DNA of 64,000 nucleotides from Candidatus Lustribacter sp. (GTDB lineage Bacteria > Vulcanimicrobiota > Vulcanimicrobiia > Vulcanimicrobiales > Vulcanimicrobiaceae), in the NCBI GenBank assembly GCA_965277805.1, contig OZ255842.1:640001-704000 (forward strand), written 5' to 3'. The notes under the pieces are model-generated. The model did no database searches. It was not told the DNA's origin and was given only the letters and a program-made list of their open reading frames with translations. Below are positions 1 through 64,000 of the stretch, in pieces. The position numbers and the translations under genes were made by a program. Each line of letters opens with the position of its first letter. Positions within the stretch are counted from its first letter, which is position 1.

Positions 1-330
1 CTCGGCGCGGCCGGCGGCACGATGCCGGCGCCTGGTTCGGCGCTCGCGGCGCTGCTGGTGGAGGCGTTTCACGCGGGTGATTTAGCGCAAGCGGTGCGCA
101 TCCAGCAACTGCTCAGCGAAATGCCGGCTCGCTGGATCGCGCACGGCCTCGTGGCTGTTTCGAAAGCGTCGCTGACCGCGATCGGTTTGGATTGCGGCCC
201 GACGTATCCGCCGTTCGGCACGGTACCGGCGAAAGATGCCGAAGAGATTCGCGTGTTCTGGGAAGCGGCGCTGAACGAGTTTCCCGTGCTTCGCAGTTAC
301 GAAGGGGAGCATTCCTTTGGCGCTCGTTGA
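1..330 (+). CDS. Dihydrodipicolinate synthase/N-acetylneuraminate lyase (class I aldolase) family protein, C-terminal part (5'-truncated by window)
   Basis: Frame open from base 1: LGAAGG...AFHAGDLAQAVRIQQ...KASLTAIGLDCGPTYPPF resembles the DapA-family C-terminus (GAxG...GD...A..lQ...K..l...G...G..R.P). Confidence 0.7.
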   Translation, partial: LGAAGGTMPAPGSALAALLVEAFHAGDLAQAVRIQQLLSEMPARWIAHGLVAVSKASLTAIGLDCGPTYPPFGTVPAKDAEEIRVFWEAALNEFPVLRSYEGEHSFGAR

Positions 331-1102
331 CGGCATCAATCATCTGCTCGTCCAGGTGACGGATCTCGACCGCTCGGAGGCGTTCTACCGCGACGTTTTC
401 GGCTTCGACGTCGTCGGGCGCGACCTCGTTGCGGAAGAAGGGCCGAATTCGCTCTTGCGCGCCGCCGGCGGACACATGATCCTGTTGGTGCAAGTTGCTG
501 AGGTCACGCCGTTTCGTCCGAACAGCATGAGCACGCATCACGCGTTCTACTTACGCGAAGAACAGTACAATCAGGTGATGGAGCGGCGGCGAGCGAGCGG
601 CTTCGACGTCGGCGACACGCGTGCGGTCTACCGCGCGAAAGGGCAGCTCAGTTTCGACGTCTTCGATCCCGACGGACACCGTTATCAAGTGCAGTCGGTC
701 GGTAAGGCGTCGGCCGAAAATCTCCTCGCGAACGAAGGGAACGTCGCGTGCGGAAAGGTCGACGACTTTGCGATCGGTTCGGTCACGCACTTCAAGGACA
801 AGCAGTTCTATCTGGTGCGTCAGGAACCGGGCTTTATGGCGATCTCGCACTGGTGTCCGCACATGAACGGCATGGTGGAGTATCGCGAATCGTACTGGTC
901 GTTCTACTGCCCGTTTCACGGCGCGACGTTCAACCGCAACGGCGAGTGCACCGCGCATCAAAAGTACCCCACCATGCGCGTTCATCCGGTGTCGATCGGC
1001 GATGGCGGCGAGGTACTCGTGAACACGGACGAGCTGGTGAAGCGTCCTCGCGGGTTCAGTCCGGAGCAGTTCACGCCGGTGCCGGTGCTGCAGCATGGCT
1101 GA
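317..1102 (+). CDS. VOC (glyoxalase/extradiol dioxygenase-like) domain fused to C-terminal Rieske [2Fe-2S] domain
   Basis: N-terminal GINHLLVQVTDLDRSEAFYRDVFGF, HHAF and DPDGH (VOC); C-terminal CPH-x16-CPFH Rieske motif; TTG start after GGGGAG RBS. Confidence 0.85.
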   Translation: MALVDGINHLLVQVTDLDRSEAFYRDVFGFDVVGRDLVAEEGPNSLLRAAGGHMILLVQVAEVTPFRPNSMSTHHAFYLREEQYNQVMERRRASGFDVGDTRAVYRAKGQLSFDVFDPDGHRYQVQSVGKASAENLLANEGNVACGKVDDFAIGSVTHFKDKQFYLVRQEPGFMAISHWCPHMNGMVEYRESYWSFYCPFHGATFNRNGECTAHQKYPTMRVHPVSIGDGGEVLVNTDELVKRPRGFSPEQFTPVPVLQHG

Positions 1103-1565
1103 AGTCGAGAGCCTCAACCACACGGCGATGTGCGTGCACGATCTGGTGGAGGCCTTGAACTTCTACTGCAACGTGCTCGGCGGAAAGCGCGCGACGCGCG
1201 TCAACTTTCAGATCGAGGACGTGCTCGGCGGCGTGGCGGTCTTTCAGTCCGTCATCCTCGAAGACTACATGCTGGCGCTGGCGATCGCGCCCAACGACAT
1301 GCCGATGCCGCCCGCCGATCAGCACCGCGGCGCGCATGGGCTTCGCCATGGCTTCGTCGTGACGCGCAACCGGTTCGACGAGGTTCGCGCATCGCTCGAA
1401 GCGCACGGCGTGGCGTACGACGGGCCGGTCGACCATCCCGAGCACGGGCCGTTTGGTCAGTCGATCTACTACAAGGATCCGTCGGGAAATTTCCTCGAGA
1501 CGCTCTGGCGGCGCGACGAAGATGCGCTCAATCTTGGCAAACGCCGCTTTGTCAGCACCGAGTAG
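1095..1565 (+). CDS. VOC family protein (single domain)
   Basis: LNHTAMCVHDLVEALNFY, RHGF and SIYYKDPSGNFLE give the His/His/Glu VOC metal motif. Confidence 0.85.
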   Translation: MAEVESLNHTAMCVHDLVEALNFYCNVLGGKRATRVNFQIEDVLGGVAVFQSVILEDYMLALAIAPNDMPMPPADQHRGAHGLRHGFVVTRNRFDEVRASLEAHGVAYDGPVDHPEHGPFGQSIYYKDPSGNFLETLWRRDEDALNLGKRRFVSTE

Positions 1566-2481
1566 CACGGCGTTCCCGTTCGCGCCGGCGCGCGAAGCGA
1601 TTCGTCTCGACGGCATCGCCTTCGTCGCGCTGCAGACCGTCGACGTCGAGCGCGCGGCGGCGTTTTATCGCGACGTGCTCGGATTCGTTGCCGAGCCCAA
1701 GGCGGAATTGCCGCGCGCCGGCGTGCACGCGATCGTCCGATCCGCTTCGGGTCAGCGGATCGCGTTGTGCGCTGCGGGCGACGTGCCGTTACCGCCCGAT
1801 ATGGGGCGCCACACCGCGTTCGGCGTCACGTCCGAGGCCAAGGCTGCGATCGTGCGACGTCTGGAAGCGGCGGGCATCGAGGTGCTGCGGTATGAGGAAG
1901 ACCGGCCGGCGGAACGCGCCGAGAATTGCTACTTCCTCGATCCCGGCGGCAACCGCATCCAGCTCGTTTCGGCGCCGGAGCAATCGATCGATCATGCTTG
2001 CATCCAAGCCGTCGACATCGAGTGGGAAGAAGATCTCTACGTCGGGACGCTCGCTCTGCCGGTGGATCACGTCGTCGGCTGGCGAACCGAGGATTACAAG
2101 CGCGCCGTGCTTTGGGGCGAGGGCAAGGAAGCCATGGCGCCGGGAACGCGCCGCTGGGACAAACGCTTCGCGCTGCGTCCCGGCCAAGGTCCGATGATCG
2201 CGCGCCCCAACATGCAGCTCTTCGTGCACGCGGGCCGCAACGTGCTCGGCGTCTTTCTCGCCTACGAGCACTATCAGTTGCCGTTCGAAGAGCAAATCGT
2301 GGGTACGCCGCGCATCGGCTTCGCCACGACCGCGAGCGAGCTTCCCACGATCGCCGCGCGTTTCGCGGAAGCGAAGTTGCCGGTCGACGGCCCGTACGAT
2401 CACCCTGCCACATCACCGTACCGCGCGTCGCTCTACGCGAAAGATCGCGGCGGCAATTTCCTCGAGTTCACGGTTTCATGA
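1549..2481 (+). CDS. Two-domain VOC family protein
   Basis: VDVERAAAFYRDVLGF, YFLDPGGNRIQL, IDHACIQ and YAKDRGGNFLEF; probable TTG start at 1549 overlapping the upstream gene end. Confidence 0.8.
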   Translation: MSAPSSTAFPFAPAREAIRLDGIAFVALQTVDVERAAAFYRDVLGFVAEPKAELPRAGVHAIVRSASGQRIALCAAGDVPLPPDMGRHTAFGVTSEAKAAIVRRLEAAGIEVLRYEEDRPAERAENCYFLDPGGNRIQLVSAPEQSIDHACIQAVDIEWEEDLYVGTLALPVDHVVGWRTEDYKRAVLWGEGKEAMAPGTRRWDKRFALRPGQGPMIARPNMQLFVHAGRNVLGVFLAYEHYQLPFEEQIVGTPRIGFATTASELPTIAARFAEAKLPVDGPYDHPATSPYRASLYAKDRGGNFLEFTVS

Positions 2482-3686
2482 CGCTTTATCCGCAGTTCTC
2501 GTTGCGCGAACGCGATCGCCGTTGGAAGGCCGTGCGCGACATCATGCGCGCCGAGAACATCGACGTGATCGTGGTGCCCAACAACACCGCGCACTCGACC
2601 GATTTTCAGGCCAACGCACGCTACCTCACGCACGTGGGCGGCGGCGGCGATGCGGACATCGCGGCGGTGATCCCGCTCGACGGCGACGTCACGGCAATTG
2701 CGAATCATCCGGAGCTGACGTTTCACGCCGGCATCCAGTCGTGGACGCGCGATCTGCGCAATGCCCGGCGCGACATGGGGAAGGGCACGGTCGAGCGGCT
2801 CAAGGAGCTCGGCATCGAGCGCGGGCGCATCGGCATCACCGGGCTCGGCGCCGGCACGCGCACGCCGATGGGCACGATCCTGCTCGGATTCTGGCGCGGC
2901 ATCGTCGATGCGTTTCCCAATGCCGAACTCGTCGATGCGACAAGCATTCTCGATCGCGTACGCTACGTGAAGAGCGATGAAGAAGTGGAAGCGCTGAGGC
3001 GGTCCGAGGAGATCATCGAGCAAGCGATCGCGGCGAAGATCGCGCACGCGAAGCCCGGTGCGGTCGATTGGGAAGTGTGGGCCGAAGTGATCTATGCGCT
3101 CACCAAGAACGGCTCGGAGCTGCCGGTGCACAATCAGTGGGCCTCAGGGAAACGCGTCAAGCATCCGATCACGCGCCCGACGCGGCGCAAACTCGAAACC
3201 GGCGATCTGATCGTCTCGGAGATCGAGGCGTCGTGGATCGGCTACCGCGCGCAGGCGATGCAGCCGGTGTTTGTCGGCAGCGCCGATCCCGTGTATCTCG
3301 AACTGATCAAGCTGCAGCGCGAGATTTGGAACACCGTGTTGGAGCAGTTGCGGCCCGGCGTCACCGTTGGCGAGCTTGTGGCGCTGACCGAAGCGACGTG
3401 TACCAAGCTGGCGCCCAAGAGCGGGCCGGCCGCGGGCGCGACCGCGATCCTCAACTTGCACGGCCGCGGCGCGGGCGACGACGGGCCGCTCGTGACGCCC
3501 TCGCAAAAGCGTCCCGAACAACTCGCCGTTCCGCTCGAAGCAAACATGGTGTTCATCTTCAAGCCGTTCGTGCGCTCGCAGAGCGGTGAAGATGAGTGCA
3601 CGTGGGGCGATACGGTCGTCGTTGCGCCGGCGGGCGGAAAGCGTTTGGGCAGCCGGCCGCACGATCTCGCCGTTTCCGGCACCTGA
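2478..3686 (+). CDS. M24 (creatinase/Xaa-Pro aminopeptidase fold) protein with non-canonical metal ligands
   Basis: SLRERDRRW N-terminus, RYVKSDEEVEALR hinge, pita-bread domain; ATGA overlap with upstream stop. Confidence 0.85.
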   Translation: MTLYPQFSLRERDRRWKAVRDIMRAENIDVIVVPNNTAHSTDFQANARYLTHVGGGGDADIAAVIPLDGDVTAIANHPELTFHAGIQSWTRDLRNARRDMGKGTVERLKELGIERGRIGITGLGAGTRTPMGTILLGFWRGIVDAFPNAELVDATSILDRVRYVKSDEEVEALRRSEEIIEQAIAAKIAHAKPGAVDWEVWAEVIYALTKNGSELPVHNQWASGKRVKHPITRPTRRKLETGDLIVSEIEASWIGYRAQAMQPVFVGSADPVYLELIKLQREIWNTVLEQLRPGVTVGELVALTEATCTKLAPKSGPAAGATAILNLHGRGAGDDGPLVTPSQKRPEQLAVPLEANMVFIFKPFVRSQSGEDECTWGDTVVVAPAGGKRLGSRPHDLAVSGT

Positions 3687-3688
3687 GC

Positions 3689-4732
3689 GTGAACGGACAC
3701 AACGTTCACCTGGTCGGCAGCGTGCCGTTGGCCGATCGCGACGCGGTGTTTCGTGCGACGGGCGAGATCCTCGGCGAGCGTTTGAAGCGCTATCCCGACG
3801 GCGAGACCGGCGATCGCGGCAACTGGGTGCAGTGGCAGCGGCATCTGGTCGTGGACAACCCGCAGTTCGTTCTTACCTCGAACGACCCGCTGGTCATCAA
3901 TCACGGCAGCACGCGACCGTATTTCCGCATCGTGCCGGGTGTCGATCCGGCGAGCGTGGCGTTCGCGCCGATCGGTTACGCGGAGAACGCGCGCGCGTCG
4001 TATCCCGCCTTCCGTGCGCTGCGCGAGGCCGGAGTGATCCCATCGTCCGCGCGTTTTCTGGTCGCGTTGCCGACGCCGCTTGCATTTTTGCAAGTCTTCA
4101 TCGACGCGCCGGACCGCGCACGAGTCGTTGCGGCGTACGAACGGCGCGTCCTGGCCGAGGTCGCGGAGATCGCCGCCGCGATTCCGCATCGCGACTTGGC
4201 GATCCAATGGGATACCGTGTTCGAGTTGCTGATTCTCGAGGGCGGCCGTGAAAGCAACATCGACGATTCGAGAGAGGCGCTCGTCGCGCGGCTGCTGGTC
4301 TGCGGCAACGCGGTGCCCGCCGAAGCGGACCTCGGCTTTCATCTCTGCTATGGGGACATGAACCACCGGCACTCGATCGAACCGCGCGATACCGCGCTCA
4401 TGGTCGAGATCGCGAACGCGCTCACCCGTGGCTTGCAGCGGAACCTGAACTATATTCACATGCCCGTACCGCGCGACCGCTTCGACGATGCGTACTTTGC
4501 GCCGCTGGCCGGCCTCGCGCTCGCTCCGGAAACCGAACTCTACCTCGGGCTCGTGCACATGACGGGCGGCGAAGACGGCATCCGGCGCCGGATCGCGGCA
4601 GCGAGCCGCGTACGGCCCGATTTCGGCATCGGTACCGAATGCGGCTTCGGCCGGCGGCCGCCCGAAACGATCGTGCCGCTGCTGCATCTGCATGCCGCGG
4701 CGGCGGAAGGTTGGACTGCCGAGGCTCGCTAA
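3689..4732 (+). CDS. Cobalamin-independent methionine synthase (MetE C-terminal)-like Zn protein
   Basis: HLVGSVP, PDGETGDR, IQWD, HLCYGD (HxC) and TECGFGR (third Cys ligand); start uncertain (GTG 3689). Confidence 0.7.
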   Translation: MNGHNVHLVGSVPLADRDAVFRATGEILGERLKRYPDGETGDRGNWVQWQRHLVVDNPQFVLTSNDPLVINHGSTRPYFRIVPGVDPASVAFAPIGYAENARASYPAFRALREAGVIPSSARFLVALPTPLAFLQVFIDAPDRARVVAAYERRVLAEVAEIAAAIPHRDLAIQWDTVFELLILEGGRESNIDDSREALVARLLVCGNAVPAEADLGFHLCYGDMNHRHSIEPRDTALMVEIANALTRGLQRNLNYIHMPVPRDRFDDAYFAPLAGLALAPETELYLGLVHMTGGEDGIRRRIAAASRVRPDFGIGTECGFGRRPPETIVPLLHLHAAAAEGWTAEAR

Positions 4733-4744
4733 CGCCGTCGTCGT

Positions 4745-5680
4745 ATGAACGATCGCCTTCCGCGTGCGAGTTGGCTCGCCTCAGGTGCTTCGGCCGCTGC
4801 GTTTGCAGCGCTGCCGTCAGGTGCGCGGGCGCAGAGCGCTGCACCGCTGCAAGTCGGTGCCGGATTGATCGAACCGCAAGCGCAGGCGTATTATGCTCGG
4901 GCCAACGGTTTCTTCAAGCAGCGCGGGCTCGATATTACCGTTGTGACGTCGGCAAACGGTGCGGCGACCACGGCGGCTGTAGCGGGCGGGACGCTGCAGA
5001 TCGGCGTTACCAGCGTACTCGGTCTCGCGCAAGCGGTCGGGCGCGGCTTGCCGTTCGTCACCTTCGCGCCGGGCGGCATTCACGATTCACGCTTTCCGGC
5101 CAGCGGTCTGCTCGTGCTGCCCGATTCGAAGATCGCGAGCGCGAAGGATCTGTCGGGAAAAATCGTCGCGGTCTCGACGCTCAAGGGGCTCGATCAGCTC
5201 GTCGTCGAGGCGCTCATCGATAAGCAAGGCGGCGACGTCAACACCGTGAAGTTCGTCGAGCTGCGTCCCACGGAAGGCCTCGCGGCGTTGCAACAAGGAC
5301 GCGTCGATGCGGTCAACCTCGAGGATCCCGAGTACACGGCGGCGCGCAGCCAAACGCGCCTGCTCGGCGACGCCGAGGACGCGGTCGGGAACGTCTTCGT
5401 CGAAACGACGTGGTTCGCCACCCGCGATTGGGTGTCGAAGAATACCGATGCGGCGCGCAAATTCCGCGACGCGATCATCGCCGCCGGCGCGTGGGCGATG
5501 GCAAACCCGCTACCCGCGGCCGCCATTCTGCAGCAAGATCTCAAGGTGACGACGACCCGCGCCACCCAACGCTTCGCGCCGCGTTTCAACCTGGCCGACT
5601 ACCAGCTGTTGCTCGATGCGGCGGCAAAGTTCAAATTCATCACCCCAATCAGCGCCGCCGACATGGTGATCGCGCTCTGA
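4745..5680 (+). CDS. ABC solute-binding protein, NMT1/THI5-SsuA/TauA type
   Basis: Signal peptide ending ARAQ, GFFKQRGLDI, DLSGKIVAV, ALQQGRVDA. Confidence 0.85.
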   Translation: MNDRLPRASWLASGASAAAFAALPSGARAQSAAPLQVGAGLIEPQAQAYYARANGFFKQRGLDITVVTSANGAATTAAVAGGTLQIGVTSVLGLAQAVGRGLPFVTFAPGGIHDSRFPASGLLVLPDSKIASAKDLSGKIVAVSTLKGLDQLVVEALIDKQGGDVNTVKFVELRPTEGLAALQQGRVDAVNLEDPEYTAARSQTRLLGDAEDAVGNVFVETTWFATRDWVSKNTDAARKFRDAIIAAGAWAMANPLPAAAILQQDLKVTTTRATQRFAPRFNLADYQLLLDAAAKFKFITPISAADMVIAL

Positions 5681-6609
5681 TGCGCCGCTCGCACGTGCTT
5701 GCCGCGGTCGCCGCGGCTGCGTTGAGTTCGGCCGTGCCTGCGCGGGCGGCCGACACCGCCCTCTCGGTCGGCGCGACGTTCGACGACGATATTTCCGCTA
5801 CGCTCTATGGTATCTCTGCGGGGATCTTTGCGCGCAACGGACTCGACGTCCACGTCGAACCGCTGCTGAGCGGTGCCGCCGGGGCGAGCGCCGTCGCTGC
5901 CGGAGCGTTGCCGATCGCGAAGTCGAGCACGATCGCGCTTGTCGCGGCGCACGCACACGGGCTGCCGTTCGTCATCATCGCGCCGTCGGTCGTGTTCACC
6001 GCCGACCGGCCGACGTCAGCGCTGATCGTGCGCAAAGACTCCACCTTGAAACCGGGCAAGGATTTCAACGGCAAGACGCTAGGCGTCTCGTCGCTCGTCG
6101 ACGCGCGCGTGATCTCGATCAAGGCCTGGATCGACCAGAACGGCGGCGACTCGAGTACGATGAAGTTCATCGAGATCCCGGCGTCGTCGGTGCTCTCGGC
6201 CGTCGATGCGGGCCGGATCGATGCCACGGTGGTCAGCAACACGCAGCTCGGCGATGCGGTGCAGTCGGGCCTGTTCAAGCAACTCGGCGAGCCGAACGCA
6301 GCGATCGGCAAACGCTACATCGTCAACACGTGGTACACCACGCGCGCTTACCTCGCGCAGAACCCCGACATCGTACACCGCTTCCTCGCCGCGCTTTTAA
6401 CGTCGGTCAATTACGCGAACGCCCACCCCACCGAGATGACCCAGTACCTCGCGCCCTTCGTCAAAATCGACGAAGCCAAACTGCGCAACATGACCCATTC
6501 GGTCATCGCCACGACGCTCGTCCCGGGCGAATACCAGCCCGTCATCGACGCCGCCGCCAAATACGGCTTCATCGACAAAGGCTTCCCCGCCCGCGACATC
6601 CTGTTGTAA
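5680..6609 (+). CDS. ABC solute-binding protein, NMT1/THI5-SsuA/TauA type
   Basis: Signal peptide ending ARAA, GIFARNGLDV, DFNGKTLGV, GRIDA; TGATG coupling to upstream gene. Confidence 0.85.
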   Translation: MRRSHVLAAVAAAALSSAVPARAADTALSVGATFDDDISATLYGISAGIFARNGLDVHVEPLLSGAAGASAVAAGALPIAKSSTIALVAAHAHGLPFVIIAPSVVFTADRPTSALIVRKDSTLKPGKDFNGKTLGVSSLVDARVISIKAWIDQNGGDSSTMKFIEIPASSVLSAVDAGRIDATVVSNTQLGDAVQSGLFKQLGEPNAAIGKRYIVNTWYTTRAYLAQNPDIVHRFLAALLTSVNYANAHPTEMTQYLAPFVKIDEAKLRNMTHSVIATTLVPGEYQPVIDAAAKYGFIDKGFPARDILL

Positions 6610-6617
6610 CTGAAAAC

Positions 6618-7226
6618 TTAGAGATACTTGAGGATCGACTCGGCGGTGAGTTCTTCGCCGGGGTCGTACTCCGGGGCGGTTTCGAGTTGTTCGAGGTCGT
6701 TGAGGCCGCTCTGTTTGTAGATGCGGTTGGTGATGACGATGACGCGCGCGGCGTGCTTGGGGTCGCCGTTGAAGTGCTGGCTGATGGTGTTCGGCGGGAT
6801 GTAGATCGTGTCGCCGGCTTCCCATTCGAAGCGCCGTTCTTCCGCTTGCGGTACCCACTGGTAGCGTTCGCCTTCGGCGATCGCGAGGTCGCAGTCGACG
6901 TGGATGTCGTAGCCGTAACCCTCGACCACGTATACGGCTTGTTCGGCCAGCTGACGGTGCCGTCCCGAACGGCTGCCGGGCGGAATGATCTGCATGTAGG
7001 CGTCGACCGTTTCGGCGCGCGTGTTCATCTCTTCGTTGACGAGGTGCTTGAGCAGACCGTGCGGTGAGTTCTCCCACGGATGATCGCTCGCTTTGATGAT
7101 CTTGCGGCGCGCTTTGTCGCGCTCCGGTTTGGTTTGCGCATCGTTGAGCAGCGAGGCGTAGTGCCGCCCGCCGACGTTCCCTTGGCGCCAGACCGAATAT
7201 TCATCCCACGGTGCTCGTTCGCTCAC
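6618..7226 (-). CDS. Cupin domain protein with degenerate metal motif
   Basis: IPPGSRSGRHRQLAEQAVYV and WEAGDTIYIPPNTISQHFN; GTGA overlap with upstream cupin gene. Confidence 0.8.
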   Translation of the reverse strand: MSERAPWDEYSVWRQGNVGGRHYASLLNDAQTKPERDKARRKIIKASDHPWENSPHGLLKHLVNEEMNTRAETVDAYMQIIPPGSRSGRHRQLAEQAVYVVEGYGYDIHVDCDLAIAEGERYQWVPQAEERRFEWEAGDTIYIPPNTISQHFNGDPKHAARVIVITNRIYKQSGLNDLEQLETAPEYDPGEELTAESILKYL

Positions 7227-7855
7227 TTCTTTGCGCCCTCGACCGTCTCGAAGTGTACGTGCGCGTGATCCTCGTGGTAATGATCGTGATCGTGATCGTG
7301 TTCGTGTTCGAAGGGTGAGGGATCTTCGCGCGGCACGAAGCCGACACCGGTCGGTGAGGGCTCGTGCGAGAACGGCACGACGGTGCGCTGGAAGAGCATG
7401 TTCATGAAGAGATACATCGGTTTCGTCTTCATCACGAGGCAGCGCGCCGGCTTCTCGGTGCTGCGATTGAAGTGCTGGTGCACGCAGTTGTTGTGCACGA
7501 TCGCGATGTCGCCGGCTTCCCACTCATAGCGTACGCCGTCGTGCACTTCGGCGCCGATGCCGTCGAGAATGTAGAACACCGCCTCGTTGACGTGCCCGTG
7601 CTTTTGCGACACGCCGCCCGGCGCGTACTCTTCGAGATGAATGTGCAGCGTCTGGCCGAGTCCATGCGCGGGAATCAGGTAATCGCGGTTGTACATCTGC
7701 GGATAGCCGGAGAACGGCGTTTCCGAGCCCTTGCGCACGCGCGGCAGCGAACGCAGACGATTGAGTTCTTGCGTGAGATTGTACTGCCCCTCGATGCCGC
7801 GCACGAACACGCGCTCGTCCAGCGTATGATCGTGCGGTTTCTTCGCTTCTGCCAT
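7223..7855 (-). CDS. Cupin domain protein with His/Asp-rich C-terminal tail
   Basis: APGGVSQKHGHVNEAVFYI and WEAGDIAIVHNNCVHQHFN; tail HEHDHDHDHYHEDHAHVH. Confidence 0.85.
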   Translation of the reverse strand: MAEAKKPHDHTLDERVFVRGIEGQYNLTQELNRLRSLPRVRKGSETPFSGYPQMYNRDYLIPAHGLGQTLHIHLEEYAPGGVSQKHGHVNEAVFYILDGIGAEVHDGVRYEWEAGDIAIVHNNCVHQHFNRSTEKPARCLVMKTKPMYLFMNMLFQRTVVPFSHEPSPTGVGFVPREDPSPFEHEHDHDHDHYHEDHAHVHFETVEGAKK

Positions 7856-7902
7856 GCGCCCTGAGTTCAACGCCGGAGGTCGAGCCCCCGGCAATCGAAA
7901 AC

Positions 7903-9042
7903 ATGCCGCTGATGCTTCAACGACGCGATTTCTTGGCCGGCGCCGCAGCTGCCGGCGCCGTGCTGGCGGGGGGCGAGCCGGCTTCGGCCGCGATCAGCTA
8001 TGCAAAACCCGCCGATTGGGACAAGATCGTGGCGGCGGCCAAACAAGAGGGCACGGTCGTGCTCTACGGTCCCTCGGGCGACTCGTTCTACGCCGCGCTC
8101 GTGACGCGTTTCCAGAAGGCGTTTCCGGAGATCAAGGTTCAGAGCACCATGGGCGTCGGCGCACAATTGGTGACGCGTCTGCAAGCCGAGCGCACGGCCG
8201 GACGTTATCTCGCCGACGTCTACGTCAACGGCAGCACCGTTGCGTTGCTGGGTCTCAAACCGGCCGGCGGCATGCAACCGCTTCCGCCGTGGCTCGTCCT
8301 GCCGGAAGTGACGAATCCCGGTGCGTGGCAGCAAAACATGCTGTGGTGGAACGACGGGCACGCCCCCAACACCAATCTCAGCTTCGCGGCGATTCTCTAT
8401 CCGGTCGCCTACTTCAATACCAACCTCGCCAAAGCGTCGTCCTTCCGCTCGTATTGGGATCTCGCCGATCCGAAATGGAAGGGTAAGGTCTGCTCCAACG
8501 ACATCCGCGTCATCGGCGCGGGAGGCGTTCCGGCGAGCTACATCTTCAAACAGCCCTCGCTCGGCGCGCCGTGGTTCAAGCGCTTCTTTGGCGACCTCGA
8601 CGTCGTGATGGGCCGCGATCAGCGTCAGCTCATCGATGGGCTCTCGCAGGGCCGCTACGCGATCGCGGGCTTCGTCTCAGCAGAAGAAGCGGCAACGGCG
8701 ATGGACCTCGGCCTGCCGATCGCACCGGTGCCGATCGATTCGCTCAAGGAAGGCTGCGCGGTCGGACCGGGCGGCGGCGCGATCTCGGTGCTCGACCGCG
8801 CGCCGCACCCGAACGCGGCGAAACTCTACACCAATTGGCTGTTATCGCGCGAAGGCCAAATCGCGTTTCAAGAAGAGACGAAGTACGCCTCGCTCCGCAA
8901 CGACGTGCCGAAGAGCAACCTCTTCCTCGCGCCGCGTCCGGGCAAAGCCTACGTCAACGCCGGCGCCGAACAGTACGGCTCCCTGCTCTCCGGCATCGGC
9001 ACGATGGTAACAGACATTCTCTCGAAGTCCGGCAAAGCCTAA
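7903..9042 (+). CDS. ABC solute-binding protein (Fe3+/thiamine/AfuA-like family), Tat signal
   Basis: RRDFLAG Tat motif; AAKQEGTVVLY, DLADPKWKGK, APHPNAAKLYTNWLLSREGQ. Confidence 0.85.
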   Translation: MPLMLQRRDFLAGAAAAGAVLAGGEPASAAISYAKPADWDKIVAAAKQEGTVVLYGPSGDSFYAALVTRFQKAFPEIKVQSTMGVGAQLVTRLQAERTAGRYLADVYVNGSTVALLGLKPAGGMQPLPPWLVLPEVTNPGAWQQNMLWWNDGHAPNTNLSFAAILYPVAYFNTNLAKASSFRSYWDLADPKWKGKVCSNDIRVIGAGGVPASYIFKQPSLGAPWFKRFFGDLDVVMGRDQRQLIDGLSQGRYAIAGFVSAEEAATAMDLGLPIAPVPIDSLKEGCAVGPGGGAISVLDRAPHPNAAKLYTNWLLSREGQIAFQEETKYASLRNDVPKSNLFLAPRPGKAYVNAGAEQYGSLLSGIGTMVTDILSKSGKA

Positions 9043-10007
9043 AGTTTTAACAGGCGGTCGGCGTTGCCGTGAGCGATCTTTTCTTTGTCGTCGGGGCTGA
9101 CGGGGAGGTCGTCAAGGAATTTGCGGGCGATGTCGTTGCGGCTGAACGGGTAGTCGACCGAGAACAGGATACGGTCGGCGCCGAACGTCAGGAGCGCGGC
9201 GAGAAACGGCGGGAACGAGAAGAAGCCGCTGCTCGTGATCGTCACGTGATCGAGGATCGTCTGGCTCACCGAACGCGGTAGACCGGTGATGCGTTGCGAG
9301 AGAAAGTCATCGCAACGCGCGAGCATCGTCGGCAGCCCTTCGCCCATGTGCCCGATGATGATCTTCAGACGTGGATGCTGATCGAACGTTCCGCTGAGCA
9401 CCATCCGCAGGACGTGGATCGCGGTCTCGGCGTGCCAGCCGAAGCCGGCGGTTGCGAACATCGATGAGACCTGTGGATTGTAGCCGTCGTAATATGCGTT
9501 GCGCACCGCCGCAGGCGGAACGCCGGGGTGAATGTAGATCGGCACGTTGAGCGCTTCGGCGCGCGCGAGCAGCGGTGCAAACGACGGATCGTCAAGGAAC
9601 TTGTCCTTGACCATGCCGCTCAACAGCGCGCCGCGGAAGCCGTGTTCGCGTACCGTGCGTTCGAGTTCGTCGGCCGCCGCCGCGGGTGCTGTCGACGGCA
9701 AGTGCGCGAACGCGGCGAACCGTGTTGGGTGTTTCCGCACGACTTCAGCAAGCGCGTCGTTGTAGCGCTTGGCGTAATCCGGCCCCGCTTCCGGCGAGAG
9801 CAGCACGGCACCCGGTCCGGGAACGGAGAGAATCTGCAGCGTGATGCCGTTCTCGTCCATCGACGGCAGACGCGCGCTTTCGATATCCTCGAGTGCATCG
9901 GCCCGGCTCGCACCGGAGCGGCCGCCGCGTTCGGCCGGAGCACGCTCCGCCAGCTCTTTGCTGAAGGCTGCGATGGAGACGTGTTCTTCGAGGGCTACGA
10001 TGCGCAT
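9039..10007 (-). CDS. Amidohydrolase-2 family protein, gamma-resorcylate/2,3-dihydroxybenzoate decarboxylase-like
   Basis: ALEEH, YIHP, IIGHMGE and FSVDYPF motifs. Confidence 0.85.
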   Translation of the reverse strand: MRIVALEEHVSIAAFSKELAERAPAERGGRSGASRADALEDIESARLPSMDENGITLQILSVPGPGAVLLSPEAGPDYAKRYNDALAEVVRKHPTRFAAFAHLPSTAPAAAADELERTVREHGFRGALLSGMVKDKFLDDPSFAPLLARAEALNVPIYIHPGVPPAAVRNAYYDGYNPQVSSMFATAGFGWHAETAIHVLRMVLSGTFDQHPRLKIIIGHMGEGLPTMLARCDDFLSQRITGLPRSVSQTILDHVTITSSGFFSFPPFLAALLTFGADRILFSVDYPFSRNDIARKFLDDLPVSPDDKEKIAHGNADRLLKL

Positions 10008-10065
10008 GAGCGGCTCCGTTCAAAGCATGGAAAGACCAACCCTCCGCTAAAATACCGGCTTGGCC

Positions 10066-11160
10066 ATGGCCGTCAGTGAAGCGAACGTCACCGTCACCGT
10101 CGACGGATTGTACAAGTCCTACACCGATCAGAAGCGTGTGGTCGGTGCCGTGCGCGGCGTGAGCTTCACAATTCGCGAAGGTGAGTTCTACACGCTGCTC
10201 GGACCGAGCGGCTGCGGCAAGACGACCACGATGCGCTGTATCGCCGGCCTCGAACAGACGGAACGAGGCGAGATCTCGATCCATGGTCAGCTCGTGTCCT
10301 CACCAGAAAAGAACGTGTTCGTTCCGCCCAACAAGCGCGACATCGGGATGGTGTTTCAGAGCTACGCGATCTGGCCGCACATGACCGTGTTCCAAAACGT
10401 AGCCTTTCCGCTCAGCGTGGCCGGCGTCCGCAGCGGTTCGAAAGAGATGCGCGAGCGCGTCGAGGAAGCGCTGGCGCTGGTCGAAATGGAAGACTACGGC
10501 GACCGCTTCGCAACGCAGCTCTCCGGCGGCCAGCAGCAGCGCCTCGCGCTCGCGCGTGCGCTCGTCCGCCGGCCGGCGCTCTTGCTCTTGGACGAGCCGC
10601 TCTCGAACCTCGATGCGCGGCTGCGCGATACGATGCGGACCGAGTTGCGCTCGCTGCAGCGCCGTCTCGGGATCACGACGCTCTACGTCACGCACGATCA
10701 GACCGAGGCGTTGAGCATAAGCAGCCGCATCGCGGTCATGCAAGACGGGCAGATCGTGCAGGAAGCGACGCCGCGCGAACTCTACCGCTCGCCGGCGAAC
10801 GCCTTTGTGGCGGAGTTCCTGGGCGTGAGCAATCGCATTCCGTGCACGGTCGCCGAAACCGGTGCCGTCGACACGAGCTTTGGCCGGGTGCAGCTCGCAA
10901 GCTCGGGCGCAGCTAGCGGCGCGACCGGCGTCGTGACGATCCGTCCCGAGCATCTGCGCCTGCACCGCAGTAGCGCGGCGCTGCCGAACGCCTTTGCGGC
11001 GCGCATCGCCTCGATCTCGTTCTTCGGCGAGCAATCGGAGTGCCACGTCGAGCTCAACGGCGCGACGTTGCGCGCGCGCGTGCCCTCCGATACGGAGTTC
11101 GCCGGCGGCGACGACGTGTGGCTCGAACTGCCCGCGCCGTCGTGCCGGCTGATCCTATGA
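10066..11160 (+). CDS. ABC transporter ATP-binding protein (PotA/FbpC type with TOBE domain)
   Basis: GPSGCGKT, LSGGQQQR, LLLDEP, YVTHDQ; TAAAAT lies shortly upstream, alternative TTG start at 10060. Confidence 0.95.
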   Translation: MAVSEANVTVTVDGLYKSYTDQKRVVGAVRGVSFTIREGEFYTLLGPSGCGKTTTMRCIAGLEQTERGEISIHGQLVSSPEKNVFVPPNKRDIGMVFQSYAIWPHMTVFQNVAFPLSVAGVRSGSKEMRERVEEALALVEMEDYGDRFATQLSGGQQQRLALARALVRRPALLLLDEPLSNLDARLRDTMRTELRSLQRRLGITTLYVTHDQTEALSISSRIAVMQDGQIVQEATPRELYRSPANAFVAEFLGVSNRIPCTVAETGAVDTSFGRVQLASSGAASGATGVVTIRPEHLRLHRSSAALPNAFAARIASISFFGEQSECHVELNGATLRARVPSDTEFAGGDDVWLELPAPSCRLIL

Positions 11161-12296
11161 CCGTCACGCGCCGGCGCGACTTTCTGCGTGCGGGCGCGGC
11201 CGCGGCACTGGCGGCGTCGGCCGCCGCTCCGGCAAGCGCCGCAATCAGCTATCAGAAACCGCCGGCTTGGGATGCGCTCGTGCGTGCCGCCACTGCAGAA
11301 GGCGCGCTCGTGCTCTACATTCCCGAGGGCGATGAGTACGAAGCGGCGCTGGTCACGCGCTTTCAGCGTGCGTTCCCGGCGATCAAGGTGACGAGCGCGA
11401 TCAACAGCGGCGCCGGAATCTCGCGCATCATCGTGGAGCGCTCGGCCGGGCGTTACATCCCCGACATTTGGGTTCAAGGCAGCACGATCGCGCTGCTCCG
11501 CCTCAAGCCGGTCGGCGCGCTGGCTACGCTGGATCCGCTCATCATTCTGCCCGAAGTTCTCGATCGCTCCGCATGGCTGCAGAATCAATTGTGGTGGAAC
11601 GACGCGCAGAAGCCGCTTACCAACATCAGCTTCGCCGGGTTGATGCTGCCGCCGGCCTTTGTCAACACCTCGATCGTGAAGCTCAGCGAGTTCAAATCGT
11701 ACTGGGATCTGGCGGATCCGAAGTGGCGCGGCAAGATCGCGGTCACCGACATCCGCACGATCGGGCCGGGCAGCGTGCCCGCGAGCTTCGTCTACCGGCA
11801 TCCCAAACTCGGTCAACCGTGGTTCGAGCGGTTCTTCGGCACGCTCGACGTCACGCTGAGCCGCAGCCAGCGCCAAATGGTCGACTGGTGCGTGCAAGGG
11901 CAGTATCCGATTATCGCGTTCACGTCGGCGACCGAGGCCTATACGGCGATGCAGCAAGGATTGCCGATCGAGCAGATCGCGCTCGAGCAACTCCGCGAAG
12001 GCGGTGCCGTCGGGCCCAATACCGGTTCGATCTCCGTGGTGAAGCCGGCGCCGCACCCCAACGCCGCAAAGCTCTATCTGAACTGGCTGCTTTCACGCGA
12101 GGGTCAACTCGCGTGGCAAGAAGAGACGAAGCAGTGCTCGCTGCGTCTCGACACGCCCAAGGATGGTTTGTATTTGGCGCCGCGCATGCACGCCGGCATC
12201 ACCTACGCCAACGGCGGCGCCCAAGAATACGGCGAAGCGGCGGCCGCCCTCAACGACGTGATCACCGGGATCTTGAAAAAGGCGGGGAAGGCCTAA
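11157..12296 (+). CDS. ABC solute-binding protein, close paralog of 7903..9042, Tat signal
   Basis: RRRDFLRAG; shares ISY.KP..WD, LWWND, SYWDLADPKW.GK and APHPNAAKLY.NWLLSREGQ with 7903..9042. Confidence 0.85.
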   Translation: MTVTRRRDFLRAGAAAALAASAAAPASAAISYQKPPAWDALVRAATAEGALVLYIPEGDEYEAALVTRFQRAFPAIKVTSAINSGAGISRIIVERSAGRYIPDIWVQGSTIALLRLKPVGALATLDPLIILPEVLDRSAWLQNQLWWNDAQKPLTNISFAGLMLPPAFVNTSIVKLSEFKSYWDLADPKWRGKIAVTDIRTIGPGSVPASFVYRHPKLGQPWFERFFGTLDVTLSRSQRQMVDWCVQGQYPIIAFTSATEAYTAMQQGLPIEQIALEQLREGGAVGPNTGSISVVKPAPHPNAAKLYLNWLLSREGQLAWQEETKQCSLRLDTPKDGLYLAPRMHAGITYANGGAQEYGEAAAALNDVITGILKKAGKA

Positions 12297-13339
12297 CCGC
12301 GGACTTGCGCGAGCTCGCGAGCGCGTTTGAACGAGTCTTTATCCTTCACCGCAAACGCTTCGAGACGCGCGTGCTCGCGCGGGATGCGGATCATCGGTTC
12401 GTTCTCGGCCGGGTCGCGCACGAGCGCGATCGGATCCTCACCGCGCTCGACGCGCTTCATGTTTTCTTCCAGCAGTTTGTGGTAGAGGATCACGCCTGTG
12501 TCGCCGGCCGTGAGGTGCTCCTGCGTGCGATCGGCGATCGGCCCTTGCGCCACCCAGGCAATGAAGTCTTGTTTGGGGATCGTGTCGCCGTACGGCGCTT
12601 CGTCGCCGTCGAAGAGATTCAGATAGCGCACCGTGAGTGACTTCGGCTCCGCGCCCGGCGCGCGCGCGATCGTGCGGTAACCGATCTGGATCGTGTTCGT
12701 GTCGTCGACCGGAATGCGATACTGAAAACTCGCCTCGCCGGTCTGGCCGACGGCGAGCAGGTTCGGGAAAATAAGCGGATGACCGGTCGTCCAGTCGTCG
12801 CAGTCTTCGCTCGAGCCTTCGAGCAGGCGCCGCTTCATGATGCCGAAGCGGTAGACGTCGAAGGCGATCTTCAAATGCTGTGCGGGCTCCATCATCGGCG
12901 GCTTGCCGAGCCGCGCGCGTTCGTAGTTGCCGAACCGTGCGTGCAAGAATTCGAAGTGCACCGGATCGACGGAGTTGTCCATGCACTGCAGCCAATTGCA
13001 CGGCAGCGCCACGATCTCGACCGCACGATCGAGATCGTCCGCAACGAGAATGTCCCAGCGCGGCAAGAGCGGTGCCGGCTGCGGTCCGAAATAGGCGAAC
13101 AGCAAGCCGCCGAGTTCTTGCACCGGATAAGCCGCGTGCGCGGCGGCCAGGCTGAAGCTGCCGCTCGGTTCGCGCCGCAGGCTGAGGTCTTCCCCGAAAA
13201 AACGCACGGCTTTCACCGGAGCGGCGTCGAGCTCGATCGCGGCGCCGATGGGGTGCCAATAACGCCGCAAGAGGTTGCCCATCGGGGTTCCGGGCCCGAT
13301 TTGCGTCAACCGTTCGTTCTGCGATTGCGTCGTCGCCAT
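12293..13339 (-). CDS. Rieske-oxygenase alpha-subunit homolog (phthalate 4,5-dioxygenase-like) lacking the Rieske [2Fe-2S] cluster segment
   Basis: GPGTPMGNLLRRYWHP N-terminus, catalytic NWLQCMDNSVDPVHFEFLH and QD all present; no CxH/CxxH anywhere. Confidence 0.8.
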   Translation of the reverse strand: MATTQSQNERLTQIGPGTPMGNLLRRYWHPIGAAIELDAAPVKAVRFFGEDLSLRREPSGSFSLAAAHAAYPVQELGGLLFAYFGPQPAPLLPRWDILVADDLDRAVEIVALPCNWLQCMDNSVDPVHFEFLHARFGNYERARLGKPPMMEPAQHLKIAFDVYRFGIMKRRLLEGSSEDCDDWTTGHPLIFPNLLAVGQTGEASFQYRIPVDDTNTIQIGYRTIARAPGAEPKSLTVRYLNLFDGDEAPYGDTIPKQDFIAWVAQGPIADRTQEHLTAGDTGVILYHKLLEENMKRVERGEDPIALVRDPAENEPMIRIPREHARLEAFAVKDKDSFKRARELAQVRG

Positions 13340-13367
13340 AGCTGTACTATCCGCCGCTCCGGCAGGG

Positions 13368-15062
13368 CTACCTGCTCGAGCGCAGGCCGACGTTCAAACC
13401 GAGCGTGCGCACGAGGATCGCCATGACGGTGGTGATCGCGGTAATGACGACCGTGATCACCGTCGCCGCTTCGCGCTGACCGTCGGCGACGAACCCCAAG
13501 GCCAGGAGCGAGAGCGTGCGCGTATCGGACGTCGCCAGCAGGATGATGTTCGATGTCGCGTTGGCGGCGTACATGAACTTGATCGCCGCCACCACGATGA
13601 GGGTCGGCGCAATCAGGGGCAGCACGATCTGGAAGTACGTGCGGACCCAGCCGGCCCCCGACATGCGCGCACTCTCCTCGAGATCGCCGCGCAGCTGCAG
13701 GAACGCCGCCTTGAGCGTTTGCGTCGAGAGCGTCATGCCGCTGAGGACGATCGCGATGACGAGCACCCAGATCGTGCCGTAGATCGGCCGGAAGATCGGC
13801 GTGCCGACGAACATCCACAATAGGCCCAGACCCGCGAGCGCGCCGGGAATCACGCTCGGCAGCCACAACAGAAAATCGAGTACGCCTTTACCCCAGGCCA
13901 CGCGCGCACGCACGAGCACATATGCCACGACCGAGAAGATGATCGGCGCGACGACGGCCGAGACGATCGCGATCTCGAATGTGTTGAACAGCGACTGATC
14001 GAAGGCGGGCGTGCTCAACGTGCGCTGCCAGTTGCCGAGCGTCCACGGGTGTGCGAGGGTGAAGAAGCCGAAGCGCGTCATGAAGCTGCCGGCGATCACC
14101 GACGCCAGCGGAACGGCCACGAGTAACCCCACGACCCCGGCGATCAGCACGAATACGGGCCACGTCCAGCGGCCGAGATCCATTTGCGCGGATTGGATGC
14201 GGCCGGTCACAGTGGTGTAGCTGCGGCGCGTCGTGAGCCAGCGCTGCACCGGCATCGCGATGAGCAGCAGCACCAGCGTCACGCTGCCGAGCGCGGTCGC
14301 CTGACCGAGCAGCGGCGGCACCTGTTGCGCGAGATCGACGATCTTCGTCGAGAACACGTAGAACCCGAACGGCACGCCGAGCAGCAGCTCGATCTCGAAG
14401 GATTCGAACAGCCGCACGAAGCCGAGGAAAAACACGATCACGAGCGCCGGGGTCATGATCGGCAACGTCACGCGCAGCAGCGTGCGCCAGCGATCGGCGC
14501 CCGACGTGTAGCCCGCTTCTTCGAGCGCCGCATCCATGTTGCGAAAGGCCGGCGTCAGCAGGATGACTTTCTCGGAGATGTCGCGGGCCATCAAGTGCAC
14601 CCAAACGATCCCGGCAAAGGAATAAATATTGAACGGTCCCGCGACGTGAAACGTCGTGGCCAGAAAATTGTTGAACACGCCGCGCGGATCGAGGAGCAGC
14701 ATCCACCCGAGCGTCGCCGAAAGCGGCGGCAAAAAGTACGAGAGCCAGAAGCCGAACTCGAGCGCCCGTCCGAACGGGACTTTGCTGCGGCCGAGCAGCC
14801 ACGCGAGCAGGATGCCGACGGGAAACGAGATCGCTTGATAGCATAGGCCGACCGCGATGGTATTCCACAGCGCTTGGCCGAGCCCGGGCCCGCGCCACGC
14901 ATCCGCCCACGCCCGCGCCGAATACGCCGGCGCTTGACCGGGCCCCGCGACGTTGAAGCTGTTGATGACGATCAGCGCGAGCGGGTAGACGACGAAAAAG
15001 CCGATCACCGCGATCAGCAGCAGCACGACGAGCTGCGCCGCGCTTGGCCGGGCGCGTGTCAT
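13368..15062 (-). CDS. ABC transporter permease, fused two-domain FbpB/ThiP type
   Basis: Many TM helices; two EAA loops (LEEAGYTSGA, LEESARMSGA); ATG 15062 overlaps the upstream stop. Confidence 0.9.
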   Translation of the reverse strand: MTRARPSAAQLVVLLLIAVIGFFVVYPLALIVINSFNVAGPGQAPAYSARAWADAWRGPGLGQALWNTIAVGLCYQAISFPVGILLAWLLGRSKVPFGRALEFGFWLSYFLPPLSATLGWMLLLDPRGVFNNFLATTFHVAGPFNIYSFAGIVWVHLMARDISEKVILLTPAFRNMDAALEEAGYTSGADRWRTLLRVTLPIMTPALVIVFFLGFVRLFESFEIELLLGVPFGFYVFSTKIVDLAQQVPPLLGQATALGSVTLVLLLIAMPVQRWLTTRRSYTTVTGRIQSAQMDLGRWTWPVFVLIAGVVGLLVAVPLASVIAGSFMTRFGFFTLAHPWTLGNWQRTLSTPAFDQSLFNTFEIAIVSAVVAPIIFSVVAYVLVRARVAWGKGVLDFLLWLPSVIPGALAGLGLLWMFVGTPIFRPIYGTIWVLVIAIVLSGMTLSTQTLKAAFLQLRGDLEESARMSGAGWVRTYFQIVLPLIAPTLIVVAAIKFMYAANATSNIILLATSDTRTLSLLALGFVADGQREAATVITVVITAITTVMAILVRTLGLNVGLRSSR

Positions 15063-15919
15063 GAGATGCGGTAGCGTCCTTCCAGCGTCACGTAATCGTT
15101 GAGGCCGACGAGACTCGTCAGATCGTCGAACGCCACCATCGGCGGCCCGGCCGGAATATCGTCGGCGACCAGTGCTGCGAGCGCCGCTTGCATCGCGTAG
15201 ACGGCTGCCGGCAGCACGACGTTGTACGTCACGACTTTGAAGCCCATCGCGCGCAAATCGGCGCGGCTGACGACCGGCGTTTTCGGCATCATGCTGGCCC
15301 ACGTGTACTTGAACGAGCCCGCGAAGCGGCGCATCTCCTCGATGCCGGCGAGCGCCTCGATGAAGACGATGTCCGCACCTTCCTCGACGAAATCGTTGCA
15401 CCGTGCCAGCGCTTCGTCGAGCCCGTGACCGGAGCGCGCGTCGGTGCGGCCGATGATCACGATATCCTTCGCGCCGCGCGCATCGACGGCCGCGCGCATC
15501 TTCATGCGCGCCTCGGCCCGCGAGATCACTTCCCGCGCGCCGCCGTAGTGCCCGCATTTCTTCGGCCACACCTGGTCCTCGATCAAGAGCGACGCCGCCC
15601 CGGCCTTGGCGAACTCGGTGACGGTGCGGCGCACGTTCATCGCGTTGCCGTAGCCGGTATCCGCGTCGGCGATGATCGGAAAGCCCGGCGTCGCGTCGCA
15701 CGTGTTGCGGATCTGATCCAGCACGTCGGTGAACGTGATCAAGCCGGCGTCCGGCAGGGCGTAGCGGTGCGCCGAAATGGCAAACCCGCCGAGCAGCGCG
15801 ATCGGGACGCCGCTGCGCTGGGCGAGGCGCGCCGAGAGCGGATCGCCCACGAGGGGGCAGAGCAGCAGGTCGTCGTTCGCGAGCAGCTCGCGGAACGTCG
15901 CGGTAGCATTCGTTTCCAC
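15059..15919 (-). CDS. Isocitrate lyase/PEP mutase superfamily protein (methylisocitrate lyase/2,3-dimethylmalate lyase-like)
   Basis: DPLSAR, LPDAGL, IADADTGYG, IEDQVWPKKCGH, GRTDA; GTG start after AAGGGGG. Confidence 0.9.
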   Translation of the reverse strand: METNATATFRELLANDDLLLCPLVGDPLSARLAQRSGVPIALLGGFAISAHRYALPDAGLITFTDVLDQIRNTCDATPGFPIIADADTGYGNAMNVRRTVTEFAKAGAASLLIEDQVWPKKCGHYGGAREVISRAEARMKMRAAVDARGAKDIVIIGRTDARSGHGLDEALARCNDFVEEGADIVFIEALAGIEEMRRFAGSFKYTWASMMPKTPVVSRADLRAMGFKVVTYNVVLPAAVYAMQAALAALVADDIPAGPPMVAFDDLTSLVGLNDYVTLEGRYRIS

Positions 15920-15995
15920 GCGACCCCCTTCTGCGAGGGAACCGGCATCCATCCAGCGCAGTTCGGCCCATGCGCCATCTGAGCGGGCAAATACA

Positions 15996-18029
15996 TTGAT
16001 CGTCGTAGCGATCGATATCGGCGGTACCTTCACCGACCTCTTGGGCTTCGATGATGCCGCCAAGACCTTCGTTCAAGCCAAGAGCCTGACGACGCCCGCG
16101 CAGTTGAGCGACGGCATCATCGACTGCATTCGCAAGAGCGGCTTGAACGGCGGCGCGATCGACGAGCTCATTCACGGTTCCACGACCGCGATCAATACCT
16201 TGATCGAACGCAAAGGTGCGAAGACCGGGCTGATCGTCACCACCGGGACGCGCGACGTGTACATCATCGGCCGTGGGAACCGCCCGGAATCCTACAACCT
16301 GCTCTTCCATCGCCATCGTCCGCTCGTCTCGCGCCGGATGACACGCGAGATCTCCGAACGCACCCTGGCCTCGGGCGAAGTCTATCGCCCGCTGGTTCGC
16401 GCGGAACTCGAAGACGCCGCGCGGTTCTTCGCCGAGAACGGCGTCGAGGCGGTGGCTGTGTGCTTCCTGCACTCGTATGCGAACCCGGAGCACGAGCGCA
16501 TCGCCGGCGACGTGATCCGTCAAGCGATGCCGGACGCGTACGTCTCGCTCTCGCATGAGATCTTGCGCGAGTACCGCGAGTTCGAACGCATGTCGACGAC
16601 GGTCGTGAACGCGTACGTCGGCCCGCGCGTCGGCGGCTACGTCAAGAGCCTCGCATCGAGTCTCGGCGAGGCCGGCTTTCGCGGCAACCTTTCGATCATG
16701 CGCTCCAACGGCGGCGTGATGTCGCCGGAGCTCGCAACGATTCACCCCGTCGCGATGATGGAGTCGGGACCGGTCGGCGGTATCATCGCGGCCGCCCGCG
16801 TCGGCACCGCGCTCAGCTATCCCAACGTGATCTCGTTCGACATGGGCGGCACGACTGCGAAAGCGAGTTTGATTCAGGGCGGTGAACCGAGCATCGCGCC
16901 GGGCTATTACGTCGGCGGTTACGCCAGCGGGCATCCGGTGATGATTCCGCTGGTCGACATCGTCGAAGTGGGCGCCGGCGGCGGGAGCATCGCGTGGATC
17001 GATGAGGTCGGCGCGCTGAAGGTCGGCCCGCAGAGTTCGGGTGCCGATCCGGGACCGATGTGCTACGGCGGCGGCGGGTTGGAACCGACGATTACCGATG
17101 CCAACGTCGTGCTCGGACGCCTGAATCCGAACGACTTCCTCGGCGGCGCGATGCAGCTCGATGCCGCTGCCGCGGAGCGCGGCATCGCCGAACAGATCGG
17201 CGCGCCGCTCGGCCTCAGCACGGTTGCGAGCGCGCAGGCGATCGTGCAGATCGCCGTCTCGAAGATGTCGCTCGCGGTACGTGAGGTATCGGTCGTCAAA
17301 GGCTTCGATCCGCGCGACTTCGTGCTCGTCGCCTCCGGAGGCGCGGGCCCGCTGCACGCGTTGGCGATCGCGCGCGATTTGCACATACCCACCGTGGTCG
17401 TGCCGCTCTTTCCATCGCACTTTTCGGCGCTGGGCATGTTGCTCGCCGACGAACGGCACGACTTCGTGCGCACGCACTTTGCCGATTTGGGCACGGTCGA
17501 TCTCACCGCGGTCGCGGCGGTCTTCGAAGACATGCTGATCGAAGCACGCGCACGCTTGAGCGGCGGGCGCGAAAGCTCGCGACAATACCAGCTCGACATG
17601 CGCTACGTCGGGCAAGAGTTCGCGCTGCCGGTGCCGGTCACCGAAGAGCAACTGACGAGCGGTGATCGCGCGACGATTCGCGCCGCGTTCGATCAGCTCT
17701 ACGAACAGCGCTACGCCTACCACTCACCCGACGAGCCGGTGGAGATGATCAACCTGCGCCTGACCGCCTACGGCCGGCAGCCGAAGTTGGAATTCCCCCG
17801 CCTCGCGCGGTCGGCGAAGCCGGCGCCGAGCGCGCACCGCGACGTCTATCTCGGCGGAACGGCCGCGGTGGCGACGCCCGTCTACCGGCGCGACGAACTG
17901 CCCGCCGGGGCGGTCGTTGCGGGTCCGGCGATCGTGCAAGAACTGGGCACAACGACCGTGCTCTTCGAAGGCGACGTGGGCACCGTCGCGGATTCCGGCG
18001 AACTCATCGTGTCCGTAGGAGCGGAGTAA
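15996..18029 (+). CDS. Hydantoinase A/5-oxoprolinase (ATP-binding) subunit
   Basis: IDIGGTFTD, HGSTTAIN, ESGPVGG, FDMGGTTAK, GAGGGSIA, PTITDA. Confidence 0.92.
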   Translation: MIVVAIDIGGTFTDLLGFDDAAKTFVQAKSLTTPAQLSDGIIDCIRKSGLNGGAIDELIHGSTTAINTLIERKGAKTGLIVTTGTRDVYIIGRGNRPESYNLLFHRHRPLVSRRMTREISERTLASGEVYRPLVRAELEDAARFFAENGVEAVAVCFLHSYANPEHERIAGDVIRQAMPDAYVSLSHEILREYREFERMSTTVVNAYVGPRVGGYVKSLASSLGEAGFRGNLSIMRSNGGVMSPELATIHPVAMMESGPVGGIIAAARVGTALSYPNVISFDMGGTTAKASLIQGGEPSIAPGYYVGGYASGHPVMIPLVDIVEVGAGGGSIAWIDEVGALKVGPQSSGADPGPMCYGGGGLEPTITDANVVLGRLNPNDFLGGAMQLDAAAAERGIAEQIGAPLGLSTVASAQAIVQIAVSKMSLAVREVSVVKGFDPRDFVLVASGGAGPLHALAIARDLHIPTVVVPLFPSHFSALGMLLADERHDFVRTHFADLGTVDLTAVAAVFEDMLIEARARLSGGRESSRQYQLDMRYVGQEFALPVPVTEEQLTSGDRATIRAAFDQLYEQRYAYHSPDEPVEMINLRLTAYGRQPKLEFPRLARSAKPAPSAHRDVYLGGTAAVATPVYRRDELPAGAVVAGPAIVQELGTTTVLFEGDVGTVADSGELIVSVGAE

Positions 18030-19771
18030 TGGCAGTAGCAGATCTCGCGAGCACCAGCCTCGACCCGGTCACCCTGGAAGTGATCCGCAACGCGCTGCCG
18101 GCGGTCGCCAATGAAATGGCCGCCGATCTGCAGCGCACCTCGTATAACATGATGATCTACGAGGTCCGCGATTTCTGCACGGCCCTGATCGATCCCGACG
18201 GCGCGCTGGTGAGTCAGAACGTCGGCGGCGTGTCGCATTTCGTGGCCGACCTCGGCGTGATCATCACCGACGGCGTGAAGCGTTACGGGAAGGACGGTTT
18301 CGCGCCGGGGGACGTGCTGATCACGAATCACCAAGCCGTGGCCGGGCAGCACCTCAACAACATCGTTATCTACATGCCGTACTTCTTCGAGGGCGAACTG
18401 CTGATGTTCTCGATGGTGCGGGCGCACTGGATCGACGTCGGCGGCATGAGCACGGGCTTCGGGGCAGGCCCGGAAGTCGGCGACCCGTGGCTCGAAGGCT
18501 TGCAGCTCGACCAGCTCAAGATCTACGAAGGCGGCAAAATCAACGATGCGCTCTATCGCGTCATCAGCGACAACATCCGTTTTCCCGAATCGTCGCTCGG
18601 CGACTTGAAGTCGCAGATCGCCGCCTGCCGCCTGGCGGCGCGCCGGCTCGACGAGATGTTTCAGAAATACGGCAAGCCGGTGATTCTCGATGCGATCGCG
18701 CGCATTTTCGATGAGACCGAGAAGAAGTGCCGCAACGTCATCGCACGCTTGACCGACGGTGTGTACGAAGCGTCGGCGGCGTTCGACGACGACGGCGTGC
18801 TGCTCGGCGTGCCGGTGCCGCTGCACGCGAAGGTCACGATCGCCGGCAGCGACATGACGATCGATCTTTCCGGCTGTTCGGGCGAACGCAAGGCGGCCGT
18901 CAACTCGCGCACGCTCGCGGCCGCACGCGTGGCGTACAAGGCGCTGACCGGTCCGAACGATCCGGTGAACGAGGGATCGTTTCGCGCGCTCGACGTGATC
19001 ATTCCCGAAGGGAACATCATGATGGCGCGTTTCCCCGCGCCGATGTCGGGCTGGAGCCTGATCGTGCCGACGGTCGTCGATACGATCATCGCGGCGTTGG
19101 CGAAGGCGATGCCGGATACGATCCCGGCGGCACACCACGGATTGCTCGGCGGTGCGGTCGTGTTCTTCGGCGTCGATCCGGTGACGAAACGGCGCTTCGT
19201 CGTGCAGAGCATCGAAGGCGGCGGCTGGGGCGGGCGCCCGTACGAAGACGGCGAGTCGGGCACGGTCTCGGTGTGTCAGGGCGACGTGCGCAACGGTTCG
19301 ATCGAGGGCATCGAGCTGAAGTGTCCGGTGCTGGTCGAGCAGCGTGCGCTGCGGCCGAACTCGGGCGGTGCGGGCAAATACCGCGGCGGCCTCGGCATCG
19401 ACATGCAAGTGCGGAACTTTGTCGACGGGTTGTGGAATTTCGAAACGTCGAAGCGCTTCGAATGTCCGCCGTGGGGATTGTGGGGCGGGACGTCCGGCGA
19501 AAACGCCGGCTACCTGCTGCGGATGTCGGGCACCGAAGCGTTCAAGCCGACCTCGGGCAGCCGCAAGCCGATCCCGGTCGACTCCTCGGTGATCGTGCGC
19601 ACGGGCGGCGGCGGCGGCTGGGGCAACCCGCACGAACGCGACCTCGCAGCCGTGCAGCACGACGTCCTCGAGGACTACATCTCCATCGAAGCAGCCCGCG
19701 ACCTCTACGGCGTAGCCATCACCCCCGACGGCATAATCGACGAAGCCGCCACAGCCAAACTCCGCGCCTGA
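18029..19771 (+). CDS. Hydantoinase B/5-oxoprolinase subunit
   Basis: DPVTLEVI, IYEVRDFC, HWIDVGG, SGGAGKYRGG, TGGGGGWGNP. Confidence 0.92.
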   Translation: MAVADLASTSLDPVTLEVIRNALPAVANEMAADLQRTSYNMMIYEVRDFCTALIDPDGALVSQNVGGVSHFVADLGVIITDGVKRYGKDGFAPGDVLITNHQAVAGQHLNNIVIYMPYFFEGELLMFSMVRAHWIDVGGMSTGFGAGPEVGDPWLEGLQLDQLKIYEGGKINDALYRVISDNIRFPESSLGDLKSQIAACRLAARRLDEMFQKYGKPVILDAIARIFDETEKKCRNVIARLTDGVYEASAAFDDDGVLLGVPVPLHAKVTIAGSDMTIDLSGCSGERKAAVNSRTLAAARVAYKALTGPNDPVNEGSFRALDVIIPEGNIMMARFPAPMSGWSLIVPTVVDTIIAALAKAMPDTIPAAHHGLLGGAVVFFGVDPVTKRRFVVQSIEGGGWGGRPYEDGESGTVSVCQGDVRNGSIEGIELKCPVLVEQRALRPNSGGAGKYRGGLGIDMQVRNFVDGLWNFETSKRFECPPWGLWGGTSGENAGYLLRMSGTEAFKPTSGSRKPIPVDSSVIVRTGGGGGWGNPHERDLAAVQHDVLEDYISIEAARDLYGVAITPDGIIDEAATAKLRA

Positions 19772-19782
19772 ACTGTCATTCC

Positions 19783-19824
19783 AACGACAATTCGGGGTTG
19801 CTCAATGACAATTCGGGGTTGCTC
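19783..19824. repeat. 21-bp tandem duplication (20/21 identical) at a convergent gene junction
   Basis: aacgacaattcggggttgctc followed by aatgacaattcggggttgctc. Confidence 0.85.
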
Positions 19825-20701
19825 GGAGTGCGTCGAGTTTGCTTTCGAGTGCTTCGCGTTTCGCGTCCGTCCAGGTGTGGAAGCCTTGGCCGGATTTGAC
19901 GCCGGTTTTTCCGGCGGCGACGAGGTCGACGAGGAGTTGTTGCGGGGCGTTGCTGACGTCGAGATCCGACAGCAACACTGACTGTATGGCCAACGTCAGA
20001 TCGAGGCCGACCAGGTCGGATTGTTCGAGCGGGCCCATCACGCCCAGGCGCGCGCCGAAGCTGTGTTTGACGACGAAGTCGACGGTCTCGGCGTCGCACA
20101 CGCCGGCTTGCACGAGCGCGATCGCTTCGCGTTTGAGCGCGTGCTGCATGCGGTTGCCGATGAAGCCCGGGATGTCGCGCTTCACGTGCACGGGCTGTTG
20201 CCCGATCTCCGCGAGCAGCTGCATCGTGCGCTCGATCGTGGACAACGATGTTTCGGCCGCTTGAACGACCTCGACCAACCGCACCGTGTACGGCGGATTC
20301 CAGAAGTGCGTGCCCGCCACGCGCTCACGCCGGGTTGCGGCGGCCGCGATGCGCGTGATCGGAATCGCCGAGGTGTTGGTGGTGAGGATCGTCGCCGGCG
20401 AACAGTGCGCATCGAGCTGCGCGAAGATCTCCATTTTCAGCTCGAGATATTCGGGCGCCGCTTCGATGACGATCTCGGCATCGGCCGGCACGCCGTCCAA
20501 ATCCGCAATGACCGTTACGGGCAGGTCGCCGCCGGCGGTCCCGCGCGCATCTGTGATCGCGCGCAAGCGCTCGGCCGCGGCGGCGCGCACCGCGGCGTGG
20601 GGTTCGACCACGGTCACCTGCCGGCCGGCCGTAGCGAAGAGGTGCGCGATGGCGAGGCCCATACGGCCGCCACCGACGACGGCGGCTTTGCGTTGCATCA
20701 T
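19802..20701 (-). CDS. 3-hydroxyacyl-CoA dehydrogenase family protein
   Basis: VVGGGRMG Rossmann motif, IEAAPE, TNTS, THFWNPP, LVEV, PGFIGNR. Confidence 0.92.
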   Translation of the reverse strand: MMQRKAAVVGGGRMGLAIAHLFATAGRQVTVVEPHAAVRAAAAERLRAITDARGTAGGDLPVTVIADLDGVPADAEIVIEAAPEYLELKMEIFAQLDAHCSPATILTTNTSAIPITRIAAAATRRERVAGTHFWNPPYTVRLVEVVQAAETSLSTIERTMQLLAEIGQQPVHVKRDIPGFIGNRMQHALKREAIALVQAGVCDAETVDFVVKHSFGARLGVMGPLEQSDLVGLDLTLAIQSVLLSDLDVSNAPQQLLVDLVAAGKTGVKSGQGFHTWTDAKREALESKLDALRATPNCH

Positions 20702-20764
20702 TGATTGGCCGCGTTCGCCGGTCCGACAGGCCGATCCGGGCGAATGGGCCGAACTCGTTGCGCA

Positions 20765-21505
20765 ATGTCGCCCCTCGAACGCGTTCTCGTCCCCGGTGCC
20801 GATGGAACGAGCGTGCCGCTGCATATTGCGCGCCCCGAACCCGCCGCGGAGCATCTGCCGGCGGGCATCCTCGTGCTGCAAGACGCGTACGGCTACAACA
20901 CCTACCTGGAGAGCACGGCGCGGCGTTTCAGCGATCTCGGCTTCACGGCCGTCGTGCCGGAGCTCTTCCATCACAGCGGCGGCGTGGGCATCGAGTACGA
21001 CGACGCGCGTGGCATGGAAGCCAACCGCGAACACATGCGCGCGCTCAACCCCGAGAACGTGCTCGACGACATACGCGCCGCTTACGCTTGGTTGCTGGCG
21101 GAGGGCACGGTTCCGCCCGAGCGGATCGCGGTGATCGGCTGGTGCCGCGGCGGTCAGGGCGCGTTCCTCGCCAACGCGCATTTGCCGCTGGGCGCCGCGA
21201 TCTCGATGTACGGCAATCGCATCGCGCCCGATCTGCTGCCGCTGGCGGCGGAGCAGCACGCGCGCATCTTGATGATCTGGGCCGGCGACGATCACTACAT
21301 TCCGGTCGCCGAGCGGCGGTCGATCGAAGACGCGCTGACCTCGGCGGGGAAGGCGCACGACCAGGCCGTATTCTCGGGCGCCGAGCACGGATTTTTTGCT
21401 CCGTCCTCGTACCACGCACTTGCAGCCGGCGTGTCTTGGTGTATGTCGGTCGAGTTTCTGCGCGCGACCGGCGTCATCGTACGCCGCGAAAAGGGAGTTT
21501 CATGA
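20765..21505 (+). CDS. Dienelactone hydrolase family protein
   Basis: LQDAYG, VPELF, GWCRGG (Cys nucleophile), GDDH, AEHGF. Confidence 0.9.
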   Translation: MSPLERVLVPGADGTSVPLHIARPEPAAEHLPAGILVLQDAYGYNTYLESTARRFSDLGFTAVVPELFHHSGGVGIEYDDARGMEANREHMRALNPENVLDDIRAAYAWLLAEGTVPPERIAVIGWCRGGQGAFLANAHLPLGAAISMYGNRIAPDLLPLAAEQHARILMIWAGDDHYIPVAERRSIEDALTSAGKAHDQAVFSGAEHGFFAPSSYHALAAGVSWCMSVEFLRATGVIVRREKGVS

Positions 21506-22689
21506 TTCGTTTGATCCGGACGGCAGCGGCCGTCCTGACCGCCGCATTGGTTGCCACGCTCGCTCCGGCGGCACGCGCCGCCGATCCATACGAGATCAAC
21601 GTCATCCTGCCGTTGACCGGCAACATCGCGTTCGTCGGCACGACGCAATTGCAAGCGCTCAAAGCGGTCGAAGCGTACGTGAACAAAACGGGCGGGATCG
21701 GCGGACGCCAGCTCTCGTTCGTGGTGCAAGACGACGGATCGGATGTGAAGACCGCACTGCAGCTCGCGCAAGGCCTGATCGCGAAGAAGGTTCCGCTGAT
21801 CATGGGCTCGTCGAGCCCGCAGGCGTGCGCGGCCATCGCACCGCTGGTGATGGCCGACGGCCCGTTGCACTACTGCTTGGCGAACGCCGGTACGACCGTC
21901 CCCGGCAGCTATGAATTCTTCACCCAGTTCACCAACGACGCGCAACTTACGGTGCTCATTCGGTACTTCCGCGAACGCGGCATGAAGAAGGTCGCGAGCA
22001 TCTTCTCGATCGACGGCGGCGGGCAAGACGCGGAACATGCGCTCACCACCGCGCTCGCGCTGCCCGAAAACAAAGACATGCAGCTCGTCGCACACGAGCA
22101 TTTCGCGCCGGGCGACATCGGCGTTGCCGCACAGATGACGCGCATCAAAGAGGCCGCTCCCAACGTGCTGATCGCCTGGGCGACCGGCGGCCCGGCCGGC
22201 ACGCTGCTGCGCAACGAGCGCGACGCGGGCATCGACATCCCGACCGTCACGTCGACCGGCAACCTCAGCGCGAACTTCTTCAAGCAGTTCGGCGCGATCT
22301 TGCCGACCAATCTGTACTTCGCGGCCGTGCCGTACTATTCGGGCGATACGTTGAGCAGCGGCCCCACCAAAGCCGCCGTCGCTACGATGACGAGTTCGCT
22401 GGCCGCGATCGGTTCGAAGCCCGACATGATCGAGATCAGCGGCTGGGATCCTGCGATGATCGTGGTCGACGCCTTGCGCAAATTGGGACCGGACGCGTCG
22501 GCCGCGAAACTGCGCGCGTACATGCTCAATATGAAAGGCTGGGTCGGGGTCAATGGGCCGTACGATTTTCACGCGAATCCCCAGCGCGGGGTCGGCGAGG
22601 CGAACGTCGTGATCGTGCGCTGGGATTCCGCTGCGAACACGGCAGTAGCCGTGAGCAAACCGGGCGGCGCGCTGCTCGGGGGCAAATAG
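21502..22689 (+). CDS. ABC solute-binding protein, LivJ/branched-chain amino acid type
   Basis: Signal peptide; ILPLTG, VNKTGGIGGR, DDGSD. Confidence 0.88.
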   Translation: MIRLIRTAAAVLTAALVATLAPAARAADPYEINVILPLTGNIAFVGTTQLQALKAVEAYVNKTGGIGGRQLSFVVQDDGSDVKTALQLAQGLIAKKVPLIMGSSSPQACAAIAPLVMADGPLHYCLANAGTTVPGSYEFFTQFTNDAQLTVLIRYFRERGMKKVASIFSIDGGGQDAEHALTTALALPENKDMQLVAHEHFAPGDIGVAAQMTRIKEAAPNVLIAWATGGPAGTLLRNERDAGIDIPTVTSTGNLSANFFKQFGAILPTNLYFAAVPYYSGDTLSSGPTKAAVATMTSSLAAIGSKPDMIEISGWDPAMIVVDALRKLGPDASAAKLRAYMLNMKGWVGVNGPYDFHANPQRGVGEANVVIVRWDSAANTAVAVSKPGGALLGGK

Positions 22690-22692
22690 CTC

Positions 22693-23574
22693 ATGGCTAA
22701 CGCATTCAACGTGCCGCTGACCGGATCGATGGCACCCGGTCTCTTGGGCTTAGTGCATTTGCCGCGGATGTGGCAGAAGGGGCTGCTCCATACGCGCGGC
22801 CTGTTGCCGGGAGACTACGTCTTCGCCGATCGCGGCTTCGATCAGCGCATCATGGACGGCGTCGGGATCGATCGCGAGGCGTTCATTCCGTATCTGCAAA
22901 CGCTGCCGACCTATCTCGAAACCGAAGCGTGGGTGCGCGCGAACGCGACGAAGCTCGATCAGATTGCGGCCACGAGCGAAATGATCCTCAACCGTACGCC
23001 GTCGACCCCCGAATCCGGTGACAAACTGCGCGCGGCAGTCGGCATCACCGACGCGTCCGTCAACAACACCGCGCTGCTGAGCAACATCGACGATTGGGTT
23101 GCGCTGCACGCCTACGTGGTCGCCAACCAAGGTCAAACGGTCGCGCCGATGATCCCGGCGATCACGTCGCTCGCCGAAGGCCCGCTCGGGGTGTTGCACC
23201 TTCCGCGGCTTTGGGGCAAGGCTATGATCAAAACGCTCGGCGCGCTGCCCGAGGGCTATCATTCCGGCAGCGGTCCGCTCGACGAACAGCTCGCCGACAC
23301 GATCGGTATGGATCTGGCCGCGTCGGTGAAGTATACGAACGCCGAGCTGCCGCCGTACCTCATCTACGAGCAGTGGGTGCGCGAGCACGCGACCAAGCTC
23401 GACGCGGACACGCTGGCGGCGTGGAACACGCGCATGCGCACGCGCGAGAAACCCGCCCCGCTGGCGGCGGAGGAACGCAAGACCCTCGGCATCACCGATG
23501 AGAGCGAACGCCGCGGCGTGCTGCTCAACGACCTGATCGACTGGCACCTCTGGCACGAGGAGATAACGAAATGA
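22693..23574 (+). CDS. Tandem-domain protein resembling DUF5069
   Basis: Two internal repeats: GLLGLVHLPRMWQK..LPGDY..FDQ..GID and GPLGVLHLPRLWGK..LPEGY..LDE..GMD, each ending L.N..DW. Confidence 0.65.
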   Translation: MANAFNVPLTGSMAPGLLGLVHLPRMWQKGLLHTRGLLPGDYVFADRGFDQRIMDGVGIDREAFIPYLQTLPTYLETEAWVRANATKLDQIAATSEMILNRTPSTPESGDKLRAAVGITDASVNNTALLSNIDDWVALHAYVVANQGQTVAPMIPAITSLAEGPLGVLHLPRLWGKAMIKTLGALPEGYHSGSGPLDEQLADTIGMDLAASVKYTNAELPPYLIYEQWVREHATKLDADTLAAWNTRMRTREKPAPLAAEERKTLGITDESERRGVLLNDLIDWHLWHEEITK

Positions 23575-24500
23575 CCACGCGCGCGGCCTGGCTCTCATCC
23601 TGCGGGGCCGCGGCGCTCGCCGCAAGCGCGCCGCAGATCGTGCGTGCGCAGACGCGGCCGTCGATCCGCGTCGGCTGCGGCAACATCGAGTCGCACGCCG
23701 AGGCGTACTACGCGCGCGCGAACGGGTTCTTCGCGCAAAACGGAATCGACGTCGATATTCAAAACCTGCGCAACGGCGCGGCGATCGCGGCGGCGGTGTC
23801 GGGCGGTGACCTGCAGATCGGCGTTTCCAGCATCTTGCAGCTGGCGGAAGCGCGCGGCGCCGGCGTCCCGTTCGTGATCATCGTGCCCGGTGGCTTGCAC
23901 GACGGCCGGATCGCACACACCGCCAACCTCGTCGTCGCCCCGGGCGGCCCAATCGCGAAACCGTCCGACCTCAATGGAAAGATCATCGCGGTCAACACGC
24001 TCAACGGCCTCGACCAAATCATCGCCGACGCGCTGATCGACAAGAACGGCGGCGACTCGACGACGGTCAAGTACGTCGAGGTGCCGCCGGCAGCCGCCGA
24101 GTCCGTGATCGCGGGCCGCGTATCTGCCGCCCAGCTGGAGGAGCCCGAGCTATCGGGCGCCGGCACGCGCGTGCGCCGCTTAGGTGACGGCGAGGATGCG
24201 ATCGGGCCGCGCTTCGCCACAACCGGCTGGTTCACGACCGACGACTGGCTTGCGAAGAATAAGGATACCGTGCGGCGTTTCTCGGCCGCGATCTTCGCCG
24301 CCGGCGCGTGGGCGATGCAGAACCCGGAGAAAGCGGGCGCCGTGCTGCACGATGCGCTCGGGCTCACGCAGGCGCGCGGCACGCAGACGTTCGCGACCAC
24401 CCGCAACGCGGGCGAGCTTTCGCCGCTGCTCAACACGGCGGTCAGGTACAAGGTCGCTCCACCGGTGTCGGCCGGTCAACTTTTCTGGGACGGGAAGTAG
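23571..24500 (+). CDS. ABC solute-binding protein, NMT1/SsuA type (paralog of 4745..5680)
   Basis: YYARANGFF, PGGLHD, TLNGLDQ and LGDGEDAIG closely match 4745..5680. Confidence 0.88.
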   Translation: MTTRAAWLSSCGAAALAASAPQIVRAQTRPSIRVGCGNIESHAEAYYARANGFFAQNGIDVDIQNLRNGAAIAAAVSGGDLQIGVSSILQLAEARGAGVPFVIIVPGGLHDGRIAHTANLVVAPGGPIAKPSDLNGKIIAVNTLNGLDQIIADALIDKNGGDSTTVKYVEVPPAAAESVIAGRVSAAQLEEPELSGAGTRVRRLGDGEDAIGPRFATTGWFTTDDWLAKNKDTVRRFSAAIFAAGAWAMQNPEKAGAVLHDALGLTQARGTQTFATTRNAGELSPLLNTAVRYKVAPPVSAGQLFWDGK

Positions 24501-24593
24501 CGTAACGCGTCGTCGGAGCGTAGGGCATTTCGACCTCGCCTGGAAGGGCCAAATCCGGCTGCAAGCCGCTCAGGGTTGAGGGAGAAGGACATC

Positions 24594-25706
24594 ATGACCG
24601 ACGTCGTTACCCAGCGTGAATTCATGACCACGTGGCACAGCTCGCCGCGACAAGGCATCGAAGCGTGGTCGACGCGCAACAAGGCGAACCTGATCGGCTC
24701 GGGGACGAGCACCGACCGCGTGCCGCCGTTCCGGCCGTTCGATCTGCTCGCGCAGCCGAACGACGCGCTCGTCGTGCTCGAGAACGACGATCACCGCATC
24801 GGCGTGCAGAGCGTGTGCGGCGCGCAGCGCACGTTCGTGCGCCACATTGACTTCGACACGATCTATTTCCAGTTCGCCGGCAAGACCACGCTCGAGACCG
24901 AGTTCGGTGAGGTCGAGATGTCGCCGGGCGAGATACTATTCATCCCCGAAGGCATCGCGCATCGCTCGACCGGAACGGCCGACAGCCTGCGCTGGTTCGC
25001 GTTCGTGAACGAACCGTTCACCGAGTTCATGGACGGCGACGACGTGCACACCGGGCACACGGAGTTCCGCATGATTCGCCACGGCGGTCCGGATTGGAAA
25101 ATTCCGGCCGGCGCGGAGAAGCCGGTCAAGACCGGCGTCATCGAAGAACGCATGATCCGCTGGGGCCACGGACCGAACGACCGCACGATCATCCACCGCG
25201 ACTACGACTATCTCGTGGGCGCATCGAGCACGCACATCGCGGAGAAACGCAGCGGCATCCGCAAGCTGCGGGCGTTCGATATCTTCACCGGCGTCGCGGG
25301 GAAGAAGGGCGGCGTCGAGCCGATGTTCCGCGCGCCGCACCTCGAGATCAAGACCTATAACATCACGGGCGAACAGTTTGCCTTTCATCGTGCGCTACGC
25401 AGCGAAGAAGTCCGCATTCAGTTCCGCGGCGAGGCGCTCGACACGTGCGAGATCGACAAGACACTGGTCGCGCCGGGTGACGCGACCGTCATCCCGCGCG
25501 GCATCGCGCACTCGGTGATCACCGAGCCGCCCGATTCGCCGACGTTCCTGCGGCTAAACTTCTACAGCAATCTCTCGTGGCGTACGCCGAACGATCTGAC
25601 CGCGCATCAATACAAGAGCACGTTCGAGGTGCAGACGATCGTGCACGATGAGGCGCCGTGGCGCATCGAGGCGGGCTTAGTGGTACCGGTGGCGGCCGCA
25701 CGGTGA
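24594..25706 (+). CDS. Bicupin protein, distantly homogentisate 1,2-dioxygenase-like
   Basis: ETEFGEVEMSPGEILFIPEGIAH and VAPGDATVIPRGIAH resemble HmgA TEFG...PGD...IPRG segments; GAAGGA RBS. Confidence 0.55.
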   Translation: MTDVVTQREFMTTWHSSPRQGIEAWSTRNKANLIGSGTSTDRVPPFRPFDLLAQPNDALVVLENDDHRIGVQSVCGAQRTFVRHIDFDTIYFQFAGKTTLETEFGEVEMSPGEILFIPEGIAHRSTGTADSLRWFAFVNEPFTEFMDGDDVHTGHTEFRMIRHGGPDWKIPAGAEKPVKTGVIEERMIRWGHGPNDRTIIHRDYDYLVGASSTHIAEKRSGIRKLRAFDIFTGVAGKKGGVEPMFRAPHLEIKTYNITGEQFAFHRALRSEEVRIQFRGEALDTCEIDKTLVAPGDATVIPRGIAHSVITEPPDSPTFLRLNFYSNLSWRTPNDLTAHQYKSTFEVQTIVHDEAPWRIEAGLVVPVAAAR

Positions 25707-26710
25707 TTCTCGCGCGCCTTTGCGCGCTGCTGCTGGCGTGGGTGGCGTTCGCGGCCGCAGCGCCGGTCCGGGCCGCCGACACCCCGCAGAAGATCACGAT
25801 CACGGTACCATCGTATGAAGTGGCCGATAGCGCCTACTTCATCGCGGTGCAGAAGGGCTACTTCGCCGCCGAAGGCCTCGACGTCACGCTGCAATTCGCC
25901 GGCGGCGGCACGGCCACGCCGGCCCTGATAGCGGGCGGTATCGAAGGCAGTGCGTCGAGCGCCGCCGCGCTCAGCGCGATCATGCGCGGTGCGGCGCTGC
26001 GGATCGTGCTCGTTTTCGAAGACAGCCCGTTCTACAACATCTGGGCGCACTCCGACATTCACTCGCTTGCCGATTTCAAGGGCAAGGCCATCGGCGTTGC
26101 AACGCGCGGCGATACCTTCGAGATCGCGACGCGTCTGGCTCTGCAACAAGCGGGCATCGCGCCCGACGACGTCGGCTACACGCCGATCGGCAGTGGCCTC
26201 GGTTCCGGTGCGGCGTTCGAATCGGGCGCGCTGGCGGGCGTCGTTCTCTCGACCAGCGAGGGCAACCAAACCAAGGACAAGGGCGGCCTGAAGAACGCTC
26301 ACATCGTGACCTCGTTTCTGGGCAAGGTGCACATGCCGTGGAACGGCTTCGTCGTCTCGGAAAAGCTGCTGTACGGGAATCCGGCGTTAGCGCGCCGGAT
26401 CGTGCGGGCGATCGTAAAGGGCAGCCGCTACCAGCAGGCGTTCAAGTCGCAGACGATCGCGATCGTGACGAAGTACAACGCCAGCGAGCAGCCGCTCGAG
26501 GGCAGCAACGATTACGATGAATTCATGCGCGGCAAGACGCCCGATCTCACCGTGAAGCCGGAATTCGCCGCTGCCGATCTCGACGTGCACGCGGGACTGA
26601 TGAAGCTGCCCAAAGATCAGCTGCCGCCGCTCGACAAGATTTACGATTTTTCGCTCGTGCGTTCGATCAACGCCGAACTGGATGCAAGCCGATGGAAACC
26701 CACGCCGTAA
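25703..26710 (+). CDS. ABC solute-binding protein, NMT1/SsuA type
   Basis: KGYFAAEGLDV, ATPALIAG, DFKGKAIGV; directly precedes a permease and ATPase. Confidence 0.88.
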   Translation: MILARLCALLLAWVAFAAAAPVRAADTPQKITITVPSYEVADSAYFIAVQKGYFAAEGLDVTLQFAGGGTATPALIAGGIEGSASSAAALSAIMRGAALRIVLVFEDSPFYNIWAHSDIHSLADFKGKAIGVATRGDTFEIATRLALQQAGIAPDDVGYTPIGSGLGSGAAFESGALAGVVLSTSEGNQTKDKGGLKNAHIVTSFLGKVHMPWNGFVVSEKLLYGNPALARRIVRAIVKGSRYQQAFKSQTIAIVTKYNASEQPLEGSNDYDEFMRGKTPDLTVKPEFAAADLDVHAGLMKLPKDQLPPLDKIYDFSLVRSINAELDASRWKPTP

Positions 26711-27519
26711 GGCCGATCGAGCCGCCGGATCCCGCCGGCCTGGCAGCGTTTTGGAACAAACACCGGACCGCGATCACGCGCACCGCTGCGGTCGCGTTGT
26801 TCTTGCTCGTGTGGGAAGGCGCCGTGCGCTTCGGCGGGGTCAGCCCGCTGTTCCTCAGCAGCCCGTCGGCGGTCGCGGCGCGCCTCATCAAGGTGTTCGC
26901 CGATGGATCGATCTGGCCGAGCCTGCTCGCGACGGCCAACGTCGCGTGGTGGGGTGCGTTTCTCTCGATCGTGGTCGGCGTTCCGGTCGGCGTGCTGATG
27001 GGCCGCTCGACGATCGTGCGCGACACGCTCGAACCGTTCATCATGGGGATGTCGTCGGCGCCGATCGTCGCGTTTCTCCCGCTGCTGATCATTTGGCTCG
27101 GAATCGGACCGACCTCGAAGATCGCGCTGGTCTTCATCGGCTCCGTGTTCGTGATGATCGTCAACACCGAGACCGGCGTGCGGCAGATCGACTATCGCTT
27201 GATCGAGACGGCACGCTCGTTCACCGCGACCGAGTTCGACATCCTCACGAAGATCGTCGGTCCGGCCGCACTGCCGTTTATGATCGCCGGCGTGCGCCTC
27301 GCGATCGCGCGCGTGCTGATCATGGTCGTCGTGGCGGAGTTCTACGCGGCGACGGTCGGCATCGGTTACCTCATCTTCCAGGCCGGCTCGCAGTACGACA
27401 CGACGCTCGTGTTCGTGGGCGTCGTGATCCTGGCCGGCACCGGCGTGATCGCTAACGCCGCGCTGCGCGCGCTCGAGCGGCGCATTGCACCGTGGATGCA
27501 CACCGAGGCCGGCCGATGA
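26692..27519 (+). CDS. ABC transporter permease, SsuC/TauC type
   Basis: FLSSPSAV, LIETARSF, PAALPFMIAGVR, VVVAEF, GIGYLI. Confidence 0.92.
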   Translation: METHAVRPIEPPDPAGLAAFWNKHRTAITRTAAVALFLLVWEGAVRFGGVSPLFLSSPSAVAARLIKVFADGSIWPSLLATANVAWWGAFLSIVVGVPVGVLMGRSTIVRDTLEPFIMGMSSAPIVAFLPLLIIWLGIGPTSKIALVFIGSVFVMIVNTETGVRQIDYRLIETARSFTATEFDILTKIVGPAALPFMIAGVRLAIARVLIMVVVAEFYAATVGIGYLIFQAGSQYDTTLVFVGVVILAGTGVIANAALRALERRIAPWMHTEAGR

Positions 27520-28292
27520 TCGAAGCGCGCAACATCACGCATCGCTTCCAAAGCACGAGCCGCGCGGGTCTGCCCGTGCTCGATAACGTCTCGTTGACGG
27601 TCGAACCGGGAAGCTTCGTTTCGCTGCTGGGCCCAAGCGGTTGCGGGAAGACGACGCTGCTGCGCATCATCGACGGGCTCGTGCAGCCGACCAGCGGCCA
27701 GGTCTTCATCGACGGCGTCGAGGTGCACAAGCCCGGGCTCGATCGCGCGATGGTGTTTCAGGAATTCAACCTGCTGCCATGGCGCACGGCGCTGAACAAC
27801 ATCGAGTTCGCGCTCGAATTGCACGGGGTGACCGGCGTCGAGCGCCGCGACCGCGCCCTCGAGGCACTGCAGCGCGTCGGCCTCGAGAAATTCTCGACGT
27901 ACTACCCGCATCAGCTCTCGGGCGGTATGAAGCAGCGCATCGGTCTCGCGCGGGCGCTCAGCACGAACCCCCGCTATTTGCTGATGGACGAACCGTTCGG
28001 CGCGCTCGATCCCATGGTGCGCGAGATCATGCAGATCGATTTGCTGAAGCTGCTCGATGCGGAAAAGCGCACGATCGTCTTCGTGACCCACAGCGTCGAC
28101 GAAGCGGTCTTCCTCTCGGACCGGGTGATCATGCTGCGAGCGAATCCAGGTTCGATTCTGAAAACCCTCGACATCGATTTGCCGCCGCGCCGGTTCGAAA
28201 ATGACGAAGAGATCAAGGCGTCGAGTGCGTTCGTCGCTTACCGCAATGAAATCTGGCACCTCTTGAAAGAACAGTTGCGCCGGCCGGCGTGA
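27516..28292 (+). CDS. ABC transporter ATP-binding protein, SsuB/TauB type
   Basis: GPSGCGKT, LLPWRT, LSGGMKQR, LMDEPFGALD, FVTHS. Confidence 0.95.
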   Translation: MIEARNITHRFQSTSRAGLPVLDNVSLTVEPGSFVSLLGPSGCGKTTLLRIIDGLVQPTSGQVFIDGVEVHKPGLDRAMVFQEFNLLPWRTALNNIEFALELHGVTGVERRDRALEALQRVGLEKFSTYYPHQLSGGMKQRIGLARALSTNPRYLLMDEPFGALDPMVREIMQIDLLKLLDAEKRTIVFVTHSVDEAVFLSDRVIMLRANPGSILKTLDIDLPPRRFENDEEIKASSAFVAYRNEIWHLLKEQLRRPA

Positions 28293-28305
28293 CGAGGAGA
28301 AAACG

Positions 28306-29532
28306 TTGACCCAAACAACCGATATCATCGCGACCGCGCCGCACTTCTTATCTCTGGCCGAGCGCGACCGCCGGCACGCGGCGATCCAGGCGCGTATGGA
28401 AGCCGACGGGCTCGACGTGCTGATCCTGCCGGCCAGCGCCAACCGTTGGGAACAATCGATGGCCGACTCGCGCTACGTGACCGGCATCGGCGGCTTCGGG
28501 ACCGAGACACTCACGATCGTGCCCCGCGGTCAGGCGCCGACGGCGTACGTGTTCAACCGGGCCGGCTGGTGGAAGTCGCACCCCAACCACTGGATCAATG
28601 ACGTCCGCGACGGGCGCAACCGGTGGACCAAGAACATCATCGAGCGGCTCGGCGAAATCGGCTTCACGCGCGGCCGCATCGGGCTCTCGGGGCTGGCGGG
28701 CAGCAACCGCACGCCCGACGGCACCGCACCGTATTACACCGTCGAATCGCTGAAGGCGAAGTACCCGCAGGCCGAGATCGTCGATGCGAGCGCCGTCATT
28801 CAGGATTTGCGTTCGATCAAGAGTCCCGAGGAAGTTCTGACATTGGAACGCTCGGCGCTGGTAACCGACGAGATGGTGGCAGCAATGGTTGCCGCAGCTC
28901 GGCCGGGCGTGACCGAACGCGCGGTATACGCCGCGATCGTGCACGCGATGCTGCTCGGCGGGGCGGATCTACCCTCGCTGCTGATCTTTGCGTCAGGGCC
29001 CGGACTCGAGATCGGGCACGGGCAATTCGTTCCGACCGATCGCGTACTGCAAGACGGCGATCTGCTGGTGAACGAGTTGGAGGCGCGCATTGCCGGTTAC
29101 GGCGCGCAGACTGTGGCGCCGGTGTGGATCGGTCGCCCGGACGAACGCTACGCGGCCGTCGCCAAGGCGGCTGAAGCCGTGTTCGAGACCGTGCTGCAGC
29201 ATTTGCGGCCGGGCGAGACGATGGGCAGCGTGATGAAGGTTTATTACGATGCGATCGAGCGGGAAGGCAAGGGCACGATGAAGGGTTCGTTTCCGCTCAT
29301 GCACGCGCGCGGTCTCGGCGATGAGGTGCCGCAGGTCATCGACGCCGCGGACCTCGAGCAGAGCGGCGGTGCCGAGCTGGTCGAGAACATGGTATTCGTG
29401 CTGAAACCGCGCGTGCGCGACGCGGGCGACTCGATCTCGGCGCAAGTCGGCGACACCGTCGTCGTCACGCCGAGCGGAGGGCGCCGATTGGGCCGCCGCC
29501 CGTTCGGCCTTTCCATCGTGAAGCCGAACTAA
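28306..29532 (+). CDS. M24-fold protein with non-canonical metal ligands
   Basis: SLAERDRR, RSIKSPEE, ELEARIAGYGAQ, HARGLGDE, VLKP, VGDT; GAGGAG RBS with TTG start. Confidence 0.85.
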   Translation: MTQTTDIIATAPHFLSLAERDRRHAAIQARMEADGLDVLILPASANRWEQSMADSRYVTGIGGFGTETLTIVPRGQAPTAYVFNRAGWWKSHPNHWINDVRDGRNRWTKNIIERLGEIGFTRGRIGLSGLAGSNRTPDGTAPYYTVESLKAKYPQAEIVDASAVIQDLRSIKSPEEVLTLERSALVTDEMVAAMVAAARPGVTERAVYAAIVHAMLLGGADLPSLLIFASGPGLEIGHGQFVPTDRVLQDGDLLVNELEARIAGYGAQTVAPVWIGRPDERYAAVAKAAEAVFETVLQHLRPGETMGSVMKVYYDAIEREGKGTMKGSFPLMHARGLGDEVPQVIDAADLEQSGGAELVENMVFVLKPRVRDAGDSISAQVGDTVVVTPSGGRRLGRRPFGLSIVKPN

Positions 29533-29541
29533 GGAATCGAC

Positions 29542-30333
29542 ATGCGATTGAGCAACAAAACCGCGATCGTCACTGGGGCGACGGGGCAATTCGGTCACGT
29601 GATCGCGCGTGCGTACGCGCGCGAGGGCGCGAACCTCTACCTCTGCGAATTTTCCGAAGCGGCCGCCGCGCTGACGAAGTTGCGTGACGAAATCGCGGCG
29701 ACCGGCGCGAAGGTCGAGTGCGGGACGCACGACGTGAGCACGCAGGCCGGCGCGGCCGAACTCGCCGCGGCTGCACTGAAGTCGTTCGGCCAGATCGACA
29801 TCTTGCTCAACGGCACGTCGGGCGGCGGGCACGGCAAGGTGTTCGAGATTACCGAGGCCGCCTGGCGCCGGGCAATCGATCGCGGTCTCACGTCGTATTT
29901 CTTCACGTGCCAGCAAGTCGGTAAGGAAATGGCGCGGCGCGGCTCGGGCAAGATCATCAACATCAGTTCGATCGTGGGCCGGCTCGGCTCGGGCGGCGCC
30001 ATCGGCTGGGGCGCGAACAACGGCGGAATCGACGCGATGACCGCGGCCTTCGCGCAAGCGCTCGGCATGTACGGCATCAACGTCGTCGCGCTGGCGCGCG
30101 GCGCCACCGACACCACGCCGTATTCGGACGAAGCGATGAACGAACGGTTGCGGCGCTTGCCGTTCGGCCGGCTCGGCCGCGAAGACGACATCGTGGGTCC
30201 GGCGATCTTTCTCGCCACCGACGAAGCGAAGTGGATCGCCGGTTCGGTCGTCTACTGCGACGGCGGCTACGTGACCGCGGCCGCCACCGATGCCGAGTCG
30301 CGCCCCACCGAAGTGCCGTACCGCGGCAAGTAA
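29542..30333 (+). CDS. SDR-fold oxidoreductase, atypical (YxxxK replaced by WxxxN)
   Basis: IVTGATGQFG, IDILLN, GKIINISS, GWGANNGG, VYCDGG. Confidence 0.8.
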   Translation: MRLSNKTAIVTGATGQFGHVIARAYAREGANLYLCEFSEAAAALTKLRDEIAATGAKVECGTHDVSTQAGAAELAAAALKSFGQIDILLNGTSGGGHGKVFEITEAAWRRAIDRGLTSYFFTCQQVGKEMARRGSGKIINISSIVGRLGSGGAIGWGANNGGIDAMTAAFAQALGMYGINVVALARGATDTTPYSDEAMNERLRRLPFGRLGREDDIVGPAIFLATDEAKWIAGSVVYCDGGYVTAAATDAESRPTEVPYRGK

Positions 30334-30334
30334 C

Positions 30335-30955
30335 ATGCTCGAAGTGTGGGGTGCGACGAGCGCCGCGAACGTTCAGAAAGTCACCTGGTTCCTCGAAGAG
30401 ATCGGCAAGCCGTATACGGCGCGCGGCATCGGCTACGAAGGCAGCGATCCGATCGACGAAGTGTACTTGAAGGTGCGCGGTGGCGAAGCGTCTCCGATTC
30501 TCAAAGACGGCGAACTCGTGCTGTGGGAAGGCAATGCCGTCATCCGTTATCTGGCGGAGACGTACGCGCCGGGCCGCTTCTATCCGCCAGCCTTCGCGGC
30601 GCGCGCGGAAGCCGATCGCTGGATGGACTATCAGCTCAGTACGATCCGCCCGCCGTTGCACGCGATGTTGCGCGACCATCTGGATTCGCGCGCCGTCACG
30701 CGCAACGCCGCCAAGCTGGCCGAAGCGATGGAACCGGTGGAAACAGCATTAGCGCAGCGGCCGTATCTGGCCGGCGAGACGTTCACGATCGGCGACATCC
30801 CGGTCGGCATCAACGCCTATCGCTGGTTTCTGCTCGACATCGAGCGGCCGGAATCGCCCGCGATCGAAGCGTGGGTCGAGCGCCTGAAGGCACGACCGGC
30901 GTTCGCAAAAGCGATCGTGCCGCCGAACAACCCCAACGTCGCGCTCCGCGCATAA
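30335..30955 (+). CDS. Glutathione S-transferase family protein (GstB/YliJ-like)
   Basis: VWGATSAANVQKV, LWEGNAVIRYLA, RWMDYQ, YLAGETFTIGDI. Confidence 0.88.
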   Translation: MLEVWGATSAANVQKVTWFLEEIGKPYTARGIGYEGSDPIDEVYLKVRGGEASPILKDGELVLWEGNAVIRYLAETYAPGRFYPPAFAARAEADRWMDYQLSTIRPPLHAMLRDHLDSRAVTRNAAKLAEAMEPVETALAQRPYLAGETFTIGDIPVGINAYRWFLLDIERPESPAIEAWVERLKARPAFAKAIVPPNNPNVALRA

Positions 30956-30973
30956 CGAGAAAGGCCGAACAGA

Positions 30974-31414
30974 ATGATTCACATGACCGACGAGATCCGC
31001 CGTTGGCTCGAAGTCGCGCCCGATGACGGCGTCCCGTGTCTCGTCGGCACGTCGACCAAAGACGGGCATCCGCAAATCAGTCCCAAGGGCAGCGTCGCCG
31101 TCTTCGACCCCGAGACACTGAGCTTTTGGGAGCGCAGCTTCCGTTCGAGCTACGATGCGATCGCCGAGAACCCGCACACGGTCGTCTACATGCGTAACCC
31201 GCACGGCTCGGTCGAGATCCCGCACCGCGGCTCGGCGCTGCGCTTCCATGGCGAGGCCCGCATCGCAACGAGCGAGACCGATCGCCAACGTGCCTGGGAC
31301 ATCAGCGGCAAATCCGAACAGGACCGCGATCCCGAACGCAAGGGCGTCGCTATCCTGATCCGCGTCGACCTCATCGAAGATCTCGGCGGTGCGGTCGTCA
31401 TGAAGCGGGACTAA
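30974..31414 (+). CDS. Pyridoxamine 5'-phosphate oxidase-like FMN split-barrel protein
   Basis: LVGTSTKDGHPQISPKGS, IAENP, LRFHGEA. Confidence 0.8.
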   Translation: MIHMTDEIRRWLEVAPDDGVPCLVGTSTKDGHPQISPKGSVAVFDPETLSFWERSFRSSYDAIAENPHTVVYMRNPHGSVEIPHRGSALRFHGEARIATSETDRQRAWDISGKSEQDRDPERKGVAILIRVDLIEDLGGAVVMKRD

Positions 31415-31423
31415 CCGCAAGGA

Positions 31424-31451
31424 TTGGCACCGGCCTGCGGCAAACCATAAT
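31424..31451 (+). promoter_or_regulatory. Putative sigma70-type promoter for the Rieske oxygenase operon
   Basis: TTGGCA-16 nt-CATAAT in an intergenic gap, followed by GAGGG RBS and ATG. Confidence 0.45.
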
Positions 31452-31486
31452 CGTTGTCGAAAACAACTAACATGGGTGTCGAGGGT

Positions 31487-32758
31487 ATGATGCTGACGGC
31501 CGAAGAGCCATTTACGCTACGCGACCAGGTGTACGTGCAGACCGCGCCCGGAACGTTGGCCGGGCGCTATCTGCGCCGCTTTTGGCAGCCGGTCTACCAT
31601 AGCGTCGACCTGCTGCCCGGCGTCGCGCGCCCGCTGCAGATCATGTCGCAGTCCTTCGTGCTCTTTCGCAGCCAAAGCGGCGCCGCGTCGCTGCTCGACC
31701 CGCGCTGCCCGCATCGCATGGCGCAGCTCTCGATCGGACGCGTCGAAGGAGAGACGATCCGCTGCTTCTATCACGGCTGGAAATTCGGCACTGACGGCGC
31801 CTGTGTCGAACAGCCCGCGGAAGGCAACGCGTTCACCGATAAGGTTGCGGTGCGCTCGTATCCGGTTCGCGAATATCTCGGCCTGATCTTCGCCTATCTC
31901 GGCGACGGCGAGCCGCCGGAGTTCCCGCGGATCCCTGAGTTCGAGCGCTTCAGCGGTTTCGTCGAACTCGACTCCTACTCGCGCAGCTGCAACTACTTTC
32001 AGAATCTCGAGAACGCACTCGACATGAGTCACGTTGCGTTCGTTCACGCCGACAACCGTGCGTCGTTCACGAACATCGGCGAGGGCTTGCGGCTCGATGC
32101 AACCGAATCGACGTGGGGTGTCGCCTACACCTACGAGCGGCCCGACGGCGCGAAGCGCGTGCAGCAGTTCGGCATGCCGAACATCTTTTACATGACGGCG
32201 TTGCCGACGGACCCGGAGATCGGCTGGCAAGAATCGGTGTTCTGGTGGGTGCCGATCGACGACGAACGCCACATGCAGTTCAGTCTGCACCGCGTTCCCG
32301 CGACCGGCGAGGCCTCCGAGCGCATTCACGCGCGCCGGCAAGAACGGCGCCGTACGATCGACCAGCGCCACCAAGACGTGAGCGCGGCGATTCTCGACGG
32401 CAAACTTTCGCTTAACGACGTCGACGTCGAGCGCGTCGACCTCGTGCGCCTGCAGGACGACTTGGCGCAAATCGGGCAGGGCGACATTGTCGACCGCCGC
32501 GCCGAGCGCCTGGGACGCGGCGACGCGGGTGTGGTGGCGATTCGCAAGGCGTGGCATCGCGAACTGATCGCGCTGCATCGCAACCAGCCCTTGAAGCATT
32601 GGACGCGCGATGCCGAACTGATCCCGCGCGCCTGGAGCTTGAAAGAAGGCGAACTCGACCGCAATGTCGTTGCCGATGCAACCGAGGCGCCGATCGTCGA
32701 CGTGCGGCCGTTCGTCGAGATCGAAGAGCAGTTGAGCGAACTGCACCGGCGTCTGTGA
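31487..32758 (+). CDS. Rieske non-heme iron oxygenase alpha subunit (phthalate 4,5-dioxygenase/VanA-like)
   Basis: CPHR..CFYHGW Rieske motif; ENALDMSHVAFVH and QDD catalytic ligands; start ATG 31487 or 31490. Confidence 0.92.
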   Translation: MMLTAEEPFTLRDQVYVQTAPGTLAGRYLRRFWQPVYHSVDLLPGVARPLQIMSQSFVLFRSQSGAASLLDPRCPHRMAQLSIGRVEGETIRCFYHGWKFGTDGACVEQPAEGNAFTDKVAVRSYPVREYLGLIFAYLGDGEPPEFPRIPEFERFSGFVELDSYSRSCNYFQNLENALDMSHVAFVHADNRASFTNIGEGLRLDATESTWGVAYTYERPDGAKRVQQFGMPNIFYMTALPTDPEIGWQESVFWWVPIDDERHMQFSLHRVPATGEASERIHARRQERRRTIDQRHQDVSAAILDGKLSLNDVDVERVDLVRLQDDLAQIGQGDIVDRRAERLGRGDAGVVAIRKAWHRELIALHRNQPLKHWTRDAELIPRAWSLKEGELDRNVVADATEAPIVDVRPFVEIEEQLSELHRRL

Positions 32759-34032
32759 CACCACGAATGCTGCAGCCGGAGCCCGGCCCGGTGCTCAGCC
32801 TCGCCGAGCGCGACCGGCGCTGGAACGGTCTGCGCGCGATCATGCGCGAGCAAGGCATCGATGCGATCGTCGCCGGCAGTTTCAACGGCCGCGAACGGCT
32901 CGAGTGTTACTTGATCGACGACTTCCTCGATTCGATCGTCGTGCTTCCGCGCGAACGCGATGCGATCGTGCTGACGTTCTCGGCGTCGCGGCTCTCGCGT
33001 GCATACGAGAGCGAACGGCGCGGCATCCAGCTGTGGGCGCGAGATTATCGCCTCGCCGCCGGCGGAACATCGACCGCCGAGGTCGTGGCGGAGGTCGTGC
33101 CGTCCGGCGGACGCGTCGGCATCGTCGGCTTCGGCCCCACTGCGCCGGGCGAGATGGAAGGGCTCTTGCCCTACGGTTTTCACCGCAAGCTGACCGATGC
33201 GCTGACCGGGATCGAGATCGTCGATTTCACGCAGCAGTTCACCGACTTCATGCTGGTCAAAAGCGAAGAAGAACTCGCGCTGCTGCGTTTCGCGGCCAAG
33301 GTCAGCGAACAGGCGTCGCTCGCGATGCTCGATGCGTGCCGGCCCGGCGTCAACGAAGCAGCAGTGTACGCCGCGATCATGAGCGAGATCTACCGTTGGG
33401 GCTGCGAGACGCGCTATCCAAACATGAGCTTGCAGTCCGGTTCCGACAACATCGGCTGGGGCGCGCCGCGCTGGGCGTTGCGGGCCGAACCCCCGCGCAT
33501 TTTGGAGGCAGGCGACGTCGTGCAAGCCGAGATCCACACGATGTACGGCGGTCAGGAATCGCAGGTGCAGATGTCGGTTGCGCTCGACCCGATCGACGAA
33601 GTGCTGGCAGCGTGCGCCGACATCGCGCGGGCCGCTTACGAGGCCGGCGTTGCCGCCGTCGCTCCGGGTATGACGTTCGCATCGGTCGTGCATGCGATGG
33701 AGGCGCCGCTGCGCGCCGCCGGCGCTTGGAGCAAGACGCCGCTCGTCCACACGCTCACGTTCGGCGCGACCGGCTTTACGCCGGTCAACCGCGAGCAGAT
33801 CGCCGGCACCCGCGAGGAGCAGACCGAAGGACGGATCACGGCCGGTATCCGGCGCGGCGATCTCGTGCTGCGGCCGGGCATGACGCTCGAGCTCGAGCCG
33901 AACGCCTGCATCGGGATGAAGCGCGTGAACATCGGCGGCGTCGTGCTGGTCACGGCAGGCGGTGTCGAGGAACTCAACGACGTCCCCACCCGCATGCGCC
34001 ACGTCGGTCAAATCGGAATGGTCGCGTCATGA
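32755..34032 (+). CDS. M24-fold protein with non-canonical metal ligands (second subtype)
   Basis: SLAERDRRW, LVKSEEE, EIHTMYGGQESQ, VHTL, LEP, IGG; GTGA overlap. Confidence 0.82.
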   Translation: MTPRMLQPEPGPVLSLAERDRRWNGLRAIMREQGIDAIVAGSFNGRERLECYLIDDFLDSIVVLPRERDAIVLTFSASRLSRAYESERRGIQLWARDYRLAAGGTSTAEVVAEVVPSGGRVGIVGFGPTAPGEMEGLLPYGFHRKLTDALTGIEIVDFTQQFTDFMLVKSEEELALLRFAAKVSEQASLAMLDACRPGVNEAAVYAAIMSEIYRWGCETRYPNMSLQSGSDNIGWGAPRWALRAEPPRILEAGDVVQAEIHTMYGGQESQVQMSVALDPIDEVLAACADIARAAYEAGVAAVAPGMTFASVVHAMEAPLRAAGAWSKTPLVHTLTFGATGFTPVNREQIAGTREEQTEGRITAGIRRGDLVLRPGMTLELEPNACIGMKRVNIGGVVLVTAGGVEELNDVPTRMRHVGQIGMVAS

Positions 34033-34766
34033 ATTCGGATCTTCGCGAACGCTACGAAGAGCTCGCAATCGCCAACCGCATTCTCTTCGATCAGGAGATC
34101 CTCGACGGACTCGGACACGTCAGCTTTCGCGATCCCGAGAACCCGAACGTCTTCCACATGTCGCGTGCGCTGGCACCGGGGCGGGTGACGCCCGACGACA
34201 TCCTCGCCTTCGACATCAGCGGCGAGCCGCACGACGCCAAGGGCGCTTCCGTCTACCAAGAACGCTTCATCCACTCCGAATTGTACAAGGCGCGACCCGA
34301 CGTTGCGGCGGTCGTGCACAGCCAATCACCGACCGTGATTCCGTTCAGCGTCACGACGAAGCCGATGCGCCCGATTCGCGCGGCGTTCTTCTATCCTGAG
34401 GTGCCGAACTTCGAGATCCGCGAGGCGGCCGGCGGCTGGACGAACCTGCTCGTGAAGTCGCCCGAACTCGGCGCGGCGCTCGCGCGCACGCTCGGCGACA
34501 ACTCGGTCGCGCTGCTGCGCGGTCACGGCAACGTCGTTTCGGCGCGCGACGTCATCACGGTTGTTTCGCGCGCGATCAAGATGGAGCAGGACGCGCGGCT
34601 GCTGCTGCAAGCGACGATGCTCGGCGGACCGATTACCTATCTCGCGCCCGAGGAAGCAGCGCTGATCGAAGAAATGGCCGCACACGTGGTGCGCGGCTCG
34701 GAACAAGCGCACGACCGCACCTGGGGCATGTGGAAGGATCAGGCGTTACGCAACAACCCGTTCTAG
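34029..34766 (+). CDS. Class II aldolase/adducin family protein (decarboxylase-like)
   Basis: ANRIL, GHVS, ERFIHSELYKARPDV, VVHSQS, LLRGHG. Confidence 0.88.
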   Translation: MNSDLRERYEELAIANRILFDQEILDGLGHVSFRDPENPNVFHMSRALAPGRVTPDDILAFDISGEPHDAKGASVYQERFIHSELYKARPDVAAVVHSQSPTVIPFSVTTKPMRPIRAAFFYPEVPNFEIREAAGGWTNLLVKSPELGAALARTLGDNSVALLRGHGNVVSARDVITVVSRAIKMEQDARLLLQATMLGGPITYLAPEEAALIEEMAAHVVRGSEQAHDRTWGMWKDQALRNNPF

Positions 34767-34767
34767 G

Positions 34768-35094
34768 CTACACGCTAACGTAGATCATCCCGTCTTCGAT
34801 CATCACCGGAAACGTGACGGCCGCCAGGTCGGGGTTGGTGACGCTCTTGCCGGTGGCGAGGTCGAAGCGAAAGCGGTGCCACGGGCAGATGATCTCGCGG
34901 CGACCTTCGTGCAGGCAGCCCTCGTCGAGCGGCGCGCCTTTGTGCGGGCACGCATTGGAGAACGCATACACGTCGTCGTCGACGCGCATCAGCGCGATCT
35001 TGCGCCGGCGTACGGTTTCCAAACGCAGGGCGCCTTTCGGCAATTCGTCCAGCCGGCAAACGGCTTCGCGGGTGGTGTCGGTCGTGCTCATCAT
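34768..35094 (-). CDS. Rieske [2Fe-2S] ferredoxin
   Basis: NACPHKGAPL and ICPWHRFRFDLATG; 108 aa. Confidence 0.92.
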   Translation of the reverse strand: MMSTTDTTREAVCRLDELPKGALRLETVRRRKIALMRVDDDVYAFSNACPHKGAPLDEGCLHEGRREIICPWHRFRFDLATGKSVTNPDLAAVTFPVMIEDGMIYVSV

Positions 35095-35114
35095 GTATCC
35101 TATCGGCAGCGGCG

Positions 35115-36115
35115 CTACGTTTTGAGTAGTGCCTCAGCATTGCTATGGAAGACTGCGCGTAGCTGGTTTTCGGTGAAGCCGCTCGAGCTTAACCCCGCGA
35201 CGTCCCTGGCCGCGACGCTGTACGGGAAGTCGGTACCGAACAGGATGTGCGAGGCGGGCACCAGCTTGGAGAGGGCGGTCATGGCCTCGATGTTCGCCGA
35301 TTGGGCGGTGTCGTAATAATACCGCGCGACGGTGTCCGCGACCGTGCCGGGCAGCATGGCAGCCCACTCGGGTGAACTCGCCTTGCGTAAAAAGCGGCCG
35401 ATCAGATACGGCATGCTGCCGCCGGCGTGCGACCAGATGATGCGTACGTTCGGAAAGCGCTTAGCGGCACCGTTGAAGAGATAATTGGCGATGGCGCGGG
35501 TCGTATCGGTCTGATATTCGATCATCGAGTCTTCGATCGAAGCGCCGAGGAGATTCGTGCAGCACGCGTTTGACGTCGGTGAACGAACACGAGCGCGCGG
35601 CGCCGATCGAGTTCGGCGAAGAGCGGGTCTAGCCGCGCGTCGCCGAGCCAGAGGCGGCCGCCATAGCTCGAGAACAGGCCAACACCGTCAGCCTTTAGCG
35701 TGTCGAGGGCGTACGCAACCTCATCGAGACTCGCCTTAACATCGGGAAGCGGCAATGCCGCGAACATGCCGTACCGTGCGGGATAGCGCCGTACGACATC
35801 GGCGGCGTAGGTATTGCATTCGCGCGCCAGACGCTTCGTGCTATCCGGGAAGCCGAAATCGAGCCCGGGGGTCGTTATCGAGAGGTAGGCGCGCCGTACG
35901 CCGGCGCGATCCATATCGTCCATCGACTTCTCGAGGGTCCACCCGAGGATCGGCGGAGCCAACTCGGCGCTCCCGACCTCGCGCACGTAGGCCGGCGGGA
36001 CGTAATGATGATGAACGTCGATTTTATCGGCGGTTTGTGCCTTGGCCAAAGCGGGGATTCCGGCCGCTAGGGCGGCCGTCGCGGCGATGAAGTTCGTTCG
36101 CGTGAACTGCGGCAC
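35115..36115 (-). pseudogene. Amidohydrolase-2 family protein (6-methylsalicylate decarboxylase-like) interrupted by a 1-nt deletion; pseudogene or sequencing error
   Basis: IDVHHH, WSHAGG and FGTDFP motifs. Adding one base at 35578-35579 joins the two ORFs into [26 protein letters not shown]. Confidence 0.8.
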
Positions 36116-36246
36116 CGCAATCGAATGTTGTGGCGCGGACGAAAGGTCCTTCGTGCGTATACTCGGCCGTAGCTACCGGCAGGCGCGCTGCCCGGATTTG
36201 AGAAAGTCTCCGTTCGTTACCGTCTGACCGGGGAGAATATTCTGCC

Positions 36247-37448
36247 GTGGAGCTCGACGAACGACCCGACACCAGCGACACCATTGCGACCGGCACTCAC
36301 TTTTACGATAAGTTGGTCCGGGAACGCCGGCCGGGGAGTACCTGCGCCGGTTCTGGATGCCGGTGGCGCTGCTCGATGACGTGAAAGCCGGTCGCGCCAA
36401 GACGATCAAAATTCTGAGCGAACTCTTCACCTACTATCGCGGTGAGAGCGGCGCCCCCCACTTAGTCGCGAACGAATGCGCGCATCGGCACACGCGGCTG
36501 GCGCCGCACGGTCGGGTTGAGGAAGACTGCATCCGCTGTTTCTATCACGGCTGGATGTACGACGCGACTGGTCAGTGCCTCGAGCAACCGGCCGAGGGGC
36601 GCGAGAGCTTCGCCCACAAAGTCCAGATCAAGGCTTATCCGGTCCGCGAATACCACGGAATCGTGTTTGCGTACTTCGGCGCCGGCGAGCCGCCCGAATT
36701 CCAGCATCTCGATCTGTTCGACGGTCCCGGCGTTCGTGAAGTTGGATCGTACGTCCGCCAGACGAACTTCTTCAACTCGCTCGACAACCAGGCCGACTGG
36801 GTGCACGCGAACTTCGTGCACTACCGCTCGGAGTTCACCAAGATCGGCATTAACCGCGCGATTCCGGTGGTCAGCGCCGAGGAAACCGAGTACGGTCTCA
36901 AGGGCTACCTCACGTACGACGACGGCGTCGTTGGGGTGAATTTCGTGCTAATGCCGATCGGCATGTACATCATCGGGTCTGGCTCGCGCATCAACGACGT
37001 GGATGGCCTGGTGTACATTCACCAGATGGCCTGGCGGACGCCGATCGACGACCACAGCCACCGCTCGTTTAACATTTACTACGCCGACGTCACCGGTGAG
37101 GCGGCCGAGCGGTTCTCCGCGGCGCGGGCTCACGCGCGTCAAGCCTCGACCGACATGCCCGGTCGCGCCGAGATCATGAACAAGATCTACAGCGGCGAGC
37201 TGCACGTCGACGAGGTTGACGAGTCGCGCCCCGACATCGTCGGCATCCAGGACACGGTCACGATGGAGATGCAACGGCCGATCAGCGAACGCGAACCCGA
37301 TCGGCTGGGCCGTTCCGATGCGGCCGTGATCGTGCTGCGCAAGATGTACATGCGTGAAATTCGCAAGATGCTCAACGGCGAGCCGATCAAGCCGTGGAAG
37401 TGGCCGCGCGAGCTGAAGGCCGAGCCGCAGTTTGTCGAGGTTCCATGA
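36247..37448 (+). pseudogene. Rieske oxygenase alpha subunit with a 1-nt deletion near the 5' end; otherwise intact (main ORF 36357..37448)
   Basis: GGGGAG RBS then GTG 36247 reads VELDE...FYDK; one added base at about 36311 continues VGPGTPAGEYLRRFW. CAHR..CFYHGW, DNQADWVHANFVH and QD motifs present. Confidence 0.75.
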
Positions 37449-38527
37449 CGCGGCTTTCACGCGGCCAGGTGCTGAGCGGGCTCGCCGCCGTCGCCGCCGT
37501 CGCGGCGACCCCGCGTCCGGCGCGAGCGGCCGCGCTGAACGATCTCGTTGCGGCTGCCAAGAGCGAAAAGGAACTCAGCTTCATCGCCGGCAGCGACACG
37601 TTTGGTGGCGCACCGGGCATGAGTGCGCTCAACGATGCCTTCAACCGCAAATTCGGGCTCAACGCGACGCTCACGCTAACGCCGGGGCCGGCGATGACCG
37701 TGATGGGCTCGCGTCTGTTGACCGAGTATCAGGGTAATCACACCGCCTCAACTGCGGCCTATATCGGGCCCTTCTCGCAGTTCGTTGCGCTCAGTCGCGC
37801 AGGCGCATTACAAAAGGTCGATTGGGTCGGAACCTTTCCTTGGGTCACCCGCGCGATGGTCGTCGACCCCGACAGCGTCGGGATCCTGATGCGTACGGGT
37901 CCCAACGGCATGCTCTACAATCCGAACGTGCTGCCGCCGAATCAGGCGCCGAAGAGTTACGAGGATCTCGTAAACCCCAAAGTCAACGGGCCGTGGAATA
38001 AGAAGCTCGCGCTGGCGCCGTATCCGGACTGGCTTGCGATGCTCTCGATCAGCTGGGGCCCCGAGCGCGCGAAGGCGCTCGCCACTAAAGTCGCCGCCGT
38101 GGCGGGCGGGGCGCTCCGGTACGGTGACGCGCAGCCGCTGATCGACGGGCAATTCGCGCTCATGGCAAACGAGGGTTCGTGCCTCGAGCTCAAGTGGGCG
38201 TGGGAGTCGAAAAACGTTCCTTTCAACGTCGTCTTCGGATCGAACCCGGTGGTGTGCGATTACTTCCAAATGGGCGTGCCGAAGAACTCGCCGGCGCCGC
38301 ACTTGGCGCAGTTGTTCGTCGGGTTCGGGACGACGCCCGAGGCCCAGGCGATCACCGATAAGTTCGGCGGCCAGGGTTCGCATCTCGTGCCCGGCACGCG
38401 CATCTACGCATTCATTCGCTCGCAGCGAATTACGTTGCAGGATCCGCGGCGCGTCTACGCTTTCTTTTCCGATCCGTCGACATCGGCGCTCTACGACGAG
38501 CTTGGCAAAATCATCCGGCTCTCATAG
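37445..38527 (+). CDS. ABC solute-binding protein (AfuA/Fe3+-like family)
   Basis: Signal peptide; AAAKSEKEL, PKSYEDL, PKNSPAPHLAQLF...PEAQ. Confidence 0.82.
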   Translation: MTRLSRGQVLSGLAAVAAVAATPRPARAAALNDLVAAAKSEKELSFIAGSDTFGGAPGMSALNDAFNRKFGLNATLTLTPGPAMTVMGSRLLTEYQGNHTASTAAYIGPFSQFVALSRAGALQKVDWVGTFPWVTRAMVVDPDSVGILMRTGPNGMLYNPNVLPPNQAPKSYEDLVNPKVNGPWNKKLALAPYPDWLAMLSISWGPERAKALATKVAAVAGGALRYGDAQPLIDGQFALMANEGSCLELKWAWESKNVPFNVVFGSNPVVCDYFQMGVPKNSPAPHLAQLFVGFGTTPEAQAITDKFGGQGSHLVPGTRIYAFIRSQRITLQDPRRVYAFFSDPSTSALYDELGKIIRLS

Positions 38528-38531
38528 CCGG

Positions 38532-40232
38532 ATGACGTTTGGAGAGGCTTTGCGCGGCCGCGGCACCATCATCGCGATCGCGGTAGTCGGCGTTGCTGCG
38601 ACCGCGCTCGCGCTCTTGATGACGATCCGCCTAGCCTTTCAGGGCGCTACCCCGGATTCGTTCACGTTGGCCAACCTCGGAACGGTGTTTGCGGATCCGT
38701 TCGTGGCGCATGCGTTGCTCAACACGCTCGGATTCGCAACGGTCACGGGTCTGACGGCGTTCGCGTTTGGCGTGCCGATCGCGTGGCTCGCCGAACGCAC
38801 CGATCTTCCCGGGCGCGCCATCGTCATGCCGCTAATGACGATCGGACTGCTCGTGCCGGGTTTTTTCAATGCGATTGGCTGGCTCTTGCTCTTGCACCCC
38901 CGGATGGGCATGATCAACGTTTGGCTGATGCAAGGCTTACATCTCGCGAGCGCACCGCTCAGCGTGGTGTCGGTTGCGGGGATGGGCGTCGTCCAGGGCC
39001 TCGGTCTGGCCGCGCTAATGTTCGTGATGTGTGCGGCGGCGTTTCGCGCCCAAGACGCCACCCTCGAGGAAAGCGCGCAAGTGCACGGCTTGCGTTTCTT
39101 CGACCGGCTCGTTCGCATCACGCTACCGTTGATGTGGCCGAGCCTGCTCGCGGCCGGGATCTACGTGTTCATGGTGGGGCTTGCGGTCTTCGACGTGCCG
39201 GCCGTCATCGGGCTCAGCAACCGCATCTACACGTACAGCACGTTCGTATACGACCTTACCAACCCGAGCGCCGGCGGCCGCCCGAATTACGGCGTTGCGG
39301 GGGCATCGAGCCTCATCGTCATCTTGCTGGCCGGACTGCTCGGAACGTGGTATTTCCGCGTCGTGCGCCGTTCGCGCCGTTACGCCGTGGTGACCGGCAA
39401 AGGCTATCGGCCCGCGCCGTTCAGGCTCGGGCGCCGCGCCGTCGCGGCGTGGGCGTTCATCGCCGCATACCTTACGCTGAGCCTCGGGTTGCCGGGCTGC
39501 GTCCTGCTGTGGGCCTCGTTCTTGCCCTACTTCGCGCCGTTCTCGGCTGATGCGCTGGCGCGCGTCTCGCTTGCGAATTACGCGACGATTCCCTGGGCTG
39601 CGTTCTGGCACGCCGCGCTCAATAGCGCGATCGTCATGATTAGCGTTCCAACGATCACTATAGCGCTCTCGCTGGCGATATCGTGGGTCGTCGTGCGCTC
39701 GGGACTGCGTGTGGCGCGCGTCTTCGACGTCCTGGCGTTTCTGCCGCTCGCGATCCCGAGCGTCGTGTTCGCGGTCGGCGCCGCGGCCATCGCAATTTTT
39801 TGGCTGCCCCCGTGGATCCCGTTCTACGGCACTGTCGGTATTCTCATCGCGGTGCAGGTGATCGTCCAGTTGAGCTTCGGCACGCGGGTGCTCAACAACG
39901 CCCTCTTGCAAATTCATCGCGACCTCGACGACGCCGGTGCCACGTTCGGTCTGCGCGCGGTGGACGTGATCTGGCACGTGCTGCGGCCGCTGGTCGGCCC
40001 GGCGCTGCTGTCCGCGTGGCTTTGGATGGGTCTGCTCGCCTATCGCGAGCTGACCGTCGCGATGATGCTCGTGACCGATAAGAACATCACGCTTCCGGTC
40101 TTCATCTGGGGCGTCTACAGCGAAGGTCAGATCGGGCAGGCTGCGGCGCTGACGATTTTGCTTGGATGCGCGATCGTGCCGCTGATCGTGGCGTATTTCG
40201 CGGTCGCGCGGCGTGGCACGGCACCGGCATGA
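38532..40232 (+). CDS. ABC transporter permease, fused two-domain FbpB type
   Basis: AWLAERTDLPGR, LEESAQVHG, YAVVTGKG, LDDAGATFG. Confidence 0.9.
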   Translation: MTFGEALRGRGTIIAIAVVGVAATALALLMTIRLAFQGATPDSFTLANLGTVFADPFVAHALLNTLGFATVTGLTAFAFGVPIAWLAERTDLPGRAIVMPLMTIGLLVPGFFNAIGWLLLLHPRMGMINVWLMQGLHLASAPLSVVSVAGMGVVQGLGLAALMFVMCAAAFRAQDATLEESAQVHGLRFFDRLVRITLPLMWPSLLAAGIYVFMVGLAVFDVPAVIGLSNRIYTYSTFVYDLTNPSAGGRPNYGVAGASSLIVILLAGLLGTWYFRVVRRSRRYAVVTGKGYRPAPFRLGRRAVAAWAFIAAYLTLSLGLPGCVLLWASFLPYFAPFSADALARVSLANYATIPWAAFWHAALNSAIVMISVPTITIALSLAISWVVVRSGLRVARVFDVLAFLPLAIPSVVFAVGAAAIAIFWLPPWIPFYGTVGILIAVQVIVQLSFGTRVLNNALLQIHRDLDDAGATFGLRAVDVIWHVLRPLVGPALLSAWLWMGLLAYRELTVAMMLVTDKNITLPVFIWGVYSEGQIGQAAALTILLGCAIVPLIVAYFAVARRGTAPA

Positions 40233-41293
40233 TCGCGGCGCGTGGCATCGTCCGCGATTTTCGCACCGGCGACCGCGCCGCGGCAGCGCTGGGCGGCGTT
40301 GATTTGACGATCGCAACCGGCGAATTCCTCGTTCTGCTCGGCCCGAGCGGCTCGGGGAAAACGACGCTCTTGCGCTGTGTGGCCGGACTGGAACGTCCGG
40401 ATGCGGGCGAGATCGAGCTCGCCGGCGTGCCGGTGTTCTCGGCGGCGCGCAAGATCGACGTGCGCCCCGAGGATCGCCGGCTCGGCATGGTGTTCCAATC
40501 CTATGCCGTCTGGCCGCACCTAACGGTGGCGCAAAACGTCGCGCTGCCGCTGACGCGCGGCGTGAACCGGATCGCGCGCGCCGACATGATGGCGCGGGTC
40601 GCGCGCGCGCTCGCTGCCGTGCAACTCGCGGCGCTCGGCGATCGGCCGGCCACGCTGCTCAGCGGCGGTCAGCAGCAGCGCGTAGCGCTCGCGATCGAGC
40701 CGCGTGCGCTGCTGATGGACGAGCCCTTAAGCAATCTCGATGCGCGGCTGCGCGGGGAGATCCGCAGCGAAATCAAAGCGACGGTCGCGCAGATCGGGAT
40801 CACGGTGTTGTACGTCACCCACGATCAGGACGAGGCGATGGCGCTCGCCGATCGCATCGCCGTCATGGACGGCGGACGCATCGTGCAGAGCGGTACGGCC
40901 GAGGATCTCTATCGCCGCCCGCTGACGCCGCGCATCGCCGAGTTCTTCGGGTCGATCAACTGGATCGCGGGCACCGTGCGCGCTCGGGGCATGGTCGAGA
41001 CGGCACTCGGTGCGCTGGCGGTGCGGAGCGACGCCCCGAGCGGGGCCGTGATGGTGGGAATTCGACCCGAGGATGTCCAGATCGCTAAGGTTCGAAATGG
41101 AACGGTCAACATGTTCGAAGCCCAGGTCGTCGACGATCGTTATGTTGGCGACCACCGGATTTGCCGCATTCGCGCGGCCGATTCTGTAATCACTGCAAAG
41201 CTCTCGCCCGATCGCGAGTATTGCGCCGGAAGTTCGGTCTGGGTTGGGCTACCCGCGGACCGGCTCCACGCATTTCCCTCGCAAACCGATTAG
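40229..41293 (+). CDS. ABC transporter ATP-binding protein (PotA/FbpC type) with a 4-aa deletion after the signature motif
   Basis: GPSGSGKT, LSGGQQQRVALAIEP (RALA missing), LMDEP, YVTHDQ. Confidence 0.9.
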   Translation: MIAARGIVRDFRTGDRAAAALGGVDLTIATGEFLVLLGPSGSGKTTLLRCVAGLERPDAGEIELAGVPVFSAARKIDVRPEDRRLGMVFQSYAVWPHLTVAQNVALPLTRGVNRIARADMMARVARALAAVQLAALGDRPATLLSGGQQQRVALAIEPRALLMDEPLSNLDARLRGEIRSEIKATVAQIGITVLYVTHDQDEAMALADRIAVMDGGRIVQSGTAEDLYRRPLTPRIAEFFGSINWIAGTVRARGMVETALGALAVRSDAPSGAVMVGIRPEDVQIAKVRNGTVNMFEAQVVDDRYVGDHRICRIRAADSVITAKLSPDREYCAGSSVWVGLPADRLHAFPSQTD

Positions 41294-41379
41294 TTGCGAA
41301 GCTGCGTGCCGCTCGGTGGCCGCGCGAACATGAGCAATTACAGGAGAAGGGCCGGCAGCCCTAGGATTTTTCCACGGTT

Positions 41380-42018
41380 ATGTACGCGGAACTGATGGTC
41401 GATCGCCCGGTTGCCGACTTGCTCGGCGATTGGGACATCCTGGACGATCTGGTGAGTAAGAAGTTCTCGCGGTTCAAGCGTGTCGGCGACGGCATTCTGG
41501 GCATCCGGCGGCGCATGCTCGAGGGCAATCAGGTCGTCGATCCGGTCAAGGGCGTTTTGCCGATGTCGCTCGAGCTCGGCCCCAACGGCATCCACGCCGT
41601 CGGGCACGACATCCTGACGCTGCGCATGACCACCGGCGGCACGCCGCATCGCGTGCCGCACAACTTCGGCTTCTGGCATATCAACGATATGGACGAGCTC
41701 TACCTCACGCTGCCCTCGCCGCGGCCGGGCGATCCGGCCTACATGATCGTGATCATGCAGCATCCCGAAGGTGCCGAGGGCGAGAGCTTCGCGGAGTACT
41801 GCGAGAAGTGCCTGACGCTGATGTTCGAGCGGCACTACAACACCGGCCGGCTGGGTTTCGAAGGCTTCTTCAAAGCCAACGATGAGGCGATCATCGAGTA
41901 CAATTCCGATCCGAAGTTCCGTACGTGTCCGCAGTGCGGCCATCTCAATCCGTTGGGTTACACGTGGAATCCGGGCCGCGATACGCCCGAGACGGCCGCC
42001 GCGCGCCTGCAGTGGTGA
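41380..42018 (+). CDS. Hypothetical metalloprotein with a 3-hydroxyanthranilate-dioxygenase-like C-terminal Cys4 site (family member 1)
   Basis: PHRVPHNFGFWHINDMDE; YCEKC-x38-CPQC; clear paralog of 43796..44449. Confidence 0.75.
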   Translation: MYAELMVDRPVADLLGDWDILDDLVSKKFSRFKRVGDGILGIRRRMLEGNQVVDPVKGVLPMSLELGPNGIHAVGHDILTLRMTTGGTPHRVPHNFGFWHINDMDELYLTLPSPRPGDPAYMIVIMQHPEGAEGESFAEYCEKCLTLMFERHYNTGRLGFEGFFKANDEAIIEYNSDPKFRTCPQCGHLNPLGYTWNPGRDTPETAAARLQW

Positions 42019-43208
42019 TCCGGCGGATCGCGGCATTCGCCGTCGCGGCGCTGCTGTGCGCGGTCGCTGCAGCCGGTGCCGCAACGCCGTCGTCCACGAC
42101 ACCGTTCACGATCGACGTCATCGCGTCGTCGACCGGTGCGGGTGCGTACTTCGGTCAGCAGATGGGCGACGCGGTCAAGAACTACGAACTCGCGGCCAAC
42201 GCGAGCGGCGGCATTCGCGGCGTGCCCGTGCACTTCGAGTTTCACGACGACGAATCGCAGCCCGAAATCGCCGTCCAGCTGGCTCACGAGATCCTCGCGA
42301 AGCATCCGGCGGCCTTCCTCGGCGGCAGCGTGCAAGCCACGTGCAACGCGCTCGCGGCGCTGGCGGCCGGCACCACAGTGATGTATTGCATGTCGCCGGG
42401 TCTGATTCCGGAGCCGCGCGGATACGTATTCGCATCGTCGGCTTCGCTTCAGCATCTCGTGCCGGCGCTATTTCGCTACGTGCGCACGAGCGGTCACGTG
42501 CGCGTCGGCTTGCTCGTCACGACCGACGCGACCGGCCAGCGTTCGGACAAGATGATCGACTACACGCTGCACTTGCCGGAGAACAAATCGCTGGTCGTCG
42601 CCGGCTACGAACACTTCAGCGATAGCGACATCAGCGTCGCGGCGCAGATCGCGCACATCAAAGCCAACAATCCGCAGTTCCTGTATGTGTCGGCAGCCGG
42701 CACGCCGTTTCAAACCGTGCTGCACGGTATCATGGACGGCGGGCTCGCGAACGTTCCGATCATCACCTCGGCCTCGAACATGACGGACAAGCTGCTCGCG
42801 CCGTGGGCGAAGACGCCGCCGGCGCAACTGGACTTCAACGGGACGCCGTTCTGGGGCGCTACCGATCCCGACCGCCGGTTGAAGGCCGCGATCGCGGAAT
42901 ATCATGCCGCCTACGCGCGCGCGGGAACCGCACCGACGCCCAACGACGACTACGGCTGGGATCCGGCGAAGATCACCGTCGCCGCCTTTCGCGCGCTCGG
43001 CACCGGCGCGACCGCCGCGCAGATTCACGACTACATCGAAAACTTGCACGACTTCCCCGGCATCGGCGGGCTGTACGATTTCCGCAGCGGGGATCAGCAC
43101 GGTCTCGGCGACGATGCCACGGTGATCTTGCAGTGGGATCCGGCGAAGATGATCTTTTATCCGGTGAGCGGCCCGGCGGGCGTCGCGAGTCCCAAGCGAG
43201 GTAACTGA
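42015..43208 (+). CDS. ABC solute-binding protein, LivJ type
   Basis: Signal peptide; NASGGIRG, DDESQPEIAVQL, YDFRSGDQHGL. Confidence 0.88.
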   Translation: MIRRIAAFAVAALLCAVAAAGAATPSSTTPFTIDVIASSTGAGAYFGQQMGDAVKNYELAANASGGIRGVPVHFEFHDDESQPEIAVQLAHEILAKHPAAFLGGSVQATCNALAALAAGTTVMYCMSPGLIPEPRGYVFASSASLQHLVPALFRYVRTSGHVRVGLLVTTDATGQRSDKMIDYTLHLPENKSLVVAGYEHFSDSDISVAAQIAHIKANNPQFLYVSAAGTPFQTVLHGIMDGGLANVPIITSASNMTDKLLAPWAKTPPAQLDFNGTPFWGATDPDRRLKAAIAEYHAAYARAGTAPTPNDDYGWDPAKITVAAFRALGTGATAAQIHDYIENLHDFPGIGGLYDFRSGDQHGLGDDATVILQWDPAKMIFYPVSGPAGVASPKRGN

Positions 43209-43209
43209 G

Positions 43210-43794
43210 ATGACCACGAAATCGGAACCGGTCACGAACCACCGGATTCCCCTCGTCGGACCGGAAGCGCCGGACCGCGCATGGCAAGAAGCCAGCCGCA
43301 ACTATATCTGGTCGGCGCGGCATCCACGCGGCGCGTCGCGCTACGGCATCGTCGAGCTGTTGCCAGAAGGCGTCGTGCGTTTGCCCGATCGCGGACGGAT
43401 GTTCCACGTCATCCCGGCCGGTCGCGCGTTTCGCATCGAACACGGCTTCGGCTTCTGGCGCACGTGCGGCGCGGACGCGCTCTACATCGCGAGCGACTAC
43501 GACGAGGGTGTCGCGTACATGATGGTGATCAGCACCGCGCCCGAGTCGTATTCGACCGACACGCTGCACTGGACGTGCCCCGGCTGTGGCGCCGCGCTGC
43601 ATTCGGTCGACGTCCCGACCCGGCGCATTCACCTGACCGGCTTGAACGAACGCGCGCTCGCCGCGGTACGCGCCTTCAACGCCGATACTGCGTTGCGTAC
43701 GTGCGCGAAGTGCGCCGCGGTGCACCCGCCTGCCTACGGCTTCGAACCCGGCGACGACAATGATGAGGAGCGCAGTGCCCGTGCAGGCTGGTAA
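43210..43794 (+). CDS. Hypothetical Cys4 protein, diverged family member 2 (putative catalytic His/acid residues absent)
   Basis: FRIEHGFGFWRTCGADALY; WTCPGC-x38-CAKC; ends RAGW like its paralogs. Confidence 0.72.
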   Translation: MTTKSEPVTNHRIPLVGPEAPDRAWQEASRNYIWSARHPRGASRYGIVELLPEGVVRLPDRGRMFHVIPAGRAFRIEHGFGFWRTCGADALYIASDYDEGVAYMMVISTAPESYSTDTLHWTCPGCGAALHSVDVPTRRIHLTGLNERALAAVRAFNADTALRTCAKCAAVHPPAYGFEPGDDNDEERSARAGW

Positions 43795-43795
43795 C

Positions 43796-44449
43796 ATGTA
43801 CTACGCTGAGATCACCGTCCCCGAGCGCATCGACGCGCTGCTCGACGATTGGGATTTGCTCGACGATCGCGTGATCAAGAAGTTCACCACGTTCAAGGAT
43901 GTCGGCGAGAACGTCGTCGGCGTGCGGCGGCGGATGGTGACGAAAGATCCCGTCACGGTCCTCGATCCGGCCAAGGGGCTGTTGCCGGAATCGGTCGAGA
44001 TCGGACCCTCCGGCCTGATCACGCAGACGCACGAGATCCTCTCGCTGCGCATCACGGTCGGCGGCGCGCCGCATCGCGTACCGCACAGCATGGGCTTCTG
44101 GCACATCAACGACGTCGACGAACTCTATCTGACGTTGCCGCCGCCCGCGCCCGGCGAACCGGCGTATTTTCTCGTCATCATGGGCAACCCCATGCCGTCT
44201 AGCAACGAAGGCGAAAGCTGGGCGCAATACTGCCAAGAATGCCTGACGATGCTGCACGAGCACTACTACAAGACCGCGCAGTTGGGAATGGACGGCCATT
44301 GGCGCGCCAACCTCGCCGCGATTCGCGAATACAACAGCGATGTGAAGTTCCGCACGTGTCCCGAGTGCGGTCACGTGAACCCTCTGGCATACGTGTGGAA
44401 CACCACCAAGGATACGCCGGAAGAACGGTTGGCGCGCGAGCAGTGGTGA
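43796..44449 (+). CDS. Hypothetical Cys4 metalloprotein, family member 3
   Basis: PHRVPHSMGFWHINDVDE; YCQEC...RTCPECGHVNP; starts 1 nt after the upstream stop. Confidence 0.75.
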   Translation: MYYAEITVPERIDALLDDWDLLDDRVIKKFTTFKDVGENVVGVRRRMVTKDPVTVLDPAKGLLPESVEIGPSGLITQTHEILSLRITVGGAPHRVPHSMGFWHINDVDELYLTLPPPAPGEPAYFLVIMGNPMPSSNEGESWAQYCQECLTMLHEHYYKTAQLGMDGHWRANLAAIREYNSDVKFRTCPECGHVNPLAYVWNTTKDTPEERLAREQW

Positions 44450-44542
44450 GCGCCGGCGCGCTTGCCGGAGCCTTGCCAATTCTATCAAATTCTTGCGGTC
44501 GACACGGGTGACGACTTCAATTCTCCGTAGTCAGGTTCCAGC

Positions 44543-45448
44543 ATGACGCACGCGCAGCAGAAAAATGACAGCCCGGCGGATTGGACCACGGCCATCGAGG
44601 AGCGCCGTGCGATTGCGCCTACGGCGGCCTTGCAAGGCGCGAATTTACGCGGCTTCGAGATCGAGTGGCTGCTGTTGCGGCCCTGCGTCTTCCCGGCCTC
44701 GATCGTGCGGGATCTGTCGGTCATCGCGACGCTCGGTTCGGGATTCGTCATCGAGACCGAAGCCGGCCGGCGCATCACCACCGAACACGGCGAGATCTAC
44801 TTGCTCTCGCCGTCGCTGCGCCGTCGCGCGTCGTTTCGCCAACGCGGCGAAGTCTTGCGCATCACGTACGGAAACGCGCTCGTGGGCCAAATCGCCGCGG
44901 AGATCGGCATGACCGGCGTGCTCGACGCGCTGACGTATCAGCGGCTCACCGATCCCGCGGTCTACGAGATCGTGCACATGCTGGCCGAGGAAGCGCGGCC
45001 GGGCGGTGCGCGCGCGCCGATCTATAGCGCCTCGCTCGGACTCGCCTTGCTCGGACACGTGCTGCGTGGCTGTCCGCCGGCGCAACAGCGCAATGCGGTC
45101 GTCGATGCCGGGCTCTCGCCGCAGCGTCTCGCGCGCAGCCGGCAGTATATCGAAAACCGGCTCGGCGGCGATCTGACCGTCGCCGAGATTGCCGGCGCGG
45201 TCGATATGAGCGTGTTTCACTTCGCGCGCGCGTTCAAACAGTCAACCGGGAAGACACCGCACGCCTACGTGCTCGAGCGGCGCATCGCCGCAGCCCAGAG
45301 CCTCGTGCTCAACACCACCCGCCCGCTCAACGAAATTTCGTCCGAGCTCGGCTTCAGCAATCCCAGTCACTTCAGCGCGGTCTTCGGACGCCTCACGGGC
45401 ACGTCGCCGTCGGCTTATCGTTCACACAAAGATGTAAGGAGCACATGA
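44543..45448 (+). CDS. AraC family transcriptional regulator
   Basis: C-terminal LTVAEIAGAVDMSVFHFARAFKQSTG and LGFSNPSHFSAVFGRLTGTSPSAYR. Confidence 0.92.
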   Translation: MTHAQQKNDSPADWTTAIEERRAIAPTAALQGANLRGFEIEWLLLRPCVFPASIVRDLSVIATLGSGFVIETEAGRRITTEHGEIYLLSPSLRRRASFRQRGEVLRITYGNALVGQIAAEIGMTGVLDALTYQRLTDPAVYEIVHMLAEEARPGGARAPIYSASLGLALLGHVLRGCPPAQQRNAVVDAGLSPQRLARSRQYIENRLGGDLTVAEIAGAVDMSVFHFARAFKQSTGKTPHAYVLERRIAAAQSLVLNTTRPLNEISSELGFSNPSHFSAVFGRLTGTSPSAYRSHKDVRST

Positions 45449-46695
45449 CCGCATCATCTCAAGATCTTCAGGGCTCGCCGGACGAGAAGTGGGACCCCGC
45501 GTGGAGCAACGCGGTATTCTCGCTAGCCGAGCGCGACCGCCGCTGGGCGAAGGTACGGGCGCTGATGAAGCGCGACGGCATCGATTTGCTCGTGTGCATG
45601 CCGTGCACGAATTCGCACGACCGCGGCGCCGCCGACGCGCGCTACCTCACGCAACTTGGAGAGAACAGCGACGAACAATCGGTCGCGTTCCCGATCGAAG
45701 GCGACGTGCGGGCCTGGCACAGCCGGCCCGGCGTGTGGCCGTCCTCGAACTGGTTCTCGGATATCCGTTCGGCCGGCCGCGGCACGGGCGGTGCGACGAT
45801 TAGCAGCTACATCAACGAATTTCCGCAGTACAAGAAGGCGCGCATCGCGATCGCCGGGCTCACCTCCACGCCGATGACGCACTGCCGCGCGGCCGAGGGC
45901 GAGATCAATTGGCAGTCGGTGGAGATCCTCAAGAGCAATTTCCCGCAAGCCGAGTTCGTGAGCGCGTCGACCGTGCTCGGCGAAGCGCGCTGGGTCAAGA
46001 GCGATGAAGAGATCGAATTCCTGCGCAAAGGCGTCGAGATCGCCGAGCTGACGCTCGATGCGATCCGCGAAACCGCGCGCGAGGGCGTTCCGGAACGCGA
46101 TGTGTTCGCCGAGATGATGAAGGTCAATGCGAAGGCCGGCGGCAGCTTCACACCGATGTTCGGCTGGATCACGGGACCGCAGGGCCGGCCATACCACCGC
46201 CTCGAGCAGCCGTCGTTCCGCAAATTTCAGGACAAAGATATGCTCAGCGTGGAGATCGAGGGCCGGTGGGGCGGTTACATCGCGCAGATCGATCAGTCGG
46301 CAGTGATCAACGCGCCGATCGACGGCCTCGACGATGCGATGAAGCTGGCGTATGAAGCCTACGACCGCACGTTGGAATTACTCAAACCGGGCGTGACGAT
46401 GGGCGAACTGGCCGACACCGCGGTGATGACGGCGCTCGGCGGCCGGCTGCGTGCGGGTCTCGGCTTCCACGGCCGCGGCACCGGGGATGACGGTCCGCTC
46501 TTGATCGCAGGCGTGCCGCTGAAGCCGGAGATTCGCGATCTGGCGCTCGTTGAGAACTGCTGCTTTGCCGTGAAGCCGAGCGTGCATTTCGACGGCGTTG
46601 CCGAGTATTGCCGTTGGGGTGATTCGGCGGTCGTGGGCAAGAACGGCGGCGTGCGCCTCGGCACGCGCCCGCAAGAACTGATCGTCCTGAAGTGA
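45445..46695 (+). CDS. M24-fold protein with non-canonical metal ligands
   Basis: FSLAERDRRW, RWVKSDEE, EIEGRWGGYIAQ, HGRGTGDDGP, VKP, WGD; AAGGAG RBS. Confidence 0.85.
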   Translation: MTASSQDLQGSPDEKWDPAWSNAVFSLAERDRRWAKVRALMKRDGIDLLVCMPCTNSHDRGAADARYLTQLGENSDEQSVAFPIEGDVRAWHSRPGVWPSSNWFSDIRSAGRGTGGATISSYINEFPQYKKARIAIAGLTSTPMTHCRAAEGEINWQSVEILKSNFPQAEFVSASTVLGEARWVKSDEEIEFLRKGVEIAELTLDAIRETAREGVPERDVFAEMMKVNAKAGGSFTPMFGWITGPQGRPYHRLEQPSFRKFQDKDMLSVEIEGRWGGYIAQIDQSAVINAPIDGLDDAMKLAYEAYDRTLELLKPGVTMGELADTAVMTALGGRLRAGLGFHGRGTGDDGPLLIAGVPLKPEIRDLALVENCCFAVKPSVHFDGVAEYCRWGDSAVVGKNGGVRLGTRPQELIVLK

Positions 46696-46703
46696 GGCAT
46701 ACG

Positions 46704-47891
46704 ATGAGCCGTGCATTCAAGTTTGCGTGCGCGACGCTGGTGGCCGCGCTCATCGGCGGCGCGACGCTGCCGGCGAGCGCGCAACCGGCGCCCTACACGT
46801 TCGAAGTCATTCTCCCGATGACCGGGCAGGCGGCGTTTTCGGGCCAAGCCGAAAGCCAGACGCTCTCTGCGTTCGAGAAGTACGTCAACGCCAACGGCGG
46901 CGTGCGCGGCGGCCCGATCCATTTCGACATCAAAGACGATCAGACGAGCCCCCAAGTCGCGCTGCAACTGACCAACGCGCTGGTCGCGCAGCGCGTGCCG
47001 GTGATCTTCGGCTCGGCCGTGGTGGCGACGTGCGCCTCGATCGGCGCCGCGGTGTCGGCAACGGGTCCGGTGCAGTTCTGCTTTTCGCCCGGCTATTCTC
47101 CGCCGAAGGATTCCTATTCGTTTGCAACCGGCGCAACGATCCTGGCGCTGACGAAGACGATTCTGACGTACGCGAAGCTGCGCGGCTTTCACCGTATCGC
47201 GTTCCTCGGCTCGACCGACGCGACCGGTATCGCATCGGCTGCGGTCAACGCCGAACTGTTCGCATCACCCGATCTGCGTGGCATCCAGCTGGTCGCCGAC
47301 GAGCGCGTCAGCACGGGTGACGTCTCCGCTGCCGCGCAGATGGCGAAAATCAAGGCCGCGAAGCCGGACGCCCTGTGGACATCGACCAGCGGCACCGTGT
47401 TCGGCACCGTGATCCACGCGATGTCCGACGTCGGGCTCGACGTGCCGGTGCTCACGACCACCGCCAATGCCAGCGCCGCGCAGCTCAAACCGATGGCCGC
47501 GCTACTGCCGCACGAACTCTACTTCAACGGCGTGCCCTTCCAGCTCGGCGATTTGCTCAAGGATGCCGACGTTCGCAAACAAGGCCGGACGTTCGCCGAC
47601 GCTTTCAAGCTGATCGGCGTCGAGCCGACGCCGCTGCACACGCTCTCGTGGGATTCGCTGCTGATCACGGTCGCGGCGCTGCGTCAATTCGGCCCGTCGA
47701 TGACCGCCGACCAGCTGAAAACCTACACGCTGGGGCTACGCCACTTCCCGGCACTGAACGGCAACTACAATTTCTCATCCGGCGATCAGCACGGCCTCGA
47801 TTCCAACGCGGTCGTCATCGTCGGGTGGGACCGTGACAAACAAGACTTCTTCCCCGCCAGCCAACTCGGAGGCATCCCGATCAAACGATAA
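46704..47891 (+). CDS. ABC solute-binding protein, LivJ type
   Basis: ILPMTG, VNANGGVRG, DDQTSPQVA, YNFSSGDQHGL. Confidence 0.88.
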   Translation: MSRAFKFACATLVAALIGGATLPASAQPAPYTFEVILPMTGQAAFSGQAESQTLSAFEKYVNANGGVRGGPIHFDIKDDQTSPQVALQLTNALVAQRVPVIFGSAVVATCASIGAAVSATGPVQFCFSPGYSPPKDSYSFATGATILALTKTILTYAKLRGFHRIAFLGSTDATGIASAAVNAELFASPDLRGIQLVADERVSTGDVSAAAQMAKIKAAKPDALWTSTSGTVFGTVIHAMSDVGLDVPVLTTTANASAAQLKPMAALLPHELYFNGVPFQLGDLLKDADVRKQGRTFADAFKLIGVEPTPLHTLSWDSLLITVAALRQFGPSMTADQLKTYTLGLRHFPALNGNYNFSSGDQHGLDSNAVVIVGWDRDKQDFFPASQLGGIPIKR

Positions 47892-47923
47892 GCAACGGAA
47901 GAAGTAGTGTTGTTGTTGCGGTT

Positions 47924-48057
47924 TCATTCCGAGCGGAGCGCGTAGCGCGTAGATGAGGAATGCGCCACAACCGAAGTTATCGAGTGCGGTCGCACTCGAT
48001 CGCCCGGAGTTTCTCTCGTTCCTCGTCTACGTGCCTTCGGCACTTCGCTCGGAATGA
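47924..48057. repeat. REP-like inverted doublet (about 134 bp) with nested hairpins between convergent genes
   Basis: Arm 47924-47960 (tcattccgagcggagcgcgtagcgcgtagatgaggaa) pairs with arm 48019-48057; central 10-bp stem atcgagtgcg-gt-cgcactcgat at 47979-48000. Confidence 0.8.
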
Positions 48058-48074
48058 CGGCGGTTTATCGCGTG

Positions 48075-49058
48075 CTACTGGGATGCTTTCCAGCGGCTCG
48101 AGCGCAACTCGGCCTCGGCTGCGCGGAGCGGGTCGAAGTCGTAAATCGCGCCGGCCGGCGGCACCGCGTCACGCGGCATCGACATGATGACCGCGCGCAC
48201 GTCGAGATCGCCCCGGATATCATCGTTCGATACCATCAAGTCGGGACTCAGCCCGGCAATGAACGCATCGTAGTCGGCTGACTCGATCGCGGCATTCGAT
48301 GAAGGCAGCAGCTTCAACATCATCGCGATCGTCTGCTGTTTGTAGGCCCGCACGTAGGCCATGCCCTTGAGAATTGCGCGCAGCATCTTGTGCAGCAGCT
48401 CGGGACGATCGGTGACCGTCTTTTCCGAAACGGCGAGGCCGTCGATCGGAAGGTGGATGTTCTTGTAGTCCATCACGAGATGGGCTTTGCTCAGTTCGCC
48501 CGTGATGCGCAGCTGCGTCACGTCGGTCGAGGCGAGGACGAAGGCCGGCGTGAGGCCCGACATCGCGCTCGCGCCGTTCGCGGTGCCGAGCGGCGTGTAG
48601 CCGACGGAGTCGGGAGGAATGCCCGCGTGCTGCAGCGCGATGCGCGTCGCCACCTCGCCGGCGTCACCGCGCGTTTCGATACCGATCTGTTTGCCTTTCA
48701 CGTCGGCGAGCGTGCGGATTTCGGGGCGCGTCGACCAGAGCGAGTAGAGCCCGCGGTTCTGCAGCACGAGGACGATGCGCATCGCGCCGCCGCGCATGAT
48801 CGCGGCCAGGGCGCTGGCGCTCGAGGCACTTGCATCGATGCTGCCCGAAAGCAAGGCCGGCGTCGCAACGCCGCCGTTCGCGAGCGTGTACTTGAAATCG
48901 AGGCCTTCCTCGGCGAAGTAGCCTTTCTGCCACGCGACGAGATACGGCGACTCGAACATCTGGATCGAGGGCATCGTGAACGTCAGCGTTTGCCCGGCGG
49001 CGGCCGGCGACGCGCAAGCAATCCACACCGCCGCGAGTGCGAGCGCGATGCGCCGCAA
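48075..49058 (-). CDS. ABC solute-binding protein, NMT1/SsuA type (paralog of 25703..26710)
   Basis: QKGYFAEEGLD, ATPALLSG, ETRGD, VGYTPLG, IYDF. Confidence 0.88.
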   Translation of the reverse strand: MRRIALALAAVWIACASPAAAGQTLTFTMPSIQMFESPYLVAWQKGYFAEEGLDFKYTLANGGVATPALLSGSIDASASSASALAAIMRGGAMRIVLVLQNRGLYSLWSTRPEIRTLADVKGKQIGIETRGDAGEVATRIALQHAGIPPDSVGYTPLGTANGASAMSGLTPAFVLASTDVTQLRITGELSKAHLVMDYKNIHLPIDGLAVSEKTVTDRPELLHKMLRAILKGMAYVRAYKQQTIAMMLKLLPSSNAAIESADYDAFIAGLSPDLMVSNDDIRGDLDVRAVIMSMPRDAVPPAGAIYDFDPLRAAEAELRSSRWKASQ

Positions 49059-49061
49059 GAG

Positions 49062-50021
49062 TTAGATTTTCACCGGCGTGAAGCGGGTGGTATAGAGCGT
49101 TTTCGGATCGGGCACGCTATCCATGATGCCGAGCTCCTTGAGCGACGATGCGACCGCCGCGACGGACTGGGTGTCGAAGGCGCCGTTGTTCGAGAGCCCG
49201 GGCAGTTCCTCATCATAGAGCCGCGCGGCGACGGCGGGCGATTGGTGCAGCGCAGCGACGGCGCTCGCGACCGTTTCGGGCTTGTGCGACCTCGCGTAGG
49301 CCACCGTCATGAACCAGCCGCGCAGAAAACGCTGGACGATGTCGGGGTGGTTGGCGATCATGCTGTCGCTCGCGAAAACGGCGTGCGTGATGAAGTGCTT
49401 GATCAATCCGAACGACATCAGCACGTGGCCTTCGTGCGTTTCTTCCACGCGATAGCCGACGCTCAGGTCGGCGACGGCGCCGGCCGTTTGGCCCGCGTTC
49501 ATCGCGATGATGCGCGGTTCGATCGCGCCCATCTCGAGCGAATTGATGCCGTCATTGCCCCAGCCTTGCTCGCGCGAGGTCTCGTGCACGAGCCAATCCG
49601 TCAGCGAGCCGGCCGAGGAGACGGTGATCGTCTTGCCCTTGAGATCGCGCGGCGTCTTGATCGTGCTGTTTTGCGCGACGATCACGCACATGTTCGACGG
49701 CGATCCGTACATCTCGGCCACGGCCATCGCCGGAATGCCTTTGGAGCGATAGCCCATCGCGGGGCCCGATCCCAGGGCGAAGTCGAGTTCGCCGGCCACG
49801 AACGCCTGTTGCTGCTGCGCGTCGGACTTGAACGCCGACATCACCGGGTTCAGGTTGACGCGGTCCCAAATGTGCGCGCTCGAGCCGAGATCGAGCAGCG
49901 CGAACAGGAACGAATCCGGGCTCGCGCGTCCGACGCGGATCGTGTCGGGCGCGGCGGCACGGGCCGGAATCGCCGAGACGAGAACGAGCAACGCGCTCAG
50001 AACTGCCGCGACGAGCCGCAT
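49062..50021 (-). CDS. ABC solute-binding protein, NMT1/SsuA type
   Basis: Signal peptide; LGSGP, DLKGKTITVSSAGSLTDWL. Confidence 0.88.
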   Translation of the reverse strand: MRLVAAVLSALLVLVSAIPARAAAPDTIRVGRASPDSFLFALLDLGSSAHIWDRVNLNPVMSAFKSDAQQQQAFVAGELDFALGSGPAMGYRSKGIPAMAVAEMYGSPSNMCVIVAQNSTIKTPRDLKGKTITVSSAGSLTDWLVHETSREQGWGNDGINSLEMGAIEPRIIAMNAGQTAGAVADLSVGYRVEETHEGHVLMSFGLIKHFITHAVFASDSMIANHPDIVQRFLRGWFMTVAYARSHKPETVASAVAALHQSPAVAARLYDEELPGLSNNGAFDTQSVAAVASSLKELGIMDSVPDPKTLYTTRFTPVKI

Positions 50022-51769
50022 TAGGGTTGACGCCGTTGCGCGCGCAACGCCGCGGTGGCCGCGTCGTCGACCGTTTTGTCGGCCTTGAAGACCACGCCAT
50101 AGTCGTCACGCGCAGCGTCGACGGTGATGAGCTCGTCGAGTACGTCGCTGCGCACGCTGGCCGGATCGCGGTCGAGCGGGTTGCCCCAGCCGCCGCCGCC
50201 GGCCGTTTCGACGACGACCGATGCGCCGGCGGGGAAGTTCGTGCGGTACGGGTCTTCGTTTGCGAACGGCTCGTCTTTGGTGCGCCGTGCGCGGTTGAGC
50301 GACGCCTCGCCGCTGCCGCCCCCGAAGACGCCCCACGGCGGCAGCTTGCGGCGGCCGTTGTTGCTGAGGCTCCAGCTGCCTTCGAGCAAATTGGTGAACT
50401 GTGTCGCCATGCCGAGGCCGCCGCGGAACTTGCCCGCGCCGCCCGAGCCTTCGCGCAGCGAACGCCGGTCGACGCGCACGGGCGACTTCAGCTCGATCGT
50501 TTCGATCGGCGTGTTGCGCACGTCGCCTTGGCAGACCGACACCGACGCCGATGGGCCGTCGGCATTGGGACGCGCACCCCAGCCGCCGCCCTCGATCGTT
50601 TGCAGCACGAAGGCGTTGCCGGTTTTCGGATCGCGGCCGAAAAACGCGACGCCGCCGCCGAGCGTGCCCAAATGCGCGGCGGGCGTGCGTTCGGGCATCG
50701 CGGGCGCAAGCGCTTTGACGATCGTGTCGACCATCGTCGGCAGCGCGCGGCTCCAGCCGGCCATCGGCGCGGGGAAGCGCGCCATCAGCATGTTGCCTTC
50801 TTGAATCTCGACTTTGAGCGCGCGGAACGAGCCTTCGTTGACCGGCTCGAGCGGCCCGGTGATGCCCTTGTAGGCGATGTACGGGGCCGCCAGCGTGCGC
50901 GCATTCATCCCGCCCTTGCGTTCGAGCGAGGACTTCGTGAGATCGATCGTCATGTCGGTGCCGCTCACCGTAACGATGACGCGTAAGGGAACGGTCGAGG
51001 TGCGATCGAAGCCGTCGTTGTCCATGTAGGACTCGGCTTCGTAGACGCCATCGGGGATCTCGCCGACGACGAGCCGGCACTTACGCTCGGTCTCATCGAA
51101 GATCGTCTCGATCGAACGCGAGATCGTGTCGCGCCCGTAGCGCGTGTAGAGCTCCTCGAGCCGGCGCTCGGCCAGCTTGCACGCGGCGATCTGCGAGCGC
51201 ATGTCGCCCATCGCGGCATCCGGATAGCGGATGTTGTCGCGGATGATCGCGAGCACTTTTTCGTCGGGCACGCCGCGCTCGTAGATCTTGATCTGATTGA
51301 ACTGCAGGCCTTCCATCCACGGGTCGGCGACGTTCTGCGCGCCGAAGCCCGTGCTCATGCCGCCGACGTCGCCCCAGTGCGCGCGCACGATCGCAAACGC
51401 GGTCAGGACGCCGTCGACGAAGAAGGGCGTATAGATGCAGACGTTGTTGAGGTGCTGACCCGAGACGCGCTGATGGTTCATCAAGAGCACGTCGCCCGGC
51501 GCGAAGCCGTCGCGCCCGTAGTGCTCGATGCCGTCTTTGATCACGACGCCGAGATCGGCTACGAAGTGCGACACGCCGCCGATGTTCTGCGAGATCAAAC
51601 GCCCGTCGGTGTCGAGCAGCGCGCAGCAGTAATCGCGGATCTCGTAGATCATCATGTTGTACGAGGTGCGCTGCAGGTCGACCGACATCTCGTCGGCGAT
51701 CGCCGGAAACGCGTTGCGCAGCACCTCGAGCGTGACCGGATCGAGGCGCGCGGGTTGTTCGGCGATCAT
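50021..51769 (-). CDS. Hydantoinase B/5-oxoprolinase subunit (paralog of 18029..19771)
   Basis: DPVTLEVLRNA, LQRTSYNMMIYE, HWGDVGG, SGGAGKFRGG, TAGGGGWGNP. Confidence 0.92.
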   Translation of the reverse strand: MIAEQPARLDPVTLEVLRNAFPAIADEMSVDLQRTSYNMMIYEIRDYCCALLDTDGRLISQNIGGVSHFVADLGVVIKDGIEHYGRDGFAPGDVLLMNHQRVSGQHLNNVCIYTPFFVDGVLTAFAIVRAHWGDVGGMSTGFGAQNVADPWMEGLQFNQIKIYERGVPDEKVLAIIRDNIRYPDAAMGDMRSQIAACKLAERRLEELYTRYGRDTISRSIETIFDETERKCRLVVGEIPDGVYEAESYMDNDGFDRTSTVPLRVIVTVSGTDMTIDLTKSSLERKGGMNARTLAAPYIAYKGITGPLEPVNEGSFRALKVEIQEGNMLMARFPAPMAGWSRALPTMVDTIVKALAPAMPERTPAAHLGTLGGGVAFFGRDPKTGNAFVLQTIEGGGWGARPNADGPSASVSVCQGDVRNTPIETIELKSPVRVDRRSLREGSGGAGKFRGGLGMATQFTNLLEGSWSLSNNGRRKLPPWGVFGGGSGEASLNRARRTKDEPFANEDPYRTNFPAGASVVVETAGGGGWGNPLDRDPASVRSDVLDELITVDAARDDYGVVFKADKTVDDAATAALRAQRRQP

Positions 51770-53814
51770 GCGTTTGCTCCAATGGTTACGATCATTTCGC
51801 CGCCGTCGGCGACCGTCATCGCATCGCCCGCCAATAGCACGGTCGTCGATGCGTATTCCCAAATGATGGCGGGGCCGGCGACCTTCGATCCCGGCGGCAG
51901 TTTGTCGCGGTCGTAAACCGGACACTCCACCGGATGTTCGGGATCGTCGAGCACGACCGGGTTGCGCGCGAAGAGCGCATCGCCCGCGCCGCTCTCGATA
52001 CGCGGAAAGCTGAGCCGTTCGCGGCGCCCGTTGACGGTGAGGCGCAAGTTCACCACCTCGACCGGTTCGTTCACCGCTTGATGACCGTAACGGCGATCGT
52101 GCAGCTCGTCGAACGACCGCCGGATGCGCTCCGGATCGCCGCTGCGCAGGTCCTCATCGCTGACCGGCGTTTGGATCGGGAACTCCTGGCCCACGTAACG
52201 CACGTCGAGGAAACGCTGCACGGCCATCGCTTCGGGAGCGGTGCCCTCGTCGGCGAGCAGCGCTTTACCGTCGGCGATCATCTCATCGAAGACGCGCGTC
52301 ATGTCGGCGAAATCGGCGGAGAGCAGCGGCTTGTAGTACGTGCGCACGTAGTCGTGACGCAGATCGGCCATCAGCATACCGAAGGCGGAGAAGTGTCCCG
52401 GGACGCGCGGCACGATCAGCGTCGGAATGTGCAGTTCGCGCGCGATCTCGGCCGCGTGCAGCCCGCCGGCGCCGCCGAAGCCGAGCAGCGCGAAATCGCG
52501 CGGATCGTAGCCGCGCGCGACCGAGACGCCGCGCACGGCGAGCGACATCTCCGCGATCGCGATCTTGATGATGCCGAGCGCGGCTTCGTTGACGGAGATC
52601 CCGAGCGGCTCGGCGATCTTCCGGCGAATACTCTCGCGCGCCGCTTGGACGTTCAGCGGCATCTCGCCGCCGAGAAAGCGTTCGGCAATCACGCGCCCGA
52701 GCGCGACGTTGGCATCGGTGACGGTCGGTTCCGTGCCGCCTTGACCGTAGGCGACGGGACCCGGATGACCGCCCGCACTGCGCGGCCCGACTTTCAGCGC
52801 CCCGACCTGATCGATCCAGGCGATGCTGCCGCCGCCGGCGCCGACCTCGATGATGTCGACGACCGGCAGCATCACCGGATGCCCGCTCGCGATGCCGCCG
52901 ATAAAGTACCCTTGCGCGATATCCGGTTCGCTGTTTTGCACGAGGCTGACTTTGGCGGTTGTGCCGCCCATGTCGAACGCGATCACGTTGGCATAGCCGA
53001 GCCGGCTGCCGACTTCGGCCGCGGCGATGATGCCGCCGACCGGGCCCGATTCCATCATCGCGACCGGAATGCGCTTCGCGGTTGCCGGCGACATCGTGCC
53101 GCCGTTCGACTGCATGATCAAGAGGCGTCCGCCGAACGAAAACGATTCGAGCAGACCTTCGAGATCGGAGAGATACTTGCTGACGCGCGGCCCGACGTAG
53201 GAGTTCAGGACCGTCGTCGAGGTGCGTTCGTACTCGCGGTATTCGCGCAGGATGTCGTGCGAGAGCGAGCGGTACACGTCCGGCGCGAGATCGGCGAAGA
53301 TTTCGCCGACGGCAACTTCGTGATCGGGGTTCGCCCACGAGTGCAGGAAGCAGACGGCCACCGACTCGATGTCCTCAGCATTCAAGCGCTTGGCGAGCGC
53401 GCGCGCGCCGTCGCGTTCGAGTACGGTAACGACGTCGCCCGACGCGTTGAGGCGTTCGACGATTTCGTGGGTGTCGCGACGCGGGACGTAAGGCGTCGGG
53501 CGTTCGAAGAAGAGGTTGTAGGCTTCGGGGCGGTTGCCGCGTCCGATGCTGTAGACGTCGCGCGTGCCTTCGGTGACGACCAGTGCCGTGCGCGCCCCGG
53601 TACGTTCGATCGCGGTGTTGATTGCTACGGTCGAACCGTGAATGAACGTTTCCGCATCTTGCATCGGCAGGCCGCTCTTCGCAAGCGTCTCGCGGATGCC
53701 GACGGCAAGGTCGTACGGAGTCGTGGAGCTCTTGGCGTGATGAATCGAGCCGTTCATCAGGTCGAACGCGACCAAATCGGTGAATGTGCCGCCGATATCG
53801 AGTGCAATGACCAA
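51766..53814 (-). CDS. Hydantoinase A/5-oxoprolinase subunit (paralog of 15996..18029)
   Basis: LDIGGTFTD, HGSTVAIN, ESGPVGG, FDMGGTTAK; TTG start approximate. Confidence 0.92.
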   Translation of the reverse strand: MVIALDIGGTFTDLVAFDLMNGSIHHAKSSTTPYDLAVGIRETLAKSGLPMQDAETFIHGSTVAINTAIERTGARTALVVTEGTRDVYSIGRGNRPEAYNLFFERPTPYVPRRDTHEIVERLNASGDVVTVLERDGARALAKRLNAEDIESVAVCFLHSWANPDHEVAVGEIFADLAPDVYRSLSHDILREYREYERTSTTVLNSYVGPRVSKYLSDLEGLLESFSFGGRLLIMQSNGGTMSPATAKRIPVAMMESGPVGGIIAAAEVGSRLGYANVIAFDMGGTTAKVSLVQNSEPDIAQGYFIGGIASGHPVMLPVVDIIEVGAGGGSIAWIDQVGALKVGPRSAGGHPGPVAYGQGGTEPTVTDANVALGRVIAERFLGGEMPLNVQAARESIRRKIAEPLGISVNEAALGIIKIAIAEMSLAVRGVSVARGYDPRDFALLGFGGAGGLHAAEIARELHIPTLIVPRVPGHFSAFGMLMADLRHDYVRTYYKPLLSADFADMTRVFDEMIADGKALLADEGTAPEAMAVQRFLDVRYVGQEFPIQTPVSDEDLRSGDPERIRRSFDELHDRRYGHQAVNEPVEVVNLRLTVNGRRERLSFPRIESGAGDALFARNPVVLDDPEHPVECPVYDRDKLPPGSKVAGPAIIWEYASTTVLLAGDAMTVADGGEMIVTIGANA

Positions 53815-53915
53815 CGACAAAGAAGTTCTCCGCACGGGCGCCAAAAAGGGAGTATCTTTCTTCTAGTGTCGCTAAAAGGAGCCTCCCGCATACCGCTCGC
53901 CCGGGGCCCGCAAAC

Positions 53916-55202
53916 ATGAGTTCTACAACGTCGCAAGACTACGCGTCGCAGCTCTGCGCGGCGCTCATGGAAGTCCTCGCGACAGATCACACACTGAAAC
54001 ATGTCTTGCAACGTTTGAACGCAAGCGGTCTTCGGCCGCCGTCGGGCGCCGCGTGGGACGAACGCGAACTGACCGCGACGCTCGCAGCGCTCGCTCCGGT
54101 ACCGGAAAAGACCGCCGCCGGACCGGTCTTTACGGCCGATTGGGACCCGCAGCGGGCGCAGCCTTCAACGTCTTCGCAAAAACTGAAAGCGCCGTCGCCG
54201 GCAGCGCGCGCCGAGTTCTTGCTCAAATACGGGTTGCGCAACAAGTGGTACGTCGTCGCGTCGTCCGATGAGGTGACGGCGGCGCCGCTCGGCGTGAAGC
54301 GTTTGGGCGAGAACCTCGTGCTGTGGCGCGATACGGCCGGACGCGTGCATGCGCTCGAAGACCGCTGCCCGCATCGCGGCATCGCCTTGTCAATCGGCGA
54401 GCTGCGCGACGGTTTGCTCACCTGCGCGTATCACGGCGTGCAGGTCGACGATTACGGTAAGGTCGCGCGCGTTCCGGCTCTGCCCGGCTGTGCGCTCGAA
54501 GGCAAGACATTGATCAAGAGCTATCCGGTCATCGAGCACTATCAAGCCGTCTGGGCGTACTTCGGCGACGAACGGCATCCCGAGCCGCTGCCGCTCGAAC
54601 TTCCCGACGAACTGATCTCACCCGAATGGACCGGCGTGATCCACACCGACGTGTGGAACGGCGACTACCGTTACGTATGGGACAACCTCGTCGATCCGAT
54701 GCATGGGCCGTATCTGCACAGCCAAACCTACACGCAATCGCGCGGGCCGAAGAACGACGACGTCGCGGTAAAAGAAACCGGTCACGGCTTTCAGATCTAT
54801 CGCGAAGGCCAGCGCGGCGTGAACCTCGACTGGATCGAGTTCGTCGACGCGGGCACGGCGATGTATTCGCGCGTTGAAATCCCGATGCCGCCGAATGCCG
54901 GGCCGGGCGGGTTCATGGGCATCATCTTTTTCCCCACTCCGATCGACGAAGGCCACACGCGCGTCAACGTCTGGCGTTTACGCAAGGTATCGGGCTGGGA
55001 GCGCAACTTGTGGCACTTCCTGTTCAAGTACCGCATCCTCGGTTTCGTGAACGCGGTGCTCGAACAGGACAAGAACGCGCTGGCCTTCATGCCGGCGTGG
55101 CCGGCGCCCGAACGTCTGTATCTGCACGACGTGGGCATCACGAAGCTGCGTAAACTGATGCGCGAAGAAGCCAAAATCCAAGCCAAGGAGTTCGCTCGAT
55201 GA
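53916..55202 (+). CDS. Rieske oxygenase alpha subunit with an N-terminal recombinase-like HTH domain
   Basis: About 60-aa helical N-domain (YASQL..ALMEV...LNASG..PPSGAAWDE); CPHRG..CAYHG; DNLVDPMHGPYLH; EQD. Confidence 0.88.
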   Translation: MSSTTSQDYASQLCAALMEVLATDHTLKHVLQRLNASGLRPPSGAAWDERELTATLAALAPVPEKTAAGPVFTADWDPQRAQPSTSSQKLKAPSPAARAEFLLKYGLRNKWYVVASSDEVTAAPLGVKRLGENLVLWRDTAGRVHALEDRCPHRGIALSIGELRDGLLTCAYHGVQVDDYGKVARVPALPGCALEGKTLIKSYPVIEHYQAVWAYFGDERHPEPLPLELPDELISPEWTGVIHTDVWNGDYRYVWDNLVDPMHGPYLHSQTYTQSRGPKNDDVAVKETGHGFQIYREGQRGVNLDWIEFVDAGTAMYSRVEIPMPPNAGPGGFMGIIFFPTPIDEGHTRVNVWRLRKVSGWERNLWHFLFKYRILGFVNAVLEQDKNALAFMPAWPAPERLYLHDVGITKLRKLMREEAKIQAKEFAR

Positions 55203-56305
55203 GTTCGCTGGACGCGCTGAAGGCCAATCTTCACGATCGCCTGAGCACGCACAAGGCGCCGTTTCACGGCGTCGACGTCACCGCATCGGCGGCGGCGATC
55301 GATGCGCTGACGAATACCGAGCCCGATCATTGGGCCGACGTATGGTTGCGTGCGGCGATGCCGTTTGAAGAAGAAGCGCGCAAACGCCAGCAGGCCGGTG
55401 ACCACGCCGCCGCGCGCGCGGCATTTCTTAATGCGTACGGTCTGCTGCACGCGGGTCGCTTTCCGTCGCCGACGCATCCGGCGAAGTGGGCGAACTACCA
55501 GCGTTCGGTGCAGAACTTCCGCGCGGCCGGTGCGTACTTCGATCCGCCGCTCGAAGTGATCACGATTCCCTTCGCCGGCCGGGCCGATGAAGGCAAGCAG
55601 ATCACGTTCTACATTCGCCGCCGGACAGGCACGAAGCAGCCGGTCGTCATCCGCTGGGGCGGCGTCGACACATGGAAAGAAGAGCGCACCGACTACAACG
55701 AGGCGATGCTCGACGCCGGGTTCGCGTCGATCAACATCGACATGCCCGGCGTGGGCGAATCGCCGGTGATGGGTTCCGTCGATGCCGAGCGCCAGTATGC
55801 GCCGCTCTTCGATTGGATCGCGACGCAGAGCGATCTCGATGCGGAGCGCGTCGTGGTGGTCGGGATGTCGTACGGCGGCTACTGGGCGACCAAGATCGCG
55901 CACACCTATCCCGATCGCGTCGCCGGGGTGGTCAATTGGGGCGGCGGCATCGATCGTTTCTTCAGCCGCGACTGGAATCTCAAGTCGGCTTCGGCGCCGA
56001 GCTATCTGATGGATCTGAGCCTCACGCGCGCGCGCACCGTCGGCGCGAAGTCGTACGATGAGTACATCGAACGCGTCAAAGATTTTTCGCTCGTCGCGCA
56101 GGGCGTGCTCGACCGGCCGCACGCGCCGATGCTGATCGTCAACGGCCGCGACGATCAGCAAGTGCCCTTTGACGATATGCTGGTGCTGCTCGAACACGGC
56201 TCGCCCAAGGCCGCGCGCTTTTTCCCGGGCGGTCACATGGGCTACGGCCCGCAAACCTTCCCCACGGTGCTCGCTTGGATCAAGCGTCAGGCGCGTATCG
56301 CATGA
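55199..56305 (+). CDS. Alpha/beta hydrolase, FrsA/2,6-dihydroxypseudooxynicotine hydrolase-like
   Basis: GGVDTWKEE, DMPGVGES, GMSYGGY (Ser nucleophile), NGRDD, GHMG. Confidence 0.85.
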   Translation: MSSLDALKANLHDRLSTHKAPFHGVDVTASAAAIDALTNTEPDHWADVWLRAAMPFEEEARKRQQAGDHAAARAAFLNAYGLLHAGRFPSPTHPAKWANYQRSVQNFRAAGAYFDPPLEVITIPFAGRADEGKQITFYIRRRTGTKQPVVIRWGGVDTWKEERTDYNEAMLDAGFASINIDMPGVGESPVMGSVDAERQYAPLFDWIATQSDLDAERVVVVGMSYGGYWATKIAHTYPDRVAGVVNWGGGIDRFFSRDWNLKSASAPSYLMDLSLTRARTVGAKSYDEYIERVKDFSLVAQGVLDRPHAPMLIVNGRDDQQVPFDDMLVLLEHGSPKAARFFPGGHMGYGPQTFPTVLAWIKRQARIA

Positions 56306-56556
56306 GCACCTACACGCTGCAAAAACTATTGCGCGACGTCAACCGGAATCCGGTCCTGCGCGACCGGTATTTCACGGAGAGAGACGCGTTCGTTGCGGAC
56401 TACGCGCTCACGCCGGAAGAGCGCAGCGCCGTGCTGGCGTTCGACGTTCAAAAACTCTACGCGCTGGGCGTGCACGGTCTGCTCTTGCGCCCGTTCACGA
56501 TCATTCACAAGATGAGCGAGCCGGATTATCTGCGCGCGATCCGGGGAGAAGCCTGA
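56302..56556 (+). CDS. LigA-type small subunit of a class III extradiol dioxygenase
   Basis: YTLQKLL, YALTPEERSAV...DVQKLYALGVH; 84 aa; coupled to the LigB-like gene. Confidence 0.8.
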   Translation: MSTYTLQKLLRDVNRNPVLRDRYFTERDAFVADYALTPEERSAVLAFDVQKLYALGVHGLLLRPFTIIHKMSEPDYLRAIRGEA

Positions 56557-57371
56557 TGCCGATCGTCTTTGCCGCCGCCGTGAGTCACGCGCCGGGGATC
56601 ACCGCGTGGCCCGAAGCTGCACCGGCCGAGCAACGCGAGAACCTCTACGCCGGCTTCGGCCGGCTTGCCGCCGATCTCCGCTCAGCGCGCGCGGATGCGG
56701 TCGTGCTGCTGACCTCGGAGCACTGGGTGAACTTTTTCCTCGATCACGTCGGCGCGTTTTGCGTCGGCCGGGCCGAGGCGTATAGCGGGCCGGTCGAACC
56801 GTTTCTGCGCATCGATCGCCGCGTGCAGGCGGGTGCGGGCGAACTCGGCGGACGCATCGTTTCCGCCGCTTACGAAAACGGGTTCGAACCAAGCTACTCG
56901 TTCGATCTCGAGTTCGATCACGGCTCGATCGTGCCGCTGCACCTGCTCGAGATCGGCAAGGACGTGCCGGTCGTGCCGATTTTCTTCAACACGCTGGTAG
57001 CGCCGCAGCCGTCGGCCGCGCGCTCCTACGATTTCGGCCGCGTGATCGGTCAAGCGCTGGGGCGGGAACCGCAGCGCATCGCGCTGATCGCGAGCGGCGG
57101 TCTCTCGCACGATCCGGGTGAGTTGCGCCACGGTATCATCGACTCGTCGTTCGACGATCTGTTCATGCAGCGCATGGCACGCGGCGACGCCGCCGGTTTG
57201 CGCGGTTACAGCAATGCCGATTTCGCGGCGGCCGGCGCGGGCGCGTATGAACTCTTGGCTTGGATCGCGCTGCAAGGCGCGCTCGAGGGCGCGCGCGGAC
57301 AGAAGCTCGCCTACGAGGCGGTTGTCCCGTGGGCCACGGGCATGGGGCTTATGGAATTCGAGATCGCATGA
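56556..57371 (+). CDS. LigB-type extradiol ring-cleavage dioxygenase, catalytic subunit
   Basis: SHAPG, EHWVNFF, FDHG, SGGLSHDP, GAYELLAW. Confidence 0.9.
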   Translation: MPIVFAAAVSHAPGITAWPEAAPAEQRENLYAGFGRLAADLRSARADAVVLLTSEHWVNFFLDHVGAFCVGRAEAYSGPVEPFLRIDRRVQAGAGELGGRIVSAAYENGFEPSYSFDLEFDHGSIVPLHLLEIGKDVPVVPIFFNTLVAPQPSAARSYDFGRVIGQALGREPQRIALIASGGLSHDPGELRHGIIDSSFDDLFMQRMARGDAAGLRGYSNADFAAAGAGAYELLAWIALQGALEGARGQKLAYEAVVPWATGMGLMEFEIA

Positions 57372-57408
57372 GCAGGACGCGTTCGCAGCGACCGCGATTG
57401 GATTCATT

Positions 57409-58350
57409 ATGAATCGTCGAACCGCACTTGGCCTGACCGCGGCGGCGGTCGCCGGCCCGTCGTTCGCGGGCGCGCAAACGCTGATCTCGCTGCACATCGC
57501 CGGGGTTCCGGAGGATTCGATCACGCCGGCCGTTTGGGCGGCGCAGAACGGAATCTTCCGCAAGCACGGTCTCGATGTGCAGCTCGAAGCGCAGCACAGC
57601 GGATCGGCCGTGACGGCCGGCGTTGCCGGCGGCAGCTACCAGTTCGGCAAGTCGAGCATGATCTCGATGCTGGTCGCGCACGCGCACAACATCCCGGTCG
57701 TGATCGTCGCGCCGGGCGGCTTGTATCAAGCGAGCGATGCGAACGAAGCGATCATCGTCAAGTCCGATTCGCCGATCCGGACCGGCGCCGACCTCAACGG
57801 CAAGATCGTGGCGTGTTCCGCAATCAACGATCTCTACATGATCGGGACGCGCGCTTGGGCCGACTCGCACGGCGGCGACTCATCGACGATCAAGTTCGTC
57901 GAGCTGCCGATCTCGGCCGTCGCGGCGGCGCTCGACACCGGCCGCATCGATGCCGGCGCCACGATCGACCCCGATCTGCAGCAGGCCCTGAATACCGGCA
58001 AAGTGCGCGCCCTGCTCGATCCCAACGGAGCGATCGCACCGCGTTTCATGTATACTGGATGGATGGCAACTACCGATTACGTGCGCGCGAATGCATCGAC
58101 GGTCGCGAAATTCCGGGAGGCGCTGATCGAATCGGCGCGCTACGTCAACGGGCATTTCCCGCAGACGTCTGAGATGATGTCGAAGTTCACCGACGTGCCG
58201 GCGGCCGTGTTCAACTCGATGCCGCGCGTGCTCGGCGCGCTGAGCGTCGATGCGAAGCTGCTTCAGCCGCTGATCGACACGTGCGCGAAGTACAAGGCGA
58301 TCCCCGCGCCGTTCGATGCGCGCGAGCTGATCGATCCGGCGCTCCGATGA
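57409..58350 (+). CDS. ABC solute-binding protein, NMT1/SsuA type
   Basis: NRRTAL Tat-like signal; GIFRKHGLDV, DLNGKIVA, GRIDA. Confidence 0.88.
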   Translation: MNRRTALGLTAAAVAGPSFAGAQTLISLHIAGVPEDSITPAVWAAQNGIFRKHGLDVQLEAQHSGSAVTAGVAGGSYQFGKSSMISMLVAHAHNIPVVIVAPGGLYQASDANEAIIVKSDSPIRTGADLNGKIVACSAINDLYMIGTRAWADSHGGDSSTIKFVELPISAVAAALDTGRIDAGATIDPDLQQALNTGKVRALLDPNGAIAPRFMYTGWMATTDYVRANASTVAKFREALIESARYVNGHFPQTSEMMSKFTDVPAAVFNSMPRVLGALSVDAKLLQPLIDTCAKYKAIPAPFDARELIDPALR

Positions 58351-59303
58351 GCGCGACGCGACGGACGTTTCTGGCCGGCGGCGCCGCGTTTGCGGCAAGC
58401 TCGCAGCTCGCGCGGGCGCAGGGTCTGCCGAAGGTCGTCGTGGGCTCATCGACGATCGACGCGGCGTCGGCCCTGATCTCCGCCCAGCACAACGGGTACT
58501 TCACGAAGAACGGCCTCGACGTCGAGATCATCACCGGCAGCGGTGCGGCGAGTGCGGCCGCCATCGCCGGCGGCACGATGCAGTTCGCCGCCTCGAATAT
58601 CGTCACGCTGATCAAAGCGCACTTGCAAGGCATCCCGTTCCTGATGGTTGCGCCGAGCAGCATGTACATCAGCACGAGCCCGACGCAAGTGCTCTGCACG
58701 CGCACTGACAGCGGTTTCAAGACCGCGGCCGATCTCAACGGCAAGACGATCGCGGTGACCGCGATCGGCGATTTGCTCTCGACGTCGACGATCGCCTGGA
58801 TCAACAAGAACGGCGGTGACGCGAGCACCGTGAAGCTGGTGGAATTTCCGCCCGCGGCGCAAGCAACCGCACTCGAGGCCGGGCGCGTCCAAGGCGCGAC
58901 GCTGGCGGAACCGTTTCTCTCGCAGGCGATCGATACCGGTACCGTGCGGATCTTCGGCAACATCTTCGAGGCGATCGCGCCGAGCTTTTTGGTCGCCGCG
59001 TATTTCGGTAATGCCGACTGGATGAAGGCCAACCCCGATCTCGTCCGCCGGTTTGCCCAATCGATGCTGCAAGGCAGCGCCTTCGCCAATGCACATCCCG
59101 ATCAAACGCTGCCGTGGCTGGTCGAGTTCGCAAAGCTCGATCCCAATGTGATCAAGCACGCCCGCCGCGAACACTTCGGCACCTCGATGGATCCGGGGCC
59201 GATCCAAACGGAAATCGACGCGCTCGCGCGCATCAAGATGATCGATCATAGCTTCGACGCCCGGGACATGATCAGCCCGGCCGTCTTGAACCTGCGAGCA
59301 TGA
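58347..59303 (+). CDS. ABC solute-binding protein, NMT1/SsuA type
   Basis: TRRTFL Tat signal; GYFTKNGLDV, DLNGKTIAV. Confidence 0.88.
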   Translation: MSATRRTFLAGGAAFAASSQLARAQGLPKVVVGSSTIDAASALISAQHNGYFTKNGLDVEIITGSGAASAAAIAGGTMQFAASNIVTLIKAHLQGIPFLMVAPSSMYISTSPTQVLCTRTDSGFKTAADLNGKTIAVTAIGDLLSTSTIAWINKNGGDASTVKLVEFPPAAQATALEAGRVQGATLAEPFLSQAIDTGTVRIFGNIFEAIAPSFLVAAYFGNADWMKANPDLVRRFAQSMLQGSAFANAHPDQTLPWLVEFAKLDPNVIKHARREHFGTSMDPGPIQTEIDALARIKMIDHSFDARDMISPAVLNLRA

Positions 59304-60172
59304 TCGAGGTCGTTGCGTTCGACGAGGTACCGTGGGGTTCGCTCGGAACCCACCGCGAGTATCACATCGAGATCAAGACGCCGATCTTCGGAACGGAAGG
59401 CGCGCCCGACAACTTCCGCGTGACGTTCAATCGCGGCCTCGGCGGCACCGAACACCAGCCGCGCCATCGCCACAACTTCGATCAGATCCGGATGCCGCTC
59501 AGCGGGCGCGTGAGCATCGGTCCGCGCCGCTGGATCGAAGCGGGCCAGATCGGATACTTTCCGGAGGGCCTGCACTACGGTCCGACCGAGGATCATCGCG
59601 ACGTCGGCACGAGCGGCTTCACGCTGCAGTTCGGCGGCGCGAGCGGTCTCGGCTTTATCAGCTCCGCGCAGATGAAGGCGGCGACCCGCGCGCTCGAAGG
59701 GCTCGGTACGTTTGAGAAGGGCTTGTTCTGGCATAAGACCGGCGGGCCGAAACCAAAACCGCAAGATGCGTTCGAAGCGATGTGGGAATACCTCAACGGC
59801 CGTAAGATCGAATATCCCAAACCGCGTTACAGCGATCAGATCATCATGCGGCCCGAGAACGCGGAGTGGCAACCGGTCGCGGGCACGCCGGGCGTGCTGA
59901 TCAAGTCGCTCGGGGATTTCACCGAACGGCACGTGTCGGTCACGATGCTGCGCGTTGAGCCGGGCGGCGTTGCGGCGATCGGCCCGCGTGCGGGCACGCA
60001 GGCCGGTATGGTGCTCAACGGCGCGGGGACGATTGACGGAAAGGCAGCGAGTGTGAATACGTTCGTGAAGATCGGGGCGGGCGCCGTTGCGAACGTCGCG
60101 ACGAGCGCGGGTCTCGAGATCGTGATCTTCGGTTTGCCGATCTTCGGCGCGGAGCGGAGCGTGGCAGCGTAA
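59300..60172 (+). CDS. Hypothetical cupin-fold protein
   Basis: QPRHRHNFDQIR and YFPEGLHYGP resemble cupin motifs 1 and 2; second beta-rich C-terminal region. Confidence 0.6.
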   Translation: MIEVVAFDEVPWGSLGTHREYHIEIKTPIFGTEGAPDNFRVTFNRGLGGTEHQPRHRHNFDQIRMPLSGRVSIGPRRWIEAGQIGYFPEGLHYGPTEDHRDVGTSGFTLQFGGASGLGFISSAQMKAATRALEGLGTFEKGLFWHKTGGPKPKPQDAFEAMWEYLNGRKIEYPKPRYSDQIIMRPENAEWQPVAGTPGVLIKSLGDFTERHVSVTMLRVEPGGVAAIGPRAGTQAGMVLNGAGTIDGKAASVNTFVKIGAGAVANVATSAGLEIVIFGLPIFGAERSVAA

Positions 60173-61344
60173 TGGTGCGCATGTTGCGCCTTCCGGCGCT
60201 CTTGGCGGCGCTGCTGATATTTGCAAACGGCCCGGTGACGGCGATCGAACCGTACGATATCTACGCGGTCTTGCCGCTTACGGGCGCCAATGCGTTCGTC
60301 GGCAACGAACAGCGGCAATCGTTCGAGATTTTAGCAGCCGACGTGAACCGCGGCGGTGGCGTGCACGGACGGGCGATCCGTTTCGTCATCTCCGATTCGC
60401 AGTCCAACCCGCAGATCGCGGTTCAGCTGACCGGGCAAATTCTGGCTCAGCACCCGCCGCTCGTGATCGGTGATTCGGCCCTCTCGACGTGCGCGGCGAT
60501 GGCGCCGTTGCTGGCCGGCGGTCCGCTGCAGTTTTGCCTCTCGCCCGGGTTCACGCCGCCGCCCGGCAGCACGTCGTACTCGATCGGAACGTCGCCGCCG
60601 AAGCAGGCTGAAGCGATCATGCGCTATGCTCGCGCGCGCGGCTGGACGCGCTTGGCCATGCTCAACCAGAACGATGCAACCGGCGATTCTTCGCAAAAGT
60701 CGATGCTCGATGCGATCGCCAAACCGGAGAACGCCTCGATTCACGTCGTCGCAACCGAGCGGTTCAGCCCCGGCGACATCAGCATCGCCGCGCAGTTATC
60801 GCGCATCCGGGCCGCCGGTGCACAGTTCATCGTGAGCTATAACAGCGGCGCCCCATTCGGAATCGTTACCCGCGGCCTGCGCGATGCCGGTGTCGATTTG
60901 CCCGTGTTCACGAGCCCGGGGAACCTATCGTACGTGGAGCTCAAACAATACGGCGACACGTTGCCGCGGCAATTGTTCTTCGTTTCGGGCCCGCTGCCGC
61001 CGGATGGTCCGAACATCGAAAACGGTCCGCTGAAAGCGACCGACTTGGCGTTTTTGGATGCGTTCCGCCGGCAAGGCCTGCGTCCCGACTGGGGCAACGC
61101 TACGGGGTGGGATAGCGGTTCGATCGTGATCGCCGCGCTGCGCGCGCGCGGTCTAAGCGCCGGGCCCGCCGAACTGCGCAGCTACGTCAACGGCTTGCAC
61201 GATTTTCCAGCCATCCAGGGTATGGCCGATTTCCGCACCGGCGAGTACGGACGCGGCGTCTCCGACGCGCGCATCCTCGCGTGGGACCAAGCCCGGAACA
61301 CGTGGGAGATCGCATCGGGGCCCGGCGGCGTGCCGAAGAAGTAA
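60172..61344 (+). CDS. ABC solute-binding protein, LivJ type
   Basis: VLPLTG, VNRGGGVHGR, DSQSNPQIAVQL. Confidence 0.88.
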   Translation: MVRMLRLPALLAALLIFANGPVTAIEPYDIYAVLPLTGANAFVGNEQRQSFEILAADVNRGGGVHGRAIRFVISDSQSNPQIAVQLTGQILAQHPPLVIGDSALSTCAAMAPLLAGGPLQFCLSPGFTPPPGSTSYSIGTSPPKQAEAIMRYARARGWTRLAMLNQNDATGDSSQKSMLDAIAKPENASIHVVATERFSPGDISIAAQLSRIRAAGAQFIVSYNSGAPFGIVTRGLRDAGVDLPVFTSPGNLSYVELKQYGDTLPRQLFFVSGPLPPDGPNIENGPLKATDLAFLDAFRRQGLRPDWGNATGWDSGSIVIAALRARGLSAGPAELRSYVNGLHDFPAIQGMADFRTGEYGRGVSDARILAWDQARNTWEIASGPGGVPKK

Positions 61345-61349
61345 CGCGT

Positions 61350-62657
61350 CTAGACGCCCGGCACCAGCTCGTACATGTGCGCCGCAGCGAGTTCGTTGCA
61401 ATAGGCATGGATGTCCGCGTCGACCGGTAGCCGTTGCGTGACGACGACGATGTCGTCGAACGCGTTGCCGGCCGGATCGCGCACGACGCCGCGCGGATCG
61501 CCGCCGGCCTCCATCGTGCGAATCGCTTCGGCCAGTAAGCGGCGCTCGCGGGCAATTGCGACATCGGAGCTCGCCAAATGTTCGTCGGCCTGTTCGTGGA
61601 TCGAGCCTTGCGACTCCGTCACGAAGAGGTCGTGCGCCGGGAAGCATTTCCCCATGCCGAGATAACTCGTCGACATCGATTCGCGATCTTGCAAGTAGCG
61701 GTTCTCGGGGTTGCGGATGGGCCGGTCGCCGGCCTGTTTCTCCGACGCGTACTGCGCAGCCATCGCCTCTTTCGGCAGCGGTCCTTTGGCGTGGAAGATG
61801 AACTCGAAGCGCCAGTGATGCTCGTCGTCGATCGGGACGTGCCAAAACATACTGCATCCCCCGGGACCGAGCGACACTTCGTTGCCGCCGATCGCGCATG
61901 CGTTCGGAATGACGAAGTTCGTGATGCGTAAGATGCGCTCGCTGGTGTTGGGAATCCGGCGGTCGGTGTAGACGCGCAGGCCGAAGCGCGTGTCTTCGAT
62001 GCTCAGCTGCGGCGCGTTGTCGACGTGGAAGGCGCTCAGCCGCGCCTTCTCGACCGCTTCTTCCAGTTCGAACCAATGCAGATACGACGTGTGGATCGGA
62101 TCGATGTTGCCTTCATTGGCTTGCATCCAATTGCAACTGACCAGCCAGCGCGCGTTGAAACGATACGCTTCCGGGGCGGCGATCGCCGGATAGTTGGGGA
62201 ATAGCGGGGGTTCGCCCGGACCGAAGTAGGCCCAGATCGCGCCGCCGGCTTCGTGGCACGGGTAGGATGCTTGGTGTACTTTGTCTTTGAACGTGCTCGT
62301 GGGCGGCTCGCCGGGTTGCTCTAAGCACCGCCCGTCGACGTCGTAGAGCCAGCCGTGATAGATGCAGCGCAGGCCGCCGTTTTCGACGCGTCCGTAGCTG
62401 AGGTCGGCGCAGCGGTGGGTGCATTTGCGCGCGAGCAGACCGGGGCGGCCGCGATCGTCGCGATACAAAACGAGGTCTTCGCTGAGAATGCGTATCGCGC
62501 GCGGCGGACCGTTCGGCGTCACATCGCTGCTATAGCCGATCGGCTGCCAGTAGCGTCGTAGCAGCTCGCCCGACGGCGTACCCCGGCTCGTTTGCGTGAG
62601 ATGCTGGTAGGTGGTGCGCCGCTCTTCGCGCGGCGTGCCGTTCGTCAAAGCGCTCAT
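61350..62657 (-). CDS. Rieske oxygenase alpha subunit (phthalate 4,5-dioxygenase-like)
   Basis: GTPSGELLRRYWQP, CTHR..CIYHGW, NEGNIDPIHTSYLH, HD..VTESQG. Confidence 0.92.
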   Translation of the reverse strand: MSALTNGTPREERRTTYQHLTQTSRGTPSGELLRRYWQPIGYSSDVTPNGPPRAIRILSEDLVLYRDDRGRPGLLARKCTHRCADLSYGRVENGGLRCIYHGWLYDVDGRCLEQPGEPPTSTFKDKVHQASYPCHEAGGAIWAYFGPGEPPLFPNYPAIAAPEAYRFNARWLVSCNWMQANEGNIDPIHTSYLHWFELEEAVEKARLSAFHVDNAPQLSIEDTRFGLRVYTDRRIPNTSERILRITNFVIPNACAIGGNEVSLGPGGCSMFWHVPIDDEHHWRFEFIFHAKGPLPKEAMAAQYASEKQAGDRPIRNPENRYLQDRESMSTSYLGMGKCFPAHDLFVTESQGSIHEQADEHLASSDVAIARERRLLAEAIRTMEAGGDPRGVVRDPAGNAFDDIVVVTQRLPVDADIHAYCNELAAAHMYELVPGV

Positions 62658-62703
62658 TCTTGGGAGGGGTCCTTCACGAGCTCGATGCGCTCCTTGTCGG
62701 ATG

Positions 62704-63426
62704 CTAGCGCAGCGGAATTTCGGGCCGGAGCAGCGGGCTGAGCTCCGCGGCGGCAGCTTGCAGTTGCGCGACGATCGCGGGCATTTGCCGCTCGGGCATG
62801 CGAAAGGCGAGACCGTGCACGCCCAGCGTCGCCACCAGCGTGCCGGCGGCGACATAGAGCGGAACGTAGATCGCGACGGCGCCTGGGAAGAGCGCTCCGC
62901 GCGATACCGCGTAGCCCGACGCACGGACGCGTTCCAAAAGCGATGCATCGTTTTCGTCCCGCCAGCCCGCAGCGAACGCGCGCAAGACGGTCCCGGCCGC
63001 GCCACGGCGCACCGGGTAGCGCGCCGCCTCCGTGATCTCCAGCCGGATCGGTTGGAGGCTCGGAATCTCCACGACGCAATAGCGCACGTTGCCTTGGCGT
63101 ACTTGCACTGCCGCGGTCTCGCCCGTTGCGTCCCGCAACCGTTCGAGTACCGGCCGGGCGATGGCGCCGAGCGTCGTTTCACCGTAGGCGGAGACGAGCC
63201 GGCCGGCGCCGGGACCGAGCCGGTAGAGCCGCTTCGTCCGATCGAACCCGAGGTATTCGTGCAAGACGAGTGTTTGCAAGAGCCGGTGCGCGCTCGAGGG
63301 CCGCAGGCCGATCGCCCGGGCGATCGCCGTGAGGTTGAGGGCCGGCGTTTGGGCGGTGAAACAGTCGAAGACGCGGCACACGTTGGCGGCCGTCCCGACC
63401 ACCCGTTTTGGCACTATATTCGCCAT
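62704..63426 (-). CDS. IclR family transcriptional regulator
   Basis: LTAIARAIGLRPSSAHRLLQTL HTH, YRLGP, TGETA, GAAG, RASGYAVS; start uncertain. Confidence 0.88.
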   Translation of the reverse strand: MANIVPKRVVGTAANVCRVFDCFTAQTPALNLTAIARAIGLRPSSAHRLLQTLVLHEYLGFDRTKRLYRLGPGAGRLVSAYGETTLGAIARPVLERLRDATGETAAVQVRQGNVRYCVVEIPSLQPIRLEITEAARYPVRRGAAGTVLRAFAAGWRDENDASLLERVRASGYAVSRGALFPGAVAIYVPLYVAAGTLVATLGVHGLAFRMPERQMPAIVAQLQAAAAELSPLLRPEIPLR

Positions 63427-63446
63427 AGGCAAACATATTTTTGCCA
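63409..63446. promoter_or_regulatory. Putative operator palindromes in the divergent IclR/SBP control region
   Basis: TGGC-actatattc-GCCA (63409-63425) and GGCAAA-catatt-TTTGCC (63428-63445) in an AT-rich patch. Confidence 0.4.
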
Positions 63447-63557
63447 TTTGATGCGCCGGCCCCGCCGTTTTCGCCCAAGAAAAGGGCCGGTAATACGAGG
63501 CTGCTAACGGCGCGGCATCAGCTTCAAATTTCGCTGGACGCTAAAAAAGGTGGAGAT

Positions 63558-64000
63558 ATGAATCGACCGCGGTGGGCGGCTCCGTGGCTTGTCCTCGTGC
63601 TGTTGGCGACGCTGAGTCTTCGAAGCATGGCGGCCGAGCCTCCCTATACCATCAATATGGTGCTTTCGCAGACCGGCAGCGGAGCGTTTCTCGGGACCCA
63701 CGAGGCCGCGGCGATCGGCGTCCTCGAAAAGGTGGTCAACGCGCGCGGCGGGATCAGCGGCCGGCCGGTCCACTTCACGTTCCAGGATGACCAGACCACG
63801 CCGGTGGTCGCCGTGCAGCTCACGAACGGGCTCATCGCCAAGGGCGTTCCGGTGATCATGGGATCTTCGCTTGCAGCAACGTGTTCTGCGATGGCCTCGC
63901 TGGTCGAGAAGACGGGGCCGGTGCAGTATTGCGTTTCGCCCATCATCCGTGGTGCGCCGGGAAGTTACGTCTACTCGGCGAGCGCCGGCAGCGATTCGAT
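63558..64000 (+). CDS. ABC solute-binding protein, LivJ type (3'-truncated by window; not in the ORF track)
   Basis: GGAG RBS then ATG; MNRPRWAAPWLVLVLL...YTINMVLSQTG...VNARGGISGRPVHFTFQDDQTTP. Confidence 0.85.
   Translation, partial: MNRPRWAAPWLVLVLLATLSLRSMAAEPPYTINMVLSQTGSGAFLGTHEAAAIGVLEKVVNARGGISGRPVHFTFQDDQTTPVVAVQLTNGLIAKGVPVIMGSSLAATCSAMASLVEKTGPVQYCVSPIIRGAPGSYVYSASAGSDS

Follow-up and report, generated by a model that had tools for sequence, protein, structure and literature searches.

The PcpA- and LinE-type (chloro)hydroquinone 1,2-dioxygenases and the B. subtilis MhqO-like proteins (PDB 4huz, 3oaj, and 1zsw) are built from two VOC domains that form a pseudo-dimer, with the metal site lying between the halves. 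The iron ligands of PcpA are given in one account as His11, His227, and Glu276 (PMC3204407). In the alpha subunits of Rieske non-heme iron oxygenases (naphthalene dioxygenase, NdmA/B, LigXa), a Rieske domain is covalently joined to a mononuclear His/His/carboxylate domain of the SRPBCC/Bet v1-like fold, and electron transfer between subunits is described for this class (PMC10380055). ChaP, a VOC dioxygenase of chartreusin biosynthesis (6a52), depends on an external reducing system; it is homomeric, has no iron-sulfur domain, and serves in natural-product tailoring. XylT-type ferredoxins are iron-sulfur proteins dedicated to a ring-cleaving dioxygenase of the VOC fold, and XylT with catechol 2,3-dioxygenase is, to our knowledge, the one established case of a VOC dioxygenase using an electron carrier. 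These ferredoxins reportedly reactivate the dioxygenase. Small soluble respiratory-type Rieske proteins, such as Kuenenia kuste4569, belong to Rieske/cytochrome b complexes as subunits.

The window analysed here, a 64,000-nucleotide stretch of DNA from Candidatus Lustribacter sp., contains a gene cassette headed by a fusion of a VOC and a Rieske domain (Table 1). Our best reading is that it encodes a VOC oxygenase that is heteromeric and Rieske-coupled and belongs to an accessory catabolic module.

Gene content and conservation of the cassette

Pfam matches confirmed the gene order and the families proposed in the initial annotation, with the exception of its 'MetE-like' label. The complete aldolase gene (L001:11377-12330) matched PF00701 (E 2.7e-28). 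Successive overlaps between the aldolase, fusion, VOC1, VOC2x, and M24 genes amount to 14, 8, 44, and 4 nt, and 2 nt separate the M24 gene from the GTG at 3689.

Table 1. Cassette genes, domains of the fusion, and adjoining genes (window coordinates)
Feature	Position	Strand	Basis or remark
DHDPS-family class I aldolase, 3' end	1..330	+	gene start 623 nt upstream of window
VOC-Rieske fusion, 261 aa, TTG start, cassette head	317..1102	+	PF00903 and PF00355
VOC domain of fusion, A-type, residues 6-130	332..706	+	hhalign, fold match
Rieske [2Fe-2S] domain of fusion, residues 140-245	734..1051	+	conserved ligands, fold match
Single VOC protein (VOC1), B-type, 156 aa	1095..1565	+	Pfam, invariant ligands
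Double VOC protein (VOC2x), A-type and B-type halves, 319 aa	1522..2481	+	hhalign, AF2 model
M24-fold protein (Creatinase_N and pita-bread), 402 aa	2478..3686	+	Pfam
347-aa gene, GTG start, 'MetE-like' (lead only)	3689..4732	+	no Pfam family
NMT1/SsuA-type solute-binding protein gene 1	4745..5680	+	PF09084, E 8.5e-30
NMT1/SsuA-type solute-binding protein gene 2	5680..6609	+	PF09084, E 2.8e-28
SBP_bac_1-type binding protein	7903..9042	+	Pfam

What had been taken for an operon is really a four-gene core, made of the fusion, VOC1, VOC2x, and M24 genes, whereas comparison with related loci showed the aldolase, 'MetE-like', and NMT1 genes to be local additions. VOC1 directly follows the fusion in 61/61 copies; VOC2x accompanies 49 of 53 fusion copies and M24 48 of 53, with VOC1, VOC2x, and M24 all present in 48/53. 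The three VOC genes are thus conserved together, as the initial annotation had supposed. An aldolase gene upstream of the fusion was found only in L004 and L006, both from the window's own lineage, and among related loci only L006 has the 'MetE-like' gene and the window-type NMT1 gene pair. After M24, L002 and L004 each have a single NMT1-type gene that is more distant (41% and 37% identity, respectively), and in L004 it lies on the opposite strand. The uncultured soil bacteria that carry the cassette belong to several phyla, and the pairwise distances of the four core proteins correlate (r 0.80-0.91 in 45 cassettes; observed value attained in 0/500 permutations). Entire cassettes are found as tandem duplicates (41-74% identity), and five loci contain a second fusion and VOC1 copy with neither VOC2x nor M24 in the downstream DNA (3.8 kb in four of them, 2.4 kb in L030). 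Relatives of the SBP_bac_1-type protein were detected by tblastn (22-37% identity) within 6 kb of 46 of the 53 fusion copies; the protein in the window is a relative of the family of binding proteins found with the cassette at other loci. Its TAT-signal match is weak and below threshold (20.5 bits for a curated cut-off of 22.7).

The M24 protein has the Creatinase_N plus M24 fold in common with prolidase, creatinase, the ectoine hydrolase DoeA, and the DMSP lyase DddP, but the five ligands of the dinuclear site are all replaced. Profile alignment with prolidase 1pv9 puts E248, Q259, A332, K362, and G377 in place of D209, D220, H284, E313, and E327, and the replacement residues are invariant. 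The protein has therefore lost all five peptidase metal ligands. Its profile matches were to prolidases (E 4.4e-26) and creatinase (E 6e-13), while its NCBIfam scores fell far below every family cut-off (e.g. 72 bits for DoeA_2, compared with 575). It is a fourth constant partner and would be either a subunit or a hydrolase, other than a peptidase, that works in the same pathway. The 347-aa protein had no Pfam or NCBIfam match even at E 10 and no PDB sequence match; only in the ESM Atlas did it fall next to clusters with the automatic name 'Methionine synthase family protein' (0.97), and its label is kept as a lead only.

The VOC-Rieske fusion and its paralogues

The fusion is genuine: it has 225 homologues that match it in length, and independent assemblies contain 63 full-length copies, which rules out an assembly chimera. 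Both PF00903 (E 4.6e-13, residues 6-124) and PF00355 (E 1.9e-8, residues 158-216) exceeded the Pfam gathering cut-offs, and both were present in 109 of 120 fusion homologues among those listed. The AF2 model had a pLDDT of 90.3 and a pTM of 0.80. The ligand set of the VOC domain (H9, H74-H75, and Q124) and the Rieske cluster ligands are invariant across 109 fusion sequences, and Q126 is also invariant. The Rieske motif is complete (C180-P-H182, 15 residues, C198-P-F-H201), its ligands C180, H182, C198, and H201 being kept in 64/64 sequences of one alignment. Kuste4569 (PDB 9rk4) was the best match of the Rieske domain by sequence (E 2.1e-14) and by fold (Z 16.6, rmsd 2.2 Å over 110 residues, 29% identity). 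In contrast with kuste4569-type proteins, the fusion has no additional pair of cysteines (Gly occupies position 185, and position 200 holds Phe, Met, Tyr, or Leu) and opens directly with the VOC domain (MALVDG...). In fold comparisons, the VOC domain matched small VOC proteins at Z 11-12.7, including ChaP (Z 11.8).

No Pfam match to PF00848, PF19112, or PF19301 was found in the fusion. Compared with Rieske oxygenases, the domain order is reversed, the catalytic fold preceding the Rieske domain, the catalytic fold is VOC, and the catalytic site would be heteromeric. The carrier is fused to the enzyme, unlike XylT, which is a separate plant-type [2Fe-2S] ferredoxin, and the setting is a catabolic cassette with transporters, unlike that of ChaP. 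Our search found no characterised enzyme, solved structure, or paper with the VOC-Rieske cassette architecture, which the initial annotation had likewise not recognised.

VOC1 contains the ligand set H9/H85/E135 (H9, R84, H85, and E135 being invariant), and VOC2x the sets F34/H97/Q147 and H158/R264/E315. Alignment with hhalign paired VOC1 with the C half of VOC2x (E 2.3e-30) and the VOC domain of the fusion with the N half (E 5.3e-24); Pfam detected the first half of VOC2x only, the second being recognised by hhalign and in the model. Thus, the fusion and VOC1 together correspond to a split copy of VOC2x plus a Rieske domain. A natural 418-aa protein (P0128) combines B-type, A-type, and Rieske domains in a single chain. 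The AF2 model of VOC2x (pLDDT 90.9, pTM 0.88) aligned over both halves (232-239 residues) with 1zsw (Z 20.7), PcpA 4huz (Z 20.4), and 3oaj (Z 20.2), while classical extradiol dioxygenases matched just one domain (Z about 11). VOC2x is therefore modelled as a pseudo-dimer of the PcpA/two-domain glyoxalase type, although sequence identity with the PcpA/LinE/MhqO structures is merely 10-17%. It is the unsplit, Rieske-less paralogue, which retains the H/H/Q site only; the middle His found in the PcpA site is missing from it.

Predicted complex of the fusion with VOC1

The predicted complex of the fusion with VOC1 had an ipSAE of 0.86 (best control, 0.00), a mark attained by 116 of 157 solved complexes and by 2 of 215 mismatched pairs. 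The runs shared at least 87% of contacts, and partner pLDDT was at least 82. Solved structures are rich in VOC homodimers, and the score may reflect likeness to these. The lowest-error contacts joined fusion residues 7-11, including His9, to VOC1 residues 84-88, including His85, and 135-137; Glu135 of VOC1 is part of the latter stretch. Fusion residues 72-80 and 126-128 adjoined VOC1 residues 1-13.

The metal sites would therefore be composite. Site 1 is predicted to be a canonical 2-His-1-Glu site (fusion H9, VOC1 H85, and VOC1 E135), which in the model mirrors H11/H227/E276 of PcpA. Site 2 is predicted to be a 2-His-1-Gln site (VOC1 H9, fusion H74/H75, and fusion Q124); it is universally kept, and this second, invariant site distinguishes the cassette from PcpA, LinE, and MhqO, as do the splitting of one copy over two genes and the Rieske domain. 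The per-chain ligand lists of the initial annotation proved correct residue by residue but are misleading, since the predicted sites cross the two chains. Its proposal of a multi-subunit VOC enzyme with metal sites between subunits is indicated by the paralogy, the natural triple fusion, and the complex prediction. The minimal unit would be a heterodimer of the fusion (A-type VOC plus Rieske) and VOC1 (B-type), rebuilding the two-domain pseudo-dimer of PcpA-type hydroquinone dioxygenases and two-domain glyoxalases.

The four core proteins could instead be separate enzymes of one pathway that travel together, with the fusion working by itself, for instance as a homodimer. Successive steps of a pathway are often encoded in one conserved operon, and homodimers are common among small VOC proteins such as the FosA and glyoxalase I matches. 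We consider this very improbable, because the A-type and B-type halves are complementary in ligands, fused forms exist (VOC2x and P0128), the fusion and VOC1 are invariably adjacent, and the two are predicted to form a complex.

Possible roles of the Rieske domain

Tentatively, we favour a so far uncharacterised, heteromeric metalloenzyme of the VOC fold that carries its own Rieske [2Fe-2S] centre and in which O2 activation would be Rieske-coupled. Single electrons would pass from a generic cellular donor to the Rieske cluster and from there to a VOC iron site, and O2 would be activated in the manner of Rieske oxygenases, but on a VOC scaffold. The substrate would be a small imported compound, probably aromatic or hydroquinone-like. 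Families near the clustered loci include ABC binding proteins and permeases, bicupins, Amidohydro_2, UbiD, LysR, and LigXa-like and ring-hydroxylating Rieske oxygenases; the aromatic context is limited to a minority of loci (4 to 18 of 58 for each family). No fusion residue beyond 128 contacts VOC1 in the predicted heterodimer, so that the model does not place the Rieske domain next to a composite site. Replacement of Glu by Gln is unusual for an O2-activating iron site, which also counts against this explanation.

A Gln ligand is likewise part of the zinc site in human glyoxalase I, a likeness in favour of the idea that the enzyme is not an oxygenase at all. The VOC sites would then be redox-neutral or reductive (for example the isomerisation, C-X cleavage, or thiol transfer known from glyoxalase I, FosA, or ArsI), with the Rieske domain accepting or donating electrons in a reductive or dehydrogenating step, or serving as a module with a redox or structural function. 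The VOC domain is indeed closest in sequence to FosA-type transferases, and the Rieske domain has its nearest relatives among soluble domains of the respiratory type, not among oxygenase ferredoxins. This appears unlikely to us, however, as the FosA family score is far under its cut-off (38 bits vs 180), oxygen-dependent enzymes occur in the neighbourhoods, and the composite 2-His-1-Glu triad is the motif classically associated with O2 activation.

The H/H/Q pattern is also present in Rieske-less relatives (L061-L063) and in the Rieske-free VOC2x, so the core chemistry may need no electron input. This suggests that the Rieske domain is an add-on, and it would suit a PcpA/LinE-like ring-cleaving dioxygenase with electron-free turnover, in which the tethered Rieske domain merely re-reduces iron oxidised to Fe(III), like a built-in XylT-type ferredoxin reactivating catechol 2,3-dioxygenase, a type of reactivation said to be documented. 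In fold arrangement and in its composite H/H/E site the predicted complex agrees with PcpA, and, as for XylT, no dedicated reductase recurs nearby (no recurring ferredoxin reductase in 58 clustered loci; Flavin_Reduct in 3 and Fer2 in 2). Both this absence and the Rieske-less relatives count against the favoured electron-coupled mechanism. Yet invariant Rieske ligands and one domain per enzyme exceed the usual need for repair, XylT proteins are plant-type ferredoxins and not Rieske proteins, and PcpA has no counterpart of the invariant H/H/Q site; we therefore regard this role as rather unlikely. Overall, the cassette probably represents a new type of non-heme metal enzyme with redox coupling.

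The gene run and the VOC-Rieske fusion

The fusion protein is encoded in a tight run of + strand genes (positions 1-6609), whose members either overlap their neighbours, by 14, 8, 44 and 4 nt, or abut them. A promoter and terminator scan gave counts no higher than the shuffle level. Annotation with Pfam and NCBIfam returned the gene order and families of the initial annotation (aldolase, VOC+Rieske, VOC, double VOC, M24, binding proteins), and alignments of the fusion, of the single VOC protein (VOC1) and of the double VOC protein (VOC2x) bore out the ligand set that it had listed for each chain. Its label 'MetE-like' for the 347-aa protein is kept as a lead only. Atlas neighbours of the protein are auto-named 'Methionine synthase family protein' at 0.97, PF01717-bearing clusters standing at just 0.80-0.81. 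The MetE family (cobalamin-independent methionine synthase) is marked by a Meth_synt_2/URO-D type domain; the protein gave no Pfam match even at E 10 and no PDB sequence match.

Features of the gene run and its surroundings (window positions unless locus L001, which extends upstream of the window, is named)
Feature	Position	Strand	Annotation
DHDPS-family class I aldolase (3' end in window)	L001:11377-12330	+	PF00701, E 2.7e-28
Fusion, 261 aa	317-1102	+	PF00903, residues 6-124; PF00355, residues 158-216
VOC1, 156 aa	1095-1565	+	PF00903
VOC2x, 319 aa	1522-2481	+	double VOC, PF00903
M24 protein, 402 aa	2478-3686	+	Creatinase_N + M24 (Pfam)
347-aa protein	3689-4732	+	no Pfam family
Two binding proteins	4745-5680; 5680-6609	+	NMT1-type
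Two monocupins	6618-7523; 7223-7894	-	
Amidohydrolase	9039-10007	-	Amidohydro_2
ABC ATPase	10060-11160	+	TOBE domain
Further binding-protein ORF	11040-12296	+	SBP_bac_1/11-type
LigXa_C-like ORF	12293-13339	-	
1451-aa ORF	13368-17723	opposite to the next pair	
Hydantoinase/oxoprolinase A + B subunits	15777-19771	+	PF01968, PF02538
Cupin/JmjC-like ORF	L001:9004-10188	+	weak Pfam matches only
Cupin/JmjC-like ORF	24576-25706	+	weak Pfam matches only

The two monocupin genes neighbour each other and are conserved in the related loci L004 and L006; their ORFs as listed overlap by about 300 nt, and the downstream gene probably starts internally. One of them shows a weak likeness to 5-aminosalicylate 1,2-dioxygenase (31.5 bits vs a cut-off of 650), and the pair may form a heteromeric cupin dioxygenase. 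Most of the length of the 1451-aa ORF, which overlaps the hydantoinase/oxoprolinase pair, probably does not belong to a real gene. The two flanking cupin/JmjC-like ORFs encode about 380-394 aa.

Proteins of the VOC superfamily are marked by paired beta-alpha-beta-beta-beta modules. The fusion, VOC1 and VOC2x belong to it, with PF00903 scores of 50.1, 48.9 and 53.4 bits (cut-off 20.6) and fold matches at Z 11-20. The Rieske motif of the fusion is complete (C180-P-H182, 15 residues, C198-P-F-H201), and this half belongs to the Rieske family by motif and fold (PF00355 at 34.5 bits vs a cut-off of 20.3). The AlphaFold2 model was confident and showed two domains (pLDDT 90.3, pTM 0.80); the best fold match of its Rieske half was 9rk4, a soluble Rieske domain from Kuenenia (Z 16.6), and its VOC half most resembled FosA and small VOC proteins (Z 11-12.7). 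FosA, FosB and FosX as families were rejected, the best score being that of Fos_GSH (38 bits vs a cut-off of 180).

At E <= 0.001, 225 homologues of the fusion were present among 5.8 billion protein clusters. Among the 120 matches listed, lengths were 257-298 aa and identities 48-83%, except for two truncated entries (216 and 219 aa), and precomputed annotation placed both Pfam domains in 109. Public annotation names them just 'VOC family protein' or 'lactoylglutathione lyase'. Across 109 aligned sequences, H9, H74, H75, Q124, Q126, C180, H182, C198 and H201 were invariant. When 1.84 billion representatives at 50% identity were searched with a profile, 15 matches reached E <= 1e-30, and the full-length representatives were few (P0121, P0122, P0125, P0128 and P0145); further down the ranking came mainly Rieske-domain proteins that stand alone (about 110-260 aa), together with fragments and some VOC-domain matches. 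The fusion family is therefore compact and distinct. The metagenome protein P0125 (263 aa), a distant member, has CTHLQC ... CYCH, which includes the additional cysteine pair known from Rieske proteins of the respiratory type; the fusion of the window does not have this pair.

The initial annotation had named an assembly chimera and a known, characterised enzyme among the ways in which its proposal could fail. A chimera is ruled out by 63 full-length copies of the fusion in independent assemblies and by the invariant ligands. As to a known, characterised enzyme, no PDB chain covers both domains (by sequence, by Foldseek, with TMq <= 0.39, or by VIA-align on 48,161 chains), and no paper on a VOC-Rieske fusion or on a glyoxalase/Rieske/creatinase combination was found in the literature outside subscription-only papers. 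A paper found there that names the VOC family together with a Rieske domain treats them as separate proteins.

Conservation and paralogy of the cassette

A scan of one genome per species gave 76 loci, which were then searched by tblastn with the proteins of the window and counted. Frameshift-split copies (L006, L055, L057, L059), contig-end fragments (L058, L060) and VOC-only relatives (L061-L077) were kept outside the synteny count. VOC1 directly followed the fusion in every copy for which 1.3 kb or more of downstream DNA was available (61 of 61). In the 53 copies with at least 3.7 kb, VOC2x was found in 49, the M24 gene in 48 and all three partners in 48, so that the three VOC genes are conserved together, and the proposal of the initial annotation does not fail on this point either. 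M24 was downstream in 46 copies and divergently upstream in 2, and an SBP_bac_1-type binding protein lay at most 6 kb from the fusion in 46/53. The aldolase, the MetE-like gene (which had been placed in the same operon) and the window-type NMT1 pair, by contrast, do not belong to the cassette: by tblastn of the related loci, the aldolase was found only in L004 and L006, and the other two only in L006. L002 and L004 each carry one NMT1-type gene, more distant in sequence, after M24. In L006, a 96% identical relative, tblastn broke the fusion, VOC1 and VOC2x into several pieces that lie in more than one frame, which most likely reflects sequencing frameshifts in the assembly and not gene decay.

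The pairwise distances of the four cassette proteins (fusion, VOC1, VOC2x and M24) correlated with r 0.80-0.91 across 45 cassettes, a value met by 0 of 500 permutations. Genome relatedness contributes to this correlation. Tandem cassettes within one locus were 41-74% identical. Five loci contained a second copy of fusion and VOC1 with no VOC2x or M24 in the available 2.4-3.8 kb downstream, so that only the fusion and the small VOC protein make up the constant core.

Up to five fusion copies per genome were present in the loci examined, and one in the genome of the window, which was the only one with the fusion among a sample of 201 genomes of its phylum. In the tree, which was rooted at the midpoint only, two Candidatus Lustribacter sequences joined the fusion of the window in a group that is nested within a clade of Gemmatimonas and alphaproteobacterial sequences (supports 100/95 and 99/94). 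This placement is consistent with horizontal acquisition, with no direction implied.

Profile-profile comparison matched VOC1 to the C half of VOC2x (E 2.3e-30) and the VOC domain of the fusion to its N half (E 5.3e-24). The metagenome protein P0128 (418 aa) is a natural triple fusion, with VOC1-like (B-type) VOC, fusion-like (A-type) VOC and Rieske domains in one chain; its ligands differ from those of the window's family (Glu for Gln at the A-type beta8, no His-His). It came from the exhaustive profile search, while a word-index search for longer fused forms found none, which is weak evidence. At L061:7551-8396 lies the gene of a 281-aa protein that joins a B-type to an A-type VOC domain, lacks a Rieske domain and shows an H/H/Q pattern by eye; its neighbours are a fused permease and a binding protein of the same kind. 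L062 and L063 gave the same pair of tblastn matches at identical coordinates. The three may represent a Rieske-less state of the wider family.

The fourth protein was compared with Pyrococcus prolidase 1pv9 in a 46-sequence profile alignment. At D209, D220, H284, E313 and E327, which we take to be the metal ligands of 1pv9 (the D209 and D220 positions were confirmed in the printed alignment), it has E248, Q259, A332, K362 and G377. E248, Q259, K362 and G377 were invariant in the 46 sequences; the A332 column was neither invariant nor nearly so. At all five positions the protein thus departs from the dinuclear-metal set of M24 metallopeptidases such as prolidase, aminopeptidase P and MetAP (Asp, Asp, His, Glu, Glu), and it is not a canonical metallopeptidase. 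All its NCBIfam scores were far under the cut-offs.

Predicted metal sites and comparison with known enzymes

The complex of fusion and VOC1 was predicted with a score of 0.86 (best control 0.00). Of the solved complexes, 116 of 157 reach the mark set for this score, as do 2 of 215 mismatched pairs; the counts hold just roughly here because alignments built for this analysis were used. The runs shared at least 87% of contacts, with partner pLDDT of at least 82. The pass may partly reflect likeness to VOC homodimers, since these are common in the PDB. Contacts with the least error joined fusion 7-11 to VOC1 84-88 and 135-137, and VOC1 1-13 packed against fusion 72-80 and 126-128. These contacts would give two composite sites. 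Site 1 is predicted to consist of fusion H9 with VOC1 H85 and E135, three invariant residues placed in contact in a PcpA-like manner, and site 2 of VOC1 H9 with fusion H74, H75 and Q124, again all invariant (VOC1 columns were counted in a clean 62-row alignment, cross-hits to the VOC2x C half excluded). VOC2x keeps the residues of site 2 (H158, H97 and Q147, invariant), while its site 1 is degenerate: F34 in the window (H in 41/53 sequences), the middle His missing, and E315 present. VOC1 made no contact with fusion residues beyond 128 in the model, and the Rieske cluster is therefore not placed relative to the predicted metal sites.

The VOC2x model (pLDDT 90.9, pTM 0.88) aligned over both halves to 1zsw, PcpA (4huz) and 3oaj (Z 20.2-20.7; for 4huz, Z 20.4 and rmsd 2.8 over 232 residues spanning both halves), and maize glyoxalase I and GLOD4 followed at Z 18-19. 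The sites lie between the halves of a two-VOC pseudo-dimer, as in PcpA/LinE-type hydroquinone dioxygenases, and the predicted fusion:VOC1 contacts reproduce the strand pairing of PcpA. The iron ligands of PcpA are His11, His227 and Glu276, as given in PMC3204407. Here this triad (N-half beta1 His, His, C-half Glu) would be rebuilt only across two chains, fusion and VOC1. Classical type I extradiol dioxygenases (BphC, XylE, HPCD) differ in having self-contained VOC domains with the active site within the C-terminal one. VOC2x matched them over one domain only (Z about 11, 112-119 residues; whole chain TM 0.31-0.33, rmsd about 19-20 A), and the extradiol NCBIfam scores were 15-27 bits vs cut-offs of 320-450.

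The alpha subunit of Rieske non-heme iron oxygenases has an N-terminal Rieske domain followed by an SRPBCC-type domain, whereas the Rieske domain of the fusion is C-terminal to VOC; no PF00848, PF19112 or PF19301 match was found in the fusion, which places it outside this family. The system works like a cross of PcpA-type dioxygenases and Rieske oxygenases and is a member of neither: it lacks the catalytic domain of the latter, and in the model it takes two chains to complete the PcpA triad. XylT-type reactivating ferredoxins have the plant-type Fer2 fold; the domain here is Rieske-type and gave no PF00111 match, so it is not of that family. This counts against XylT family membership and not against an XylT-like role, and repair by the Rieske domain is an explanation that we regard as rather unlikely.

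A candidate Rieske-dependent VOC enzyme

Among 58 loci, the recurrent neighbours were FbpA/PhnS-like binding proteins (35), bicupins (18), a fused permease (17), LysR regulators (15), a TOBE-type ATPase (12), LigXa-like Rieske oxygenases (11), Amidohydro_2 (8), UbiD (7), and ring-hydroxylating alpha and beta subunits (5 each). The window likewise has cupins, Amidohydro_2, the LigXa_C-like ORF and further binding proteins near the cassette. No dedicated reductase recurred in the neighbour clustering of these loci. The binding protein was uninformative as to substrate: it resembled Fe3+/2-AEP-type binding proteins only distantly, at E 3e-6 or weaker.

VOC enzymes and Rieske oxygenases are among the best-studied non-heme iron enzyme families. 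VOC dioxygenases require no electron input and, to our knowledge, all known Rieske oxygenases use one particular catalytic fold, a Bet v1-like domain. We tentatively favour a VOC metalloenzyme that is heteromeric and carries its own Rieske centre; this centre would deliver electrons catalytically for O2 activation on the VOC scaffold. This reading starts from the observed domains, ligands, conservation and paralogy and from a predicted heterodimer geometry; metal identity, O2 use, electron path and substrate are what we infer. A non-oxygenase role for the system is a rival that we hold to be unlikely, and mere co-location of the genes one that we consider very unlikely. A bolder version, possible though somewhat doubtful, is a new class of Rieske-dependent oxygenases. 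Its catalytic iron would sit between fusion and VOC1 instead of in the Bet v1-like domain, electrons could pass between subunits and perhaps reach the H/H/Q site of the paralogous VOC2x as well, and the M24-fold protein, stripped of its metal site, would serve as a constant fourth part. On this view the family would have expanded among uncultured soil Alphaproteobacteria, Binatia, Gemmatimonadota, Chloroflexota and Eremiobacterota in the form of cassettes that are each specific for a substrate and equipped with a binding protein of their own.

The VOC and Rieske solutions have been regarded as separate. A conserved and widespread weld of the two breaks that separation, as would a partner subunit completing a 2-His-1-Glu site, which is predicted here. 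The four-protein, expressible system offers a test of a VOC scaffold driven by external electrons, and it flags unstudied catabolic capacity in abundant, uncultured soil lineages.

Follow-up and report, generated by a model that had tools for sequence, protein, structure and literature searches.

A LigXa-like Rieske oxygenase alpha subunit without its cluster-binding insert is conserved in Candidatus Lustribacter

A LigXa-like oxygenase alpha subunit encoded within the 64,000-nucleotide stretch of Candidatus Lustribacter sp. analyzed here (herein the window) has lost the cluster-binding insert of its Rieske domain through a single in-frame deletion, which spared the β-sheet base of the domain and the entire catalytic domain. 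In textbook Rieske oxygenases, the cluster in each alpha subunit passes electrons on to the iron in the adjacent subunit. The protein, herein delta1 (P0001 of the source genome, G000; residue numbers refer to the 348-residue chain), would still work as a catalytic subunit in a Rieske-type non-heme-iron oxygenase, though it has no iron-sulfur cluster of its own. Our working proposal, held at a little under even confidence, is that delta1 is a working iron oxygenase whose electrons come in trans from a free Rieske ferredoxin.

The delta1 gene (12293..13339, minus strand) is an open reading frame (ORF) for 348 residues with an ATG start. Pfam assigns the product to LigXa_C (PF19301; E = 2.1e-12, 47.3 bits, cut-off 27) and finds no Rieske domain (PF00355) in it; a motif scan of the translation likewise found no C.H..C..H motif. 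By comparison, the paralog at 31454/31472-32758 (plus strand) has a Rieske domain at E = 5.7e-19. BLASTP aligns the two proteins at 21% identity (E = 4e-15), with a 47-column gap opposite the CPH...CFYHGW of the paralog. An earlier note on this DNA had described a clean excision, with 54 paralog residues absent between GxxSL and [SA]YPV, and a count on the paralog translation indeed gives 54 residues from GAASL to SYPV. Alignment with the nearest relatives (402-404 residues; 66-78% identical over aligned columns) also bears out the excision: the gap is exactly 54 columns, it spans both CxH and CxxH for a net loss of 54 residues, and the reading frame is intact. The note had further proposed that a linker, AAAHA, replaced the excised segment; the position of this junction (13133..13147, minus strand; residues 65-69) is correct, but set against the true nearest relatives the pentapeptide is not an insertion, and LAAAH/AAYPV in delta1 is a diverged remnant of the flanks LVARR/.../TAYPV (slashes mark the boundaries of the excised segment). 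Junction residues vary among orthologs (LAAAHAA, LGAAHAA, LAGERAA, LTAAHTG, LTAAHAE). The N terminus, iron motif and C terminus are the same as in the 402-404-residue LigXa-like members. What is left of the Rieske domain (approximately residues 25-85; 13085..13267, minus strand) consists in the AlphaFold2 model of β-strands only, without the cluster ligands. A Pfam scan also found the four Rieske-bearing alpha genes and the VOC-Rieske fusion that the note had placed in the window.

A predicted 2-His-1-carboxylate iron site, with a bridging Asp three positions before the first His, is present in delta1. The motif D125-x-x-H128-x4-H133 (12941..12967, minus strand) aligns with Asp178, His181 and His186 of phthalate dioxygenase from Comamonas testosteroni KF1 (PDB 7fjl), and D258 of the IPKQD motif (12566..12568, minus strand) aligns with Asp343. 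The source on that enzyme (PMC8649396) gives the roles of these four residues, Asp178 being the one that links two metal centers; the earlier claim that the mononuclear-iron ligands (H128, H133 and D258) and the C terminus are kept is upheld. D125, H128, H133, Q257 and D258 are invariant across 61 sequences, and the other cluster-less lineages examined have likewise retained the four metal-site residues. This invariance argues against a non-catalytic role, whether in ligand binding, regulation or structure, for which the fold alone would suffice, since a protein that only binds a ligand could dispense with these residues, and we regard such a role as quite improbable.

The AlphaFold2 model (pLDDT 88.9, pTM 0.90) predicts that delta1 has the catalytic-domain fold of solved alpha subunits. 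Its best Foldseek match is phthalate dioxygenase (7v25; E = 3.6e-19, TMq 0.68), and the probability is 1.00 against 7v25, 9ina, 7fhr, CarAa, SxtT and NdmA. In the remnant of the Rieske domain, strands are modeled at residues 28-33, 42-47, 50-56, 62-66, 69-71, 73-76 and 79-83, in a block with a pLDDT of 92-98. Only four changes, each of them conservative (E6S, Y62F, S269A, I307V), set the four delta1 sequences apart from the ≥85% consensus of 58 full-length homologs, so the face usually turned towards a Rieske center has not drifted. Signature substitutions of the delta1 clade were considered as marks of a new interface and rejected, as none of the four is diagnostic and Ala269 is common in cluster-bearing relatives too.

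Retention of the iron ligands together with loss of every built-in electron entry would also suit a reaction without external electrons, with the substrate or H2O2 as their source (peroxide-shunt-like or substrate-driven), or a non-redox reaction. A single turnover with H2O2 is possible for Rieske oxygenases. We nevertheless think this explanation unlikely: the bridging Asp, which joins the two metal centers (PMC8649396), is kept in every cluster-less lineage examined, and a change in chemistry should have left a clearer mark than four conservative substitutions and, in the related case of delta3 described below, an unchanged ω.

The deletion is present in G003 and G004 (two other genomes of the genus), in the 112-kb metagenome contig L013 (1 of 12 loci) and in the metagenome protein clusters P0003 (13 members) and P0004 (18 members), and contigs from runs X1, X3 and X6, which represent two sequencing studies, cross the junction without a long insertion; it is therefore not an artifact. 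Five distinct alleles share it. Among the other sequencing runs matched, X5 and X7-X20 share only small portions of the sequence words, and none of those listed is an RNA run, which carries no information on expression. PF00355 is found in 118 of the best 120 homologs, and the other two are orthologs, 91-93% identical, with the same deletion. An intact Rieske domain in close relatives and a dN/dS near 1 were the two results that, in the earlier note, would have told against its reading; the relatives have the deletion instead, and the measured ω is far lower. Across three pairs and three methods, delta1 has an overall ω of 0.045-0.127, with dS up to 0.55. The catalytic part is the most constrained (0.03-0.09), codons 1-58 give 0.13-0.32, and the junction (codons 59-72; NG86 ω 0.63-1.45) is the sole region near 1. 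Between G000 and G004 delta1 is 92% identical and its neighbor genes 91-96%. On these substitution patterns delta1 is not decaying and is under purifying selection, which speaks for a function but, on the view that delta1 is non-catalytic, not necessarily for catalysis.

Two observations favor an assembly artifact or a decaying pseudogene. One nucleotide is inserted in the G003 copy, and the paralogs at G000:C1:1081558-1084364, two neighbors each split into two frames, show that family members do decay in G000. We read the insertion as an assembly error because a neighboring gene in the same 4.7-kb stretch of G003 is also broken, into three frames; the ω of the G003 copy is itself 0.045, and a recent pseudogene in the G003 species is the less likely reading. 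With five alleles, junction-crossing contigs from two studies, low ω over appreciable dS and a confident AlphaFold2 model all against it, an artifact or pseudogene is already largely refuted and is very improbable.

No fewer than seven LigXa-like lineages, and one CarAa-like gene, have lost this subdomain by independent excision. In delta3 (G000:C1:3948984-3950081), 55 residues are absent in G000, G003 and G004, the subclade that holds both delta1 and delta3, and the orthologs in G001, G002 and G006 are intact (86% identical; those of G002 and G006 are at loci L034 and L035). Maximum-likelihood ω is 0.057-0.087 among the deleted forms of delta3 versus 0.038-0.071 among the intact ones; by this measure, constraint is unchanged after the loss. 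The closest full-length copy to delta3 in G000 is 62-63% identical, so that its activity does not obviously rest on a twin subunit. In G006, a 377-residue cluster-less gene directly follows a 425-residue full-length paralog and overlaps its stop (position 2508 of locus L007); this lineage is seen again in metagenomes as P0128.

These genes bear on the main rival to our proposal, a mixed trimer in which delta1 is arranged head-to-tail with a full-length paralog whose Rieske center reduces the delta1 iron. Such a trimer would equip an enzyme already in use with another substrate pocket, and in return one iron site in each ring would be orphaned. Partners are plentiful, as 111 of the 116 superfamily ORFs in G000 contain CxH..CxxH, and the bridging Asp and the surface flanking it are unchanged. 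The overlap in G006 suggests coupled translation and, for that lineage, points to a mixed oligomer, which weakens the in-trans ferredoxin proposal there. Against a mixed trimer for delta1, its nearest full-length paralog in G000, at a distance of 157 kb, shares only 67% identity, the corresponding value for delta3 is no higher, and none of the four cluster-less genes of G000 adjoins a full-length alpha gene. The nearest full-length paralogs in G000 are at G000:C1:494166-495386 and 228163-229443. An unfocused literature search found no published mixed alpha/alpha' Rieske oxygenase, only unrelated titles and a steroid-hydroxylase review that mentions a heterotrimer once, which is weak evidence of absence. 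Taken together, we judge a mixed trimer somewhat unlikely for delta1.

The conserved neighbors of delta1 are transporter, PEP-mutase-like and amidohydrolase genes. Directly upstream, after a 28-nt gap, lies a fused ABC permease gene (13368..15062, minus strand; Pfam BPD_transp_1), whose orthologs in G003 and G004 are 99% and 95% identical and stand in the same gene order. A PEP-mutase/isocitrate-lyase family gene (15059..15952, minus strand; Pfam PEP_mutase, 1.1e-36) heads the same-strand run and is syntenic in G003, G004 and L013. On the other side, a convergent solute-binding protein gene (11157..12296, plus strand; SBP_bac_11/SBP_bac_1) overlaps the 3' end of delta1 by 4 nt and is syntenic at 92-98% identity; it is preceded by the ATPase gene of the same transporter, which has a TOBE domain (10060..11160, plus strand; ABC_tran, TOBE_2) and is also syntenic. 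At the G007 locus the ATPase gene comes immediately after the orthologous permease gene (85%), and the solute-binding and oxygenase genes are both absent. An intact ortholog of delta1, representing the state before the deletion, was not found there or elsewhere; the nearest full-length protein is metagenome P0005. The adjacency of transport genes is the second point in favor of a non-catalytic role. If delta1 is an oxygenase, the adjacent ABC transporter may instead import an aromatic substrate that delta1 still oxidizes.

Within 10 kb of delta1 the Pfam scan of window ORFs found no redox gene of any kind, Rieske ferredoxin and reductase genes included; the nearest Rieske genes are the VOC-Rieske fusion (317-1102, 11 kb away) and a free Rieske ORF (34768-35094). 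No redox gene was seen adjoining delta2 or delta3 either. The earlier note had offered a mixed oligomer, direct feeding by a ferredoxin or by the VOC-Rieske fusion, and a reaction needing no external electrons as possibilities; nothing found ties the fusion to delta1. The lack of a redox partner in any conserved neighborhood suits a reaction without external electrons, and it weakens the in-trans ferredoxin proposal. So does the failure to find an NdmD-like Rieske-reductase fusion, or a reductase-sized extension, among the 20 Rieske ORFs of G000 outside the alpha-subunit list; these, judged by reading the ORFs rather than by domain scan, are small ferredoxins, bc1/b6f-type or membrane proteins, and alpha subunits of other types. 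A further weakness is that no GST-like gene is adjacent, the GST family having no match at E ≤ 1e-5 among the 53 window ORFs scanned.

Besides the selection on delta1, its kept iron site and little-changed surface, and the delta3 comparison, three points support reduction by a free ferredoxin. PF00355 has 133 matches in G000, 15 of which fall in small ORFs resembling free ferredoxins, the candidate donors; the cluster-less CarAa-like alpha gene (G000:C1:568536-569462) has a free Rieske ferredoxin 2.3 kb downstream; and NdmC (PMC4408171) provides a precedent. We propose that the delta1 iron site would take its electrons in trans from a Rieske-type [2Fe-2S] protein on another chain, namely one of the small free ferredoxins of G000, which would dock in the gap left by the deleted insert and play a part like that of the extra Rieske domain of NdmD in serving the cluster-less NdmC.

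A broader reading is that in this soil lineage loss of the insert is a repeated, selected route to "socket" enzymes, into which a shared free Rieske ferredoxin plugs the cluster, or, more boldly, to natural peroxide- or substrate-driven oxygenases that need no reductant. We hold this reading to be possible but doubtful. If the socket idea were true, one pool of electron donors would serve many catalytic subunits, and in either version an own cluster would not be needed by every Rieske-oxygenase alpha subunit. Delta3 and its intact orthologs form a natural matched pair for studying reduction of an iron site without a built-in cluster, and for asking what share of the Rieske domain serves as scaffold and what share as wire. 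The finding matters for annotation as well, as the names now given to the cluster-less genes are those of ordinary demethylase subunits: the sources call delta1 homologs the oxygenase subunit of 5,5'-dehydrodivanillate O-demethylase, which is a name only, with no NCBIfam equivalog match, and NCBIfam models gave no match to delta1, delta3 or the CarAa-like form. With over 100 oxygenases of this type, the genus is likely to be important for aromatic carbon turnover in soil.

Among known systems, NdmC is not known to keep any part of the Rieske domain, whereas delta1 lost only the 54-residue cluster-binding insert and the base of the domain stays. NdmC belongs to the NdmCDE N7-demethylase of Pseudomonas putida CBB5 and, according to a review that calls it unique, has no cluster of its own and uses the Rieske domain of NdmD (PMC4408171). 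Literature searches of titles and abstracts found no other published cluster-less Rieske oxygenase subunit, the papers returned being mostly about respiratory or photosynthetic complexes. The two proteins are alike in being non-heme-iron oxygenase subunits of the Rieske-oxygenase family without their own [2Fe-2S] cluster, which another polypeptide supplies to NdmC and would supply to delta1; they differ in that in NdmCDE the Rieske domain is part of the reductase NdmD and the GST-like NdmE is required, whereas neither kind of gene adjoins delta1 and the G000 ORFs read include no Rieske-reductase fusion. Delta1 also belongs to the LigXa_C branch, for which NdmA (6ick) is a distant structural match (Foldseek rank 50). 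Within that branch, all 118 full-length LigXa-like (PF19301) members among the best 120 matches have the Rieske domain that delta1 lacks. The Atlas, however, includes LigXa_C clusters of 145 and 137 members in Pseudomonadota for which it lists no Rieske family. The best solved relative, phthalate dioxygenase of C. testosteroni KF1 (PDB 7fjl, 7v25; sequence E = 8.7e-28), is ~21% identical, and nothing in delta1 aligns to its chain residues 67-99; it contains Cys70/His72/Cys89/His92, and a flavin-[2Fe-2S] reductase passes electrons to it directly (PMC8649396). CarAa/CarAc (PDB 1ww9, 2de5), a homotrimeric alpha3 oxygenase with a free Rieske ferredoxin, employs the kind of donor proposed for delta1, but there the ferredoxin reduces the Rieske cluster of the oxygenase itself, whereas in delta1 it would reduce the iron site directly. 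Delta1 and its kin form a recurrent pattern, in which the outcome known from NdmC has come about eight times or more through removal of the insert only.

The gene for P0001, the LigXa-like oxygenase alpha subunit under study, is an ORF of 348 residues (12293-13339, minus strand) in which a Pfam scan found the LigXa C-terminal catalytic domain alone (E = 2.1e-12); the Rieske domain detected in the paralog at 31454/31472-32758 (plus strand; E = 5.7e-19) is missing. The earlier note had described the CxH/CxxH segment as missing relative to this paralog (placed at 31487), and BLASTP bears this out, with 21% identity and a 47-column gap exactly at the paralog's CPH...CFYHGW. Since the paralog is a distant relative, the nearest homologs are the proper comparison. 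A search with P0001 of 5.8 billion clustered proteins (8000 candidates scored) gave 4273 homologs at E <= 0.001; 118 of the best 120 are 391-422 residues long with PF19301 and PF00355, and the other two, P0003 (93% identical; 13 member sequences, 6 contigs) and P0004 (91%; 18 members), are 348 residues long with PF19301 only. In a 10-sequence alignment, a single gap of exactly 54 columns is common to the three short proteins and, relative to the nearest full-length homologs, takes out CPHR...CAYHGW plus the loop after it. LAAAH/AAYPV of P0001 aligns with the full-length flanks LVARR/.../TAYPV; AAAHA (13133-13147), previously read as a replacement linker, is therefore diverged flank and not an insertion.

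The mononuclear-iron ligands are kept, as had been claimed: D125, H128, H133, and D258 of P0001 align with Asp178, His181, His186, and Asp343 of phthalate dioxygenase KF1, which the paper on that enzyme gives as the bridging Asp (linking the Rieske center of one subunit to the neighbor's iron site) and the three iron ligands, respectively (PMC8649396). The KF1 Rieske ligands are listed there as Cys70/His72/Cys89/His92, and chain residues 67-99 of KF1 have no aligned counterpart in P0001. An AlphaFold2 model of P0001 (61-sequence alignment) has a mean pLDDT of 88.9 and a pTM of 0.90, with blocks over the Rieske-domain remnant and junction at pLDDT 92-98; structure comparison matches it to phthalate and isophthalate dioxygenases, CarAa, SxtT/GxtA, and NdmA. 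P0001 thus has the iron site, bridging Asp, and fold of a Rieske oxygenase alpha subunit and lacks the defining feature, a Rieske cluster of its own. Such a protein might catalyze chemistry independent of electrons, which we consider improbable, or have no catalytic role, which is less probable still; both are weakened by the retained bridging Asp and by the finding of only four lineage-specific changes, all conservative. P0001 is probably still an iron oxygenase that needs electrons from another protein or source.

The source genome (G000) is one contig of 5.53 Mb (the window is C1:640001-704000), which we compared with 40 relatives. All seven further genomes of the genus contain members of the oxygenase family; the 33 genomes from neighboring genera, orders, or classes contain none. 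The search for homologs with the same deletion succeeded: besides P0003 and P0004, sequences from G004 (92%) and G003 (95-99%, in two frames) match P0001 over its full length without gaps, and among 12 metagenome loci one, L013 on a 112-kb contig, has the gene with the deletion, identical to the G004 copy. Five alleles are distinguished by junction sequence (LAAAHAA, LGAAHAA, LAGERAA, LTAAHTG, and LTAAHAE). An assembly error at 13100-13180, a concern of the earlier note, finds no support in Logan contigs, of which four span the junction: X1 record 7 (13055-13600) and X3 record 13 (13091-13331), both without differences; X3 record 12, which is a diverged variant; and, from another study, X6 record 23 (12965-13197), with 9 differences. 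Runs X1 and X3 may represent the source sample itself; in the contigs of X1, X3, and X6, no long insertion was found at the junction, only paired 1-nt indels. The G003 copy has one extra base, which we read as an assembly error because the 4.7-kb locus also contains a hydantoinase gene spread across three frames (L038 4135-4691, G003:C2; a hydantoinase A ortholog, within 560 nt), which suggests frequent indel errors in this 10-contig assembly. That P0001 is an artefact or a decaying gene is accordingly very improbable and largely excluded.

The gene is under selection. Whereas the earlier note held that dN/dS (omega) near 1 would speak against its reading, three methods, leaving out the extra base of G003, give 0.045-0.127 over three ortholog pairs: 0.060-0.107 for G000-G004 (113 nt and 27 aa differences), 0.045-0.058 for G000-G003 (52 and 8), and 0.069-0.127 for G003-G004 (106 and 29). 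Along the gene, the NG86 estimate of omega is lowest over codons 73-348 (0.03-0.09), higher over codons 1-58 (0.13-0.32), and reaches 0.63-1.45 at the junction (codons 59-72); free evolution is confined to the deletion scar. P0001 is real, folded in silico, and selected, with a complete iron site and no cluster. Gene order is common to G000, G003, G004, and L013 (PEP-mutase-like, fused permease, oxygenase, convergent binding-protein and ATPase genes, then an Amidohydro_2 gene), and neighbors are 91-96% identical, similar to the 92% of the oxygenase. In G007 the permease ortholog (85%) abuts the ATPase gene, the binding-protein and oxygenase genes both being absent between them. Oxygenase-plus-importer modules recur in the window: a second cassette of the same design (36357-41293, plus strand) comprises a Rieske alpha gene, an unassigned 360-aa ORF, a fused permease of 566 residues, and an ABC ATPase of the TOBE type. 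A small free-standing Rieske ferredoxin ORF (34768-35094, minus strand; PF00355, G000:C1:674816-675064) is flanked by a class II aldolase gene and the alpha gene at 36357.

Loss of the cluster is recurrent in the family. An HMM built from the seven full-length rows of the 10-sequence alignment matched 116 of 10,258 stop-to-stop ORFs (>= 200 aa) in G000, a very large expansion of Rieske-oxygenase alpha genes (PF00355 has 133 matches); 111 have C.H..C..H and five lack it. The five are P0001, delta2 (G000:C1:3206108-3207391, plus strand; L025/L028; junction AFGIT/AGYPV), delta3 (ORF 3948981-3950117, gene G000:C1:3948984-3950081, minus strand; L029 6981-8081; junction GTAGV/PSYP), and the C-terminal pieces of two frame-broken neighboring genes (G000:C1:1081558-1084364, minus strand); these last are adjacent family members each split over two frames, either pseudogenes or local sequence errors. 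Delta2, which has a BNR/sortilin-like gene on one side and an NMT1-type binding-protein gene on the other, is also found at G003:C9:87058-88014 (L027) and has an ortholog cluster, P0273 (94%, 22 members); 4 of 120 matches in a delta2 search lack PF00355. Additional cluster-less forms occur in G004 (345 aa) and G006 (377 aa). In a tree with Rieske columns masked (86 G000 members with score >= 100 and HMM span >= 300, shorter matches dropped, plus 13 other sequences), the cluster-less forms are spread over five distinct clades, and every one of these has full-length sisters; each form is 63-79% identical to some full-length protein and only 25-58% to any other cluster-less form. A finer tree pairs P0276 with full-length P0275 (support 0.90) and P0286 with full-length P0285 (0.998), giving two more losses. 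In the LigXa-like family, 46-57 residues have thus been excised independently at least seven times. An eighth cluster-less case is a CarAa-like gene (G000:C1:568536-569462; Pfam Aromatic_hydrox) with a small Rieske ORF 2.3 kb downstream. D-x-x-H-x4-H is kept in all cluster-less forms, the CarAa-like one included, as is the downstream Asp where readable. A full HMMER search gave 4533 matches at E <= 0.001; among the best 150 50%-cluster representatives, 10 have the N-terminal motif and no Rieske motif, mostly short, frameshifted, or more deeply deleted. The 447-aa representative P0137, a full-length relative, has CPYT where the second Rieske motif CxxH is expected, a His ligand having been replaced through a point change and not a deletion. 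In the ESM Atlas, two LigXa_C clusters (145 and 137 members, commonest in Pseudomonadota) do not list the Rieske family, and only 12% of the members of a 51-member Vulcanimicrobiota cluster have Rieske; the cluster-less state may be widespread.

Delta3 provides a before-and-after pair. It is cluster-less in G000, G003 (97%), and G004 (92%), and its ortholog in G002, G006, and G001 (86% identical) is a 433-aa frame with CPHR...CVYHGW intact. In these loci (L029, L032-L036) the gene lies among housekeeping genes; a His_biosynth-family gene immediately precedes it, and a GGDEF gene follows it. The deleted forms of G000, G003, and G004 are monophyletic, indicating one deletion event; GGCAA(A/G) and AACAAG at the two deletion ends fit a deletion by microhomology. 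On 366 shared codons, maximum-likelihood omega lies at 0.057-0.087 within the deleted group, 0.038-0.071 within the intact group, and 0.059-0.083 across the two; constraint did not relax after the deletion. The closest full-length relative of delta3 in G000 is 62-63% identical, with none closer. This matched pair makes the question of electron supply testable.

We tentatively favor direct reduction of P0001 by a free Rieske ferredoxin, in which electrons would reach the iron site straight from this separate protein. This reading is favored because NdmC draws on a Rieske domain located on another polypeptide (PMC4408171), 15 of the 133 PF00355 matches in G000 are small free Rieske ORFs, the cluster-less CarAa-like gene has such an ORF nearby, delta3 remained constrained in a genome that has no close twin of it, and the removed segment is just what a free Rieske protein could offer. 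Against it, no donor gene was found in the neighborhoods of P0001, delta2, or delta3, nor an NdmD-like fusion among the 20 non-alpha Rieske ORFs read in G000 or a GST-like partner in the window. A mixed trimer with a full-length paralog is possible, though we hold it less likely; its best support is in G006 (L007 1375-3785, minus strand; G006:C80), where the 377-aa cluster-less paralog comes after a full-length alpha gene of 425 aa, its GTG start overlapping the alpha stop at position 2508. The branch of this paralog is long in the tree (0.44).

The interest of P0001 lies in the recurrence of the excision, in selection that did not change, and in the matched pair of orthologs; NdmC was the only cluster-less Rieske-oxygenase subunit found described in the literature searched. 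P0001 is not a member of the NdmCDE system, as the G000 search gave no NdmD-like fusion and the window no GST-like partner. By analogy, NdmC would be its closest counterpart in way of working, each lacking a cluster of its own.

Follow-up and report, generated by a model that had tools for sequence, protein, structure and literature searches.

Paired HAO-like Cys4 proteins in Candidatus Lustribacter and other bacteria: candidate subunits of a non-heme-iron oxygenase linked to a Rieske ferredoxin

The window analyzed here (64,000 nucleotides of Candidatus Lustribacter sp., contig OZ255842.1 of assembly GCA_965277805.1, positions 640,001 to 704,000) encodes on its plus strand three paralogous proteins of 212, 194 and 217 aa, each with a C-terminal module of four cysteines (Cys4). 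All three open reading frames lie where the earlier note had placed them and contain every motif that it had listed, including CxxC-x38-CxxC and the terminal RxxW. The first and third proteins belong to one subfamily, type A, and the second to another, type B. Type A copy 1 (41380..42018) has the full His/Asn/Asp/Glu set in addition to Cys4 and scores 347.9 bits against the type A profile; its orthologs stand at the matching position in four related genomes. Type A copy 2 (43796..44449), the putative catalytic subunit, carries a candidate metal triad (His93, His103 and Glu109) and Cys146/149/188/191. Type B (43210..43794), its putative degenerate partner, keeps Cys4 and Asp89 and lacks equivalents of His103 and Glu109. 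The type B stop codon ends at 43794, and the type A copy 2 ATG lies at 43796, leaving the 1 nt gap that had been described. An alternative ATG exists at 43760, but the homologs begin at MYYAE, which favors the start at 43796.

A gene for a LivJ-type periplasmic binding protein (41925..43208, plus strand; Peripla_BP_6, E 4.5e-33) stands between type A copy 1 and the B-A pair, its stop at 43208 being followed by the type B ATG at 43210. Its listed GTG start gives a 94 nt overlap with type A copy 1, so that translation probably begins at a more downstream codon. On the other side, also on the plus strand, lie genes for an AraC-family regulator (44543..45448; HTH_18, E 2.9e-23), a creatinase/prolidase-like M24-fold protein (45445..46695; Peptidase_M24, E 1.3e-17) and a second LivJ-type binding protein (46692..47891; Peripla_BP_6, E 1.3e-35), so that the flanks are as the earlier note described them. 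The M24-fold protein lacks the prolidase metal ligands when aligned to prolidase 1pv9. Directly 5′ of type A copy 1 is a plus-strand ABC importer (37445..41293) with a binding protein, a double permease and an ATPase (SBP_bac_6/1, BPD_transp_1, ABC_tran + TOBE_2). Further upstream are a LigXa-like Rieske oxygenase alpha subunit (36357..37448, plus strand; Rieske, E 5.6e-16; LigXa_C, E 5e-4), which we treat as context and not as an established member of the A/B system, and, on the minus strand, a small Rieske [2Fe-2S] ferredoxin of the HcaC/NirD type (34768..35094, 108 aa; Rieske, E 8.2e-19). The source genome as a whole is crowded with catabolic cassettes of the Rieske-oxygenase type. Our custom GC3-based gene caller, which misses overlapping and lower-GC genes, served only to choose open reading frames for the Pfam scans.

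In an alignment of the three window proteins, type A copies 1 and 2 are 59% identical and type B is 28% identical. The type A and type B profiles align with a probability of 100% (hhalign, E 3e-38, 151 columns). Judged from these sequence comparisons, the paralogy lies far beyond chance, and A and B form separate conserved subfamilies. The three paralogs share a GFW segment (HNFGFW, HGFGFW and HSMGFW), a strand motif (AYMIVIM, AYMMVIS and AYFLVIM) and a C-terminal motif (RLQW, RAGW and REQW). Their cysteines are found at positions 141/144/183/186, 123/126/165/168 and 146/149/188/191, with exactly 38 residues between the CxxC pairs in each. Members 1 and 3 carry PHRVPHxxGFWHINDxDE, at which place member 2, the type B protein, reads FRIEHGFGFWRTCGADA. 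His93, His103, Asn105, Asp106, Glu109 and the four cysteines show no variation among the 79 type A sequences, nor do the four cysteines and Asp89 among the 62 type B sequences. Of these 62, 38 have Arg at the His103 position and 5 have His there, whereas the Glu109 position varies (A/T/L/M). The AlphaFold2 models (pLDDT 85.9 for type A copy 2 and 88.1 for type B) are beta-rich, with 11–12 strands, and from the sequence and the strand list of the model we infer that His93, His103 and Glu109 cluster.

The family is rare: a profile search over 1.84 billion proteins returned 189 representatives at E ≤ 0.001, and the carriers, bacteria of soil and peat, belong to at least six phyla. A homolog search for longer relatives found none of 393–2000 aa, which argues weakly against large fusions. 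An ESM Atlas search with type A copy 2 gave best scores of 0.88, to unnamed short clusters, and provided no lead.

Could these proteins be relatives of bacterial 3-hydroxyanthranilate 3,4-dioxygenase (HAO, NbaC; PF06052, TIGR03037, NF009763; PDB 1yfu, 5v26, 1zvf)? At the level of whole-protein family models, they are not recognized as such. None of the three proteins drew a Pfam hit, to 3-HAO or to any other model, with E ≤ 1, and the NCBIfam HAO models (TIGR03037 and NF009763) gave only 18.4–33.6 bits against cut-offs of 145.95 and 220; for comparison, the HAO-like gene of the same genome scores 76.7 bits on PF06052. NCBIfam and PDB sequence searches matched the C-terminal Cys4 part of HAO only. 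Similarly, hhalign against the HAO alignment reached a probability of 99.4% restricted to 72 C-terminal columns, and another comparison of the Cys4 modules reached 98.7%. These matches indicate that the Cys4 module (CxxC...RTCxxCG in HAO), including the last barrel strand, is homologous to that of HAO, whose bacterial and yeast forms carry this rubredoxin-like site.

The predicted structures extend the relationship. Against HAO (5v26_A), VIA-align gave Z 8.6 with an rmsd of 3.3 over 142 residues for type A copy 2, and Z 9.5 with an rmsd of 3.1 over 140 residues for type B; the next unrelated rows were at Z 4.8 (A) and 4.1 (B). In Foldseek at E ≤ 0.001, all matches (14/14 and 13/13) were HAO, with TM scores of only 0.33–0.50. 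As far as the models go, HAO is the only clear structural match for both proteins, and both predicted folds resemble it over their whole length. Consequently, the proposal of the earlier note that these proteins form a distinct, unnamed HAO-related family is borne out. Its statement that the N-terminal ~90 aa are unrelated to HAO holds for the sequence, in which they have no counterpart, but not for the predicted fold, which aligns over 140–142 residues. The canonical HAO iron triad (His-Glu of motif 1, then His of motif 2) is absent, in that order and spacing, from both types, as had been noted. Both HAO-like motifs are present in type A, however, swapped and just 5 residues apart: the VPH-like stretch (93–97) precedes the HINDxDE stretch (103–109), with just 13 residues between Glu109 and the last barrel strand. 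The first stretch, VPH[SN], resembles VPHS of HAO, and the HxNxxDE stretch resembles cupin motif 1 of the genome's own HAO-like gene (WHINDVDE in type A vs. FHINPADE). Sequence profiles gave no alignment of this region to HAO. Other cupins scored only Z 3.0–3.7 against the A and B models, and none of the Pfam cupin models gave a hit; these results would be accounted for by a rewired order of strands.

We surveyed the neighborhoods of 80 distinct type A genes at 65 loci in about 40 genomes of several phyla; the loci come from related genomes, and the counts are not independent. A type B gene lies within 400 nt on the same strand for 54 of the 80 (48 A-then-B and 6 B-then-A), nearly always co-oriented and within 100 nt. 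In the source genome, all four type B genes adjoin a type A gene. The pairing of a putatively catalytic with a degenerate gene, as the earlier note had suggested, thus recurs, contrary to the note's refuting condition that the degenerate paralog is never found together with the His-rich type, and type B is as strongly conserved as type A. On the other hand, 26 of the 80 type A genes have no adjacent type B gene, and type A may therefore also act alone; 17 of these 26 do have a type B gene farther off in the fetched locus. In the tree, solo A clades emerged repeatedly, the starred branches forcing at least 5 changes.

The strongest functional clue, which the earlier note had missed, is a small Rieske ferredoxin as neighbor or fusion partner. 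It is the commonest neighbor cluster other than A and B (45 of 69 loci). Of the 80 type A genes, 40 have such a ferredoxin within 2 kb and 49 within 8 kb, leaving 31 with none in the latter range; CxH...CxxH is kept in 48 of the 49 members of the cluster. The order A-B-ferredoxin occurs in Methylocella, Caballeronia, Trinickia, Aurantiacibacter, Binatia, Steroidobacteraceae and a betaproteobacterium, and the fourth A/B locus of the source genome has the order B-ferredoxin-A. Furthermore, a search among the representatives found two natural fusions (316 and 327 aa): P0117, a Rieske domain followed by type A, and P0201, a type-B-like protein followed by a Rieske domain. The Trinickia operon reads A-B-Rieske ferredoxin-Fer2-FAD reductase (Pyr_redox_2 + Reductase_C), and the reductase cluster is found in only four loci, Trinickia and three more, of the 65–69 surveyed. 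The ferredoxin adjacency, the fusions and the accompanying reductase argue for an electron-dependent oxygenase and not for a simple dioxygenase, so that of the candidate dioxygenase of the earlier note the relation to HAO stands and the simple dioxygenase chemistry is put in doubt. Nor does the locus look like the self-contained module that had been described. The likely ferredoxin lies 6.3 kb upstream of the A/B genes, beside a conventional Rieske oxygenase, and no ferredoxin-reductase-type gene was found among the genes scanned in the window (28.3 to 56.3 kb). The window ferredoxin shares a sequence cluster with the ferredoxins that follow A-B in other phyla and may be the electron donor of A/B or, just as well, that of the Rieske oxygenase beside it.

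Other neighbors are less uniform. Of the 80 type A genes, 48 have an M24 gene within 8 kb, and one is also near each of the four A/B loci of the source genome. Luciferase-like monooxygenases (LLMs) are found near 40 of the 80 and match generic LLM subfamilies below cut-off, not SsuD. The binding proteins vary by lineage (LivJ-type, NMT1/SsuA-like and TAXI-TRAP), as do the regulators among loci (AraC, MarR, IclR, TetR and LysR-MarR). Sulfonate desulfonation, considered in view of the SsuA-like binding proteins, the LLMs and an FMN reductase in Aurantiacibacter, was dropped since no specific matches were obtained, and we refrained from naming a substrate because the LLMs are generic and the binding proteins and regulators differ among loci.

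We consider it about an even call that A and B make up a heteromeric, HAO-like non-heme-iron oxygenase fed by the Rieske ferredoxin. In such an enzyme, A and B would be two subunits on the HAO-like cupin fold. A would be catalytic, its invariant His93 and His103 on neighboring strands holding, with Glu109, a mononuclear iron near which Asn105, Asp106 and Asp108 would lie; B would be a degenerate paralog that has no iron site and retains the Cys4 metal site. Electrons would pass from NAD(P)H through a reductase and the small Rieske ferredoxin to a rubredoxin-like Fe(Cys)4 site of A and/or B and on to the catalytic iron, where O2 would be activated and a small organic substrate hydroxylated, demethylated or otherwise oxygenated. 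Counting against the scheme, the Cys4 site could hold structural zinc, 26 type A genes have no adjacent B and 31 no ferredoxin within 8 kb, and a reductase is near the pair in just four loci. The substrate would probably be an acid, imported via the neighboring binding proteins, and in the window, type A copy 1 may be a second catalytic isoform sharing the single B.

Parts of this scheme have counterparts in known systems. As in the three-component Rieske oxygenases (carbazole 1,9a-dioxygenase CarAa/CarAc/CarAd and biphenyl dioxygenase), a small ferredoxin of the HcaC/AndAb type accompanies A/B, and Trinickia likewise encodes a Pyr_redox_2 + Reductase_C reductase beside a two-subunit terminal component; the proposed logic, an iron-sulfur or iron-thiolate relay to a mononuclear His/His/carboxylate iron, would also be alike. 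However, Pfam shows neither a Rieske domain nor a catalytic domain of the Ring_hydroxyl_A or LigXa_C type in A or B. Their terminal component would be an HAO-like cupin pair with Cys4 sites, and its small subunit is a paralog of the large one instead of an NTF2-like beta subunit. A catalytic subunit with a degenerate paralog recalls 2-aminophenol 1,6-dioxygenase AmnAB, in which one subunit retains metal ligands that its paralog no longer has, although AmnAB has the LigB fold and the A and B models are HAO-like. A precedent for the proposed Cys4 relay is AlkB-AlkG, in which the Cys4 iron center of a rubredoxin directly donates electrons to the non-heme-iron alkane hydroxylase; AlkB differs in being a membrane di-iron protein, and its rubredoxin, whether separate or fused, forms a domain of its own and does not belong to a cupin. 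HAO itself is a homodimer that needs no electron donor, whereas A and B are two subfamilies encoded side by side and linked, sometimes by fusion, to a Rieske ferredoxin. Counting against the proposed relay, the literature treats the Cys4 site of HAO as an iron reservoir, not as a relay of electrons (title of Liu et al. 2015, via PMC10143591).

More tentatively, A/B with the ferredoxin and reductase may represent an undescribed class of multicomponent oxygenase, a rewired HAO-like cupin heterodimer in which Fe(Cys)4 relays single electrons across the interface. The strand order would have changed to place the His of motif 2 just before the His and Glu of motif 1, and Fe(Cys)4, kept even in the dead subunit, would play the part of the Rieske cluster in Rieske oxygenases.

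The main rival is that A/B is an HAO-like, extradiol-type dioxygenase that cleaves an aminophenol- or hydroxy-acid-type ring and uses no electrons per turnover, the ferredoxin re-reducing iron that was accidentally oxidized, as the plant-type ferredoxin XylT does for catechol 2,3-dioxygenase. We regard this as possible though unlikely. It would fit with HAO being the sole structural and sequence relative, with the 31 type A genes that have no ferredoxin within 8 kb, with the Trinickia operon adjoining genes of a meta-cleavage lower pathway (acetaldehyde dehydrogenase and 4-hydroxy-2-oxovalerate aldolase), and with an Amidohydro_2 gene (ACMSD superfamily) near the window ferredoxin and in the Binatia locus. 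Against it, the ferredoxin is of the Rieske type and not XylT-like, two proteins join it to A or to B in a single chain, Trinickia encodes a dedicated reductase along with it, and no conserved downstream ring-fission genes accompany the pair across loci. The family also scores below the HAO cut-offs, and its sequences do not match the substrate-binding region of HAO, where Arg47, Arg99 and Glu110 bind 3-hydroxyanthranilate in the C. metallidurans enzyme.

It seems improbable that A/B is a cupin that does not use O2 (a hydrolase, lyase, decarboxylase or isomerase), with the Cys4 modules as structural zinc ribbons and the ferredoxins serving co-resident Rieske oxygenases. Cupins do catalyze many non-redox reactions, the weak Pfam matches at the C-termini are to zinc-ribbon models, a LigXa-like Rieske oxygenase alpha cluster lies within 8 kb of 17 of the 80 type A genes, and Rieske-oxygenase cassettes abound in the source genome. 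Yet Rieske domains are fused to both A and B; operons such as those of Methylocella, Caballeronia and Binatia keep the order A-B-ferredoxin where the surrounding 8 kb hold no Rieske oxygenase; and an invariant His/His/Glu set is what enzymes of iron-dependent oxygen chemistry typically have. Least probable, we think, is that type A is a homo-oligomer like HAO and B an accessory protein (one that, for example, supplies iron, acts as a chaperone, binds substrate or regulates), as the solo A genes and clades and the iron-reservoir view of the HAO site might suggest, since B is as conserved as A, is nearly always co-oriented within 100 nt and is present in the fetched locus of 17 of the 26 solo genes.

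None of the papers found in our literature search deals with the A/B family, and none describes a terminal oxygenase that is a cupin and receives electrons from a Rieske ferredoxin. To our knowledge, the enzymes that take electrons from Rieske ferredoxins are of two types, Rieske oxygenases and soluble di-iron monooxygenases. Should A/B turn out to be an ordinary ring-cleaving dioxygenase, the family would still be an unannotated one, now called "hypothetical" in genome annotation. Carriers that can be cultured (Trinickia, Caballeronia, Methylocella, Paenibacillus and Aurantiacibacter) make A/B directly testable. If, on the other hand, A/B is an electron-fed oxygenase, it would be a terminal oxygenase of a new architecture, built as a pair of HAO-like cupins whose Cys4 sites act as relays, and the long-puzzling rubredoxin-like site of bacterial HAO would gain a relative in which it has an obligatory redox role.

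Three ORFs lie on the plus strand of the window, at 41380–42018 (member 1, 212 aa), 43210–43794 (member 2, 194 aa) and 43796–44449 (member 3, 217 aa). All of the motifs that the earlier note had described as shared by their products are seen in the alignment, including the terminal RxxW, which forms the C-terminal end of all three proteins, and the CxxC-x38-CxxC element, whose spacing between the CxxC pairs is exactly 38 residues in each. The genes are tightly packed: member 2 runs from 43210 to 43794, just after a LivJ (Peripla_BP_6 binding protein) gene that ends at 43208, and the start of member 3 at 43796 leaves the 1 nt noted previously. Pfam also bears out the neighbors named there, namely two Peripla_BP_6 proteins, an AraC regulator and an M24-fold protein. 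Sequence identity is 59% between members 1 and 3, and 28% between member 2 and these.

Are these three equal paralogs? Judged from the alignments, the genes represent two subfamilies instead: type A (members 1 and 3, or copies 1 and 2), the putative catalytic form, and type B (member 2). Word-indexed searches returned 63 relatives for member 3 and 47 for member 2. Each is annotated as "hypothetical" and has no Pfam domain, and almost all are of metagenomic origin. For the alignments, both window copies were combined with 30 of the 63 relatives (type A), and member 2 with 27 of the 47 (type B). The two profiles show clear homology in a C-terminal stretch of 151 columns (E 3e-38) and differ in the first 55–70 residues. 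In a wider set of 79 type A and 62 type B sequences from 65 genomic loci, His93, His103, Asn105, Asp106, Glu109 and the four Cys (type A numbering) are present in every type A sequence, and His97 in 65 of the 79. The four Cys and Asp89 (type B numbering) are likewise present in all 62 type B sequences; there, 38 have Arg and 5 have His at the position of His103, residues vary at that of Glu109, and Phe, His and Tyr are about equally frequent at that of His93. Because the Cys4 set and Asp89 are kept while the His103 and Glu109 positions have changed, type B is a conserved yet degenerate partner.

In their C-termini, the proteins resemble 3-hydroxyanthranilate 3,4-dioxygenase (HAO). Pfam gave no family at E ≤ 1 for the three proteins, and the NCBIfam HAO models matched their C-termini alone, at 18–34 bits vs cut-offs of 146–220. 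The type A profile matched 12 distinct PDB sequences, all of them HAO and only at the C-terminus. Against a small HAO alignment of 8 sequences, hhalign gave 99.4% (A) and 98.7% (B) over 72–73 columns, which correspond to the last barrel strand and the Cys4 module. AlphaFold predicted both structures with confidence (pLDDT 85.9 for A and 88.1 for B), and the HAO relationship proposed earlier is supported by Foldseek, with E down to 4e-5, though with TM-scores of only 0.33–0.50. VIA-align gave Z 8.6 over 142 residues (A) and Z 9.5 over 140 (B) against HAO, compared with 4.8 (A) and 4.1 (B) for the next unrelated rows and no higher than 3–3.7 for other cupins. On these predicted models, HAO is the sole clear structural match of both types. 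HAO is grouped with the cupin facial-triad ring-cleaving enzymes in a portion of PMC4019311, and its mechanism is treated in a portion of PMC10143591.

In type A, a VPH[SN] stretch, which is like the HAO motif-2 VPHS, stands five residues before WHINDxDE, which itself resembles cupin motif 1 (FHINPADE) of the own genome's HAO-like gene. Both motifs are therefore present, with their order swapped. Strands 92–94 and 102–105 of the type A model are neighboring and carry His93 and His103, respectively. It may be that the barrel is rewired, with His93, His103 and Glu109 as a candidate iron triad.

The own genome, a single 5.53-Mb contig, carries five genes of type A and four of type B, with an A beside every B. 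The window locus reads A1-LivJ-B-A2-AraC-M24-LivJ, the second LivJ-M24-LivJ-A-B, the third M24-A-B-LivJ, and the fourth LivJ-B-Rieske ferredoxin-A with MarR and M24 nearby. As matches genome-wide number just 19 for M24 vs 115 for LivJ-type proteins, the M24 link to the A/B loci (4/4) is specific, whereas LivJ genes are everywhere. Many of the 115 stand singly beside enzymes, with no adjacent permease genes. Within the genus, 5 of 8 genomes, this one counted, have full-length type A genes; none turned up in the 33 genomes from other genera of the class. In a quick maximum-likelihood tree, copy 1 ("solo") and copy 2 (B-then-A) form sister groups within one Vulcanimicrobiota clade (support 99); four related genomes keep orthologs of both in the corresponding places, and the deep clades of other phyla show the A-then-B order. 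The three-gene arrangement can therefore be read, as far as this quick tree goes, as a lineage-specific duplication of the putative catalytic subunit.

The M24-fold protein at 45445–46695 was aligned to P. furiosus prolidase 1pv9, whose metal ligands we take to be Asp209, Asp220, His284, Glu313 and Glu327; it has Glu, Gln, Thr, Lys and Gly at these positions and is probably metal-free and creatinase-like, not a metallopeptidase. Two additional M24-fold genes lie within 31454–34032 and at 28306–29532; one of the two shares 4 nt with the end of a Rieske oxygenase gene (31454–32758 and 32755–34032). Oxygenase cassettes in this genome seem to come regularly with an M24-fold protein. On the minus strand, an Amidohydro_2 (ACMSD-superfamily) gene at 35115–36115, directly adjoining a small Rieske ferredoxin gene, is split into two ORFs (profile positions 1–157 and 152–288); the split marks a pseudogene with a frameshift or else an error in the assembly. 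Also on the minus strand (48075–53844) is a hydantoinase/oxoprolinase A and B pair (51766–53844, 50021–51769), followed by two NMT1/SsuA-like binding proteins. Elsewhere in the genome, a second, different HAO-like Cys4 pair (C1:2159965–2161238; locus L019, 7966–9236) has a canonical-looking HxxHE motif in one protein that is absent from the other; its two genes abut, and an M24 gene, a Rieske ferredoxin and a LivJ gene lie next to them. A two-domain fusion of this pair (418 aa, C1:4787998–4789254; locus L020) adjoins another LivJ gene. A conventional HAO-like gene (C1:466516–467046; locus L021, 6517–7047; PF06052 E 1.9e-21), scoring 125.8 bits on NF009763, below the 220 cut-off, has a RidA/L-PSP gene before it and a LivJ-type gene after it.

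The 65 loci were obtained by scanning 185,579 species genomes for a pattern and belong to about 40 genome records spanning Vulcanimicrobiota, Alpha-, Beta- and Gammaproteobacteria, Chloroflexota, Binatia, Terriglobia and Paenibacillus. Neighbors were counted around 80 distinct type A genes, and these counts are descriptive, not independent, since related genomes and overlapping stretches are included. The pairing of the two types suggested by the earlier note recurs: type B follows type A within 400 nt on the same strand in 48 of the 80 and precedes it in 6, and 17 of the 26 type A genes without an adjacent B have one elsewhere in the locus. A small Rieske ferredoxin lies within 2 kb of 40 type A genes and within 8 kb of 49; within 8 kb, there is also an M24-fold protein for 48, a luciferase-like monooxygenase for 40, a LivJ-type protein for 18 and a LigXa-like Rieske oxygenase for 17. 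Among 1.84 billion representatives, 189 proteins matched the profile at E ≤ 0.001 and 98 did so at E ≤ 1e-10, and the tail of this list grades into true HAOs. Two type-A-like representatives, P0150 and P0165 (272 and 284 aa), have an additional N-terminal domain of ~120 residues without a Pfam match. In Methylocella sp. CPCC 101449 (locus L072, 7141–10568), the third-position GC of a regulator-A-B-ferredoxin-TAXI block is 0.62–0.69 and that of the flanking genes mostly 0.73–0.89, with some down at 0.68–0.69, which hints at recent horizontal acquisition.

When all neighboring ORFs were clustered, the small Rieske protein was the most frequent partner (45/69 loci), and its CxH...CxxH ligands are kept in 48 of the 49 cluster members. 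The A-B-ferredoxin order recurs in Methylocella, Caballeronia, Trinickia, Aurantiacibacter, Binatia, Steroidobacteraceae and a betaproteobacterium. The main rival explanation is that A/B is a ring-cleaving dioxygenase and that the ferredoxin merely repairs oxidized iron. Against such a repair role, natural fusions occur in two of the ten longer representatives looked at, one with a Rieske domain ahead of type A (P0117) and the other with a Rieske domain after a type-B-like protein (P0201). A reductase within an A-B operon also makes this rival less likely: in Trinickia, the A-B-Rieske ferredoxin genes are followed by a plant-type ferredoxin and a Pyr_redox_2/Reductase_C reductase, and the operon adjoins lower meta-pathway genes.

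In the literature searched, we found no account of the A/B family, nor of a terminal oxygenase of cupin type that receives its electrons from a Rieske ferredoxin. The rubredoxin iron of HAO was reportedly regarded by Liu et al. in 2015 as an iron reservoir; in A/B, the invariant Cys4 sites would be candidate electron relays. For A/B, a heteromer, the bound metals, the path of the electrons and the substrate are all inferred. The best-supported reading is that A and B form a heteromeric non-heme-iron enzyme, similar to HAO and functionally linked to a Rieske ferredoxin, and this link would most simply mean an oxygenase that consumes reducing equivalents.
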